A DNA stretch of 63,349 nucleotides, the filler included, from Moniliella sp. 'wahieum' (Eukaryota): the NCBI GenBank assembly GCA_003971905.1. It is 3 parts of 3 records of this genome, joined end to end, with 100 filler letters (N's around TTAATTAATTAA, not from the genome) between each part and the next. Parts side by side here need not be neighbours in the genome. Positions count along the whole stretch, not along the records: positions 22,237 to 49,110 come from RSEE01000186.1; 2 more parts are not named here. The stretch is one strand, 5' to 3'. The notes beneath the pieces are model-generated. The model did no database searches, had not been told where the DNA came from, and was given only the letters and a program-made list of their open reading frames with translations. How positions within the stretch are numbered: the stretch's first letter is position 1; the number at the start of each line of letters is the position of its first letter. The position numbers and the translations under genes are program-made. Shown here in pieces: positions 1-63,349 of this stretch.

Positions 1-1080
1 GAGAACTCGTGGTGGCCGCCGCAGCCAAAAGTCGATGACGTGATGTTCGATGCTTCATGATCACTTTGGGCCGGGAAGAATCACTCGTCCCAATGTGACG
101 CCACCATCATCTGGCATGCGGGTTCCTTGTTGTGGTGTCAGAGCCATCAATCAACAGAATGTAGACGTACCACTGAGCGGAGTCTTCTTTTCCGGGGAAG
201 CCCATTTCCCCTGCTCCGCCGATCCTGATCCAGAATTGTCGTTGGCATAGGGAAGCAATGTCGTGGCGCAGTCAGATCCCACGTTGGTGAGGGGCGTTTG
301 GATCTGCTGATCTTCCGTGAAAAAGACAGCATGAGTGGGGGTCTTGGAGCAGGAACTTGTCTGGTTGAATGGGCCCGGGTGGTGTCGGGATCCCATTTGA
401 AGTTGATCGTCTGCCTGGCTGTACGAACTGAGGGTCAGGGCTACTCAGCGATGGCTTCCTCGGGCCATACACAGGTACGTTCGTGACATTCAGAGGAGCG
501 TACGTCTTGTCAAACGGAACAGGGTTCCCGGCAGGACACGTGTGAATGTTTGTCAATGGCAAGGCTCCAGTGGAACTGAGATGCTAGCAGTGCAGGCATC
601 ACCGACGGGTTGGGGAAATGACCAACGAATTGGTTCAGAATGCCTAGCATGCTTGGGTACCGGCAGCGATCTGCGAAATGACGGAAGGATACGGATGAGC
701 ATCATCGTCACTGATGCCGCCCAGCAGACCCGAAACCGCATTCTCAATGATACCCTGGGTGTAAACAAAGTAATCCGGGAGGTGTTCCTCGCATGCCCAC
801 TTGTAGGTGCAAGGCTTGGGGACATCCTTATTGGAGGCCTGGAGCGTTTGGCCAGCAGGTGCGGGTTGCTGGAGTTTGCAACATCCACTTGAGCTGCGCC
901 TTGTCGTCGCAGGTCAAGCCCGCAGCCTCAAAGTGTGTTCGTCGAACTTGTCCAGCCCGTATTGGAAGAGTGCGACCTATGTCCCCAGGCGATAGCCCAA
1001 TAGTTAGCTCAATCGTACACCGCACTCTGATGGTAAAGAGAAAAGAGACATACCTGGGCATCCGCTTGGTAAACGGCCAT
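1..1080 (-). CDS. Rds1-like ferritin-like-superfamily protein; 5'-truncated, frameshifted, runs off the window start
   Basis: Stitched minus frames read MAVYQADAQ|VALFQYGLDKFDEHT-FEAAGLTCDDKAQLKW...KPCTYKW...HTCPAGNPVPFDKTYAPLNVTNVP...KTPTHAVF..IQTPL...PLSGT...ILPGPKVI. This is collinear with the fungal Rds1 family as I recall it (LALYQE..LDLFHYGL..F...FEAAGL, KQCTY, SSCP..N, GPALY). There is an intron GTATGT..GCTAAC..CATAG at about 1053-977. Confidence 0.6.
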
Positions 1081-1221
1081 TTTCTCTTGGGATCGAGATC
1101 GCTTCTTCTCTCTTTCTCTTTCTCTTCCTCCTGTAGGCCTCGCGTCCTTTGTTACACCGAATGTGCTTGCCGAGCGAGCGAACGACCGCAGCTCTTCCAC
1201 CCGGAGCGCCTGAGAGTGAGG

Positions 1222-1272
1222 TTGTCACACCTGTCACCTGGCCTGTGACATGTCACACGTCACGCGTCACAT
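1222..1272. promoter_or_regulatory. GTCAC-core ~7-bp periodic array upstream of the TPT gene (also at 15604-15654)
   Basis: ttgtcacacctgtcacctggcctgtgacatgtcacacgtcacgcgtcacatg; the same motif recurs in several other intergenic regions. Function is inferred. Confidence 0.4.
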
Positions 1273-1505
1273 GCCACCCCGCTGTTGCACCGATGCTGAC
1301 CCACGCCGGGGCAGGGCGCCAGTGCCGCGCCAGGCTCGCACCCCGCCGGTGTTCCACGTGCCCCACGCCCACACTGCCCCCCTGCGCCCGCCGACAATAC
1401 GCGCGCGGTAGGGTTGGGTGCGCCGCCACGTCGATCCTCCCATCGACCAGCGCGCCAACCCACCACCACCGCCTGCTGCCCAACGCCCCCATCAGCATCG
1501 CTCCC

Positions 1506-2603
1506 ATGGCCTCCAAGGAGTACACCTCCGTCCCCATCCAGGACACCAAGCCCGATGCTGTCCCCGCGGCCCCCGCCCCCGCAGCCACCACCCTGCCCTC
1601 CTCCCTGCCCGGCGGCGCTCCCCGCCCGCCCGAGCGCAAGCTCCACCCCGTCATCCCCATCTCCTTCTGGATCGGCTCCTCGATGACCGTCATCATCTAC
1701 AATGCGTGCGTCCCCGCCGCTTGCGCGTGCTCTTTGCGCCCCCCAACCCCGCTAACCCCTCCCCCCCCCCGCCTCTGCAGATACATCCTCAAGAAGGACG
1801 GCCTCAACTTTGGCTACCCCATCTTCCTCACCACCTTCCACATGGCCTTTGCCGCCCTCGGCACCCGTGTCCTTGCCCGCTACACCCACCTCATGGACGG
1901 TCTCCACAACGTCGAGATGACCCGCGAGCGCTGGATCCGCAACATCCTCCCCATCGGCGCCCTCTTCGCCGCCTCGCTCATCTTTAGCAACTACGCCTAC
2001 CTCTACCTCAGCGTGTCCTACATCCAGATGGTCAAGGCCTTCACCCCCGTTGCTGTCCTGCTCATGTCCATTGCATTTGGTCTCAAGGCAGCCAACGCGA
2101 CCCAGCTTGGGATTGTGTTTGGCATCTCGTGCGGTGTGGCCATTGCGTCCTATGGCGAAGCCAAGTTCGACCTATTTGGCTTTGTGCTGCAGGCCGTCGC
2201 GATCCTATTCGAGTCGACGCGTCTGGTCATGATCCAGGTACTGCTGCAAGGTCTCAAGATGGACCCGCTCGTGTCGGTGTACTACTTTGCCCCTGTGTGC
2301 GCGGCGATGCTGGCTGTCGTACTTCCCTTTGTCGAGGGCTGGGCTCCCTTTGCCCACCTGGGCGATGTAGGTCCCATGGTCCTGCTCAGCAACGCATCTT
2401 GCGCATTTGCCCTCAACTTGGCCCTCGTCTTCCTCATTGGCGCTGCGTCCTCCCTCGTGCTCACCCTGGCTGGCGTGGTGAAGGATATCTTGCTCATCGT
2501 CGGATCCATGGTCATCCTCAACTCGGTTGTCACCGGCACCCAAATGTTCGGCTACAGCATTGCCCTCGCTGGCTTGGTCGCATTCAAGCTCTACAAGGCG
2601 TAA
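1506..2603 (+). CDS. Triose-phosphate/nucleotide-sugar transporter family (TPT/SLC35-like), copy 1
   Basis: ATG at 1506 (MASKEYTSVP). In-frame 75-nt intron 1706-1780 (GTGCGT..GCTAAC..GCAG). Motifs SLIFSNYAYLYLSVSYIQMVKAFTPVAVL, KMDPLVSVYYFAPVC and SSLVLTLAGVVKDILL; about 10 hydrophobic segments. Confidence 0.9.
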   Translation: MASKEYTSVPIQDTKPDAVPAAPAPAATTLPSSLPGGAPRPPERKLHPVIPISFWIGSSMTVIIYNACVPAACACSLRPPTPLTPPPPRLCRYILKKDGLNFGYPIFLTTFHMAFAALGTRVLARYTHLMDGLHNVEMTRERWIRNILPIGALFAASLIFSNYAYLYLSVSYIQMVKAFTPVAVLLMSIAFGLKAANATQLGIVFGISCGVAIASYGEAKFDLFGFVLQAVAILFESTRLVMIQVLLQGLKMDPLVSVYYFAPVCAAMLAVVLPFVEGWAPFAHLGDVGPMVLLSNASCAFALNLALVFLIGAASSLVLTLAGVVKDILLIVGSMVILNSVVTGTQMFGYSIALAGLVAFKLYKA

Positions 2604-2749
2604 CGGGAACGGAATGCACTGCGTACAACTGAACTGGCTTCCCACCTCTCCTCTCCTTCTTCTCCTTCTCCTTGTCCTTTTTCCTCCTAGCAACTTGGCC
2701 CTCCAGGCGCACGAAAATCGCTAAACGTAACCGTGGGTGGGCGATTTCG

Positions 2750-2838
2750 GTGTCACATGTCACTAGTCACTAGTCACTGGTCACTAATGACTGGCCTGGT
2801 TCCCGGTTACCGTTACGCGTTACCGATTACCGGTTAAC
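2750..2838. repeat. Heptamer-periodic arrays: (GTCACNN)n followed by (GTTACC/GTTACG)n (also at 17130-17218)
   Basis: gtgtcacatgtcactagtcactagtcactggtcactaatgac...ggttaccgttacgcgttaccgattaccggttaac. Confidence 0.75.
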
Positions 2839-4252
2839 AATGTGGGGGACAGGGTCCAGGACACCCACCACCCTACTACACACCGTACTCCCCCGTCCCT
2901 ATTCTGTCGCTTTTCTTTGTGCTAGCTCCTTCCCCCACACCCGACTCTATACATCTCCGTCTCCCCCTCCCCCCCACTCTATATTCTGGCGTTTTATTCC
3001 GGTCGCGAAAGGATTCGTTTTGGAGAGAAATCATTACTCAGTGGGATTTCGGAGGTGGGCTTGGGAAATTTGGACGCCGCCAATATTCAATGCCGCCAGG
3101 AAATGCGCAACAAGTCTCATCGTGCTGGGCTCAAGCTTGGGCGCCCCTTGTCAACCAGTGGAAAGGGGCCTGGAGGGGCTAGTGGTTGAACTTGGGGCAA
3201 CCATTGTCGGCAAGAGGCAAAGTGCGTCATACGTGTTTTACTTGGGATCGCGCGTAATTCTCTCACCTCCGGCCTCGCTTGCATTGATTGTGGATTGAAG
3301 CTTGAAGGGAGCACCCACCCACCTTCAGTGCTAAGGACTGCTTGAACCACAATTCTCGCATTCCAATTCCCCTCTTCAGTCTTTAGCGAGTAGTCAATGG
3401 ACCGGTGGGTCTCGACGTATGGCTTGTTTGGGCCTTAGAACAAGGCACTCTCCGTCAGGCCCCGTCTACCGGACACCCAAGCAGCCATCGGCCATTTCAT
3501 TCGTCATGCGTCACGGCGACCACAGGAAAATTCGATTCCAAGTGAATCGAAGTGCGGAAAGAGGTGTGTTCAGGCCTAAGGTCTCCTCTTAGCTCGTCTC
3601 ATGCAGTTCCAGTCTTCGACCCAATACCAGCTCCAACCGACGCCAGACGCTGTCATTTTCCTCCTCGACATAATCCTCTTCGTCTACGTCTACTTCGCAT
3701 CTTAGTATGAAGGCAATAAATCACTGCCCAACCTGGTGGGTACGCACTTTTCCGCATCATCAGCTAGGGGCCCCTTCTGACCAACGCCAACAAACCTACT
3801 ATCATCTGTCTTCTGCCCACTCTATTACGTCAAATGTCGTACGAATTCAACGGCGTGCCGTCGAAAGAGAAAGAGGTTGGTACCGAAGACAGTGGCGTCA
3901 TAACGCGTCATATGCACAGTCCCGAAGAAAACGGGGGTAGAGGGGATGATGTACTGATAGGTACAAACCCTTAATTCGGGGGTTCGTTTCTCTTTCATGG
4001 ATCAATCAATGTCCGATTTTAGTCCCAAAAAGCAAAACGTGGTCGACACAAAGTAAAGTGTGACGAAGAGAAAAAAGGAAAAAGGAAAACAGGGCAGATA
4101 GGGGTGGGGGTGGGCAACTGTTGGTGCCGGGGCGTAATTTAATGGGCAGACGGAGGGAAAGAAAAAAAACAATCGAAAAAAGTGGGGGGGGGTTTCTCCA
4201 CCGTTGCCCAGATCCGTCGGTTGCTTGTCCGGCTGGATTTGCAAGGGGACAA

Positions 4253-7034
4253 CTAGGTCGAAGAGGTGGGAGGCGCGTTCCTGTGGGGAAACAACGTATC
4301 GTTCCAGACCAGAACTTTTTCCATGGTATCGCCGTAGTCGTTCAGGGGCCCAAGTTTGTCCAGGTGATGATGGAAGCGGGGATGTTAATATAATTTTTAA
4401 AGCGGGATTTGGTGCCATCTGTACCATACTCCATAGCCGCTATGATGGCTGTACAAAGCGAACTTCCAACAGAAGCGGCGGCAGAGAGAATGTAATTCAT
4501 CCTGTTGACAACCAATCCAGAGATTTTGTTAGTGAAGAGAGTTAGCCACATTCATCCCTGGAACAATACAAAGGGAAGATAGAATAGTGGACGTACGCAA
4601 TCCAATAATTCAACTGCCGACGACGGGAGAACAGTAGGTGAGTGAGAGCCCCCCAGAAAAACCAAGAGGTCCAGCTAATCGCTGCAAAAAGTGCGAATTG
4701 CGATATACCACCAAAGAAAAGCGGCCAATGGATCGAGCGGAGGTGAGCAACATGATTCAACTCCGGCGAAATCCGTACGGCAAGGTACAAGAGCAGGGGC
4801 GCGACTGCACCAATAAGGAAGAAGTACAGAGTCCATTGGTAGTGGTGCAGGAACCCGTTCTTCTGAGGCCCGACACCAGTCCAATACATGGGATCGTACA
4901 ACCCTTCAATCCGCAGTTCGGCTTCTTTGCTGAATTTCAGCTTATCGGAACTCCACCCAATCCAGATTCCACTTTGCAATACCGAGCAGACCAATTGTGT
5001 TCCCACCAGTACAAAAAAGCTGATCCGTGGCGGGATCTTAAAGTAGACAGCCAGTTTGGAGCAGCCACAGTAGAGCATGGCTTGTTGGATGGTGCCCGTG
5101 CAGCATAGCTGAAAGATCGGAAGGATGGTCGTGTGACCAGGCAGCGCAGCACCAGCAATCAAAGTCGCCATGTGCTCGACACACTTCAATTCAACCGAAG
5201 TGCGGCCCGCCACAATGCCCACTGGCACAATGAAGATTGCAGCCAGCGCCAGGGCAAGCACAATCGCCCAAACCGGTACCGAGGTGTGGTACACGTGCAC
5301 CATGGGGATGGCAAAGGCAAAGGCAACCAGAAGCAAACACAGGTACCACCAGATGGGAACAGCCGGGTAGCCAGCGAGTTGGCTGGCGTGGGGGTCAGGC
5401 GAATCAGCCACTTTGGATACTTTCCACCAGCGGCGGAGGTCACCGCCATGGAAAAGCGGAGTGTGCACGAGCAAGGCGGTACATGCGGCATAGGAGAACG
5501 CCCAAGTGATGACGATTGAGGCGGAAAAGTATCCCTGGGGTGGGTCGGGTGACTCAAATTGGGGAGGATCTAGATACATGTCTTGGGGCAAGGGGTTGAA
5601 ATACATGTTGGTGGTGTTGAGCGGTGGGTACCAAATCACGTCGATAAGGCCATAAGGAATGCAGGCTGCTAGGTTCTTGTTGGTGAAAAAGATCGGAACG
5701 GCAATGACCCACATGGCAACGACGAAACGACGAACAAAATACGTTGACCAGCGCGCCCCGCGGTACAATCAAGGGTGAACTCAAAGCTGCGATCACTAAA
5801 TTCCAGTCCAGGCACCAAAAAGACCCGCTCATGCCACCCTTTCCATCAAACAATAGATTGACCCCAAAGCTGGACGGAGAAATCCACGTCGGCCACTCGA
5901 ATCTTGCCAGAGGCGGATAGAGGAATAGCGGGATCCAGTGCCACACGAAAATGACCGTCGCCACAATCCAGAAAACGAGGCGACGGTTCCAGTTGCCACG
6001 CCGAACCCCGTGTAACGCCGTCAACATTGCACTGGTCTGAAGTTGCTGCGGGTATATGAGCTTACCAGGCCAAATGAGAAGACGTGTGGCAAGACCTGCC
6101 AAGGCAAATCCAAAGAATGGGGTCGAGAGGTAAATTAGAAAAAGGAAGCCGGGGGGAATGTGTAAGGTCTTTCTGGGTCACCAGCATTTGTGGCTGCAAA
6201 CATTCCAGCCAAGTATTGCAAGGTTAAGTTGGGGCCCATGGCGACCGCAGCGACGATGGTGCAGATCCTGCGCGACACAATCACATGTGTCAGCCACAGA
6301 GCTCTCCTTTTTTAGAACTTCAACGTCTCGGAAGATGGAACGCACGTATGTTCCTTGAGATTGAAAGGGCCCGGGTTGATGAACCAAGCCATGGGCCAGT
6401 GGGATGGGTACGGTATTTTCGATAGCGCGAAACCCAAACAGTAGGTGAATGGCTGTACCAACACCGCACTTGTAGACACAAAGATCTGTGGGTCGGCATC
6501 GGTTCCTCTGGTTTCCAAAGCCACGAGGGCGGTCGTGAGGCCGAGGGCCAGGATAATGGAAAGCAGCCAGGTGCGGATCGTGTTGAATGGCATATCTGGG
6601 TCGTCTTCATTAGGCACGACGGCACGCACACGCACATCAGCCAAGTCCCGGACATTCTCTTCGTCTGTGTCGGTTTCATCTCCATTGTTCGCGCCTTCAC
6701 CCCATTGGTCCGGTTCCCGTTTTTCGTTCGTCGCGGGTTGATTCCCAAAGGGTTCATCATGTGGACTCAGCAGCGGATCGTCGTGATAGAGCGCGTTTTC
6801 CAAGAGCCACGCTGTTTCCATCTCATTCTCGTTGTCGTTTTCGCCTGTGGTTGTGAACGATGGCGCGGTAGTCTTATTGTACGTCCCTTTGGTTGTTGAC
6901 GTTATGCTTTCAGTTGTGAGAGACTCAAACGAGTCGATGGAATCCAGCTTTGACGGAAAGCCCGAGTCATTGGAAAGTGGGCGGGTCCGTTCCTCATCCA
7001 CTTCAGTGGGCCCGCTCGAGCGAGGAGTCGACAT
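4253..7034 (-). CDS. OPT family oligopeptide transporter, copy 1 (indel frameshifts)
   Basis: VRAVVPNEDDPDMPFNTIRTW, INPGPFNLKEHT|ICTI (intron 6345-6268), LIWPGKLIYP, LDWN, DPHASQLAGYPAVPIWWY, YFKIPPR, NYILSAA. A second intron lies at about 4596-4503. The C-terminus is uncertain (stop at 4342 or 4253). Confidence 0.9.
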
Positions 7035-7754
7035 GATGTCTAGCCTTTTCTTTTTCTTGTGGTGTGGTGTTAGTGCTCGGTGTTATTGTTGTTGGTGGAG
7101 GGGCGCCTGGGCTGGGCAGTGGGTGGGGGAAAGAGGGAGGAAGGCAAGTGCTGGACGGGTGTTTTATACCCCGTCCGCCCAGTGCCCACCGGCCACTGGC
7201 CAACCACCAGGCCACGCAAGCGGGTGGGCAGCAGGCACCCACTAATCAGCCCACACTGCCTGCACAGTGCCTGTACCCACAGCACTAGGGTTGTGGGCAC
7301 GTCCACCCACCTTATGTAATTGTGCACCCACCCCGCGGAGATTAACTCTACGTGCGAGACAAAATTCTAGTTGGTTCAGTCGGTCCGCAATGGCAGCAAG
7401 TGTCCTACCGGTGGATCTTGCTTGACTGAGGCTCTTCCTCTCTGGTCTCGGCCTGCTCGCCCCATCCACCCCCACTTGCGCCACGGCCCCTGCTAACAGT
7501 GCCTCCCCACCTCCTTTCCAACACATACATCCCGCGTGTGTGTGTTTGCACGCAAGAAGCCCCCCAACGATCAGTGCCAGGCCGGCTTTGCTATCCTCTG
7601 CCACACACGTCTCTTTCTCCTCACTAGTCACTTGCTCTCCACAACCAACAAACGCCTGCGTGCGGTCCAGTGTGCCATTCATTGCATCCGCACCCTGAGC
7701 ATCGGGCGGGGATTCCCATAGAATATGCCGCGTAGTACGAACAGCACCTTTACT

Positions 7755-9056
7755 TTACTTCTTGGCCTCGGCCGCAGCCGCCCGGGCCGCGCGCTTGTCC
7801 AACTTCTTAAACACATACTCGTACTCTGCCACGCCCGTCACACGCACCTTGTTCTGGGTCAAGGCGAGTGCGGCGTGCTCGAGCCAAGCAGGGTCCTTCA
7901 TCATCCCGCGCCCAACAAAGATCAGTTGAGCTTGCTTCTTCTCCAACACTTGTTCTGCCACGTCGCCCGGGAACGCGCCGCCTTCCAACAAGCCCACGCT
8001 GCCCACGACGAGTTTGTCCGCCTTGCCCGTTTCGGCGAGCTTCTTGCTTGCCGCCTCGGCCAAGTACGCCTGGTAGCCCGGGCCAGAAGCAAAGGAGTAA
8101 ACGGGCAACTTTTGGCGCGGGGTGTTACCGCCAGCTGACACGTCCATTACGTCTACCCCTGCATCCGCGAGGATCGGCGCGAGCGCCGCGGAATCTTCTG
8201 ATGTCCAGGACGCTTCGTCCAGCTCCTCGGCATAGTCTGTACCGTTAACGCGGACCCAGACGCTCTTGGTCGGGTACTTGGTCCGGATCTCCGTGACAAT
8301 CTCCAACAGGAGCCGAATACGGTTTTCGTAGCTGCCGCCGTACTGGTCGGTACGCTTGTTGCTCAAGGGAGAAAGGAAGGAGGAGAGAAGGTACCCATGA
8401 GCCGAGTGGACTTCAATAAAGTCGTATCCCGCTGCGAACGCGCGGTCAGCTGCGTCGAGCCAAGCTTGCTTCACCTCTGCCACACCTTGCAGCGACAGCG
8501 GCTTGGGCTGAATCCAGTCGGGTGCATAGGCCACATCGGAAGGGCCTACCACATTATCTTCCCACCCGCCTTCGGCGTTGGTAGGGTACACACTGTTGGA
8601 CGTGGGCCCTGCCCAGGTAGGTGCCCAGCAGCTGGCTTTCCGACCGGCATGGGCCAACTGCACACCGACCGTGACAGAAGGCGAAAGTTGCTTGAGCGTG
8701 CGGACCAAACTCGCATGACCCTCCACATGCTCGTCCTTCCACAGGCCTAGATCTTGCGGCGAAATGCGGCCGCGGGCCTCGACAGCAGTCGCCTCGACCA
8801 CGATAGCGCCCACACCATGCACGGCAAAGGACCCGAGGTGGACCAGCTGCCACGGCGAGACAAAGCCGTCGGAACCAGAGTACATGCACAGCGGGGCGAC
8901 GACGCTACGGTTGCGCAGGGTCAAGCCCGAGTGCGGAAGCTGGATCGGACGCAGGAGCAACGGCGCTTGCTCCGGCTGCTCCTGCACCGTGCCGGGCACA
9001 GGATGGCCGGCGTACGACAGGCCAAAGTCAGAGTTCTTGATGGCGATCGAGGACAT
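7755..9056 (-). CDS. NADH:flavin oxidoreductase / old yellow enzyme (YqjM-type)
   Basis: Intact ORF from MSSIAIKN. Motifs LRNRSVVAPLCMYS, VEATAVEARGRISPQDLGLW, QLAHAGRKAS, EVHSAHGYLLSSFLSPLSNKRTDQYGGSYENRIR, PGYQ. Confidence 0.95.
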   Translation of the reverse strand: MSSIAIKNSDFGLSYAGHPVPGTVQEQPEQAPLLLRPIQLPHSGLTLRNRSVVAPLCMYSGSDGFVSPWQLVHLGSFAVHGVGAIVVEATAVEARGRISPQDLGLWKDEHVEGHASLVRTLKQLSPSVTVGVQLAHAGRKASCWAPTWAGPTSNSVYPTNAEGGWEDNVVGPSDVAYAPDWIQPKPLSLQGVAEVKQAWLDAADRAFAAGYDFIEVHSAHGYLLSSFLSPLSNKRTDQYGGSYENRIRLLLEIVTEIRTKYPTKSVWVRVNGTDYAEELDEASWTSEDSAALAPILADAGVDVMDVSAGGNTPRQKLPVYSFASGPGYQAYLAEAASKKLAETGKADKLVVGSVGLLEGGAFPGDVAEQVLEKKQAQLIFVGRGMMKDPAWLEHAALALTQNKVRVTGVAEYEYVFKKLDKRAARAAAAEAKK

Positions 9057-10487
9057 GAGGTGGAGGTGCACTAGGGGCGGTAGTTGGAAGGGAGGAGGAG
9101 CGGGGAAGCAGGCAGGTGGGATGGGCGTATGAACGTTCGAATGCTGAGCAAAGAGGAACGTGGACCTTAAGTACCGCCGGGAGCGGTTGTGGCTGGCAGG
9201 GGGATGAGTTCGGCGGTTCGGCGGTTGGCGGATGTAAGCGCGGCCTACAATCAATCCTAGCGCACAATTCAGCCATTACGCCATTGCGAACGACGCCCCC
9301 TCCCGGCGGCTCACGCGCCCACGGGCGAAAGACGGGCGTTGGCGGGGTGTCGGTGAGGTCATCGACGATGTCACCTGTCACATGTCACACACCATCATAC
9401 ATCACTTCGATTTCAAGCTTGACTTGAAGCTTCAGCTTCAGCCCAGCATGATGTCGGAGCCAGCTGTAGGCATGTCAGCAACCACCTCGTGTGCTGCGTA
9501 CACGTCACATGTCACATGTCACACCCAGTGTATTCGGTTTGAGGCCAACGGTGTTAGCAGTTTGCCCTGCACTCCACCCTCTGATCTCGAAGAGGCTGGT
9601 TGGCGAACACAATGGCTATATACTCCACGGAGTTTAGCAGCAGCAAATCCATTTCCCCTGCTATGACATGTGACTGCGCCGCCTGGGCCTATCGCCGCGC
9701 GGTTGTTACATGGTACTAATACTCAGGACGGTGCGGAGGTGTTGAACTTGAAAGGGGAGAAATGAGATGTGAGCACGTTCAATTGAACGTCGAGGTCGCC
9801 TGCATGCCGTGCTTAGGGTGCTCTGAGGCCTCACAGTCTTCCTGTCACACTCGGGGCTAAGCCGGGGGGGCCAGAGTCGAAACGAGAGTCGAGACGGGCT
9901 AGTCCAAGGGATACAGCAATCGTCTTCTGCCTGCCTCGCCAAGGTGGGACGGTAGGTCCTGAACCTCAGGACGCAGACCTGAATCGAGCGGGCTGGAAGC
10001 AGGGGCAGGGGTGAGTATCTTAATGAGTGAAATGAGATGCGTGAAATGTCTCTGCGCCGAGGCCGTGGCGCGCATTCTACAGTTGAGAGTAAGTCAGCCT
10101 TGTGCTGCAAACCTGGACATCGCACACGAGTGGTGAGTATGTCCAAAATGTATCCTGAACCGCTATCTGGCTGGGTGCAGTGTTGCCTCTCGGGGTAGTG
10201 CGGCGGGCAAGGGGGGGTGGCGAAAACGAGACGCATGGCGTGCAGCCGCCAAGCAATTCCAACGATGAACGATGAATGATCCACGATGGACGTTGAACGA
10301 TAGGTCGAGTTGTGCGACAAGATCGGTGGGGGGGGGGCGATCGATTGGGGGTAAATTGGATCTCTGTTTGAGAGACCAAAGGAGAACTATGTACCTTGGC
10401 TATACAAGAACGTCAAGCTTCAAGTTCAGAGGGCAGGGCAGGGCGCAGCAGGACAGGGCAGGGGGAGAAGAGATGTGCATGGTCATA

Positions 10488-11117
10488 TTACTTTTTAGCC
10501 TTTTTTGAGGAGAACAAAGCCTCCGTCCTAGCCTTTTGGATTTCCCTTGCCAAACGGGAAGCTTCACCAGTAGCTTCAGCAAAGATTTCCGCGTCGCGCT
10601 GTGCCTCGAGACGAGCACGTTGATGGTCCTGCTCGATCTTCTCGATCAAACTCGAAGCTTCCTTCAGACGGCCGGCCAACTTAAGTCGGTCCGCACGCAG
10701 CTGCGTCCGCTCATTCCGCACACGCATGGCTACTCGTAACTGTTCCTGCTCCAACGCCGTCATGTCCATCTTGAGTTGTCGCCGGTGCGCTTCCCGCTCC
10801 GCGGCGGTACCGACAAAGTCGTAGAACCGGAATACTTGCGCGCCGATAACGGGCGGCACTGTACCGCCTGGATCCGGTCACCAATCTGCAGCTCGTTGAG
10901 CTCGTCGTGCACGAGAAACTTTTTGGTGACCGTGTGTTGCTGTGAGGGAAGGAGGGAGGGGTGAGCATGCCAGACGTGCAACGGAACCAAGGGGAGGAGG
11001 GAGGGGCAGACGGACCTTGGCGTAGAGGTGGTGGAGCATGGTGCGCTCGACGGTCAGGGTGACCGTCTTGTCCATGAAGCCTGCGCGGGTGACGAAGCCT
11101 TCGAGGATCTGGGGCAT
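10488..11117 (-). CDS. MRPS17: Mitochondrial ribosomal protein uS17m with coiled-coil C-terminal extension
   Basis: [23 protein letters not shown]...[41 protein letters not shown] is the S17 signature. Intron 11015-10940; one frameshift near 10830. Confidence 0.85.
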
Positions 11118-11358
11118 GCTGGGCAGAGCGGCTGAGGCGGGCCGATGGTCGTCCCGCCCAGCCGGGCGGCTGCGGCGGCCGCCTGCAAGAAGGTGGGCGC
11201 CGGGCGGAATGATCGACTAGTGTATCAGTCCCAGCCCACGCCCATTCCGCTGTAGGTTGTTTAATTATTAGACAGCGCAACCCAGTGCAAAGAAAGTACC
11301 AGTAGCAGCACAAAGTGTCTCCTCCTCCTCTTCCTCCTCCTTCTCCTCCTCGCCGGCG

Positions 11359-14300
11359 ATGTGCGCGGCGCAAAGGCGGCGCAGCGCGTCTCCCGTGGCA
11401 TCGCCGCTCCCACCCTTACCACCACCACCACCACCACCACCACCACCACCACCACCACCACCACAACCACATCCTCCTCCTCCCCCCCTTCGCTCCCTCC
11501 GGCCCGCGCCAGCGCCGTGCGGCACGCCGCGCTCCTCGCCGAGCACATCGAGCAGACGCGCTTGCGGCTACGTCCTGTCCCGCGCCGTGTCTCCCTGGGC
11601 ACAACCCCCGCGTCCTCTGATCGGCCACCGCCCGTGTCGGGACGCTGGACGCGGCTGGAAAAGGATCTGCTCTACCCGGCGCTCGCGCGGCACTCTAAGC
11701 ACCGCCCCCGACCTCGTAGCCCAGGACATCAATGTCGCCCTCGCTGCGTACCGGCGGGACGGCCACCCGCCTGCCCTCCGGTCAGCAGGAAAGACCGAGG
11801 TCCAAGTGGTGATGTACGTTGCGCGTTTGGAGGCTGGCAAAACCGCTTGGTCCAATGACTTGCTCGCTACCGAGCCGGCCTACACCCACTTTCTTTCCCA
11901 CTCCAGCACACAGCAACGTACTTCCACTTCCATCGCGCCTGATCAGGCTGAGGAGCTGCAACAGGCGTTTGGAAGGTTGCGCGCACGCGCACGTACTTCT
12001 CAATGGGGCGGGTTCCGGTTCCATCTGGATGCCGAGGGCGCGTCGTCGCTCGTGCTTGGTCTGGATGCCCATCCGGCCGCGAGAGAGGTGAGTGACGAGT
12101 TGGTCAACTTGGAGGAACGAGCGGCCAGGTTGCTGAACCAGCTCGATACCACCTTGGCGGAAAAAGCTACGTTGCAAGCACTCTTGATGAGCACGCTTCA
12201 ACATGCTGCGTCTGAGGCCAATGTCGCTTCCTCCCCGGCCCCCTTTGGCGCACCCGAGATTGCTTCAGCGGCATTTGTGCCTTCGGTCCCGGTGGACGAG
12301 GCATTAGATAACATGGCTGTCTTGGTCCACCGTCTGCTCTCGCCCTTGGCACAGGACTACCCCATCTACCCTGCCCAAGGCGGGTTTCCTGCCGTCGTCA
12401 AATCCGTCCTGGTAAGTGGCGTGGACATGGTCCGCACCGTAGTGCAACTTTGTGTCCCTGCGCACATTGCTCCGGCCGAAGTCAATGCGTATCGCAACGC
12501 TCGTCCAGCCCTTCAGTGGCCCTCGCCGTACGAACAAGTGGACCAGGCTCATGCGATGGCCCGATGGGTCATCCTCGCCTTCCTCAGTAAAGGTTACCTC
12601 TTCCCGTTTGACTTGGACGAGCGGCAAATCCTCCCTTTTCTCACCGAGCTCGAAACGAATACGGCAGCAAGCGACGTGCCTTTATTTCAGAAGTTGGTCC
12701 CTGGGGTCTTGGTGCCCGATTGGACCCTTGTGACGCACAACGAGGCCACCAGCGCGGTTCAACGACAATTCCAAGGCGCTAGCTTACGTGCCGACCTGGC
12801 CCTGGTCGCAGGCGTAGTGACCTCCTCTGGCTTCCCAGAACTCTGGGCGGCCCAACGCGTCCAACAAGACTACGATGACAACCTCCCTCCGGAGCAAGTG
12901 GAGCCAAGGGCGGACGCAGAGGCGGACCAGAGGCCAGACTGGCAGGGTAGGTATCCCCTTCCTCTCCCGACCTTTCGTCCTCCCCCTGTTCCGCGGAGGA
13001 AACTGGCTTATACATTCGCCCCGACGGCCATACGTTACGTTTCTCCCTTGCGGTACTTGAGGCGCAGGCCGATCCAGTCCGCCAACCAACCGGACGGGCG
13101 GAACGGGACCAGATCTGAGGAAGAGAATCTCGAGGCCGAGGCCGAGGCCGAGGCATACCGACCTGCCTTCCCCAAGGAGAAACCGAGGTGGCTCTCATCT
13201 TCCGGCGGACTGGCCACGTTCCCCTGGGGCGATACGTACGCTGCGCTCTGTCGTACTCGTGAGCGATCCCACCTTCTGCAGCCGCAACAGGGTCCCTTTG
13301 CACCCTGCCTCGGCACTGTAGTACCCTCCTCCCACGTCGCCCAGCGCCTGCTGCCCATACTGCACTTGCCCACTTTGGCCCGTCTCCTGCGCTCGCACGA
13401 CGGCGCAAATCATCTGGGCTGGGACAGCCTGGTGGAAATCGGTTCGGCACTCGAGGCGTTCCTCCACACTGTCTTGCGCGAATGCGTGGCGCAGTACCGC
13501 CACGTCAAGTCTCCCCCCGACGAACAGCTCGTTCCCGTCCCCCAGGCCGAGCAGCAGCCTGCAAACCGCGGTGCCAGTCCGGGTGGTTATGAGGTAGGTA
13601 CGGTCCAGGCTCCTGCTTCGTCCCCCAACCGTTCAGCCAGTTCGCACGCCGACCTTGCGGACCAAGTGGACGATCAGGTGCCAGTGAGGGATCAGGATCG
13701 GGCGTCCCCGTCGTCCAACCTGGACGTTAGACCGGGGCGACACCATGAAGAACAAGAGCAAGAGCAAGAGCATCTACAAGAACAAAAGCAAGACCAACAA
13801 CAAGAGCAAGAGCAAGAACAAGAGCAAGAGCAAGAACAAGGGCCAGACCAAGAAGGAGAAGAAGAAGGGACCCAGTCTCCTGACCCATCGCACCCGCCAC
13901 GAGAAGGACAAATCCCCTCCCCCCGTGGCGACGGTCCGTCCGACGAAGCCGCAGTGCCTGAACCTGGGCCAGGGGGGGACGCCCCCACGCCCCCACCCAA
14001 ACCCAGCATGATGATCACGGAAGAACTGATGATTGGTGCGCTGGCGCGCTTGGCACCGGACCTTCTGGTACGTCCAACTGACCTGCCGCAAGCGCGAGGG
14101 GAACCCCCGTCCGCCGAACCAACCCAACCGTCAGCGCAACCGTCAGTCCACCTGCGAGTGCCACAACCACCGCGAGCGCGACAGCTCACCGCACGCACCC
14201 GCCTCGCCCAGATGAGGGGCGAGTACGATCCTCCCACCCTCTGGTGCGGCAAGGGCGAGCCAGCGGGCTTACTGGGCATAACTCCTGGTAGTCTTCGGTC

Positions 14301-15323
14301 CCGCCCAGCCGGGGTGGACGCGCAGCAGCAGCGACAACTGGACTACGAGGCCGGACTGGGATGGGGAAAGTCACTTTGGCTCCCTGCTGATCGGAAGCGC
14401 AGACGGAGGGAGCTTGAGCAGCGTACGGACGTGGTGGAGGTTGCTGTGGATGGAGGTGGTGGAGTGGATGGAGTGGACGGAGTGGACGAAGTGGGGGGAG
14501 TAGGTCCCAATTCGAAACGTCGACGGGCTGCTCGTATGTCCGAGAGTAGGTTTCCTTCACTTTCCTTGTTCTATCCTTCTACGGCGGCAGGGGACGCGGC
14601 GATTCAGCAGATGGGCCTGGCTGAGTGGTCTGCACCGGAGCAGGAGCAGGAGCAGGTGCAGGTGCATGAGAACGAGGAGGACCGTGGAGCATCTGCCACT
14701 TCCCCCCGCTTAGGCTTGTCCCCAGCGCCCAGTGAATCGAGCTTGTCGGATGCGGAGATCGAGACTGAGGGCGAGGAGGAGGAGGAGGAGGAGGAGCGTG
14801 ACATGTTGGAGGATGCTTCGGGTGCGCAAGAGGACCAACTTTCCACGGATGGGGAGCTGACCGATGCGCCTCTGGACGATGTGGACGAGGACGTGGTGAT
14901 GGCCGAAGCAGGAACGTCGGAGGAGGAGAAGTGCCAGTGCCAGTGCCTGGCTCGCAGTCCGAAGCGAGTGAGCCAGGTGCTGCGTCCGAGCCCGAGCCGG
15001 AGTGCGAGTCGGACACCTCGATCTTCTCGGACGACGACGAGGCGATGCCGCACTCGCTCGCGCACCTCTTCAAGGCGCGGGGGAGGGACATTCCGCGCGT
15101 CCCGGGCGAGAAGGACAAGCGGGTGGCGACCCTGTGCTTTGATTGGCCTGCGGCGCCGCCGGAGGGAGGCGAGGTGGGCGAGGGGCGGCGGGGATCGGTG
15201 CGGCTGTGGCCGCCGGTGCAGGAGTGGTACGACGACCCGATGGAGCATGCGCGCGTCGACGCGCACGACGGCGAGGTGGATGCGTCGTTCGAGAAGGAGC
15301 TCTGGGCGCTGTATCGCTCCTGA
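11359..15323 (+). CDS. RRN5: Rrn5-like RNA polymerase I upstream activation factor subunit (Myb/SANT N-terminus)
   Basis: Stitched frames give WTRLEKDLLYPALARHSKH-PDLVAQDI...KTEVQVVMYVARLE (Rrn5-type SANT). Also LEAFLHTVLRECV, ITEELMIGAL and a C-terminal DAHDGEVDASFEKELW. Several frameshifts and low-complexity E/Q/P tracts. Confidence 0.65.
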
Positions 15324-15887
15324 TTGCGTATTGTTTTCTTTATCTTCTGCTGGTCTGAGCTACATCATAGTACACCTGCCCCCACAACACGCGCGCATGT
15401 CAGCGCCATTATAACCCATGCATCACACCTGGCGCTGTTCTGTCCGACCCTCTCTATGGTATCTTCTCTTGGGATCGATGCATCGCTTCTTCTCTTTCTC
15501 TTTCTCTTCCTCCTGTAGGCCTCGCGTCCTTTGTTACACCGAATGTGCTTGCCGAGCGAGCGAACGACCGCAGCTCTTCCACCCGGAGCGCCTGAGAGTG
15601 AGGTTGTCACACCTGTCACCTGGCCTGTGACATGTCACACGTCACGCGTCACATGCCACCCCGCTGTTGCACCGATGCTGACCCACGCCGGGGCAGGGCG
15701 CCAGTGCCGCGCCAGGCTCGCACCCCGCCGGTGTTCCACGTGCCCCACGCCCACACTGCCCCCCTGCGCCCGCCGACAATACGCGCGCGGTAGGGTTGGG
15801 TGCGCCGCCACGTCGATCCTCCCATCGACCAGCGCGCCAACCCACCACCACCGCCTGCTGCCCAACGCCCCCATCAGCATCGCTCCC

Positions 15888-16983
15888 ATGGCCTCCAAGG
15901 AGTACACCTCCGTCCCCATCCAGGACACCAAGCCCGATGCTGTCCCCGCGGCCCCCGCCCCCGCAGCCACCACCCTGCCCTCCTCCCTGCCCGGCGGCGC
16001 TCCCCGCCCGCCCGAGCGCAAGCTCCACCCCGTCATCCCCATCTCCTTCTGGATCGGCTCCTCGATGACCGTCATCATCTACAATGCGTGCGTCCCCGCC
16101 GCTTGCGCGTGCTCTTTGCGCCCCCCAACCCCGCTAACCCCTCCCCCCCCCCCGCCTCTGCAGATACATCCTCAAGAAGGACGGCCTCAACTTTGGCTAC
16201 CCCATCTTCCTCACCACCTTCCACATGGCCTTTGCCGCCCTCGGCACCCGTGTCCTTGCCCGCTACACCCACCTCATGGACGGTCTCCACAACGTCGAGA
16301 TGACCCGCGAGCGCTGGATCCGCAACATCTCCCCATCGGCGCCCTCTTCGCCGCCTCGCTCATCTTTAGCAACTACGCCTACCTCTACCTCAGCGTGTCC
16401 TACATCCAGATGGTCAAGGCCTTCACCCCCGTTGCTGTCCTGCTCATGTCCATTGCATTTGGTCTCAAGGCAGCCAACGCGACCCAGCTTGGGATTGTGT
16501 TTGGCATCTCGTGCGGTGTGGCCATTGCGTCCTATGGCGAAGCCAAGTTCGACCTATTTGGCTTTGTGCTGCAGGCCGTCGCGATCCTATTCGAGTCGAC
16601 GCGTCTGGTCATGATCCAGGTACTGCTGCAAGGTCTCAAGATGGACCCGCTCGTGTCGGTGTACTACTTTGCCCCTGTGTGCGCGGCGATGCTGGCTGTC
16701 GTACTTCCCTTTGTCGAGGGCTGGGCTCCCTTTGCCCACCTGGGCGATGTAGGTCCCATGGTCCTGCTCAGCAACGCATCTTGCGCATTTGCCCTCAACT
16801 TGGCCCTCGTTCCTCATTGGCGCTGCGTCCTCCCTCGTGCTCACCCTGGCTGGCGTGGTGAAGGATATCTTGCTCATCGTCGGATCCATGGTCATCCTCA
16901 ACTCGGTTGTCACCGGCACCCAAATGTTCGGCTACAGCATTGCCCTCGCTGGCTTGGTCGCATTCAAGCTCTACAAGGCGTAA
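15888..16983 (+). CDS. TPT-family transporter, copy 2 (frameshifts near 16329 and 16810, probably errors)
   Basis: Matches 1506-2603 apart from small indels. Confidence 0.85.
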
Positions 16984-18632
16984 CGGGAACGGAATGCACT
17001 GCGTACAACTGAACTGGCTTCCCACCTCTCCTCTCCTTCTTCTCCTTCTCCTTGTCCTTTTTCCTCCTAGCAACTTGGCCCTCCAGGCGCACGAAAATCG
17101 CTAAACGTAACCGTGGGTGGGCGATTTCGGTGTCACATGTCACTAGTCACTAGTCACTGGTCACTAATGACTGGCCTGGTTCCCGGTTACCGTTACGCGT
17201 TACCGATTACCGGTTAACAATGTGGGGGACAGGGTCCAGGACACCCACCACCCTACTACACACCGTACTCCCCCGTCCCTATTCTGTCGCTTTTCTTTGT
17301 GCTAGCTCCTTCCCCCACACCCGACTCTATACATCTCCGTCTCCCCCTCCCCCCCACTCTATATTCTGGCGTTTTATTCCGGTCGCGAAAGGATTCGTTT
17401 TGGAGAGAAATCATTACTCAGTGGGATTTCGGAGGTGGGCTTGGGAAATTTGGACGCCGCCAATATTCAATGCCGCCAGGAAATGCGCAACAAGTCTCAT
17501 CGTGCTGGGCTCAAGCTTGGGCGCCCCTTGTCAACCAGTGGAAAGGGGCCTGGAGGGGCTAGTGGTTGAACTTGGGGCAACCATTGTCGGCAAGAGGCAA
17601 AGTGCGTCATACGTGTTTTACTTGGGATCGCGCGTAATTCTCTCACCTCCGGCCTCGCTTGCATTGATTGTGGATTGAAGCTTGAAGGGAGCACCCACCC
17701 ACCTTCAGTGCTAAGGACTGCTTGAACCACAATTCTCGCATTCCAATTCCCCTCTTCAGTCTTTAGCGAGTAGTCAATGGACCGGTGGGTCTCGACGTAT
17801 GGCTTGTTTGGGCCTTAGAACAAGGCACTCTCCGTCAGGCCCCGTCTACCGGACACCCAAGCAGCCATCGGCCATTTCATTCGTCATGCGTCACGGCGAC
17901 CACAGGAAAATTCGATTCCAAGTGAATCGAAGTGCGGAAAGAGGTGTGTTCAGGCCTAAGGTCTCCTCTTAGCTCGTCTCATGCAGTTCCAGTCTTCGAC
18001 CCAATACCAGCTCCAACCGACGCCAGACGCTGTCATTTTCCTCCTCGACATAATCCTCTTCGTCTACGTCTACTTCGCATCTTAGTATGAAGGCAATAAA
18101 TCACTGCCCAACCTGGTGGGTACGCACTTTTCCGCATCATCAGCTAGGGGCCCCTTCTGACCAACGCCAACAAACCTACTATCATCTGTCTTCTGCCCAC
18201 TCTATTACGTCAAATGTCGTACGAATTCAACGGCGTGCCGTCGAAAGAGAAAGAGGTTGGTACCGAAGACAGTGGCGTCATAACGCGTCATATGCACAGT
18301 CCCGAAGAAAACGGGGGTAGAGGGGATGATGTACTGATAGGTACAAACCCTTAATTCGGGGGTTCGTTTCTCTTTCATGGATCAATCAATGTCCGATTTT
18401 AGTCCCAAAAAGCAAAACGTGGTCGACACAAAGTAAAGTGTGACGAAGAGAAAAAAGGAAAAAGGAAAACAGGGCAGATAGGGGTGGGGGTGGGCAACTG
18501 TTGGTGCCGGGGCGTAATTTAATGGGCAGACGGAGGGAAAGAAAAAAAACAATCGAAAAAAGTGGGGGGGGGTTTCTCCACCGTTGCCCAGATCCGTCGG
18601 TTGCTTGTCCGGCTGGATTTGCAAGGGGACAA

Positions 18633-21395
18633 CTAGGTCGAAGAGGTGGGAGGCGCGTTCCTGTGGGGAAACAACGTATCGTTCCAGACCAGAACTTTTT
18701 CCATGGTATCGCCGTAGTCGTTCAGGGGCCCAAGTTTGTCCAGGTGATGATGGAAGCGGGTAAAGCGGGATTTGGTGCCATCTGTACCATACTCCATAGC
18801 CGCTATGATGGCTGTACAAAGCGAACTTCCAACAGAAGCGGCGGCAGAGAGAATGTAATTCATCCTGTTGACAACCAATCCAGAGATTTTGTTAGTGAAG
18901 AGAGTTAGCCACATTCATCCCTGGAACAATACAAAGGGAAGATAGAATAGTGGACGTACGCAATCCAATAATTCAACTGCCGACGACGGGAGAACAGTAG
19001 GTGAGTGAGAGCCCCCCAGAAAAACCAAGAGGTCCAGCTAATCGCTGCAAAAAGTGCGAATTGCGATATACCACCAAAGAAAAGCGGCCAATGGATCGAG
19101 CGGAGGTGAGCAACATGATTCAACTCCGGCGAAATCCGTACGGCAAGGTACAAGAGCAGGGGCGCGACTGCACCAATAAGGAAGAAGTACAGAGTCCATT
19201 GGTAGTGGTGCAGGAACCCGTTCTTCTGAGGCCCGACACCAGTCCAATACATGGGATCGTACAACCCTTCAATCCGCAGTTCGGCTTCTTTGCTGAATTT
19301 CAGCTTATCGGAACTCCACCCAATCCAGATTCCACTTTGCAATACCGAGCAGACCAATTGTGTTCCCACCAGTACAAAAAAGCTGATCCGTGGCGGGATC
19401 TTAAAGTAGACAGCCAGTTTGGAGCAGCCACAGTAGAGCATGGCTTGTTGGATGGTGCCCGTGCAGCATAGCTGAAAGATCGGAAGGATGGTCGTGTGAC
19501 CAGGCAGCGCAGCACCAGCAATCAAAGTCGCCATGTGCTCGACACACTTCAATTCAACCGAAGTGCGGCCCGCCACAATGCCCACTGGCACAATGAAGAT
19601 TGCAGCCAGCGCCAGGGCAAGCACAATCGCCCAAACCGGTACCGAGGTGTGGTACACGTGCACCATGGGGATGGCAAAGGCAAAGGCAACCAGAAGCAAA
19701 CACAGGTACCACCAGATGGGAACAGCCGGGTAGCCAGCGAGTTGGCTGGCGTGGGGGTCAGGCGAATCAGCCACTTTGGATACTTTCCACCAGCGGCGGA
19801 GGTCACCGCCATGGAAAAGCGGAGTGTGCACGAGCAAGGCGGTACATGCGGCATAGGAGAACGCCCAAGTGATGACGATTGAGGCGGAAAAGTATCCCTG
19901 TGGGTGGGTCGGGTGACTCAAATTGGGGAGGATCTAGATACATGTCTTGGGGCAAGGGGTTGAAATACATGTTGGTGGTGTTGAGCGGTGGGTACCAAAT
20001 CACGTCGATAAGGCCATAAGGAATGCAGGCTGCTAGGTTCTTGTTGGTGAAAAAGATCGGAACGGCAATGACCCACATGGCAACGACGAAGCCACAAAAT
20101 ACGTTGACCAGCGCGCCCCGCGGTACAATCAAGGGTGAACTCAAAGCTGCGATCACTAAATTCCAGTCCAGGCACCAAAAAGACCCGCTCATGCCACCCT
20201 TTCCATCAAACAATAGATTGACCCCAAAGCTGGACGGAGAAATCCACGTCGGCCACTCGAATCTTGCCAGAGGCGGATAGAGGAATAGCGGGATCCAGTG
20301 CCACACGAAAATGACCGTCGCCACAATCCAGAAAACGAGGCGACGGTTCCAGTTGCCACGCCGAACCCCGTGTAACGCCGTCAACATTGCACTGGTCTGA
20401 AGTTGCTGCGGGTATATGAGCTTACCAGGCCAAATGAGAAGACGTGTGGCAAGACCTGCCAAGGCAAATCCAAAGAATGGGGTCGAGAGGTAAATTAGAA
20501 AAAGGAAGCCGGGCGGGAATGTGTAAGGTCTTTCTGGGTCACCAGCATTTGTGGCTGCAAACATTCCAGCCAAGTATTGCAAGGTTAAGTTGGGGCCCAT
20601 GGCGACCGCAGCGACGATGGTGCAGATCCTGCGCGACACAATCACATGTGTCAGCCACAGAGCTCTCCTTTTTTAGAACTTCAACGTCTCGGAAGATGGA
20701 ACGCACGTATGTTCCTTGAGATTGAAAGGGCCCGGGTTGATGAACCAAGCCATGGGCCAGTGGGATGGGTACGGTATTTTCGATAGCGCGAAACCCAAAC
20801 AGTAGGTGAATGGCTGTACCAACACCGCACTTGTAGACACAAAGATCTGTGGGTCGGCATCGGTTCCTCTGGTTTCCAAAGCCACGAGGGCGGTCGTGAG
20901 GCCGAGGGCCAGGATAATGGAAAGCAGCCAGGTGCGGATCGTGTTGAATGGCATATCTGGGTCGTCTTCATTAGGCACGACGGCACGCACACGCACATCA
21001 GCCAAGTCCCGGACATTCTCTTCGTCTGTGTCGGTTTCATCTCCATTGTTCGCGCCTTCACCCCATTGGTCCGGTTCCCGTTTTTCGTTCGTCGCGGGTT
21101 GATTCCCAAAGGGTTCATCATGTGGACTCAGCAGCGGATCGTCGTGATAGAGCGCGTTTTCCAAGAGCCACGCTGTTTCCATCTCATTCTCGTTGTCGTT
21201 TTCGCCTGTGGTTGTGAACGATGGCGCGGTAGTCTTATTGTACGTCCCTTTGGTTGTTGACGTTATGCTTTCAGTTGTGAGAGACTCAAACGAGTCGATG
21301 GAATCCAGCTTTGACGGAAAGCCCGAGTCATTGGAAAGTGGGCGGGTCCGTTCCTCATCCACTTCAGTGGGCCCGCTCGAGCGAGGAGTCGACAT
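18633..21395 (-). CDS. OPT oligopeptide transporter, copy 2
   Basis: Duplicate of 4253-7034. Its indels differ from copy 1; for example it reads VFCGFVVAMW in frame. Confidence 0.88.
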
Positions 21396-22136
21396 GATGT
21401 CTAGCCTTTTCTTTTTCTTGTGGTGTTGGTGTTAGTGCTCGGTGTTATTGTTGTTGGTGGAGGGGGCCTGGGCTGGGCAGTGGGTGGGGGAAAGAGGGAG
21501 GAAGGCAAGTGCTGGACGGGTGTTTTATACCCCGTCCCCCAGTGCCCACCGGCCACTGGCCAACCACCAGGCCACGCAAGCGGGTGGGCAGCAGGCACCC
21601 ACTAATCAGCCCACGCCTGCACAGTGCCTGTACCCACAGCACTAGGGTTGTGGGCACGTCCACCCACCTTATGTAATTGTGCACCCACCCCGCGGAGATT
21701 AACTCTACGTGCGAGACAAAATTCTAGTTGGTTCAGTCGGTCCGCAATGGCAGCAAGTGTCCTACCGGTGGATCTTGCTTGACTGAGGCTCTCCTTCTGG
21801 TCTCGGCCTGCTCGCCCCATCCACCCCCACTTGCGCCACGGCCCCTGCTAACAGTGCCTCCCCACCTCCTTTCCAACCATACATCCCGCGTGTGTGTGTT
21901 TGCACGCAAGAAGCCCCCCAACGATCAGTGCCAGGCCGGCTTGCTATCCTCTGCCACAACGTCTCTTTCCCTCACTAGTCACTTGCTCTCCCACAACCAA
22001 AAACGCCTGCGTGCGTCCAGTGTGCCATTCATTGCATCCGCACCCTGAGCATCGGGGCGGGGATTCCATAGAATATGCCGGTAGCGTAGGACGAACAGCA
22101 CCTTTACTTTACTTCTTGGCCTCGGCCGCAGCCGCC

Positions 22137-22236
22137 NNNNNNNNNNNNNNNNNNNNNNNNNNNNNNNNNNNNNNNNNNNNTTAATTAATTAANNNNNNNN
22201 NNNNNNNNNNNNNNNNNNNNNNNNNNNNNNNNNNNN
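22137..22236. other. Artificial contig linker N44-TTAATTAATTAA-N44
   Basis: 100-bp spacer with a six-frame stop cassette at 22181-22192. Confidence 0.98.
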
Positions 22237-23471
22237 GCGTGGTTAGCGGACGGACGAAAGGCCATTCGGTCCCGTCGGGCTGGGCGAGGGGTGCCAGCCG
22301 CTTGGAAGATGCGTCGGTCAGGCCGATGAAGAATCGAGCCTGCCCGGGAGACAGCGTGGGTTTCGCGCTCTCTTTCCCGGTCCCTCTCGCGTTCACGGGC
22401 AGGCTCCTTAGCCAAAATGTGATCGGTATGGTCAACGAGGGAGTCATACCTGCGTGTCTGGGTTGGTGGTGCTGGTTTTCGAATGCGTAAGGGAGGTGGA
22501 AGCCAGGGCTAGGAGGTCAGGGAGGCCAGGAAGGTATGAGAGCAATGGGGGGTATGGCGCATCGTCATCGAGGTGCTTGCTCGTATCGGACGAGAGCGGC
22601 AGCGTGTTAGCGATGCGGCTCGGTCGTGGCCGCGCATCGAGGCAGACGTATTACCTTCCACCGCATTCCGTTTGGAAGGGAGGTCCTCTCTCCTCGTCTC
22701 ACGACTTGTTCCCCCCGTCACCCCGCTGCTGGAGGGGCCGGGGAGACGGAGGCACGGGGCGCATCCCTTGGCTGGGAGTAGGCAGAAGCGGAATGGTTAG
22801 AGCGGGGCGGTAGACGAATGAGCAGCGTGCAGGGGAGAGTCCGTGGTATGGTGCAAAGTACGGCCAGGCATGCCATTGGGAAGATGCGAGGCTGGGTATG
22901 GAGAGCGAATGGAAGTCAATGGGCGATCGGGTGAGCTGGCTTGGTACCCTTGTTTGGACGGTACGCGTCGAATCGGAGCCAAGGAGGGAGAGGGCGCCTC
23001 ATTCCTCCTGTCCACTTTGGTCGGGGAAGCGGACAACGCACTCATGCCACCTCCTTGGTCCGACTCGGATTCCGAGGGTTCAAACGTCACATTGTCCAAG
23101 TGCCGGGACTGGCGCGAGCTCTTGTTGGGGATGCGGTGGGACGAAAAGGCAGGAGACGAAGGCGTGCTCTGCACCGGGAAAAAGGCGACGACGATGTCCT
23201 GCGCGTGGACGTGGATGAGGCGAGGATGAGGGCGAAGACGAAGACGAAGGGGAGGAGGGAGGGGAGGTGGCGCCACCGAACCGTTCCGCACCCCATGCGG
23301 AAGCGACAATCATCCCCGAGACCGCAGCGCGAGAAACATCAGCGGCATAGGGGTCGAGGTACGACCGATCTCCTCGGGGGCCAGATCCCAACCTGCTCCC
23401 CACACTGCCCATGCCAAGCGTGGAGACCTCTTCGGCGAGGGGCAGGAGCGCATCGATCGGGAGGGGACGAC

Positions 23472-23526
<55 letters not shown>

Positions 23527-23791
23527 ATGGCGACATGGACGGCAACCGCGTCGACGCGGCGGCGAGCTGCGGGGCAACAAGGGAATCGGGGCTGTGGGCA
23601 CGGAAGGCAAGTGGGATGGGCGCACGGCTGGCCTGGCGTGGCGGCGGTGGGCGCACGCTGCGGGGAGGCGGGAGTCGGAGTGCATGTCGCGCAGGCGGCG
23701 GGCGGGCAGGGTGGGGGAGGAGGGGCTGTATGCGGCACTGGGGGGGGGCGTGCTGGAGGAGGGCGCAGGGCGCGGGCTGGACGGGAGACAT
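22237..23791 (-). CDS. Hypothetical Ser/Pro-rich low-complexity protein, partial (runs off the contig)
   Basis: Overlapping minus ORFs (MSPVQPAP..., SPSPSP repeat, LLPLAEEVSTLGMGS, HLDNVTFEPSESESD) appear joined by frameshifts. No recognisable domain. Confidence 0.4.
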
Positions 23792-24954
23792 GGTGGGCCC
23801 CCGTGTGGCGCCAGCGGACGTGCAGAGGAGGCGAGGCGAGGCGAGGCGGGGAGAAGTAGCAGGTGGAGCAACGCACACCCGTGGGCACGCCAGATGGGAG
23901 AGGCAGCGTGAAGCTGAAGCGCACTCGGACTGGGCCGCGTGCCTCGCGGCTCCCTGGGCGGCCAGTGGGGCCTTGCACGGCCGAAGCTCTGGGCTGAAGC
24001 TCAAACTCCACGCTTCAAGCTTCAAGCTTCCCCAGACAGCGAGCGCACCCACTACCCACCTCTCACCAACTCACCAACATCCATTCCGTGCCTGCCGCCA
24101 AGTACCCATCGCACCCATCCCACCACGCGTTTCACTAGCACCTAGCAACGCCTGTTGCGCCTCCCAGTGGCCCTCTCCGCCTTCCCCTTTCTTTCCCATT
24201 CGTCTGCCCCCTACCAACACCACCGCGTCCAACCTCTTCTAAGCGTTAACCTGGGCCGCCCTGCCCCCCCCCATTCGCCTTTCCTCATCCGCTCCACCAC
24301 CTCCACGTCCACAAACCGCATGCACACTCGCCCCCTGCCCCTGCCCCCGTCGGTCACGTGCCAGCCTGTGACCATCGCCACCGGCGACATGAATGTGCGT
24401 CACACGTCACGCGTCACATGCCCCAACTTGCTGCCCAACGCCAACCCACTCGCCTGCGCAGCCCCGCCGCACCCAGCAGCTCCCGTCGCCCCCGCATCGA
24501 CGTGTCCGTGCTCTACCTTGGCGTAGGCCACCACAGCCCCTCCAACGCGGCCCTTCGACACATCTTCATCCACAGCAATAACCTTTCGTGAAACGCAATG
24601 GTGGTATCGATGCGATGGTACGGCCCCGGTAATTAATAATTGAGGTACGGGTGCTAGTCAGTACGAAGCCGGCTGTTGCGTATAGGTTGAGATCTGAGGC
24701 TCGCTCAGATCTGAGCCCATGGGCCAAGGTCGGCCGCGCGCAAACGCCGGGGGAGAAGAAGAAAAGGGCGGCTACAGGAGGCAAGAGATCGTAGGCGTCT
24801 CTGGCAAAAGATGGACCGTCGTCTTTGCGATCTGGGTCCGCTGTGACAGTCACTAGTCACAGGTGACAGCATGCCAGATTACGTGACCCCTGCACGGGCA
24901 TTTGTTACCAACCCAGGCAAGAACTGCGAACCCACGCTCTGTGCCTCATCTGCC

Positions 24955-25994
24955 ATGGTACGTCCACACGACTCCCTTCTCGCCGCTGCGCGCAGTCCTA
25001 ACCCCCCCCCCGCCCAGTCCCGCCCCTCTGCCAGCGCGCCTCATCTTGTCTGGGCCGGCGGCCACATCCTGACGCTCTTCTGCGGCGCCTGGGCGCTGAT
25101 CAGGACGCTTGTCTTGATGCGGGCCGCCAGGCTGGCGACCGCGTCCTACGTCATCGCTTACCTCGGCGCATTGGTCAGCTACGGGATTGTGGTCTACAAG
25201 TCCTTTGGCCGGCCGCAGTGTCCAAGGCCAGTCTGCACCGCATCCTTCTGGATGAGAAATGCAGTACTTGGTCCTGTCGTTTACTGGCTGTGGACCTACT
25301 CTACCCCCATCCCCATCACGCTGGTTCCCTTTGTCGTCTTTCCCTCTTCCATGTCCTCACCTTCTTCCGCACCACCCTTATCCCCTTGCCTTCCCCCCAT
25401 CGTCCCAGAGCGCCGCCGCCTCGGCCTATCCCAAAAGGGTGCAGACCCTGATCCAGAACTGGGTCAAGACCACCTACAACCCAGCAATGCGCTTTGTCGC
25501 CTACGCCGAAGTGGTCATCTTTGCCCGTCTCCTTTTGGGCGCAATCGCGTTGCGCAACTCGCTTTTGGCTCCGCTCCTGTTTGCCCACTTTATGCGCCTC
25601 CGTTTCGTCATGAGCTCCTTCACGCGTCACGCTTTTGGCCAGGTCCAAACCCAGCTCGACACGCTCAGTCGCAACCCGCGCTGGCCCGGACTCGGTCCGC
25701 AAGGGCTACCTCACTACCCGCGACCTCATTGCTCGGTACGCCAATTCGGTGCTGTCTTTCGATGCCGCGGTGCCTGCTACCCGGCCAAGACTTCGTCCTC
25801 TGCCGCTGCCCCGGCCCGGCCCCGGCTTCGGCCACTTCCACCACCGTACCTGCCGCTGCCCGGCCCCGACCACGCCGACCGCCGTTCCTTCCACTGCCTT
25901 CACGTCCAGCCCCCAAGCCACGACCAGCCTCGACGCTACGGCCGCGACGGCCGCAGCGGCGCATGCTACAACGGGGCCGGGAGCTACGTTTTAA
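24955..25994 (+). CDS. TMEM33/Pom33/Per33 family ER/nuclear-pore membrane protein
   Basis: ATG-only first exon, intron 24958-25017 (GTACGT..CCTAAC..CAG). Motifs VWAGGH, GALVSYGIVVYKSFG, LLDE-QYL, SLFHVLTFFRT, WVKTTYNPAMRFVAYAE, FMRLRFVMSSFTR. Confidence 0.85.
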
Positions 25995-26662
25995 GTGGAA
26001 TCGCTTCTGTCGCCGTGCAGGAGAAACTGCGTGTCGCGTGTCTGCCCTCCGCTCATGCTCTCGAAGCAAGCACAGCCTTCATTCACTGCCTACTTGCCCG
26101 TGGGGAAGGAAACGTGCTCGCGCTCGCGCTCGCACCTCAAATCTGGTGAATCCCTGTTCCTCTCCCTCTCTCCGTCCCTCCCCTCCCCCCGTTGTCGGAT
26201 ACAATGCGTTGATATACTTTGCTCTCTCTCGTTCCCATCCTACTATACTGATACGCTCGCGGGCATAGTGTGTGTGCTTTTCTTCTTTTTTTGTTTCCCG
26301 CCCTGGGTTCCTCCGCGTCGGGCGCCATTGTATTCTCGTTTGGATCAGGTGCATGGGGGCAGCTGGCAATCCCGATCCAGTTGTTGTTTCGTCTAGATAC
26401 AGTCGCAGGAAGCAGGTTCCTGCCGGTTCGCGCGGGGGGCGAGAGAGAAAACTGCTGTGCCCCACCCGCATTCATCGGGGGTATCAAAACCCTGCTACGT
26501 GGGCGTTGTGGACGGGCGGGATGAAATCGTGGTGGTGCAGGGACGAATACCGAAGAGGTAACAAAAGTGACGCGGAGAGGGCATAGGTTCTTCGGTTTCC
26601 ATCCAAGCGATGCCGAGAGGGAAAGGGCGACTGCGCATTTAAACTAGCCGCAACCAAAAAAG

Positions 26663-26757
26663 TGCTTCAAAGGGGAATCGAACCCCTGTCACATCGACAT
26701 CTCACAGGCACGGGGCCAGTCTGGCAACGATGTAGTATACCACTAACCCATTGAAGC
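26663..26757 (-). tRNA. tRNA-Gly(GCC) with 24-nt intron
   Basis: Minus strand reads GCTTCAA TG GGTT AGTGGT ATACT A CATCG TT GCC A[intron]T CGATG TGAC AGGGG TTCGATT CCCCT TTGAAGC A. Acceptor, anticodon and T stems pair; a T6 Pol III terminator follows. Confidence 0.95.
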
Positions 26758-27531
26758 TTACGATGATCCAATGAAATACAAGAAGTAGACAGGCGTGCCG
26801 ATGTGTGCATTCCAAAAGAATCTAACTTCCGACCTCGTTCGCCAACAAAGTACGCTATCTGGGATAGTTTCACCCACCTCCCATCTTCCATTCCCCCTTG
26901 TTTTCGTCCGCCCGCCATATCGTTTCTTTTCCGTGTTGGAGGGGGGGGGCTTGGGACTCTAGGACTTTGGTCCCGTTTGGTCACATGTTAGGCGCCATCG
27001 ACCATCAGAGTGTGGTCCTGTGTCTCTCACCTGTCGGTTCGGACCCGCTTCTTCAACCATCGGCCCGGGGGGGGTTATTTCATCGCACTGTAGGTCGTAT
27101 CTGTGGGATTCCCGTTAGGCCTTAGGCATGCCCGTACACCTTGCCGATCGACCCGCACGAGAGCGCACCCTAGCTGATACCCTGCAACAGCATGTGCAGC
27201 TCGCGGTGTCGAAGAGGTATATGGCAGGTCCGCCCTCCCTCATCACCTGACATTACCGCTTGCTCTCCATCAACCTCAACCAGGAAACGCCAGTGCTAAC
27301 CGTCCCCATGTAATGCTTTTTTCCGCGGTGACTGCATTAGCTACGTAGGTGCCTAGTATCATAGGCGGATATGGGGGGGATGGGGGGAAAGATAGGGGTA
27401 AACCCAACTCAACATTTTAGATTCAAGAGACGAGACTCCTTAACAAATCAGTGAGGCAAGACCAGTCAAGCCTCCTCGACCGATTAAAGAAACAAGACTC
27501 CTTAACGCAAAAAGGCAGCCATCCAACCCAC

Positions 27532-28192
27532 TTACTGCTGGGCAGCAGCGCGCTGGTGGAGCTTGAGGTTCTGGACGAGGGGGCCGTGGTTGTTGACAAA
27601 CTGGAGGTAGCAGCCGTCCTTGATGATACGGTTCTCGGCCATAGCCTGGGTGAACTGGGTGCGGTCGAGCTGGGTGAAGCCCCACTTCTTCGACACAATG
27701 ATCTTCTGGCGACCAGCAAACTTGTACCGGAGCGACGCAGAGCCTCGAGCACGGCAGCCTTGTTGCTGTCCTTGCAGCGGATCGAGATGAGCACCTGGCC
27801 AATGTCGACACGGGCCACCGTGTCGTAGGGCTTGCCCCAGGCACCACGCATACCCGTCTGCAGACGGTCAGCGCCAGCGCACGAGAGCATCTTGTTGATG
27901 CGGATCACGTGGAAGGGGTGCACGCGGATGCGCATGTGGAAAGCGTCCTTGCCGGCGTCTTGACCATGTACTTGTTGGCGCAAATGCGGGCCGCCTCAAG
28001 CGCCTCCGAGGTGATCTGCTGGTGCTCGTCGCACACCATGTGGGCGCAGAAGGGGAAGTCATCAACCGACGCACGCTTGCGGCCCAGGTCAAAGATGCGG
28101 ATCTTGGGCTCGGGCACACCACGGTTGTAGCGCGACTTGGGGTAGGGCTTGTTCTTGCAGTAGCGGTAGCAGCGCGCGGGACGACGACCCAT
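27532..28192 (-). CDS. RPL10: 60S ribosomal protein L10 (uL16), intronless
   Basis: [27 protein letters not shown]...[31 protein letters not shown]...[14 protein letters not shown]; two indel frameshifts. Confidence 0.97.
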
Positions 28193-28504
28193 CTTGATGA
28201 ACTTGGCGGTGGTGGGAAGACAGCCGAGCTAGCCGCAGGGGGAACAGCCACGAGGATGCGGCGGGTAGGCGCAACCCTACTGATGAATAAAATTAGAGCG
28301 GGCGATACACACGGGTCGTGCTAATTGCTGCGGCAATGCCATTCCGTACTAGGGTTATTCCCAATTCCACAGTCGATCACGTGCACGCCTACGCCGTTTG
28401 ATTCGCCACCGGATCTCAGAGACCGCCTTGTTCCCAACGGGCTGTGGAGGTGCTAGAGTGCGACTTGGGAGCACTCGCGATCCTATGGATCAGCTGCAAA
28501 GCAG

Positions 28505-28657
28505 CCTTCAGACAAGGCGTGAAGGCAAAGTGGTGAGCCAAAGTCTTCAAGCAACGTCTCATTGTGAGGAGCAACAGGTCAAGAAAGGAAGCAGAGGCGT
28601 ACCTTCAGACAAGGCGTGAAGGCAAAGTGGTGAGCCACAAGTCTTCAAGCAACGTCT
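28505..28657. repeat. Two ~55-bp direct repeats separated by 42 bp
   Basis: ccttcagacaaggcgtgaaggcaaagtggtgagcca(c)aagtcttcaagcaacgtct at 28505-28559 and 28602-28657. Confidence 0.9.
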
Positions 28658-29104
28658 GAAGAGGGAAGAAAGGAGAGAGAGAAGGGAGATGGAGCGAGCA
28701 GGGCGTGCGCGGCCTGCGAGCGGAACGCTTTCGCTCGGCTAGGCGAGCGTCACCGATCCATTGAGGGCCGCGCAGGAGAACCCTAGCAGTACCCTCTAAC
28801 AGGAGGGGCTGATGACCACGGACTATGGTAGGCATCTTTTAGTAATGACCGCTCATCGACCTCTAGCGAGCCATACAGACCACTGTGACAGCTGCGCTTG
28901 ATTGTATTTGGACGGTGGCCTACTTCAGCCGCGGCCACAGCGCTGTCAACGTCTACACTCGATGCCACTTTCGTGCTCTCGTTCTGGGTTCAGACGAACG
29001 TATTAAAGTCCACGGGTGCATATACACGGTCAAGAACAATACTGATGACTACTCTAGTGTAGCAGTAGTCGTACAATGCACCCCCAATGGCCGCAGCTTT
29101 GGCA

Positions 29105-30062
29105 CTATTCAGCCTCGGGCACGTTGATGGGTGGGGGCAAGGGCGCGCCATGCCGAGCGGCGACAAGGGCACCCACTTCTTCCGCAAACTTCTCCACGGC
29201 CTGGCCGGCTCCCGCATTCGGCAGGACCGTGCCGACGGCAGTAAAAAGGACCGGATCCTTGTTCACTAGGCCCATGCGAAGCCACGCATTCTCCCGCTCG
29301 ATTAGCGCATTGTCCGCCGTCAACTCTCGCAGACGCTGGCGTAACCACCGTGCATCCTCCTCGAGCGCCGTCTCGCGCGCTTTCTTCTTAATCCGGAACC
29401 GCGCTGCAATGCATACCCGTCAGAATTCGCCTCTCAGAAGATCTGCAAAGAGTACCCCATGTGAAACAACGTACCACTTGCTAACGTGTTCCTCCGTCGT
29501 TTCTCTTCCTCGTTAGCCGCATAGGATTCTGCTTCAATCCGCTCTTCCAGCCGTGGCGTCGGAGGTACTCCTGGGCCAGGCGCCGTGGGGAGGTTCCAGG
29601 CAGTGAATGCTCCATGGGGGAGCGGTGCAGGAGGCGGTGCACCCGGACGCAAGTTGACAATGATCGCACTCTTTTTGCGTCGCGCATCTTGCCAGACGTG
29701 AGCGGGTTGATAGGAACCAACGGTGTCTTACTCTTCTTCCTCTTATTGGCCGGCGGGGAGGAACGGGTGGATGCGGTGCTCGGTTGGCCAGGATCTGAGC
29801 TCCTTGGCTCCATGGCCACAGGCGATTCTTGCAGTAGGAGGGAAACCCACGGCGCCCATTCGGCCGTGGCCATCTCAACTGGTGGTGGCGGTGGCGGGTG
29901 AGCGGGAGGTGTTGGCTGAAAAAATGGTGCAGTGGCAGTAGTAGTGGCAGTGGCAGCAACGGGAGCAGGGGAGGCGATTAGCCGGCTGAGACGGGCAGTG
30001 CTATCGGCGCTCCGACTGCGCCGAGGAACGACGAAGGGGGTAGGCGGCGCGTGGGTGGACAT
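29105..30062 (-). CDS. bZIP transcription factor, MetR/CYS-3-like basic region
   Basis: Splicing intron 29474-29404 gives EEEKRRRNTLASARFRIKKKARETALEEDARWLRQRLRELTADNALIERENAWLR. Confidence 0.8.
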
Positions 30063-30594
30063 GGCAGTGGTGGTGGTTGCGGAAAGGACGAGGATGAGTT
30101 GATGATGGCGTTAAACCATGCGTGTGCCCAACATACGTCGACCTGTTGGCACTGCTGCGCCTCGGCTGGTTCAAAGGCTAACAATAACGACCTGTCGGGG
30201 CATGCACCTGGAAGCTTGACGAGTCTCTCTACCAGAGTATAGATGACGCGAGACGTTACACGTCCAAAGATATTCTTACGTCGATACAGCACAGAGTACA
30301 ATAAGATCGGTGTCTTTCATCCACACTCTGTTCCCGCCCCAGCCAAGCGAACCACAAGGCATCTCTGCCGGCTATCAATCGCAAACACTGCAACAGATGC
30401 AGACACCCAACGGCAGAGGGCAGATTGCGAGCCACGCGTCTCGATGGATACTACACTCGTGTTGGGGTCGTGTGGAGAGTGTGCTTGTGCTTGCGAGCAG
30501 CATGGACTGGACTGAGCACGTTGACGTTGAGCGTTGAGTATTGGGCGCTGAGCTGAGCGAGGAGCTGCTCCACGCCGTGCGGGGGGCGTCTCAC

Positions 30595-30630
30595 ATAAGA
30601 CCTAAGACCTAAGACCTTAGCCTAAGACCC
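30595..30630. repeat. (TAAGACC)n heptamer array
   Basis: ataagacctaagacctaagaccttagcctaagaccc; a related sequence is at 50715-50764. Confidence 0.7.
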
Positions 30631-31340
30631 AAGGGGGGAGTTAAGCACCCAAATGGCGTGCTCCGATCGACTTTGGTGCAGTAATATTTTCACAAGTACG
30701 TCGCAGTGCTTTACTCACGCTAGGGTTGCTGCGCTTGCTGTTTTGACGCATGGTGTGCTCCCGCCGACTGACGCCCAGCTGGCTACGCTGGATGCGTTGA
30801 AATGACGTTACCCGGATGGACCAATTGCTTCCCACCACCAGCGTCTGGAGCAAGCGCCTCGTTCCATTCCTCCATGGACCCATCTCCCACCTGAGGCTTG
30901 AAGGCCTGAGGCCTGACCGGCTGACCGGTGACCGCCGATCCTTTGTTGCTGGGGGGGCGCTCCCTTTATTCTACGAGGATTTGGAACATGTATCTGGCAG
31001 CCAGGCAGTGCTCACAGCACCAGCCATGGCCTGCCGTAGTGTTGTTCTACCAGCAGCTCTTGAGCTTGATGCCGGCGATCGATGTGACGTCGTGACGCCA
31101 CGTTGATCGAGATGCCCAACACGCCGACCATCACGCTCGCCAGCGCTCCCCCAGCCGTCGCGGTTGTGCAGCCACTCTCCACCCACACCAGCGGCCCTTG
31201 GCCTGCGGAGTGGCACGTGATGCGGGGTGCGCACGGCGGAATGGTCGAGCGGAAGGGGCGGGGCAGCACTGGAGCAGTGGGGTGGGGGCGCGTGCAGGAC
31301 AGTGTTGCGGCCAAGCTGGCTGCCAACTGCTAATTAGTAC

Positions 31341-31497
31341 ATGGCGGCTTCCGTCGACCGTCGCAGCTCGGCCGCCACCTCGCCTTGCCTGCCGACGGGT
31401 GTCCTCGGCCGCCAGCCTGCCCGCCACGATGCTGACGGCGTGCGAGAGCGCCGAGGCGAATCTGCTCGTGTACCACTACCTCAAGGAGAGTGGCTAG
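31341..31497 (+). pseudogene. LisH-motif fragment (Sif2/TBL1-like N-terminus)
   Basis: ESAEANLLVYHYLKESG* resembles the TBL1/Sif2 LisH start (SDEVNxLVYRYLQESGF). No downstream exon or WD40 region was recognisable. Confidence 0.45.
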
Positions 31498-32046
31498 CTC
31501 GTTGTTGCCATTTCTTTGTACAACTGTGGCTAGTACTACTTGTACTGATTTATTACCCTGACTGATGTGCCGCCGGCCGCCGGGGCACGGTGTGGGACGT
31601 CTGCTGCCCTCCCCTCCGCGCACTTGCGGCTTTTGGTTGTGTCTTAACTCAATCCGTAGGCCCGTCAGAAGGAGAGAGGAATAGAGTGCGAGGCGGGAGA
31701 AACCGCGTAGGAAGGTGGGTTGGAAAGCAGGGCCAGGCTTTGTTGAGGCCTCGAAGGTCGTATACATAACACGGGGCAGCAGGGAGGCATATACATGCCA
31801 ATCAGACGCCTCAGCCTACGTGCCGCACCACAGCGTTCCTGAATTGAAGGAGATGGATTCCAATCGCATGGGGTGGGGGGGGATCTTTCTATATCCGGGT
31901 TCGTGCATCCACACATTCATCAACAAGTCAGAGGAGAGGGGGAGGGCGAGGAGTGGAGAGGAACAGAGAGGGGCGGAGAGGGATTGCCTACCCCAGACAA
32001 AGAGGTAGGATATCCCATCGATCCGAATCAAAAAGGCGATCTGAGG

Positions 32047-34635
32047 CTAGTCTTGCAGTTCCACGCGAATCGAGTAGCGCCATGCAAAAAATTCTTCCCG
32101 CTCAAGGCGGGTGACCAGGCCGCGCGCCAGCGACGGGGCCAGGGAAGAGGTATCATTGAGGTCGAGGAAGCGGTCGTGGGAGATGGGGAAAATGCGGGAG
32201 CGGACGTAGCGGTAGCACTTGCCCACCTTGGCGTCCGAACTGAACCCAATCCGGCCCTCGGGGGAGAGGAGCTCGGCGACGCCCTCGCGGTTGGAGAGGT
32301 AGAGCTGCGGCATGCGGCCGCCAAGGCGCGGACCGTGGTGCACCGATGGCGTGAGCGCGGCCAACAGCGAGCGCAGGTGCGAGGCCATGTACACCGCCTG
32401 CGCCGCATTGATATAGCACGCTTCCGTTGTGTCCTGCGGCTCGTCCTTGAGGAAGGACCAGTACCAGTGGATTGGAGCCGAGCCGAGGTAGATCACCGCA
32501 CCTCCAACAAAGTGGTGGCTGCCGTCGGGCGGCACGACGGGCGCAGGCGCCACCGACGCATGCACCGTCAGCTGTCCTGGCACCGTCGTCGGCGGCATGC
32601 TGTCCGGCAGCAGACCCTCCACCCCACCCCGTACGCACCAAAGGTGAGCGAGGCATGGGCGGTACGTTTAACGTAGAAGAGCAGGCGCCAGAGCGCCGCA
32701 TAGTCCTCCCGCCCCAGGATCGGGTGCACGCGCGGCGACAGGCGCAGCAGCGTGTAAGCAATGTCGGGCCGGGTCGCATGCGCCAGCGCCTTGAGCTTGG
32801 TGTAGGTGTAGGTGTACCACTGCTGCTTTGTCAGCGACAGCGGCGGCTCGGCAATGAAGGTGTCCACGTCCGTGTCGTGGGTGCTCACTGGCGTCAGCGG
32901 CAGCGGGAGGCCCGGCACATCCACCCCTTCGACCCCGAGCCGTGTGAGCAGGCGTAAGATCTCACCCTGCTGGTTGAGGCGGATGTGATGTTCGTCGATG
33001 TGGACCTCGAGAGTGCCGAGGCGACGAAGGGGCCGACCGTTGCGGAGGTGAAGCAGGTCCTTAAGCAAGTCCTCGACCAGATGCACCTCGGCCGTCGAAC
33101 CAATGCACAGCAGCTCGTCCACATACGCGCCCATCACAACATGCAGGCTGGGATGGAAGTACATCCCCTCGTTGTTCTCGATCGGGTGGAAGCCCAGACC
33201 TTCCAACGCGCCTTGAAGCTTGCGAGACCAGCTGTTGCGCACCTCGTCCACCCGTACAATGCCCTGCGCAACTTGAACACGGGCTCGACCATGTCCATGG
33301 GGTGCACCGCCAGACCCGGGGGCTGGGACATGTAGATGTCCTCCTCCACCTCCTCATGGAGGAAGGGATTGAGGTAATCAAAGTGGTGCAGGACCAGGTC
33401 CAAGCTGTGCTTTGCGTACACGGCCAACACAGTGCGCAGTGACATGACGCCGGGCTGGCGAGTCGGAGCGAGCTGACGAGCGGAAAGGTGGACTTGCCGT
33501 ACCACCCCGCCTTCGCCTGGGCTGGCCTTGCAAACAAAGTGGGGCGTGAGCAGTTGTTTCTTTCCCCGCACCAGGGCCATCTCGGGCTTGGCCCAGTCGA
33601 CCAAATCCCAGGTATGAATCGCCTCCAGGTGATGCATCTCGGCCTTGAGGAGAGAAAGCCAGGTGTTGGCATTGGGGCCAGTGATCGCCTGCCGGATGGT
33701 CGGCCGGTTGGGGTCAGTGGTTGAATCCTTCTCCGCAGTGGCCAGCAGAGCGACACGCAGAGTGCGATGCTCGTCAATCGGGTCGAGAAGCGGGACGCTA
33801 GGCGGGGCGGGGTAATCGTGCGGGACACCGGGACGACAACAGGAGGCGGAGGGGGCACTTCCTTCACCGACACTGGTGGAGAGAGGGTGCGCACACCCTT
33901 GTCCTCCGCATCGACCGCCACGATAAAGTCGAGGAGGAGGGTGGTGAGCGCAGCCTCGGTACGCTTCCACCGCTCCAGCTCGGCCGCAGCCGAATCAATG
34001 TCCCAGTACTCGAGACGTTTGCGGTGCTTGACGATATCGACAAAGCGGGCCAGGTAGGCATCACAGAGCGAGGGGTAATAGGGCAAGAACTGGCGGTGAA
34101 GATGGAGGAACTTGTGGTCTTCCCCAGTCGAGTACCCGTACGTCTCGACCCATTCGAGAGTGGTGCGCAACCGAGCGCGGAACTCGGAAAAGGGTTCGTG
34201 GCTGCGGGTAGAAGCATGCAGTGTCAGTGCGGCTGGGCCTTGTGTAACATAAGGAGGAAAGGACATCACATACGGCGCGAGGTTGCACTTTTGTAGCGCA
34301 TTCAGCTCCTGGCACGCCTGCTGATCCAGCGGGCGGCCGATGCAGCCATCAAGCTCCTGGAGCATGGCATGCCCGGTGGAGAGGAGGTGGATGTTCGGCA
34401 CGCGTTCGATGATGGACTCGCCCAGAGCAAGAAGGACGGCTTTGTGGGCATATTGGCGCAGACGATTGCCCGTGTCGGGGGTAACGGACTCGATGATGCG
34501 GCCTTGGAGCTCGAGGGAGACAACGTCAGAGTGGACCGCCCAGTAGGCCAGGAAGCTGTCGCGCCATTGCCAGTAGCGGACGCTCTCGCGGAGGATGGGG
34601 GCGCTAAGGGCAAGCTCTTCGCTGAAGAGCAGCAT
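32047..34635 (-). CDS. Ty1/copia-derived Gag-RT-RNaseH gene lacking protease, integrase and LTRs (candidate domesticated gene)
   Basis: Gag-like N-terminus (APILRESVRYWQWRDSF). RT motifs PTIRQAI..W....AEMHHLEAIHTWDLV, HHFDYLNPFLHEEVEEDIYMSQPPG, KLRRALYG, AYVDELL, ATRPDIAY. RNaseH-like GAVIYLGSAPIHW..DTTEACY. About 3 single-base frameshifts and no internal stops in the stitched frame. Confidence 0.85.
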
Positions 34636-36494
34636 GGTGGGGGCGGGGGGGAGCGGAGTGAGGCGGAGGGGCGGGCGGGTTAAAAGGACGGGGGGGTGGA
34701 TGCGCAGATGTGCGACGAATGTCCACTGGGCGCAGAATGTTTTGCCGCTGGCGGGGGTGGCGTTGGTGGAGAAGGCCAGGGCCCAGCCCCTATCGTGAAT
34801 ATTGAATGTTTGGGCTGCCGGCGGTGGCGCAGGCTGTTCGGCGCGCTTTGGCCACGGCTACGTTCACATGTTCACACGTACGCACACGTACGTTCACCAT
34901 GTCCACCCCCTTCATGCGTGAGTACGGAGAGCTAGTGACTGGCCCTGGCCCCGTCTCACTCTGTCCAATCTGAATCTGCCCTGCCCGATATCTGCCGCAG
35001 GCGTCCTGGATCGCGTCCAAAAACAAAGAGCCTTGGGCTTATCGATGTCAGGTCTCATGCCAGCTCTCTGAATGAGGCAAGTAGCACCCAGAACTTGGCT
35101 GTCGCTTCGAGTCCGGATGTGGGAGCTGGCTGGCAGAGTGCTTAGCGCTTAGCGCTTTTGCATTGCGGCACACACGATGCTGAGTGCAGGCGGGGAAGCG
35201 GAGAGGCCCCGCTCGATAATAATTTGGCGTGTCGCTGATCATGAGTGTGCTGCTAGCGGCTACATGTGACAGAGCTGTGGAGTTCTTCTGTCCTACCACA
35301 CAGCCACAAATGACTAGTGACTCTCAAGGTGTGGGGGGCTGGGGAGAAGAACGCTGTGCCGAGGGGCGAGCAACGCGCAACGAGAGCAGCGTACGTACAG
35401 CCAGTTCAGCCTATAGACTAATCCCCTTCCGCAGGAGGGAAGATGTTCAAGTACTATCCAAGTTTTGCGCCAGGAGAGCGGCGTGGCTAAAAAGATCAGC
35501 CGGTGAAGCCGGTGACTCAGTACTGAAAAGATCCATGCTTTTTGTGCAATCTTTAAGCCCAAGGCGACTGGTACTGATTTGCATCGTCAGTACTGAGACT
35601 CAGTACTCAGGAGCAGTACTTGCATATACATGCACGACAGAATTCACATGTTAATAGTTGTCTTTTTTCTCTCGGAAGGAGGATGCCCCCCCGCACAAGG
35701 CAACTGCTGTTTCTCGCACGTCCAACTGAAGTGCTTCTCAGTTGGCGCTACCTGGCGGGGATGGAGAGCCACAAAAAGTATTTTAGTTAGGTACGTTAGG
35801 AGCCAGCTCTCTGTGTATTTCCGAATCGCATTGACACAGTGACGGGTGCCAGTCACTGACCGGCCGTCCCAGTGTTTTGGCCAGTGAACGACAACAGACA
35901 TGGGGAGCGCTGGAAGCGATCTGCGGGCTCTGCTTCCAAGAACATGGGTGGCGAAGCCGTGCATTCAGCAGATGTGGGTAGGGCTGCAATGTGTTTGGGT
36001 ACGCTTTTCTCGACACATGCCCACGGACACATCATGCATCAACCCGCCACCAAGTATTTTCCGGTTGCTGGGTAGATTTGTGCCACACTGCGTAGTGGCA
36101 CCGGTAGCTCAAGCTCGCTTCTCCCTTCGGTGCATTCAATATTCCTTCCGCAGGAATATTCTCTGGCTTCTCTGTAGCTCATGTGCCGTGCAATGCACGA
36201 TCAACTACCTGCTCTCTGGCCTCCTACAGATCCATTCGCAGTTCCAGCAACCCCCCCCCCCACCAAGGCGGAGAGAAAGACGGGGGGAGAGAGGGCATGG
36301 GTCGAGCGTGCAGCAGCTAGCCGAGTGAGAGAACTGCCGCAGTGCGCTGGGAAAAATCTTTTTGGCGGAATAAATCTGTGCGATCTCTTTTTCCTCAGTC
36401 TGCTTCGTTCGCGGAATACATCGAGACTGGGCTAGTGCTAGACCCCAATTGCAGCCAACTCCCCAATTCAATTTCCAACAATTCGCTCAGCTCG

Positions 36495-38360
36495 ATGTTC
36501 GGTTCTTACGACCCAGATTCCTTTTTGGCCTCCCACCACCCCGTCTCTCGCTTTGGTACGCATTTCCCATTTCGGCTTTTGAATGCCTGCCGAAACCAAC
36601 GTCTGACCAAAAATCACCCTCTAGAGGGATCGCATGGACCCAGCGAGTCTTTATCGCTATCTCCGCGGCGACGTACCTTCCGACGAGATGCCTGACTCCA
36701 CTCTCACTCCGTCCCAGTCCCAGCCCTCTCCCAGCCCGACAGTACCCGCAAACGCAGGCACAGGGACCACAAGGACAAGGACAAGGAGAATGGCCGCAAA
36801 AAGGAGCGTCGTGACAAGAAGAAGCGCAGGGACCACAAGGACAGCAAGAAAAAGGACGCCGCCGATACCAGCACCTACGCCGATGCAACCGAGGCTGAGG
36901 TCAGCATCGACCCTCGTGACAAGACCACTGACACTGTCTTTACCGCCAATGATGAGGAGCCCGCCCAACTTGCCGAGGAGAGCTTTGTCGATCCATCGCA
37001 GCAAGAGGTGGAGGCCAGTTTGGAAACCAATGCTTCCAAGGTTCAGGATCAGCCACCTGTCGAGCCTGAGGAATCGACTCAGAAGGATGCTCAGCCTGCA
37101 GCCCAGGAACCTGAGCCCGAGGTAGATGAGCTCCCTTCGCAGGTATCCTTGGCTGCAGGGGAGTCTGGCCCGGACGCGCTTCCCCAGAGTCAGAATTGTA
37201 AGGAGGCGAAGGAGCCGGAGGCCGCGCCTACACATGAAGAGGTTGCTCCTGCCACCGAAGACGCGTCCAAGGAGACAGGCGGGAATGCTGGTACCACCAC
37301 ACTCGCGCCGACGGTAAAAAAACGTGGACGCCCCAGCAACAAAGCTCCAGCTGCGCTCCCCACTACCACCCCAAGGAAGCGCGGGCGGCCGAGTAAGAAG
37401 GAGCTAGCTGAGCTCGCGGCGGCCGCGGCGGCTGCAGGTTCATCGAGCGATGAGGCTCCCCTGGCATCGGGGCCACGGCCGGTACGCAAGACGCGTAAAT
37501 CCGTACGCCAAGCCGACGCCCCGAGTGCCGACGTTCCTCCACCGTCGCTGCCGTCGCTCCCCCTTCCGCAGCCGGTACCTGCCCGCGTACCTGCCTCAGG
37601 AACGGTTAACTTTGTCGTGCTAGGTGGCCGACGTTTTCACGCTTGCTTACGGGTATGTGGCTCGCTGGTTTCGATTTCAAGCTTGTACTAACGCTGGAAC
37701 AGACATCCCCACGTTGCCTGCAACGGAGGCGCTTGTGCGGGACCGCTTGAAGCTGAAGAAGTCGGACCCACTGGTTTGGCATACGTGTACCGCGGCATGA
37801 TGATCGAGCTGCATGACCAGAATGACTTCACTGCTTTTGAGCACAAGATCAAAGCCTTGCCCCCCTGGGCACCAGAGGAGGTGGCGATTCACATTAAGCC
37901 GCCGAAATCGTACTCTTACCAACCCGTCTTCCCTCCCCCTCGATTTGGATGCCTGTCCCGCCCGGTATGGGTGCCTCCCAGACGCCACGGAAACGTGCGC
38001 TGGAGGCGGGTCCGGCCGTTACGCCATCGGTAGCGGGCGGTGCCGAGGTGCCGACGAACGTCGCTGTGGAAATGGGGACGGGTGAGACGCCCGAACAAAG
38101 CCGGGTGGAGAGCGAGGCGGGAGGCGCCGGCAAAGAAAGCGCGGAAGAGCACTGGCGGGGAGCGGGCGGCAATCAAGGCGCAAGAGTGCGGGGTGTGCCA
38201 CGCGACACCGTACCATCCGCTGTCGGAGTGCCCGCTGGCGGACAACACGGAGCTGCTGAAGACGCGCCTCGATGATCTCGTGGCGCAGGGCCGGCGCAAG
38301 AACGCGGCGGAGCGTCTGGCGCAGCGCGAGCTGTCGGAGCGTCTCGGGCGCAAGAAGTGA
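36495..38360 (+). CDS. Nuclear protein with two AT-hooks, a PB1-like domain, an ARKSTGG motif and a CCHC-type zinc knuckle
   Basis: Introns 36556-36624 and 37624-37702 have branch points. AT-hooks KKRGRPS and PRKRGRPSK; PB1-like LAYVYRGMMIELHDQNDFTAF; zinc knuckle CGVCHATPYHPLSEC (38187-38231). Confidence 0.7.
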
Positions 38361-39017
38361 AGAGGAAGGTGCGAGGGCGGGAGTGTGGTGCCCCGCCGGC
38401 TGGGTTGATATATAACACGTTGGGGGCCAAGCCACCGCCAACGCGATGATCGAGATGGTCGATGATGATGCATTTAACCATCTTCCGGGTGGAGGTAGGT
38501 GGCCTCGTCTTTGAGAGCTTGAGCATCTAGACTGCCCAAGAGCAACAATGGCGCGGGCCTGGAGAGGCGGGCATGCACATGGCTGCCCAAACCGGCAAGC
38601 GCCGAGCGAAAGACGAGAGGGCGAGGGGGGTAAGCATGTGGATGGCTCGAGAGCGTGCGGAAAGGACGGCACGAAGAGAGACGAGAGAAGAGGAAAGAGA
38701 AGGTGGTGGGTGGTGGGCCCCGTGGTGGTTATGGTCGGGTTGATTGTCTTCCGAGGGCGTATGGACGGCATCGAGGGGATGGCCAGGCGCCTAGTCTGAC
38801 TAGTCACTCTGGTCGGCCGCGTTGCGGAGCAAAGAGTGGCTCGGGCCACAGGCACGGCGGCGGTGTGTGGAGCGGCATGCTTGGCGCTGGGCGCTGGGCC
38901 ACTCCGCCCAGCCGCACAGCCCTGATGGCCATCACGCACCGCGCCATCAGGGGCGCTGGCTGGCCGTGTATATACGACGGATGCGCACGCATGCGCCGCC
39001 CCCGCCGCACCACCAGC

Positions 39018-40462
39018 ATGTCCGCGCTCGACCTGGGCGCCTACGGCCCCGTCTTCCACATCGCCCCCGGCATGCAGACGTACGCGTGGGGCATGCCCGG
39101 CGCCACGGCCCTCGTCGCCCACTATGCCTTTGACGGCACCGGCGCCGCCTGGCTGGCCCCCACGGCTACGACCCTGCCACGCCCTATGCCGAGGTGCGCT
39201 CCCTCTCACGCGCCCAGCTCGCATCCGCCGCCGCTGACCCCCACGCGCATGCCCAGCTCTGGATTGGCTCGCCCCTCGGGCCCGTGCTATATCAAGCCTC
39301 CCGGCGTCGCGCCGCCTGACAGTGCCCGCATCGAGCTCGGCGCCTACCTCCGCACCCATCCCGTGTTGCTGTCGCAAGGCGTGGTGGACAAGTACGGATT
39401 GCAGGGCAAGTCGCCCCTCCCTTTCCTCTTCAAGGTGCTTAGCGTCGGAAAGGCCTTGTCCGTCCAGGCGCACCCGGACAAGCAACTGGCCCAGCGCCTC
39501 CACACTTCGCACCCGACATTTATCGCGACGACAACCACAAGCCAGAGATGGTGGTAGCGTTGACTGCCTTTCACGGCTTCTGTGGCTTCCGCCCTCTGCG
39601 GGAGATTCATCAGTTTTTGCATGACGTTGCAGAGCTTCGTGGGCTGGTGGCCCGTGGGCTTGGCATGGAGGAGAATGCCTTGTTGCAATATGTGGGTCAT
39701 GCATTGGACGGTGACACTCCCGACGCAGAACACAAAGCCGTCCTCCGTCGCGTTTTTGAAGCGATCATGACCGCTCCCCCTGAAATGGTGAAGGATACAA
39801 TCGAGCTTCTGATAGCACGATACGAGGCAGGCACCCTCCATCCTGCCGAGACACCAAGCATTTCGAAGCAAGTTCTTGCCCTCCAATCCCAATTTCCGGA
39901 TGATGTGGGCATTCTGTGCACCTATCTGCTCAATTTGCTCCACCTGGTACCGGGCGAGGCGCTGTATTTGGGTGCCAACACACCGCTCGCCTACCTGTCG
40001 GGAGAGGTGGTGGAGTGCATGGCGGCGAGCGACAATGTGGTGCGGGCGGGGCTGACACCCAAGTTGCGAGACACGGCGACGTTGATGGAAATGCTGACGT
40101 ACGAGGATGCGCCAGGCGAGGAGATGCGGATGCATCGCGAGCCGTGGGAGGGAGGCGGGGGCAAAACGGTGCTGTATCGGCCTCCGATTGACGATTTCCG
40201 CGTGCTGCGTACGGTGTTGCCCAGCGTCGAGGGCACAGAGGAGACCCACCGCGCGATCCAGGGACCGTCCGTGTTGCTGGCGACGCGAGGACATGTGCAG
40301 ATCACATTTCCTCTCGGTGACGCAGAGGGCGGGCTGGAGATCGACGAGGGCGCAGCTGTGTTCGCGGCACCCGGCGTGCCGCTGACCATCATGGCTCGCA
40401 CGCATGGACGAGTCCAGCCAGGGGAGGAAGTAGAGGTGTTCCGTGCGTTTGTCGAAGCGTAG
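39018..40462 (+). CDS. PMI40: Mannose-6-phosphate isomerase, type I
   Basis: QTYAWG, PYAE|LWIG (intron 39194-39257), LPFLFKVLSVGKALSVQAHPDK, DDNHKPEM, QFPDDVG, ECMAASDNVVRAGLTPKLRD, YRPPIDDF. Confidence 0.92.
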
Positions 40463-40696
40463 GAGGTGGGGGTTGTGCTACAACTGCTGTGGAATCTATA
40501 TTTTTGCTAGCGATACTGGCCGAGTGGGGGTTATCGAGCTGGTCATGGCCGGTGCAGCAGGGGGACTGCGGCAAGTGGATGCATTGTTATACACACAGAG
40601 CCCCACAGGGCCTGCAAGAAAGGAGTTCAAGCGACCATTCGCCACCTCGCCGCAGAGACGAAAAGCGACTCATACAATGGAAACAGTCGCTGCGAG

Positions 40697-43600
40697 CTAG
40701 TGATACATCGTCTCTTCCTCCTTCGGCTCCAGGGCGCAGGAGCACGAGGCGTATCCTGCCCCTCCATCGGCAGGTCGGCAGAGGTATCGGCCCAATCCAT
40801 AGATGCCGCACAGGACTGTCCTGTGGGTGGGGTTGAGGCGAGGGCGGGGAGGGCGAGGGAGATTCGGCATAGGAGGTCACCGTGCGCCTGGACGTCAGGC
40901 GGGAGGAGTGCCGCGGGGCCAGGACTACGGACTGGTTGGATGGTAGTGGCGACGGGGGCAGCGGAGGAGAGGCCGCCTTGGGACGGACATATGCCCTTCG
41001 ACGGGCAGCACGCGTTGTTGCATTGTACCTGGCGCGCTGCGCCCTCTTCTTCCTCTTCCGCTCCTGGTCGGGCGGCTCAGGGATGCCGCCATTGCGCTGG
41101 CGAAGGGGCTCGGGGCGGTGTTTGATGCAATAGAACGCGTCCGAGTCCCAGTCGATTGGCGCCACGTCCTGCCGAATCAGATAGTTGGTCCAGCAGCGCA
41201 CATGGTGCAGAACGCCACACGCAGCGCACGCCTTCATCCGCCAACTAGGCGGCGGCAGGCGCCCCATCCGTCCGCACACATCACAGTCGAATAACCCCAT
41301 TTCCGCTGCGATCGATCGGGTGCTGGTGGAGGCAGGCACCGCAATCTTTTGGGTTGGCACCCGCCGCGCCTGACTTTGAGCACGTCCCTCACCTGCCTTC
41401 TGGGCCTGCTTCGCCCGCCATGCTCTCATGTAGAGGCGCCGAGCCTCGATCCGCTCCATCTCGCTCTTGATCTTGCGCAAAACAGCCGCCTTTGAGTCTG
41501 GCTCTCTGCTGGCCGCCTCCGCTTGACATTCGTCATCGTACGCTGCGCTTTCTCCTCGGGTCCCTGTGCCGTTTCTTCCTCGACCGTCGCGTCGCGCCGA
41601 ACCCGCTCTTCTTCTTGCGCTACGATGCGAGACGAGCGCTTCCTAGAGCCTAGCGCAACCTCCATCAGTTTCGCTTTTTCCTGGGTTGCCTGGATTTTTT
41701 CAGCCTTGGCCTGGGCATCGACAGCAGTGAAGATCTTGTCCAGCGGCCCGCTCGACAAAAAGGCAAACAGGTTTGCCTCGTCCGCGTCTTGTGTCATCCC
41801 CCCTCTTCGGTATTGGGCGGAGGCGGGTGGAGGGCAGAGAAGAAAGCTTCCCACTCAGCCCGGGTGGAACAAACCAGCTCCATTTCTACCTTGCCCTCCA
41901 GCGGCGCTTCGAGTGCGATCGCGTCCGATTCAAGCTGCTCGTCCCACCGCGCAAACTGCGCTTGCTTGTCCCCATCGGCTTGCACTTGAAGCACATCGTA
42001 AACCACTTGTTCCGTCTCATCCACTTCGCCCTCGGGCTGCTCCCCATGTGCTCTGGTGGGCGTTCCGGCGTCGTGGGTCGAGGGGGGTGTCTCTGCCTCA
42101 TCCCCCGAGGACGAATCCGTGCTCGTATCGTCGTCCCCGCTCTGAGGGAAAGCCTCCTGCAACAAGTGTTCCTGCTGAGGTGGTGGCTCACGGGGAGGGG
42201 TTTTGGGCCCAACGAGCTCGATTGTTCTTTGATCCGGACCCGACAATAGGAGAATGTCCTCGGTGGAAATGGAGCTCATGTCATCATCGGATGAAGAGGT
42301 GGATTCTGTGGCCCCATCTCCACCTCCGGTCCTACAGGTTCATCGAAAGCACCCGCCTCCTCCGTCTCCGCGGGAACCTGGGGCTCTTCAGACTGATCCG
42401 AATGGGAATACAGTACCCACAATCGCGTATCAATAAGGTAGTACGAGTTGCCGTCCCGGTCCCACCCTATTGGGTCGGACTGTTTGTGGAATGGGTCCTT
42501 CGTCGCCCATTACGCGAAGAATACAATCGGGCGCTAAGGATAACCATGACGTGACGTCATGGAGAACGCCGAGCTGGATGGAACGGGAGAGATGCAAACG
42601 TGCGTGGGTGCTCGTCGGATCCGAGCCAGGCCGCATGGGAGGGCATGCGGAGATCATACTCGGCGCGCAGGGTACTGAGCCAGGTCGAAGGGGAGACAGT
42701 GCCAGGGGTGAGAAGGCGCAATAGCACGCGAATTACCTCGGCTGTCTGCGTAGCCAACCCATGGACCAAATCCTGTTCCAGCTGCGCGGGCGAGAGAGGG
42801 GCAAGCCCAAGTGCAGGCTGGAAGGTGGCGAGAAAATGACAGACCGAGGCAAAGCGTGCGTCGCGGCGGAGACGTGCAATCGCTGGCTCAACAGCTTTGG
42901 ACGCACCCAAGGCAGCAGCGAGTGGATGAGAACCGGGCGGGCATGTGGGATGGAACAGACGCGAGGAGGCTGGGGGCGGAGGGGGTGGGGGCTCAGAGGC
43001 GACTTGCAGACGAGTGATGATGACTGCAGATCATGCTCGAGAAGCGGTTCGAGCAGATGGAAAACGTCGAGCTCGGTTGCCAACTGGATGGCATCCTGAA
43101 GTGGGATCCACGTGCCGTCGCGCCGGTGGCCCGTGAGTGCATTCTCGGCTGGGAATCGTGAGAGCACCTTCTTCTGCCTCAATGATCAATTCCAGAGATT
43201 TTGAGGATCCGGGTCGCGCTCACGTACCCATCTGCTTCCCGCCAAGCACGCAATGTTGCGTACCACTAGCTGGAATACGGGCTGGTTCCAGTGGGTCACC
43301 AGGTGGATGCCAGTAGGAGGAGGCGTGTTGGCGCTAGGAACATAGGATGTGCCAAAAATGGCAGGGTAGGATGTGCCAGCAGTAACACGATTGGGTGTCC
43401 CAGCAGCACGATCAGGTGTCCCAGTAGCAGCACGTTCGGGTGTCCCAGCAGCGGCACCACCAATATCAGGTAAGGGGGACGAGGTGGAAGGTGGAGCAAG
43501 GGGTAAGATGATAGATCAGCTTCCAGGAGTGGTTTGAGTAGGTGTGCAACATTGCATTGCACCGCCAGTTGGATGGCACGCTCAATGGGGATCCATGTGC

Positions 43601-44112
43601 CTCGGTAGGACGTGCCCATTCGTTATCCTTTTGTGCTCGCCGGCGAGGACATTGTTCCGCAACCTTTGGGACCTCGACCCGGACAGGTTGGCGATCCTGA
43701 GAATCTGGGATGCGCTCATGTACCCGTCGCTCCCCCGCCGGACGCACACCACGTTCCCCACCCTGAGATGCAACATTGGCTCGCCCAAGTGAAACTCCAC
43801 AGAGACGCCAGCATCAGCGAAAGTACCCGCAGCAGCACCGCCATCGGCCGGGGGGCACCCCGGGAAGGGCGCTGGGGGGGGGGCGAGGACGGAGACAGGG
43901 GCAGGGGCGGAGACAGATGCGGGCGGAGGGGTGGCGGCGGCGTCACTGGGATCGATACGGGGAGGGGTAACGGCTCGGATGGAGGACGAGGCAGAAGCGG
44001 ACTCCCAGTCGAGGCGGATGGAGAAGAGGTGGCGCTGGATGGGGCATGGGGTATGGTCGGTGAGCGCCCCGACGGGCGGGGGCCGGGGGGACACGGGAGG
44101 GGCGGCGTCCAT
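40697..44112 (-). CDS. Fusion of two APSES/KilA-N domains with DDT/WHIM and a PHD finger (both ends uncertain; start may be 44441)
   Basis: APSES1 VRRGSDGYMSASQILRIA..GTWIPIERAIQLA (about 43790-43525). APSES2 EADGYVSATRILKIS..GTWIPLQDAIQLA (about 43295-43035). DDT-like LRRDARFASVCHFLATF..LEQDL; WHIM PIGWDRDGNSYYLI; LVCSTRAEW; RKRSSRI; PHD CDVC..CAACGVLHHVRC..FYCIKH. Confidence 0.75.
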
Positions 44113-45125
44113 AGAGGGCGGGGATGGGGGTTGGGCGGCGGCGTCGGCGTCTGAGAGCTGCGAGTAGACGGATGCGGGCGGCTGGGTGCTGGTTGTGCTG
44201 TCTGTGCTGTGTGCTGATTGCTGGTTGGGCTTGTGTTGTTTCTGTGCCGCTGGCTGCCAGCTATCCGCCCTGGTTTGTGTGCTCTTACCTGCGTCGTTTG
44301 CCGTGTGCGGGCTGCTGTTTGCGGTGTTCGTTTGCTGTTTGCCGCGTGCGAGCAGAAAGCGGAGAGCCGAGAGCGGAGAGGAGGCGGCCGGTTGCTCGCG
44401 GCCACAGCAGTGCCCCTGCCCATGCCGGCGTCGACCTCCATGGCGATGCCATCCCGACATCTGAGCCCCCCCGCCCCCGCACAGCGCCAGTGCCCCTGCC
44501 TCTCCGTCTTACCTCAGCATGCTCGCCCTCGAGCACCACAGCGCCGCTCTATCGTCCAACCCTAACTGCCGGCCGCCTTGGTTAGCGACGGCCAACGCTG
44601 AAGCTTGAAGGTCGACTCTGGTCAAGCCAACCAACACCCACCTTGCTCTCAACACGCCGTCCGCCCTGACTGGCCCCACGGCAACCAATCACTCCATCAA
44701 GCATGAATCTACTAGATGCCCTGTCGGGCGCCACCTCTTGATCCTCCCTCTCGTCGTCGAGACAGGCAGGCGTCGCAGGCACCAGCCCCTTGCCGTTCCA
44801 ACAACACCCACCCTTTGTCCTTGCGTTTCCCCCACCAAGGCGCTAACCTCTGGGAGACCTCTCCCCCTGTGGCCGCTCTTGTTCTCCGCCAAATTGTGTG
44901 CTCGTGCTCTGCCAGATCTCCGGCTCGGACGAGCGACAGACCCAGATGGAAGATGCTGTGCGTAATGTGATGCTAACTAGGGCAGGAAATGTCATCCTGA
45001 TGACTGCTCGGATCGGATACGGAGGAAGGCGAGAAGAGCTGCGCGGGCAGGCCTCTGCTCCGTCCAGCCACAGTCTCAGCACCTGGCTCCACAGGGTGGG
45101 CGTGCCTCCTGCGCAACTGTTGGCT

Positions 45126-47038
45126 TTACTCCCCCGCCATTTGGAAAAACAGGTGGACCAAAGCCACCCGATGCAAAAAGGCGTACTGCTCCCGTAGTGT
45201 AACGTGCTCAAACCTGAAGGGCGGTGTCTTGGTGACCTGAAAACATTCAGCACACATTGGTGCGCAGGTTACTCCATGAGATGGGGGTGCCGACGAAGAA
45301 GCCATAGTCGAACCCCAACCCGAGACCGACGCCTGCTGTTCTGCAGCTGCGGGGGGGAAGGTGGTGGTCCCCATCGAGGGGGGTTGGGATGCCATGACGC
45401 AGTCGGGTCCGATGTCCATGGGTGCATCTCGATCGCAAACCGATCCACAAGCCAGGGCTCCGGCACAACAGAGGTCCCCGAGTTGGGTGTCTGAGCGGCG
45501 ATCAACTGGGGAGGAGGCTCCAGGGAAGGTGGGGCGGAGCCACGGTTTGCGTCCTTCGCAAGCGATGCAGTTGTAGGACGGGTACACATGGCGCAGCGAA
45601 AGCATGAGAAGTGCCAACGGGTCCAGCTGTTAAACGCAAAGCACTCCTCCTCAACCTTTTGCTGGCAACCAGCGCATCGGTCTGTCCACGTAGCGCCAGA
45701 GTCGGAGGAAGAAGGATTCGCACTTGTTGTTTACGCCGGAGAGTTGCGCGGAACGGTTGGGTAGCCACATTCTAGCTGCGTATCCTCGGCGTCATACGGA
45801 GAAGTGCCGCCAGTCGCAATAACCTCAACGTGGGCGAGCTGGTCAAGGAACTTGTCCAAAACGTAATCATTCAGGTGCACTGCGCTCACAAGCGCCAGTT
45901 GGGTTAGTTTCTTAAGCGCTTCGGCAAGACCACCAACGCGTGGCCTTTGTACTGGCCTCGCGACGACTGTGGAAGGTGGGGTCGGCGGCCCTGAAGGTGC
46001 CTGAAGCTGCATCATCATCTGGCGAAAACAATGACGCGCTACGCAAGGAGATCCTTGAATACGACGGAGGCGATGATGGCTAAACAAGGGGGTTTCCCCA
46101 GACTCCAAAATCGATGGTACCCTACGCACAGAGAGTGTCGAATAGGGTGGAGGCGAAGGAGGGTTAGACGAAGAGTTTGCGACATCTTCTCTGGGAAAGG
46201 GGGTTGGGGAAAAAGCGAGATAGTGATTGAATAAAGTTGTCAATTTCTTGGTGGAGCTACGCGTCTCTCGTAGCAACGCAGTACCTGAAGGCGTTGGTGT
46301 AGCACCTGACTCCCAAACTGCAGGCCGACATAAGTGAACTGTCGTACGAGGACTCCTCCAGTTTGTCGCAGCAAAAAGCAGCTCGGCATGTATAAGCTGC
46401 TCAGTCGTTCTGGTGGCGCCGGGAAAGTCGCGTGCGGCAAGCACATCCAGCACGTTGGAGATGCAGGATACCACCGAGTCTTCGAATGCCGATAGCACAG
46501 TCCAGACTCGCACTGCCTTTTCCTCCATCGCTTGTTGCTTGGCCTTGAGAGAGGCTGGTGTCTCGATCGCCTCTAGTGCGAGTACACGCTTCAGCGTCGC
46601 CGATTTCATACCGTATCTGCCTTTCCTTTTGGCCCTTCGTTTCTGGATGCAAACGCAAGCTTTGATTCGTCTCCTGCTTCCCCCCTCCCCTTCGATCTGG
46701 CTGGGCCTAGCGAATCCTTGCGGCTGGGCACGAGCGTAACGTTCCAGTACTACGATACATGGTGTCTCTATTAGCAAATCCTTCTGATCATGAGATGGGG
46801 AAGGGAAGGAACGAAGGAACGAAGGAACGAAGGAACGAAGGACGTACTTTGTTGAACATGAAGCACTCGGGGTGCCAAGTCTCAGTGCGGGCATTGCGAT
46901 CAATTCAACAAACTGGCGAAGGATCGCACTTTTGCATCCTCGGCACGGGAGGGCAAAGCGTGTTGAGAAGTGAAAATGACAATAGACCTTGCCATCATGT
47001 TCATAGTAGGCATCATTCGGACCTAGACGTATGTTCAA
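45126..47038 (-). pseudogene. Truncated LRG1/Rga1-like LIM-domain RhoGAP homologue (no GAP domain)
   Basis: GPNDAYYEHDGKVYCHFHFSTRFALPCRGCKSAILRQFVE, WHPECFMFNK|YWNV (intron 46847-46750), MEEKAVRVWTVLSAFEDSVVSCIS, FEHVTLREQYAFL, then a stop. Confidence 0.7.
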
Positions 47039-47164
47039 AGATTCAATAGTCCGAGGCGCATAACAATCGAGGCGGAGGTCATCGCATACGGGCTAGCCCG
47101 TATGCGATACCTCAATAGTCCTGAGGCCTATGACCTCTGACGTAGTCATCACCCGTCGACGCGT

Positions 47165-47302
47165 GTATCCACCGCCGGCCAGCATGCCGCTGAGCTAATG
47201 AACATTGCACGCCCGTATCCACCCGCGGCGCCGCGTGGCCGTTACCTAATGAACATTGCACGCCTGTATCCACCCGCGGCGCCGCGCGGTCCTTACCTAA
47301 TG
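47165..47302. repeat. 51-bp tandem repeat (about 2.7 copies) containing the palindrome CGCGGCGCCGCG
   Basis: ctaatg recurs at 47195, 47246 and 47297; unit ctaatgaacattgcacgccygtatccacccgcggcgccgcg... Confidence 0.85.
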
Positions 47303-48112
47303 GGTGGGCGCGCGGGCGCGTGGATGGGCGTAGATGTTGACTCGTGCATGGGCTTGGATGTTGATTGGGTAGTACGCTGCCTTCTTGCCTCCATCCTCCC
47401 CTCCCTCGCAGCGTTCCCCGCGCCCCAAGGTGTGTTGCCCTCGCTTCCCCTCCCATCTGTGCCTCCTTCCGCCGCCGCTCTCAGGCGCCTTGCCGCGCGT
47501 GGCTGCCCCTCCCCACGCCCGCACTGACCCACTTTGCTGTGCCTTCTGTCCAGCCCCTGCCCGCCATCCCGCCCCGCTTCTCCCATTCTTTGCCCTCTTT
47601 AAAACCCGCATGCCTGCCTCCCACGCACGCCCCAGCAATCCCCCCTTTCCCTCGCCCATCCCCACCATCGCTCGGCCATCTCCGCCATTCATTCGGCCAT
47701 CGCCACCGTCGGTCGGTCAAGCGAAGCAGGGAATGGTGCAGGGATGGTGCATGGCGTTGTGCATGCCTGCTGGCCTCACGATGGCGCCCTGGCCGTCCGT
47801 CGTCACTGGCTCGCCTGCCGCCAGGACCACCGCGCTTGAGTTGGCCTTGGGTGTTCGGCTTGCCCATCTTGATCCTCGTCTCGGCCCTCTCCCACTTTGC
47901 CTCGCCCGTGTCCAAGCACCGTGCAGCTCCCCCATGCCGCTCCATGCCATTTCATTCCACCTTGCCTCATTCTGACCCGCTCTTTCTCCAGACTCTTGCC
48001 CCTCTCACCACGTCGCTCCTGGCCACGCATTGCCACGGTTGTGTCGCCCACCTCGGCCCTCGTTACGGCCATGCTCCAACGCTTGTGTCGACTCTTGCCT
48101 CTGCCCACCGTC

Positions 48113-48200
48113 TCCAAGCCTGCACTCGTCATCCCCAAGCCTGCTCCTCGTTACCAAGCCTGTGCTCGCCATCCCCAAGCCTGTGCTCGCCATCTCCACG
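48113..48200. repeat. ~21-bp degenerate tandem repeat (ccaagcctgtgctcgccatcc)
   Basis: Four or five copies of ccaagcctg..ctcg..cat. Confidence 0.7.
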
Positions 48201-48430
48201 CCTCTGCTCCCTGTCTTCACACCAAGCATGTATAGGAACATAGCAATGCATACCATCATTCAGCCTACCTCTCCATGCACTCTATACATGCACCACAGAA
48301 GCATCCGAGCACCTGTCATAGATGTTGAAGCGTACAATGACGACGACCGTCGTGGGTCTTTGAGGCGAACCTAACAACGACTGTCCCACTTTGTCAAGCG
48401 CTTCATGGCATGCACTTGCATATGATCAAC

Positions 48431-49090
48431 AGGTGTGGGTGGGGTGGGTCGGGGTGGGTAGGGTTAGGGGTGGGTGTAACTTCTCAACGGGTGGTCCAAT
48501 CGAGAAACGGAGGCCATATGCTGCATAGAGCGGACGATTTTATAGCGAGCTATCGTCGAGGCCATCGGAGGGTGGGTGGGGGGGTGGTGGGTGGGTAGGG
48601 TTAGGGATGGGGGGGTGTAACTTTTGAACGGGTGGTCCAATGGAAAAACGGAGGCCATATGCTGCAACGACGGACGATTTCGTAGCGAGCTATCGTCGAG
48701 GCCATCGGAGGTGGGTGTTGTGGGTCGGGGTGGGTAGGGTTAGGGATGGGTGTAACTTCTCAACGGTGCGTCGGATGGCGAATCTGAGGCCATATGCTGC
48801 ATAGAGCGGACGATTTCGTAGCGAGCTATCGTCGAGGCCATCGGGGGGTGTGTCAGGCATGGTGGTGTGTCGGGGGGTGTCAGGCATGGTGGTGGGTGAG
48901 GGGGGGAGGGTTAGGGTGGGGTGGGTGAGGGGGGTAGGTTAGGGTGGGGTGGGTGTAACTTTTGAACGGGGCGTCGGATGGGAAAACGGAGGTCATATGC
49001 TGCATAGAGCGGACGATTTCGTAGCGAGCTATCGCCTCGGCATAACTCTCTCCCCTTCGGGTAGCTCGCTATCTACCCTCGGCCCTCCCC
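48431..49090 (+). repeat. Telomere-associated sequence (TAS): four ~135-200-bp units
   Basis: Units are anchored at gtaactt (48476, 48617, 48752, 48955). Each has a G-rich GGTTAGGG spacer and the core catatgctgca...cggacgattt..tagcgagctatcg. Confidence 0.9.
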
Positions 49091-49110
49091 TAGGGTTAGG
49101 GTTAGGGTTT
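49091..49110 (+). repeat. Telomere (TTAGGG)n, end of contig B
   Basis: tagggttagggttagggttt immediately before the linker. Confidence 0.92.
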
Positions 49111-49210
49111 NNNNNNNNNNNNNNNNNNNNNNNNNNNNNNNNNNNNNNNNNNNNTTAATTAATTAANNNNNNNNNNNNNNNNNNNNNNNNNNNNNNNNNN
49201 NNNNNNNNNN
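49111..49210. other. Artificial contig linker N44-TTAATTAATTAA-N44
   Basis: Identical to the 22137-22236 linker. Confidence 0.98.
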
Positions 49211-50613
49211 TCTTCTCGAAGGAGCGTGTGGAGAGGGACAAAGAAAGCTTGGGAAGGAGGAACGCCTGTGTTTGTAGAATGAAATCGAAAGGACTGAACC
49301 CTATTTCCGTGATGCACTTAGCATGGCCGTGGCCTTACCCCAACTTGAGTGCCTGAATTCAATGAGAACATGATGGGGTTTGTTTTTTTCGTGTTGCACT
49401 GTTGGACAAAAACAGCCAGCGCAGTCAGGCACAGAATATACATCTCCGGCATTCAGCGCATGCATTGGCTGGGCTCCTAGTAATTAGATCGTGGGTCAGG
49501 CTTAAATTTAAGCTCAAGGGCTAGAAGCCGTTGATACATCCAACTGTCCTTGAATTATGTGGTGCCGCGAGCCATGGGTGCATGATATACCGAGCCAGAA
49601 GAGCTTCCCTGAAGCCTCAGCCTGACCGTTCGTTTAAAAACGCACCACACATTGAACGGGACGTTTTGATCGTAAACCATCATTAGCATTGGCGCTCAGG
49701 CTGAGCCGTGAGCGTAAGAACGACGAGGGCATGAGTGTCTTGATTGAGTCACCACGGATGGCGGACCCGATCGTTATAAGCCTGGGTTCTGAGACTTCAG
49801 GCCCTTCAGGCCCCAGATTCAGATCAGATCTCCATCTCCGACAGGGCACCAAGCCCTCTTCGAAATGAGAGCTTGGCAACTGAAACTTGGAGCTCTAATA
49901 GTCGCTTCATCGATGCTCGTGGATGATGCTAAGGTCTGAGGTTCGCCAGGTCTCGCCTAACCGAATGCTGCAATGGCCAACAGGACAACGCTACGCGTTC
50001 TATCGGACCTGCCACGACGCGCTTTTTTGGTAGTGGATTCTTCAAGCTTCGAACTTCATCGTTTTGGTACGACGAAAAACATGCTATAGTATTGTTGGGG
50101 TAACATGCAACAGCGGTGTGTTCTGAGGCTCTTGTGGCTCTATAGTTACCAAGTGCTCTGTATCCTGTGCTTGGAGCTTGAGGCCATCCCACCCTCAGTG
50201 CATCCCCCCGGAACAGGAGGGTGTGGGATGCGGACCAGCTATGGCATTGACGGGGTGATGCAGCGGTGGCTGGTGCAGTAGGAAACAAGCCAGCTCTGGA
50301 ATCTTCCAGATGTGGATATGGGTTCTCGTCGCCGCGTAGCCATCGAATATCGACCATCGCCCGCCCTGAAACATCCTCTCATCGATCTCATCGCACGTGT
50401 CACATGTCACATGCCAGGCTCAGGGCGCTCAGCGCTCAGGGCCGATGCAGGCCGACACGAGTTAAGTTAGTTATGCGTGACGGCGTCGCCTGCATGTCGA
50501 TGCCATCGAATTCAACATGTCAACATGGCAATGCTCGACGAGTACCAGGGACACTTGTTGTCATGACTGTCACTGTCAGACATGCTAACCCCGCCTGTTC
50601 AATGTCTTGCCGG

Positions 50614-50671
50614 GCATCATGCATCATGCATCATGCATCATGCATCATGCACCATGCATCATCTGCATCAT
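50614..50671. repeat. (GCATCAT)n heptamer microsatellite
   Basis: About 8 copies. Confidence 0.9.
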
Positions 50672-53080
50672 TTAACGTTTAACCTTCGCCCACAAACACC
50701 CCCCCCCCCCCCCCCCTAAGGCCTTAGCTAGGCCGCGCTACGGCCTACGCCCAGCCTAAGACCTCATCCGACTGGACTGTTGCACGTTGCGAAACGACGC
50801 GGTGTTAGTGAATAAATCCCCAACACGGACCATCAAATCAGGAGTCGGAGTGACTAGTGATGCATGATGATCGATGATCGCTAGTCATGCGTCGCTGGTC
50901 ACCGGTCATGCATCATGCATCCCACGTTTTGCATTACAGCATCGCATGGGGCAATGTGATCCATGTCACAAAAGTGTCATCGAAGTCATCTCCGGTAGCC
51001 GTCGGCCCCACTCTGCAGCAACATCAGACATTGCATTAACCGTGGCCTCAGGGGGCTAACATGGCTGGACACAATGGCCCGCTTTGCGCATTAGGCACTG
51101 CACTTACATGTTACAAAAGAGTAAGTGGAGGCGGACATCGGCGCGCGCGGAGAGCATCATACGAGCCATACATGTGCCGGAACGTGATATCTACGTGATA
51201 CGTGATATGCGTGATAGTGGGGGTCGACAGAAGCGTGATAGGGGGTGAAGCTTGACGCTTGGAGGCTTTTGGAGCTTTGGAGCTTGAAGCTTTTCGAAGC
51301 TTGAGAGAAAAGGGGAAACAGGTACTAGAGAATCGACAGAGACCACGTCGCCTTAATTCCAACCAAGGGAGGTAGGGCACCAAATTGGGTGACATGTGAC
51401 ACAGCAGTGCCGGTATATGTGGATTGAAGAGGGGGGGGAGAGGGAAACGAACATACATTTCGCTTTATCGGATGCGGTGAACGTGGAACAGAGAACTTTT
51501 GGGTATCTGTCTTCTTCAAGCTTCAGAACGCTACCGAGGCTCAGCGCTCAGTCTGAGCGCTCAGCCTCAGCGCCTCAGCCTCCCACGCTTCCTTTCTTAG
51601 GTCGCTGTGGGGATCGTGGCAATCGCGGCCCAGCGCGATTTGATGCTCTCAAAGGACAGTGGCGTACCTGACGGGAAGGTAGCCTGTGCTATGTGAGCTG
51701 CAGCGCACACACAGCAGCAGCGCCACCAACCTCCTAAACGTTAAATCGAGGTCCTGGCGTTCCTCGTAATCGAGAGGGCGGGGGGAGGTGTGTGATGGAT
51801 GGCGTGTGACGTGGGCGCGATGAGATGATGGGGGTGCTGGGCCCTGCTGGGCGGTGGTTCGGCTGGCCGCTGGGGGAGTTGGGCAGTCGATTGGGGGTTT
51901 GGGCTGCTCTGGGTTGTTTTGGTGGAGGTGTCTTAGACACCCCGCGCGCCACTAACGGCGAGCCGCACTGGCCCGCACGAGGCCCAGCGAGGCAGGGCTA
52001 GGCACTGCCCCAAGTTTACCGGAGGGCGCGCCGGGGGTTAGATCTTACGAGGAGTTACCTATTGCCCCAGCTACCGCTTCGCATTGAACGCCTGGCGGCT
52101 CGAAGGGCCTAGACGCCGCCCAGCGGCTCTGGCCCACACAAGCCCCGTGCACTGTTTTTGAATGCAGCGTGCTGGCTTGCTGGCTGCCCCCGTGCGTGTA
52201 CCTGGGTGTCTGAAACTCTGCGGGGCGCCGTGGGGCACCGTGTCTGGGATGCGCAGTGAGAATCCGCGATTGGCGATCGAGGTTCCATCCACCCCACCGA
52301 ACAGGCCCGAGGGCGACACTGGCGCGTGCGGACCCCGCGTGGCCTGGCGAGTGGGCGCGGGGCCACGCCCGCACCAAGTTTGGCGTTCGTGCAGCACGAC
52401 GGGGCAAGAGACATGCCCGCCCCCACACTGCCCGCGTGCCCGCCCCGATCGGCCGCCAGTGCGTTTGGCGGCCCACTGCGTGCTGGCACTGTGCTGGCAC
52501 TGTGCTTCTGCAGGTACTCGACTGGTACTATACGGCAAGTACACGGTGCTGTGCTGGGTGCGGATGCGGGCAGTGCCCTGGCGAGTGACATGTGGCATGC
52601 CGACCAGCTCTGCTGTCCACAGGCGTTCGAGCAGCCCCAGCCCAGCCCAGCCCAGCATGCTGACGCACAGCGGCACAGCGGCACAGCGCCCGCCGTGCCA
52701 TCGGCGCATCTGCCACCAAAGCAACCGAGGCAAGTGCGACGCACCCGCATCACCGACATGCGCCGTACCTGTCCGCCTGTCTGCGGTCTGCTGCCTGGCT
52801 GCCTGAACATTCAGTGTCTCTCCGTGGGAACTCTTTCGCCGGCACTGCTCCTGCACCTGCTGCCCCCCGCCTGCGCCGGCGCGACAAGCCCCCGAAACAT
52901 GCTATGCTATGTGCATGTCCGTACTATGTTTGCGCGCTCGCATAAATAGCACCCCCTCTCCCAGTGTCCTCGGCCTCCTGTTCCCCGCCCACCCGACACC
53001 ACACTCCCCTCTCTCCCCCGCTCGCCGTCCCTGCCCCCACCCCCCCTCCCCCTCCCACTTGCGTACCGCCATCTGCAGCA

Positions 53081-55120
53081 ATGGTGTACGAAAAGAAACT
53101 CCTTGCGCAGGACCTGCAAGCCGGCAACGCCGCGACCAAGACCGACGACGCCAACCTGGATGACGAGGATGGCTTTGATGAAGACTCCGCCACCCGCATG
53201 ACCTCGGCCCAGTTTGCTCGAGCAAATCCAAATCCGTCAGGCCCGGGCGAATGAAGAGTTGGCCAACGAATCGTTCCTCGACAAACTGATGTTCTCCAGC
53301 CTCCCGTTGCACATCCAACCCCGTATGATGGTTGTGTTCCTCGGCTTGTTCGCTGCCTTCAGTGGTATCCTCAGTGGTTTTGACCAATCCATCATCTCCG
53401 GCGCCACTCACGGCATCCAACACTACTTTACCCACGGAGACAACCCGCCCTGGCACTACGACCCGCAAAACCCGGCTCCCTCGACCCCCACAGTTCGTCA
53501 CAATGGAGTTTGGTTTCCAGTCTTATGCCTCTTGGTGCCATGGCCGGCTCGTTCGCTATCACCCCGCTTCATCATGTCTTTGGCCGCCGCGGTTCGATCA
53601 TCATCTCGTGTTTGTGGTACACCCTCGGCGCTGGTCTCTGTGCCGGTACCCACTCGGTCGGTATGCTCTACGCTGGTCGTTTCATCCTCTCGGTATTGCG
53701 TAGGCATTGAAGGTGGCAGTGTCGGCGTGTACATTGGCGAATCTGTACCAAAGGAGGTGCGCGGCAACCTGGTGTCCATTTACCAGTTCATGATTGCCTT
53801 TGGCGAAGTGCTGGGCTACGCTTGCGGCGGTATCTTTTTCGATGTCCACTCTGGCTCGTGGCGGTACATGCTCGGCAGTTCGGTACTCTTCTCTACCATC
53901 CTTCTTGTCGGGCTGCTGTTTATGCCGGAATCCCCTCGTTGGCTCAACTCGAAAGGCCGCAACGGCCGCGCCTTCCGTGTCTGGTCCATCCTCCGCGACT
54001 TGGACAACCCAGAATCGATGGTGGAGTGGATGGTAATGGAGCACACCTCCGCCGTTGAGGCTGACCGCGCCCACGAAAAGTGGCACGAACGCTTCCTCGA
54101 GCTCTTCATTCTGCCCCGCAACCGGCGTGCTTTGATTTACGGTTCGATCATGATCTTCTTGGGTCAGATGACGGGTATGTATGACTTTTCCTCCCGCCGC
54201 TTTACCTTCGACTGCTATATTTTGTTTTGTTTCAGCTGCTAACGAGTACATTGTCTCATCTCCCCTTTGCAGGTATCAACGCTATCATGTACAACATGTC
54301 CAGCCTCATGTCGGCCATCAACTTCGATGCGAAAAAGTCGGTGCTTAGTCCATGGTCGGCGGTGGATCGCTCTGGCTCGGCACTATTCCCGCTGTGCTCT
54401 ACATGGACAGGTTCGGTCGGCGTGTGTGGGCGCAAAATATCGTTGGGTTCATTATTGGTCTCGTTCTTGTCGGCGTTGGGTACCTCTTTTCCCCTGCTTC
54501 CAAGTCCCAGGAATACTTTGACGCCCACCGTGCCACTGCGCTTGGCCTTTTCTTCACCGGTCTCATTCTCTACATGGGCTTCTTTGGCACCTACTCTTGC
54601 TTGACTTGGTCGTCCCTGCCGAGAGCTTTGCCCTGCGTACTCGGTCTCAGGGCATGGCCATTTGCAGCGCTGCCCTCTATCTCTGGAGTTTCATTGTCAC
54701 CTACAACTTTGACCGCATGGTCAATGCTATGAGTGCGTATCTCCTCCCTCTCCCTTTATTCCCTTGTACCAGGATCCAGGTAACTAACATCATGCCCCTC
54801 TTTGCCTGTTTTGCACGAACTCTCTAGCCTACACCGGTTTGACCATTGGCTTCTTTGGTGGTTTGGCCATCGTCGGCTTCTTCTACCAGCTCTTCTTTAT
54901 GCCCGAAACGAGCGGCAAGACCTTGGAGGAGATTGACGCACTGTTTGAAATGCCGACGCGGAAACTGGTTGCGCTCAACATGCGCAATCTCGGCCAGACC
55001 TTCCCTCGTGTGTTTGGTCGCCTGCCTCAAATCGAGCCCCAAGCCGAGCTGGCACCAGCCATCGACGCCATCTCCCCGACATCGGAGCAAACCACCCCTA
55101 CAAAAGAAATCGAACACTAG
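53081..55120 (+). CDS. FSY1: MFS sugar porter, Fsy1/Frt1-like fructose:H+ symporter
   Basis: SGFDQSIISGA, VSSLMPLGAMAGS, ISCLWYTLGAGLCAG, VGIEGGSVGVYIGESVP, RNRRALIYGSIMIFLGQMTG|IN, VGGGSLWLGTIPAVLYMDRFGRRVW, LYLWSFIVTYNF, MPETSGKTLEEID. Introns 54175-54272 and 54733-54827; CATAAATA box at 52941. Confidence 0.85.
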
Positions 55121-55939
55121 ATTTCTTTCTGTGTTCCACCAGGCTCGATGCAATAGGTCGTTGCGGAGGGGGGAGGGGGCAAGGAGGAGGGCAAATGTGA
55201 ATATGTGCCTCAACCATGCCCCCAGGCCTTTCTTACCAAGACTCCGAGCAGTCCTCACTGTGGCTTTGCCAGCGAGAGATGAACACCATCCTATGATGCG
55301 CCCCCCCCTCTGCTCCCCTCTCGTCTCGTGTTCCTGGTTCACTCATACCTTGTTCCCTTCTGAGGCTTCATCCTCTTTCCTCTCCCTCTGTACTTCTCCC
55401 GAAGCCAGCCTGGCTGATGATGAAATGGTGTATACGCATTTCGCTACGCGCAGCAGCCGAAGGAATATAGCTTCGGGCCGATCGAAGAGTCACAGTCCCC
55501 ATTTGGCCATCTGTGGGTCGGGAACAGGAAACTACTAAGGTCGATGAGCACTTGGGCCTCTGTGATCAAATTGATCGGTTGACACTGCCAGTGGGCAGTG
55601 TCACTGGTTGTCTGGTCTCGCCTTTGGATTCTGGCGAGTCTCTCCTCTCGCTCGTTCCCTGTTCTTGGGCAAGGGGTATAGTATAGCGAGTAGGAAGGCG
55701 ACCACTGCAGCGTCTGCGCCCCGCCGTGCCATTTCATAATGCGAACTCGGCGACTTATAGTTGTCTCACCCCGCTTTTGGCGTCGTCTTTACTAATGGCA
55801 CACATCCAACACCTGTGTCGTTATATTTGTTGTTGCGGCCTATCCCTAGTAGCTTCTTCAAGCTTCATCTCCTACAAGCATGTAGAAGACCAGTGAACAG
55901 GCCGTGATGGTGTATTGCATTGCACAGGAGCTACAGAGA

Positions 55940-57270
55940 CTAGAGAACATTCCTGCCCGCCAGGAAGGAATTTTGCAAGGAACTATGACCCCAAGGTTCC
56001 GGGCTTGGGCTAACCGGCGCCACTGTGCGGCGCATTAAGTCGCGGTCACGCAGCGGCTCCAAGATTTTGCATCCCAGGCTCTTGGTGTGGAGGTCGGAGA
56101 CGTTGTCCACACTTTTGATGGACACAGGCGCGACAATACCCGCTCGGTTGCTCTACGTATATAGTGGTAGGGCGAGTTGTCGGCGGCAGCACACTCCCAG
56201 ACCCCCCGGTCTTCCAGTTCTTCACCTCGCGTCCTGGAACGCCTGCTTTCACTCGCTTGCATCCGCACCTCGTCATGCCTCATGAGTGTTGCAGGCTCCA
56301 CCCACAGAGGGGGAACATCCCTACCATTGCCCCCACCATTTCCCACCGCGGCCGCGGCAGGCTTAACCAGACTGACGCGACGAGGCAGTCGACGCCAACT
56401 TCGTGTTGTTGCTGCGAGAAGGACTCGGTACGCCTCACTAGGCGCAGCCCTCGGTCTTGTGCGTCTTGCGCCCGCATTTGCCGCTTGCCGTACGTGCAGG
56501 AATGAATTTGATGCGTTCGGTCAGATCCTCCCACGTCACGCCATCGATTTCAGCTTTCCGCGGGAGAGTGACAGGTAAGATGCTTTTCCTAGACCGTTGA
56601 TCAGGAACATGTTGCGAACAGAGGGAGGAAGGTCTGCGCCTGTATAAATCTCGTAGCGGCCGCGCCACGCGTCAAACAGTCGAATGTACTCCGCACCACT
56701 TTTGTCGCCACGCATAGGCGCAGGGTCGTTACGCAGAAGCGTCCATGGATCCTGAGAAATGCGTGTCCGCTTGAAATAGCTCCATATCGTGGACGCCAAC
56801 AGAGGTCCAGAGATACCGTCTTTCAGGGCCCGACGAGGGCACGTGGGACCGTCCCTGTCCAACGTGGTGACCAGGAACTGCCCCAGGTCAAGGTCAGCCT
56901 CATAATTGTATCCAGTCTGAGAGCTTGCATTGTCCAACAGGAGCACATTCGTCTTGATTCTGTTATCCAGGATTCGCTCTACAGCTCGGAAGAAGTCTTG
57001 CATATACGACGACCACGAACGATAGGATGCAGCTTTTGCTGTGAGCTTGGGTAGATTTGACCAGCCACCACTGCGCTTCAAAGCAGTTTCAATCGCGGCG
57101 TTGACCGTAGGAAGCGACTTTGTCGTACGGCAGAAGCCAATGGTGTCACGATACCGAGGTGCGCCGCTCTCTTCCTAGCCGCCACGATCAGAGCCATCAC
57201 CATATTGCCGGGCACAACCGTGCACGCCAAGGCGATGATATCGTTCATCTCGGGCAGAATGCATGACATT
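55940..57270 (-). mobile_element. Internally deleted Ty1/copia remnant (Gag plus RNaseH C-terminal tail)
   Basis: Gag-like LPKLTAKAASYRSWSSYMQDFF..AEYIRLFDAW..MFLINGL. RNaseH end YHYIRRA..SIKSVDNVSDLHTKSLG. A PPT-like GGCGGGCAGGAA is followed by TGTT at about 55949. Confidence 0.65.
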
Positions 57271-57623
57271 GGGCCAAGTTCTCAACATGTTGGTCCATCC
57301 TGATGTAGTGGAGACGCGGCCCGGTATGCCGGTCCTGCAGCGGCGGTTGCGCCGCCAATAACCGTGGCTGACCCATCCGACTCGGTGTCAGACTCCGGTT
57401 GGGAGGTATGCACATCGTGATAGGCAGCATCCGAATGGAGTGCGGGGACACGGTCCGGGTCCGGCAAAAGGGAGGAGGCGCCGGTTTGCGCGGCGCTCGG
57501 CGAAGGTGCGGCGTTAGTTCTCATAGTAGCGTTACCCGACAAGGAGTTTCCTGCTCTTGGTGCATGCGGCGTGGCGGTAATGGCCGTTTGGGTTGATGTG
57601 AGCTGGTCCTTGAGAACGAGTGT

Positions 57624-58579
57624 TCATAGACCGGCGCTGAGACGGAAAGAATTGGGCTGTGTCTGAGGGGCGCGGCCTGAGCGCGGGGTCGCGGGCGTGC
57701 GGTTCCTGTTGTTCCGTCTTCTGCGGCGGCGGCCGGTGGACCGGGTGGTAACCAGGGTGGCAGCCGGAGCCGGAGCGGCTTCGCGCGCGGCAGCGGGGAT
57801 GAGACGGCGCAAGACGTTGTACCACTCGTCCCAGCCGTAAGTCTGGGCTTCGACGAGTCGGATCCGGAATTGGTCGGGCACGCATGCCGTCGCCTGCTCC
57901 ATGAGGGTGTCGTCATATGCCGGCGCGCCGCCGAGGGTCTCGCGATTCTTGAAGACCTCGGCCGGAAGCAGAGCAAGGGACGTCAGGTTCCGATAGTGCT
58001 GGCCTCCGAGGATGCTGGCCTTGAGTTCTCTGCGACGCTGGGGAAGGTCAGCGCTTTCTTCCAGCGCGGCGACGTATTGAGGCCAGGAGTCGGAACCTTG
58101 GCACGAGATGAGGGCGACCTGGGCCCACGGGATCGACTCGGGCACCAACGTGGCACCGTAGTGACACACTCGGCTCGAGTTCATGTCCATGCCTCTGTCC
58201 GTACAGAAACGCTCGAAGTTGAGCAGCCAACGGGGAAGATCCAAGGGTTCGGATGGGAATTCTTGTCGAAATTCTGTAGGTCCGAATTGCGACTCGTTGG
58301 ATCCTGAGGTGTGTTGGGCTGTACCCGGGATGGGGTCGGAGGTCCGGCTGAGCCGCCGGCGGCGCCAGTTGCGGTAGCATGGCGAAGCGCGCGCAAGAGC
58401 GCCCTCGTGGCTAGAAGGATGCCAGCGTCGCTAGGATCGTACTCGAGCAGCGGCTTCTGCGAGAGCCTGAAGACAGAGCATTCTTGCTGAGACCGGCCGC
58501 GGACGGAATGCCGGCGGCCGTGGCGATGGAGCGTAGTGACTCTACGGGCGTGCCAGTAGTAATACTCGGACATGGACAT
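57624..58579 (-). CDS. Retrotransposon Gag/capsid-like protein (Ty3/gypsy-like) with an N-terminal HEH/Rho-N-like motif
   Basis: TPVESLRSIATAAGIPSAAGLSKNAL-FRL (helix-extension-helix pattern); DLPRWLLNFERFC..SDSWPQYVAALEE (capsid-like); Arg-rich RRRRRRNNRNR tail. Confidence 0.5.
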
Positions 58580-59084
58580 CCTGTCGGGGCAGCGGGAAGG
58601 AATGGGGAGCGAGAGGGAGAAAGCGGGATAGAGGAGCGAGGGTAGTCGAAAGGGTTCGTTCCACTCAGTAACTCTTGCGTCGTCGACTTGACACTCGCAG
58701 CACACTCGCTGTGCAAGTACTAGTGAGCAGCAGACAAGACGATCAGCGCGGTCAGGAGGGATTGAGTGGAGCGAAGAGGATGGGGGCGGTGGTCGGAAGG
58801 ACAGGATGGGAGGCCGCGGGCTGCCTGCTGCGCCCGGTGCCCTGAGGCGCACTGCGACAGCCTGGGCAAGCTATCTATCCACGTCACCGGTCACCGCAAG
58901 ATCATCGGCATGATCGTCGGTAGGGTTGCCTGGATTTGAAAGTGGCAACTGGCGGTGTGGAATGCCGTCCCACAGCATGCCGCTGTGCCTAGCTGAGCTG
59001 GATTCGTGCCTGTGCGGCGCACCTCCTTCGCCTCGCCTCGCCTCCTCTCCATCTCCCTCCCATCCTCGACCCCCCCCCCCCCTC

Positions 59085-60805
59085 ATGGACAGCCCTGGCG
59101 ACGTAGGGCACGCGCAGGAGGATGGGAAGGACGTGTTGCGTGTGCTGACGCTCAACGTGTGGGGCCTGCCCGAGCCGCTGTCCAAGAAGAAGCAGCTGCG
59201 TCTCGACGCCATCGCCCAGCGCCTCGTGACCAGCACGCCGGCGTATGACCTGGTTGCGCTCGAGGAGCTGTGGGTGTCGCACGTCGACTACATTGCGCTG
59301 CAGCTTGCCCTTGCCCCCCGTTTCCCATGGAGCAAGTTCTTCTACGGCGGTGCCTTTGGCATGGGCCTCGCCCTCTTCTCCCGCTTCCCCCATTGTCCGC
59401 ACCAAGTCCATCTCGTATGACTACAACGGCCTCCCTGTCGCCGTGGCCAAGGGCGACTGGATCGTTGGAAAGGGCGTGGGAGTCGCTACGATTGCTGTGC
59501 CTGCCCTGCCCCGCGGGTTGGATGTGTTCCTCACCCACACTGTAGCTGCCGGTGGAGAACAGGGGCCCGAGTGGACACGTTGTCCACGCATCACCCAACC
59601 TGGCAGCTGGCCCAGTGGGGCGCGAAAGCGCCCAGCAAGGCCGCCATGTCTTGCTCGTACGTTCCCCTCCACCTCACCTTCATCCCCTACCCTAACGTTG
59701 TCTTGCTTGCCAGATGGGCGACTTTAATTGCACGCCCGCCTCGCTGTCTGCCCGCCTGCTGCGCGACGTTGGCGGGCTGACCGACGTTTACCTCGCCACC
59801 CACCCAGATCTGGGCGAGATGCAAATGTCTCTTGCCGCCGCGCGTGACGAAGTGGAGAGGGCAGTCCCGAGGGAAAGGACGGTAGGGACGCCCCCTTGCC
59901 CGATCCTCATCGTGGTATCGCCGAGCTAGGCATAACGTGTGACTCGCCGCTCAACACTTGGTCAGCAGGCAAGAAGCTCGATGGGAACGCGCTCCGCGGG
60001 GCAGGAAAACGCCTGGATTACATTTACTACACTCCTCCACGTTTCGTCGACGACGTTTGGACCCCCACCCTTTCCGCTCCGACCTCAACCTCCCCTTTGG
60101 CTCAACCAGCGAGGGGAGAGATGACCCCACTTTCTTGCCGTGTCGCCTTTACTGAACTCATCCCGCAGCACAACATCAGCTACTCTGACCATTTCGGCCT
60201 GGAGGCGACCTTCCTCCTCGCTCACCCCTCCCACGCCCCTACGGCCACCGCATCCCTGGCTGCACCTACGGATCCAGAGCAGGGGCAGGACGTAGACCTG
60301 TCAGAGGGAAAGAGGGCCCGCGCGGTCGAGTGCCTGGACGCGGCTGTCTCCGCGTTGGTCCAAGGGCAAGCACAAGCAGAGCGCAACCAGCGGTTCTGGC
60401 TTGGCGCGTTCCTCACCATAGTGGTGTTGGCTGTGGGCCTGTGCATTGGTGCGGGGTTCCAGCCGCAGCGGGGGTGGGGGCTGTGTTTGCTTTTTTCTCT
60501 GTTGCTGCCGGGTTTGGCGGGACAACCATGTTATACACCGGCTCATCTGGGGCCAGTGGAAAAACGTGGGTGTACTCTCTGCGCAGTCTATGTCTATGCA
60601 CAACAGAGCCCACTGACGAACTTGTTTTCTTTTGTCTCTTGTGCTCTCGCTTTCTCCTACAGGCATCTACCACACCATGCGCGAATCCATGCAGGAGGAA
60701 CTGCGATGCCTCCATCACCTCTCTACCCGCGCATCTACCGTACCTCCCGTTATCACCCCTGCCGTACCTGCTCGCACCAATCCCGCTTCCACCACTGCCC
60801 TGTAA
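59085..60805 (+). CDS. ISC1: Inositol phosphosphingolipid phospholipase C (neutral sphingomyelinase family)
   Basis: LRVLTLNVWGL, YDLVALEELWV, GLALFSRFP, NGLPVAVAKGDWIVGKG, |MGDFN, GITCDSPLNTW, GKRLDYIYY, SYSDHFGLEATF, two C-terminal TM helices; two introns. Confidence 0.92.
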
Positions 60806-61355
60806 CCGGGAACGTCCGCTATTTTTTCTCCTCAGCCCACTTCTTCCCCTCAAGCTCTTTTGCTCTGCATTCTGCATACCAATGATCCACCCCCCACTTC
60901 CCTCCCCGGCCTCATATAACCCCACACTAATTCCAAACCCCCCGTTGGCATGACCGATTTCTTTATGTTTCTGTTCTTTGTGTGCCGGTACCTCAGTTCT
61001 CTTCATGTTTGCTGACATGCCCCCCGATAAAACCAAAAAAGTCGATTTACCTCGAGTCAATGCCAAGAGGTGCCACGGTGCTACCTGGCAATACGAGTAT
61101 AGGGCAGAGAGAAAGCGACCGAGAAGAAGATGGGGCCGAATCGCCTTGGGGATGCGAATGAGCGTGGTAGACATTATCTCTGGGCCATAGAAGTCCGCCC
61201 TGCCCTCCTCAATTCCGCCCACGACGTGGAGCCGTGGGACGGTCGGTCCGCGGCCAGGCAATTGGCTTCGAATATATTCAGCTGGCAGCCGGGACTGCTT
61301 GCTCGGTTTGCCTTGCTGCCTCTCCGCACCGCGCGTGGACGGCCAGGCAGATTCG

Positions 61356-62980
61356 ATGTCGTTCGCGCGGCTGCCCGCCGAGGTTGTCTGGCAAGTGGCC
61401 GAGACAGCGCACCTGGAGCCGTGCGATGTGGTCCGGCTGGCGTCGACGTGCAAGCGTATGTGTTGTTGCTGCTCCCGCTGTCCTGCGCCACAGACTGACC
61501 CTCACGTCTTTCGCTTGCGCTCTGCCCCGCAGGGCTGCACGCGTTTCTCTCGGGAACGACAGGCTTTGGCGCCGCATCGCCTGCCGGCTGCTGCACCTGC
61601 CCTTGTCGCCTCTGCTCCCGCTCCGAGACGCGACCTACGCCTGCGGCTTGGACACTGTTCCCCGCACATGGCAGGCACTGGTCATTGCCAACGAACTCCT
61701 CCACGCCCCCTTTGGCTGGAGTTTGTCTGGCACACCTCTCCGGCTTCCGCCTCCTTCTCCCTCTCCTTCTCCCGCACAGATGGACCCCATCAACCCTACC
61801 AACTCCTTTGTTCTCCGCCCGCTCGTCACCCGGTTGTGTTCGACGAGTGTGATGGTGAGGCGCCGCCCAAGGAGGGGATCAATATCGAGGTCCGGCCGCA
61901 GAGCAAGTACGGCGGGTTGAGCTTTCGCAGTACCCGGATAAACGTTCGACGAAGACGAGAAGCTGATGTTATATTGGGACGAGTCGCACAAGATTGTGTT
62001 GTATGCCTATGCCGCACCGGAAGATTGGACGTTTTGGGGGGCGATGTGGTCTCTGATGGTCCGTTGCTGAGTGTTTGGCGTCGGGGTACGTTGTTGTTTT
62101 GGTTGTCGTTGCGGCGGCTCTTGCTTGTTCATATTCTCGTTCTTGTTCCTCCCCCTCTTTCTTGATCCACGCCTGACCTTTCGCCACAGACAATCCTGAG
62201 AGCGATACCAACATATCTGTTATCGTTCACCATGGTGGTTCCGACTTGCAAGCCCAGGACGATGCGCACTGCGTTACGACCAATGATGCATATTTCTCAC
62301 CAAAGCTCAAGACCACCATCTTGGACATTCCCGGTGGGTTACTTTACCGGAAGTTGTTCTTATTGGGAATCCGATTCGCCCTGGTAGGAAATGACTGCTT
62401 GGTTGCTTGGTACGTCTTGTGCTCGCATGCGTGATGAAGGGAACCAGGATGATGGCAGTGGTCTGGTTTTGGTCTCTCTTTGTGGTGGCTCTAACGCGGT
62501 CTTCTTTGGTTGCCCACCTCCCCCCGCCTACCTCCCCCCCTCCCCAGTGGGCCGTCGGTTTATTACTATCATATGCCTGGAAAACAAACGGTTTCCATGT
62601 TCAATCTAACCACAGGCCAGGCCGTCGACTCACTTGTGCCTTTGGGTCTTACGCCCCGCATGCTCTTTTCCCACGATACGCTCAGCGATTCGAGCGACCC
62701 TACGATTAAGTGGACAGAATCATCCGACCTGGTTGCTCAAGATGTTAAGTCGGGCAAGGTCTAGCCTTATATTGGCATGTGATGTGTCCAGTGAAAACGC
62801 GGCTCAATTAGTACTGAGACAGGTATTTCCCCGCAAAATGGGACACTCCACGAAATGTCAGCCATCACAGTGTGCTGGGACCAAAATGTGGTGCCTGACG
62901 TTTGGTTAGGGTTACAAGGGCATGCCCACCCCACCCATTCAGGGTTGAGACAACTTTTGACTGGAAGACCACGGGAGTGA
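61356..62980 (+). CDS. F-box domain protein (3' end uncertain, 62764-62980)
   Basis: MSFARLPAEVVWQVAETAHLEPCDVVRLASTCK|RLHAFLSGNDRLWRRI; intron 61456-61532. Confidence 0.75.
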
Positions 62981-63051
62981 GTTAGTTTGAGTAGCCCAAG
63001 GCTGTAGCTATCCACCCCTACCACTCTCACTGTGATGCGACGCCTGGTCTT

Positions 63052-63324
63052 GGTGTGTCAGGCATGGTGGTGGTGAGGGGGTGAGGGTTAGGGTGGGGTG
63101 GGTGAGGGGGTGAGGGTTAGGGTGGGTGGGTGAGGGGGGTGAGGGTTAGGGTGGGTGGGTGAGGGGGTGAGGGTTAGTGGTGGGGTGGGTGTAACTTTTG
63201 AACGGGGCGTCGGATGGGAAAACGAGGGCATATGCTGCATAGAGCGGACGATTCGTAGCGAGCTATCGCCTCGGCATAACTCTCTCCCCTTCGGGTAGCT
63301 CGCTATCTACCCTCGGCCCTCCCC
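63052..63324 (+). repeat. Telomere-associated sequence shared with the contig B end
   Basis: G-rich (gggtgagggggtgagggttagggtg)n followed by the same core as 48950-49090. Confidence 0.9.
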
Positions 63325-63349
63325 TAGGGTTAGGGTTAGGGTTAGGGTT
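63325..63349 (+). repeat. Telomere (TTAGGG)n, end of contig C
   Basis: tagggttagggttagggttagggtt at the window end. Confidence 0.95.

Follow-up and report, generated by a model that had tools for sequence, protein, structure and literature searches.

A candidate domesticated Ty1/copia-derived gene joining a Gag-like domain to a decayed reverse transcriptase-RNase H module in Moniliella sp. 'wahieum'

The window, that is, the whole stretch of 63,349 nucleotides (63 kb, filler included) of the Moniliella sp. 'wahieum' assembly that was analysed, contains a candidate gene on the minus strand that runs from an ATG at 34635-34633 to a TAG at 32049-32047 and is laid out as a Gag-like domain, a Pro-rich linker, a divergent copia-type reverse transcriptase (RT) and an RNase H-like tail (Table 1). 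With the unbroken relative P0002 as tblastn query, the gene was matched as four pieces (34635-33886 in frame -2, 33823-33251 in frame -1, 33230-32637 in frame -3 and 32589-32077 in frame -2), which comprise 820 codons with the terminal stop as their sole stop, against 16, 24 and 23 stops in the plus-strand frames across the same stretch. The predicted product has about 863 aa if the gene is read unspliced and about 839 aa after splicing; a sequence-only reading of this DNA had claimed a single stop-free ORF of about 860 aa after some three indel repairs, and the reconstruction agrees with it. Pfam detected no protease-barrel, rve, gag_pre-integrs or SH3_retrovirus domain and no zinc knuckle in the gene, and all 12 of the 12 ordinary copia polyproteins compared with the 63-kb window by tblastn matched the RT stretch 33868-32622 only; both searches uphold the claim that zinc knuckle, protease and integrase are missing, and a Pro-rich linker joins Gag to RT as claimed.

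Table 1 Features of the candidate gene, listed by position in the window in the direction of transcription.
Feature	Position	Strand	Evidence or remark
TTTTAA motif (candidate promoter element)	34682..34687	-	47 nt 5' of the ATG; read from the sequence
Exon 1: N-terminal half of the Gag-like domain, from the ATG at 34635	34274..34635	-	Aligns with P0001 from residue 1
Candidate spliceosomal intron, 72 nt	34202..34273	-	Equals a 24-residue gap against P0001
Exon 2, first part: conserved C-terminal half of the Gag-like domain (EDHKFLHLHRQF, KHRKRL)	33886..34201	-	Lineage identity; hhalign
Pro-rich linker; frame break 1, a one-base loss in C runs, takes frame -2 to -1	33824..33885	-	
RT N-terminal half, frame -1	33251..33823	-	RVT_2 E 9.3e-8; copia alignment
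Frame break 2 (frame -1 to -3)	33245..33253	-	GGG-run G common to the adjoining codons of both frames
RT C-terminal half and connection, frame -3	32628..33245	-	RVT_2 E 2.8e-5; P0151, 80% identity
Frame break 3 (frame -3 to -2)	32596..32627	-	GGGG/GGGG/GGG runs
RNase H-like domain, frame -2	32050..32595	-	Copia alignment; P0151, 79% identity
Stop codon TAG	32047..32049	-	Read from the sequence

The surroundings are those of host genes, with RPL10 4 kb downstream and an AT-hook gene and PMI upstream, and the GC3 of the candidate is 0.75-0.82, where nine stretches taken from seven of the window's host genes give 0.64-0.85. Direct repeats of at least 40 nt flanking the gene were sought between 25000 and 42000 and none was found, while the 7-kb flanks compared with each other by blastn gave a best match of 26 nt (E 0.044); the absence of LTRs, also claimed beforehand, thus stands. 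The TTTTAA expected about 45 nt upstream was located as well and precedes a C-rich leader and CCACCATG. No other copia fragment occurs in the 63-kb window, where the candidate gene is present as one copy. An ordinary degraded copia insertion was considered and rejected, given that LTR, protease and integrase remnants are missing and that the relatives share the same architecture.

The three frame changes in the 2589 nt of the gene all run in the same direction, each with one base missing, in sequence rich in G/C runs. Comparable breaks were found elsewhere in the same assembly: RPL10 has two one-base frame switches in 661 nt, PMI has one frame switch, and a 6.7-kb duplicate pair that is 99.15% identical differs by 25 indel events (18 of them one-base) as opposed to 5 substitutions, in keeping with the earlier statement that indels are about as frequent here as in neighbouring housekeeping genes. 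Because the breaks of the candidate gene are of the same error type as those of RPL10, PMI and the duplicate, they are no evidence of decay, and frame breaks in this assembly are not to be taken as pseudogenisation. Introns at the three breaks were ruled out by gaps of 0-60 nt that lack splice signals.

A 72-nt insert in the Gag part, which the sequence-only reading had not mentioned, begins with GTATGT, carries CTGAC 22 nt before its end and closes with CAG; it is in frame and stop-free, and it corresponds to an exact 24-residue gap in the alignment with P0001. An OPT intron of 78 nt elsewhere in the window is built alike (GTGCGT..CTGAC..CAG), and the ORF call of P0002 begins inside the stretch equivalent to the insert, which would place the two at a shared position. 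By these features the insert is a candidate host-type intron; being in frame and stop-free, it could alternatively be a plain 24-residue insertion. Introns can persist in the genomic RNA of retroelements.

The N-terminal domain was compared by hhalign with a profile of 21 copia Gag sequences, revealing a match (probability 70%, E 4e-5, score 36.3, 105 columns) that spans family positions 59-166; reversing the profile lowered the score to 10.9, and no column shuffle out of 30 exceeded 14.7. Pfam Gag families did not reach E<=0.1 with the window piece or E<=0.01 with P0001 and P0002. Of the models proposed earlier for the locus, RVT_2 was recovered (32.4 bits), whereas Retrotran_gag_2 stayed below the cut-off. 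In ESM Atlas searches with the N-terminal domain the top scores (0.92-0.94) fell on clusters without names, and one cluster with 10% Retrotran_gag_2 scored 0.91 with 128 shared features, which is a lead only; an AlphaFold2 (AF2) model of P0001 (Gag plus linker) was all-helical at low confidence (pLDDT 44). The domain is probably a divergent copia Gag, through a profile link that is moderate and not conclusive. Its C-terminal half is well conserved among the lineages (58-78% identity; 30 of 64 columns invariant), and the Pro-rich linker varies between relatives in both length and sequence. A search for the family Gag in longer proteins (918-2620 aa) returned none of 4791 candidates at E<=0.001, a weak indication that no polyprotein carries it.

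The RT scored 32.4 bits with RVT_2 in its N-terminal half (cut-off 31.6) and 24.3 bits in its C-terminal half, and the relatives scored 31.5-58.1 bits; 29 ordinary copia proteins reached 174-279 bits. The motifs listed in the sequence-only reading (HHFDY, YVDE, VHASV, TEACY, LYLSN for DN to SN and SLARGLV for AD to AR) are all present in the sequence. Motif A reads HHFDY (33374-33388), and its Asp is kept in every family member that covers the motif; motif C reads YVDE (33114-33125) in the candidate and YVDE, YVDE, YVDE, NVDE and YVDD across the five lineages, YVDD being that of P0002. The Asp of motif A and the YVDD of P0002 leave room for residual polymerase activity. On the copia alignment two lesions of the RT come in addition to those described earlier: the fingers motif KARLVAKG..Q..G.DY.ETF.PV is shortened by about 8-11 residues (33464-33499), a deletion common to all members, and motif B (LYGLKQ) is replaced in all of them. 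The family has strong motifs of its own, namely HWYWSF, CYRYVRS and, in the C-terminal half of the RT (32673-32708), EDYAALWRLLFY.

Losses in the RNase H-like domain affect the acidic sites, which read VHASV (32551-32565), TEACY (32413-32427), LYLSN (32290-32304) and SLARGLV in place of AD..TK. In what we take to be the correspondence of these motifs to catalytic residues, the carboxylates D1 (HAS), D2 (LSN) and D4 (ARG) are replaced and the Glu alone is kept, in the candidate and in all four relatives; furthermore, KHID has become GKCY (32197-32223). The predicted structure of the module is nonetheless retained: an AF2 model of P0003 reached a pLDDT of 82 and a pTM of 0.79, with the RNase H-like part mostly above pLDDT 90, from an alignment of the RT-RNase H part that is dominated by ordinary copia sequences and hence biased toward the canonical fold, and Foldseek matched this model to the MMLV and HIV-1 RTs over about 540 columns (probability 1.00). 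On these models the fold of the RT-RNase H module is kept.

Relatives of the gene are few. An exhaustive HMMER search of 1.84 billion representatives returned six proteins at E<=1e-30, five belonging to the family (four lineages) and one, P0006, being an ordinary copia IN-RT-RH fragment and the nearest ordinary relative; at 90% clustering the family amounts to 4 clusters among 5.8 billion sequences, with 1-5 members each and every member on 1-2 contigs. The four relative lineages, all from public read assemblies, have the same architecture as the candidate and long open frames, with P0002 open across 898 aa. P0001 is an N-terminal piece without any Pfam family, and RVT_2 is the only Pfam family in the other four of the five relative proteins; ordinary copia polyproteins contained gag, protease-barrel, integrase and SH3 domains as well in the same scan. 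The contigs of the relatives are short (3.7-13.6 kb), which can also stem from assembly breaking at repeats. Identity between lineages is 50-77% in the RT and 44-78% in the RNase H-like part, with 131 of 382 and 42 of 174 columns invariant, respectively. Compared with the intact P0003 and P0151, the candidate is 75-80% identical in three of the four aligned pieces and 65% identical in the fourth, which extends into the variable linker and also beyond frame break 2. In an RT tree the family forms one clade (support 100) within copia RTs, whose stem measures 1.8 changes per site and none of whose internal branches exceeds 0.6; by this tree the family has one origin. Protein searches found no relatives among annotated fungal proteomes or named proteins, and in JGI metagenomes two family alignments gave 208 and 251 pattern matches, none of which was upheld by tblastn. 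The family may be very narrow or habitually masked as transposon.

The explanation that we favour, at somewhat better than even chances, is a host gene of low copy number that descends from Ty1/copia and acts non-enzymatically, perhaps by poisoning copia particles. The proposal of a domesticated copia gene had been made from the sequence before and is borne out in part, by the lack of LTRs and other copia pieces, the candidate intron, the tiny family with open frames and the loss of RNase H residues; we infer vertical inheritance under purifying selection. Protease and integrase would have been lost, leaving a disordered Pro-rich linker to join the capsid (Gag) domain to an RT-RNase H module that would keep its fold without the residues for catalysis. 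With those residues lost and the fold kept, binding rather than copying would therefore be the most likely action. A dominant-negative restriction, which the sequence-only reading had suggested beside a capsid scaffold and in which the Gag domain co-assembles with resident copia Gag and the dead RT-RNase H enters the particles, can be put forward tentatively, with the balance tilted against it. The host protein would mimic a Gag-Pol precursor, the Gag domain would get it packaged in copia virus-like particles, and the dead RT-RNase H, once packaged, would displace or pair with the active enzyme and so block reverse transcription. That the gene is specifically a 'Trojan-horse', a capsid-targeted poison subunit evolved through deletion of protease and integrase, is doubtful.

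The evidence for domestication would fit equally well a gene whose cellular role lies apart from transposon control, be it a dead RT-RNase H module that serves as an RNA- or RNA/DNA-binding scaffold or a Gag part that forms Arc-like capsids to handle RNA. Prp8, with RT-like and RNase H-like domains, is an analogue of such a scaffold. Conservation of the RT-RNase H-like part is close to that of the Gag part, and it carries strong family-specific motifs, features that speak for an independent function and not for passive cargo; however, the zinc knuckle that would bind nucleic acid is absent, and the narrow spread over four lineages better fits a lineage-specific arms-race gene than a core function, so we regard such a role as unlikely. 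Slightly less likely still is a non-autonomous copia derivative without protease and integrase, either spread in trans by autonomous elements or recently immobilised with eroded LTRs. Its RT is of copia type, the nearest ordinary relative (P0006) is part of a copia element, the contigs of the relatives are short and named proteomes yielded no annotated ortholog, all of which such a derivative would accommodate. Yet the search for repeats brought up neither LTRs nor other terminal repeats, the 63 kb contain a single copy, and the family makes up just the 4 clusters in 5.8 billion sequences; elements mobilised in trans need no 839 open codons, whereas the frames are kept at 44-78% identity with the dead RNase H included. 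The host-type candidate intron in two deep lineages also speaks against it, as does a long stem with short internal branches, which is unlike a family still proliferating.

A decaying pseudogene, with all three breaks real and an intact form surviving only in the relatives, would account for the frame changes in the sequence as given, and is very improbable. Every break is a one-base loss in G/C runs, the error type of this assembly, and RPL10 and PMI are broken in the same manner at 2 sites in 661 nt and 1 site, respectively, as is the duplicate with its 25 indels to 5 substitutions. A dead relic would also be hard to reconcile with 0 internal stops in 820 codons, where the plus-strand frames have 16-24, or with the identity of 75-80% to the intact P0003 and P0151 in three of four pieces (65% in the fourth).

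Those domesticated retrotransposon genes that have been described are for the most part Gag-only or descend from protease or integrase, and most trace to Ty3/gypsy elements of animals. Among fungal examples, DRT2 of Saccharomyces cerevisiae and the p22/p18 factor encoded by Ty1 itself are Ty1/copia Gag-derived restriction factors, and DRT2 and p22 were shown to bind the Gag of related elements and thereby disturb their particles (PMC10951436, PMC8458377). The candidate would resemble DRT2 and p22 as a Ty1/copia-superfamily Gag-derived protein kept in a fungal genome, with interference proposed only. DRT2 and p22 comprise the capsid C-terminal domain alone, whereas the candidate has a whole Gag-like domain and a full-length decayed RT-RNase H, and is further set apart by a candidate intron and a family diverged to about 45-55% identity. 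Crtg12 and Crtg13 are single-copy co-opted Ty1/copia gag genes of ascomycetes (Dothideomycetes), conserved across families (PMC8321522); Crtg12-14 include two copia-derived genes and one derived from Bel-Pao, and like DRT2 they are on record as fungal co-opted genes (PMC8321522, PMC10951436). The candidate shares with Crtg12 and Crtg13 a descent, here likely, from copia gag in a fungus, and is distinguished from them by description, as the passages on them speak of gag genes and name no pol-derived part. No sequence link between the candidate family and Crtg12 or Crtg13 was seen in the protein searches, which returned no named protein.

The RT-RNase H part also has a counterpart elsewhere, in the VIPER-derived RT/RNase H gene of trypanosomatids, which is reported to occupy a fixed locus with synteny shown and no other element remnants (PMC5146736). 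In the candidate, too, the RT-RNase H portion of a retroelement persists and the surroundings contain no further remnants of the element; the VIPER-derived gene comes from a tyrosine-recombinase retroelement, has no Gag fusion and belongs to another kingdom, and synteny is shown for it alone. Mammalian SIRH/RTL genes such as PEG10 have Gag and sometimes a Pol-like region, mainly protease, are single-copy with host gene structure, and originate from Ty3/gypsy (Metaviridae) elements; we know of no SIRH/RTL gene described with a complete pseudo-RT-RNase H. The SIRH/RTL genes are domesticated LTR-retrotransposon genes (PMC3406341), and the candidate differs from PEG10 and its kin in being probably copia-derived and in having that complete module.

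Autonomous Ty1/copia elements (polyproteins P0008, P0020 and P0119) have in common with the candidate an RT of RVT_2 type that leads into an RNase H fold of copia type, and a Gag that is related at the profile level; unlike the candidate, they possess LTRs, protease, integrase, usually a zinc knuckle, an intact YVDD and the DEDD carboxylates. A search of open-access papers and bioRxiv preprints found no description of a copia-derived Gag-RT-RNase H gene. If the candidate is indeed a conserved gene with Gag and a decayed but complete RT-RNase H, it would represent a new architecture of co-option next to these systems, a rare case of a pseudo-reverse-transcriptase retained for a non-enzymatic role, and a testable model of how hosts turn the assembly pathway of a transposon against the transposon itself.

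When the window was searched by tblastn with the unbroken relative P0002 (898 aa), the candidate gene appeared as four collinear pieces. The three frame changes between them run in the same direction, each equivalent to one missing base, and lie within the C runs of the Pro-rich linker, at a GGG run whose G is common to the last and first codons of the adjoining frames, and in GGGG/GGGG/GGG runs, respectively. Together the pieces comprise 820 codons with the terminal stop as the only stop; the plus-strand frames of the same stretch contain 16, 24 and 23 stops. The frame of about 860 aa with about three indels and no stop codons described in the sequence-only reading was thereby recovered, with three one-base losses.

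Coordinates of the features in the window
Feature	Position	Strand or frame	Basis or remark
Candidate start ATG	34635	-	read from sequence
Candidate piece 1	34635-33886	frame -2	tblastn with P0002
Candidate piece 2	33823-33251	frame -1	tblastn with P0002
Candidate piece 3	33230-32637	frame -3	tblastn with P0002
Candidate piece 4	32589-32077	frame -2	tblastn with P0002
Candidate stop TAG	32049-32047	-	read from sequence
Candidate intron, 72 nt	34273-34202	-	GTATGT ... CTGAC ... CAG; branch-site A 22 nt from 3' end
OPT gene intron, 78 nt	20622-20699	-	GTGCGT ... GCTGACAC ... CAG
RPL10 (uL16), ribosomal protein gene	28192-27532	-	intronless here
AT-hook-rich ORF	36696-37691	+	Lys/Arg/Asp-rich, two KRGRPS AT-hook-like motifs, no Pfam match
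Phosphomannose isomerase (PMI) gene	38634-40459	+	split between two frames near 39500

The error pattern of the assembly was gauged inside the window from a 6.7-kb duplicate, RPL10 and PMI. At 99.15% identity, the two copies of the 6.7-kb segment (1079-7782 and 15461-22136) differ by 25 indel events (18 single-base) versus 5 substitutions, a ratio typical of uncorrected long-read consensus and not of evolution; the pair stems either from an artefact of assembly or from a very recent duplication overlaid with consensus errors. Two transporter genes lie in the repeated segment, one of the TPT family and one for an OPT oligopeptide transporter. The essential RPL10 gene shows two one-base losses in 661 nt, with frame switches at about 27950-27959 (where the alignment with solved RPL10 chains shows no gap) and about 27725; assembly errors are the best reading of both, and the PMI frame split, across which Pfam profile positions overlap, is likely another one-base error of this kind. 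The earlier proposal that the candidate's indel rate resembles that of neighbouring housekeeping genes agrees with these counts (two breaks in RPL10, one in PMI and three in the 2589 nt of the candidate, a rate below that of RPL10). Because the host genes and the duplicate carry the same error type, RPL10 at a higher rate, the frame breaks of the candidate are no evidence of decay.

Pfam detected only RVT_2 in the candidate (E 9.3e-8 for the N half and 2.8e-5 for the C half) and no protease, integrase, SH3-like, pre-integrase or zinc-knuckle domain, whereas the same kind of scan on 29 ordinary copia polyproteins found those domains and RVT_2 at 174-279 bits. Since whole-window tblastn matches of 12 ordinary copia proteins were confined to 33868-32622, no protease or integrase remnants lie near the candidate. 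No direct repeat of at least 40 nt was present in 25000-42000, and the 7-kb flanks matched each other over 26 nt at best (E 0.044). These results bear out the previously claimed lack of protease, integrase, zinc knuckle and LTR. The N-terminal domain had no Pfam match; comparison of its family profile with a profile of 21 copia Gag regions by hhalign gave a probability of 70% (E 4e-5; score 36.3 over 105 columns, versus 10.9 for the reversed profile and 14.7 for the best of 30 column-shuffled profiles), and the aligned stretch keeps the usual copia Gag core pattern. The AF2 model of the Gag-like part of the relative P0001 was all-helical at low confidence (pLDDT 44). A divergent copia Gag is thus a moderately supported assignment for this domain.

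With P0002 as query, HMMER was run exhaustively against 1.84 billion representatives and returned 2104 hits at E<=0.001, six of them at E<=1e-30: P0002 itself, P0001, P0003, P0004, P0005 and P0006, an ordinary copia fragment (31% identity) that carries an integrase tail and YVDD and whose RNase H motifs are intact. The remaining hits, about 24-33% identical, were ordinary copia polyproteins. From the Gag part, a word-seeded search gave two proteins. P0001 and P0005, which cover the N half and the C half respectively and each lie on a 3735-nt contig, are inferred to be one gene. At 90% clustering of 5.8 billion sequences the family forms four clusters (1, 1, 2 and 5 member sequences), each member sequence being on 1-2 contigs of 3.7-13.6 kb, in every case from a read assembly. 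No polyprotein-sized protein with the candidate's Gag was found, which is weak evidence. The window protein shares 75-80% identity with P0003/P0151 in three of the four aligned pieces, 65% in the piece running into the variable linker, and 44-65% with other lineages. All relatives have the same layout (Gag C-part, variable Pro-rich linker, RT and RNase H-like tail), with no other Pfam domain in any. Named proteomes yielded no relative, which means that the family either has a narrow distribution or is masked in most cases as repeat.

The catalytic state was assessed by aligning five family lineages with 11 ordinary copia sequences, and the RT and RNase H substitutions listed for the window proved correct. 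In all five lineages about 8-11 residues of the fingers motif (KARLVAKG..Q..G.DY.ETF.PV) are deleted and another sequence stands in place of motif B LYGLKQS. Motif C is YVDE in the window, P0003 and P0004, NVDE in P0005 and YVDD in P0002, and all four lineages that cover motif A retain its Asp. Every member has lost the first RNase H Asp (DAD to HAS), the third carboxylate (DN to SN or SD), the last carboxylate (AD..TK to AR or TQ) and KHID (to (G/S)(K/R)CY), the Glu of TEA being the only RNase H carboxylate kept. These positions are the established catalytic residues of RT and RNase H. Catalytic decay is therefore wider than the sequence-only reading saw and common to the whole family. The RT-RNase H fold is predicted to be kept: the AF2 model of P0003 (mean pLDDT 82, pTM 0.79) aligned with MMLV and HIV-1 RT in Foldseek over about 540 columns (probability 1.00), an outcome favoured by its input alignment of 92 rows, mostly ordinary copia.

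Between lineages, identity was 58-78% for the Gag C-part (30 of 64 columns invariant), 50-77% for RT plus connection (131 of 382) and 44-78% for the RNase H-like part (42 of 174), so that the three parts are kept about equally, the dead nuclease included. A FastTree phylogeny of 90 RT-RNase H rows placed the seven family rows in one clade (support 100) on a stem of 1.8 changes per site, with internal branches of <=0.6; P0006 was sister to the family, a join flagged as possible long-branch attraction. This topology fits a single founding event accompanied by rapid change, with constraint thereafter.

Relative to P0001, the window protein has a 24-residue insertion, corresponding to a 72-nt putative intron whose build matches that of the OPT intron (GTGCGT, CTGAC, CAG), a local example of host splice and branch-site signals placed by Pfam profile coordinates. 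Being in frame and stop-free, the insert may instead be a plain insertion of 24 residues. The P0002 ORF call starts 21 residues before the same junction and misses 120 upstream Gag residues, as would be expected from a prokaryote-style ORF caller if it met an intron that contained a stop or shifted the frame, which suggests an old intron position common to both genes. The TTTTAA, C-rich leader and CCACCATG reported upstream of the candidate are all present. The candidate sits among ordinary genes, with RPL10 4 kb downstream and, upstream, the AT-hook-rich ORF, probably part of a nuclear protein gene, and then PMI. Its GC3 (0.75-0.82) falls inside the 0.64-0.85 of nine stretches from seven window host genes, the comparison being with host genes only. 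Elsewhere, Pfam at E<=0.001 gave no match to the longest open frame of the window (11272-15414, plus strand, 1380 aa), and a short repeat family spans 48435-49109 and 63097-63343, with internal tandem-like copies at 73-84% mutual identity (48435-49034) and a segment (48864-49109) 92% identical to the copy at the window end.

We lean slightly towards the candidate being a low-copy, copia-derived host gene in which Gag is fused to a pseudo-RT-RNase H. The locus cannot be an autonomous copia element, as four defining features of such elements are missing: LTRs, the Gag-PR-IN-RT-RH polyprotein, intact RT catalytic motifs and the full set of RNase H carboxylates. A trans-mobilised deletion derivative of copia does not explain why about 839 codons stay open and conserved down to 44% identity, including a nuclease unable to cut, nor the mere four clusters in 5.8 billion sequences, the candidate intron and the failure to find an LTR. 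The breaks are of the assembly's error type, which leaves a strain-specific pseudogene unsupported.

It is through Gag that Gag-Pol is directed into particles, and the Gag domain of such a host gene would bring the dead RT-RNase H into copia particles. On this ground, and by analogy with the fungal precedents Ty1 p22/p18 (PMC8458377) and DRT2 (PMC10951436), a dominant-negative restriction factor is the function we tentatively favour, as a possibility short of probable. The main alternative, a cellular RNA-scaffold role, appears rather unlikely. Open-access papers and preprints yielded no copia-derived gene of Gag plus pseudo-RT-RNase H; the comparable cases that they describe are, besides DRT2, fungal co-options of gag alone (PMC8321522), a trypanosomatid RT/RNase H gene derived from VIPER (PMC5146736) and the mammalian SIRH genes (PMC3406341).
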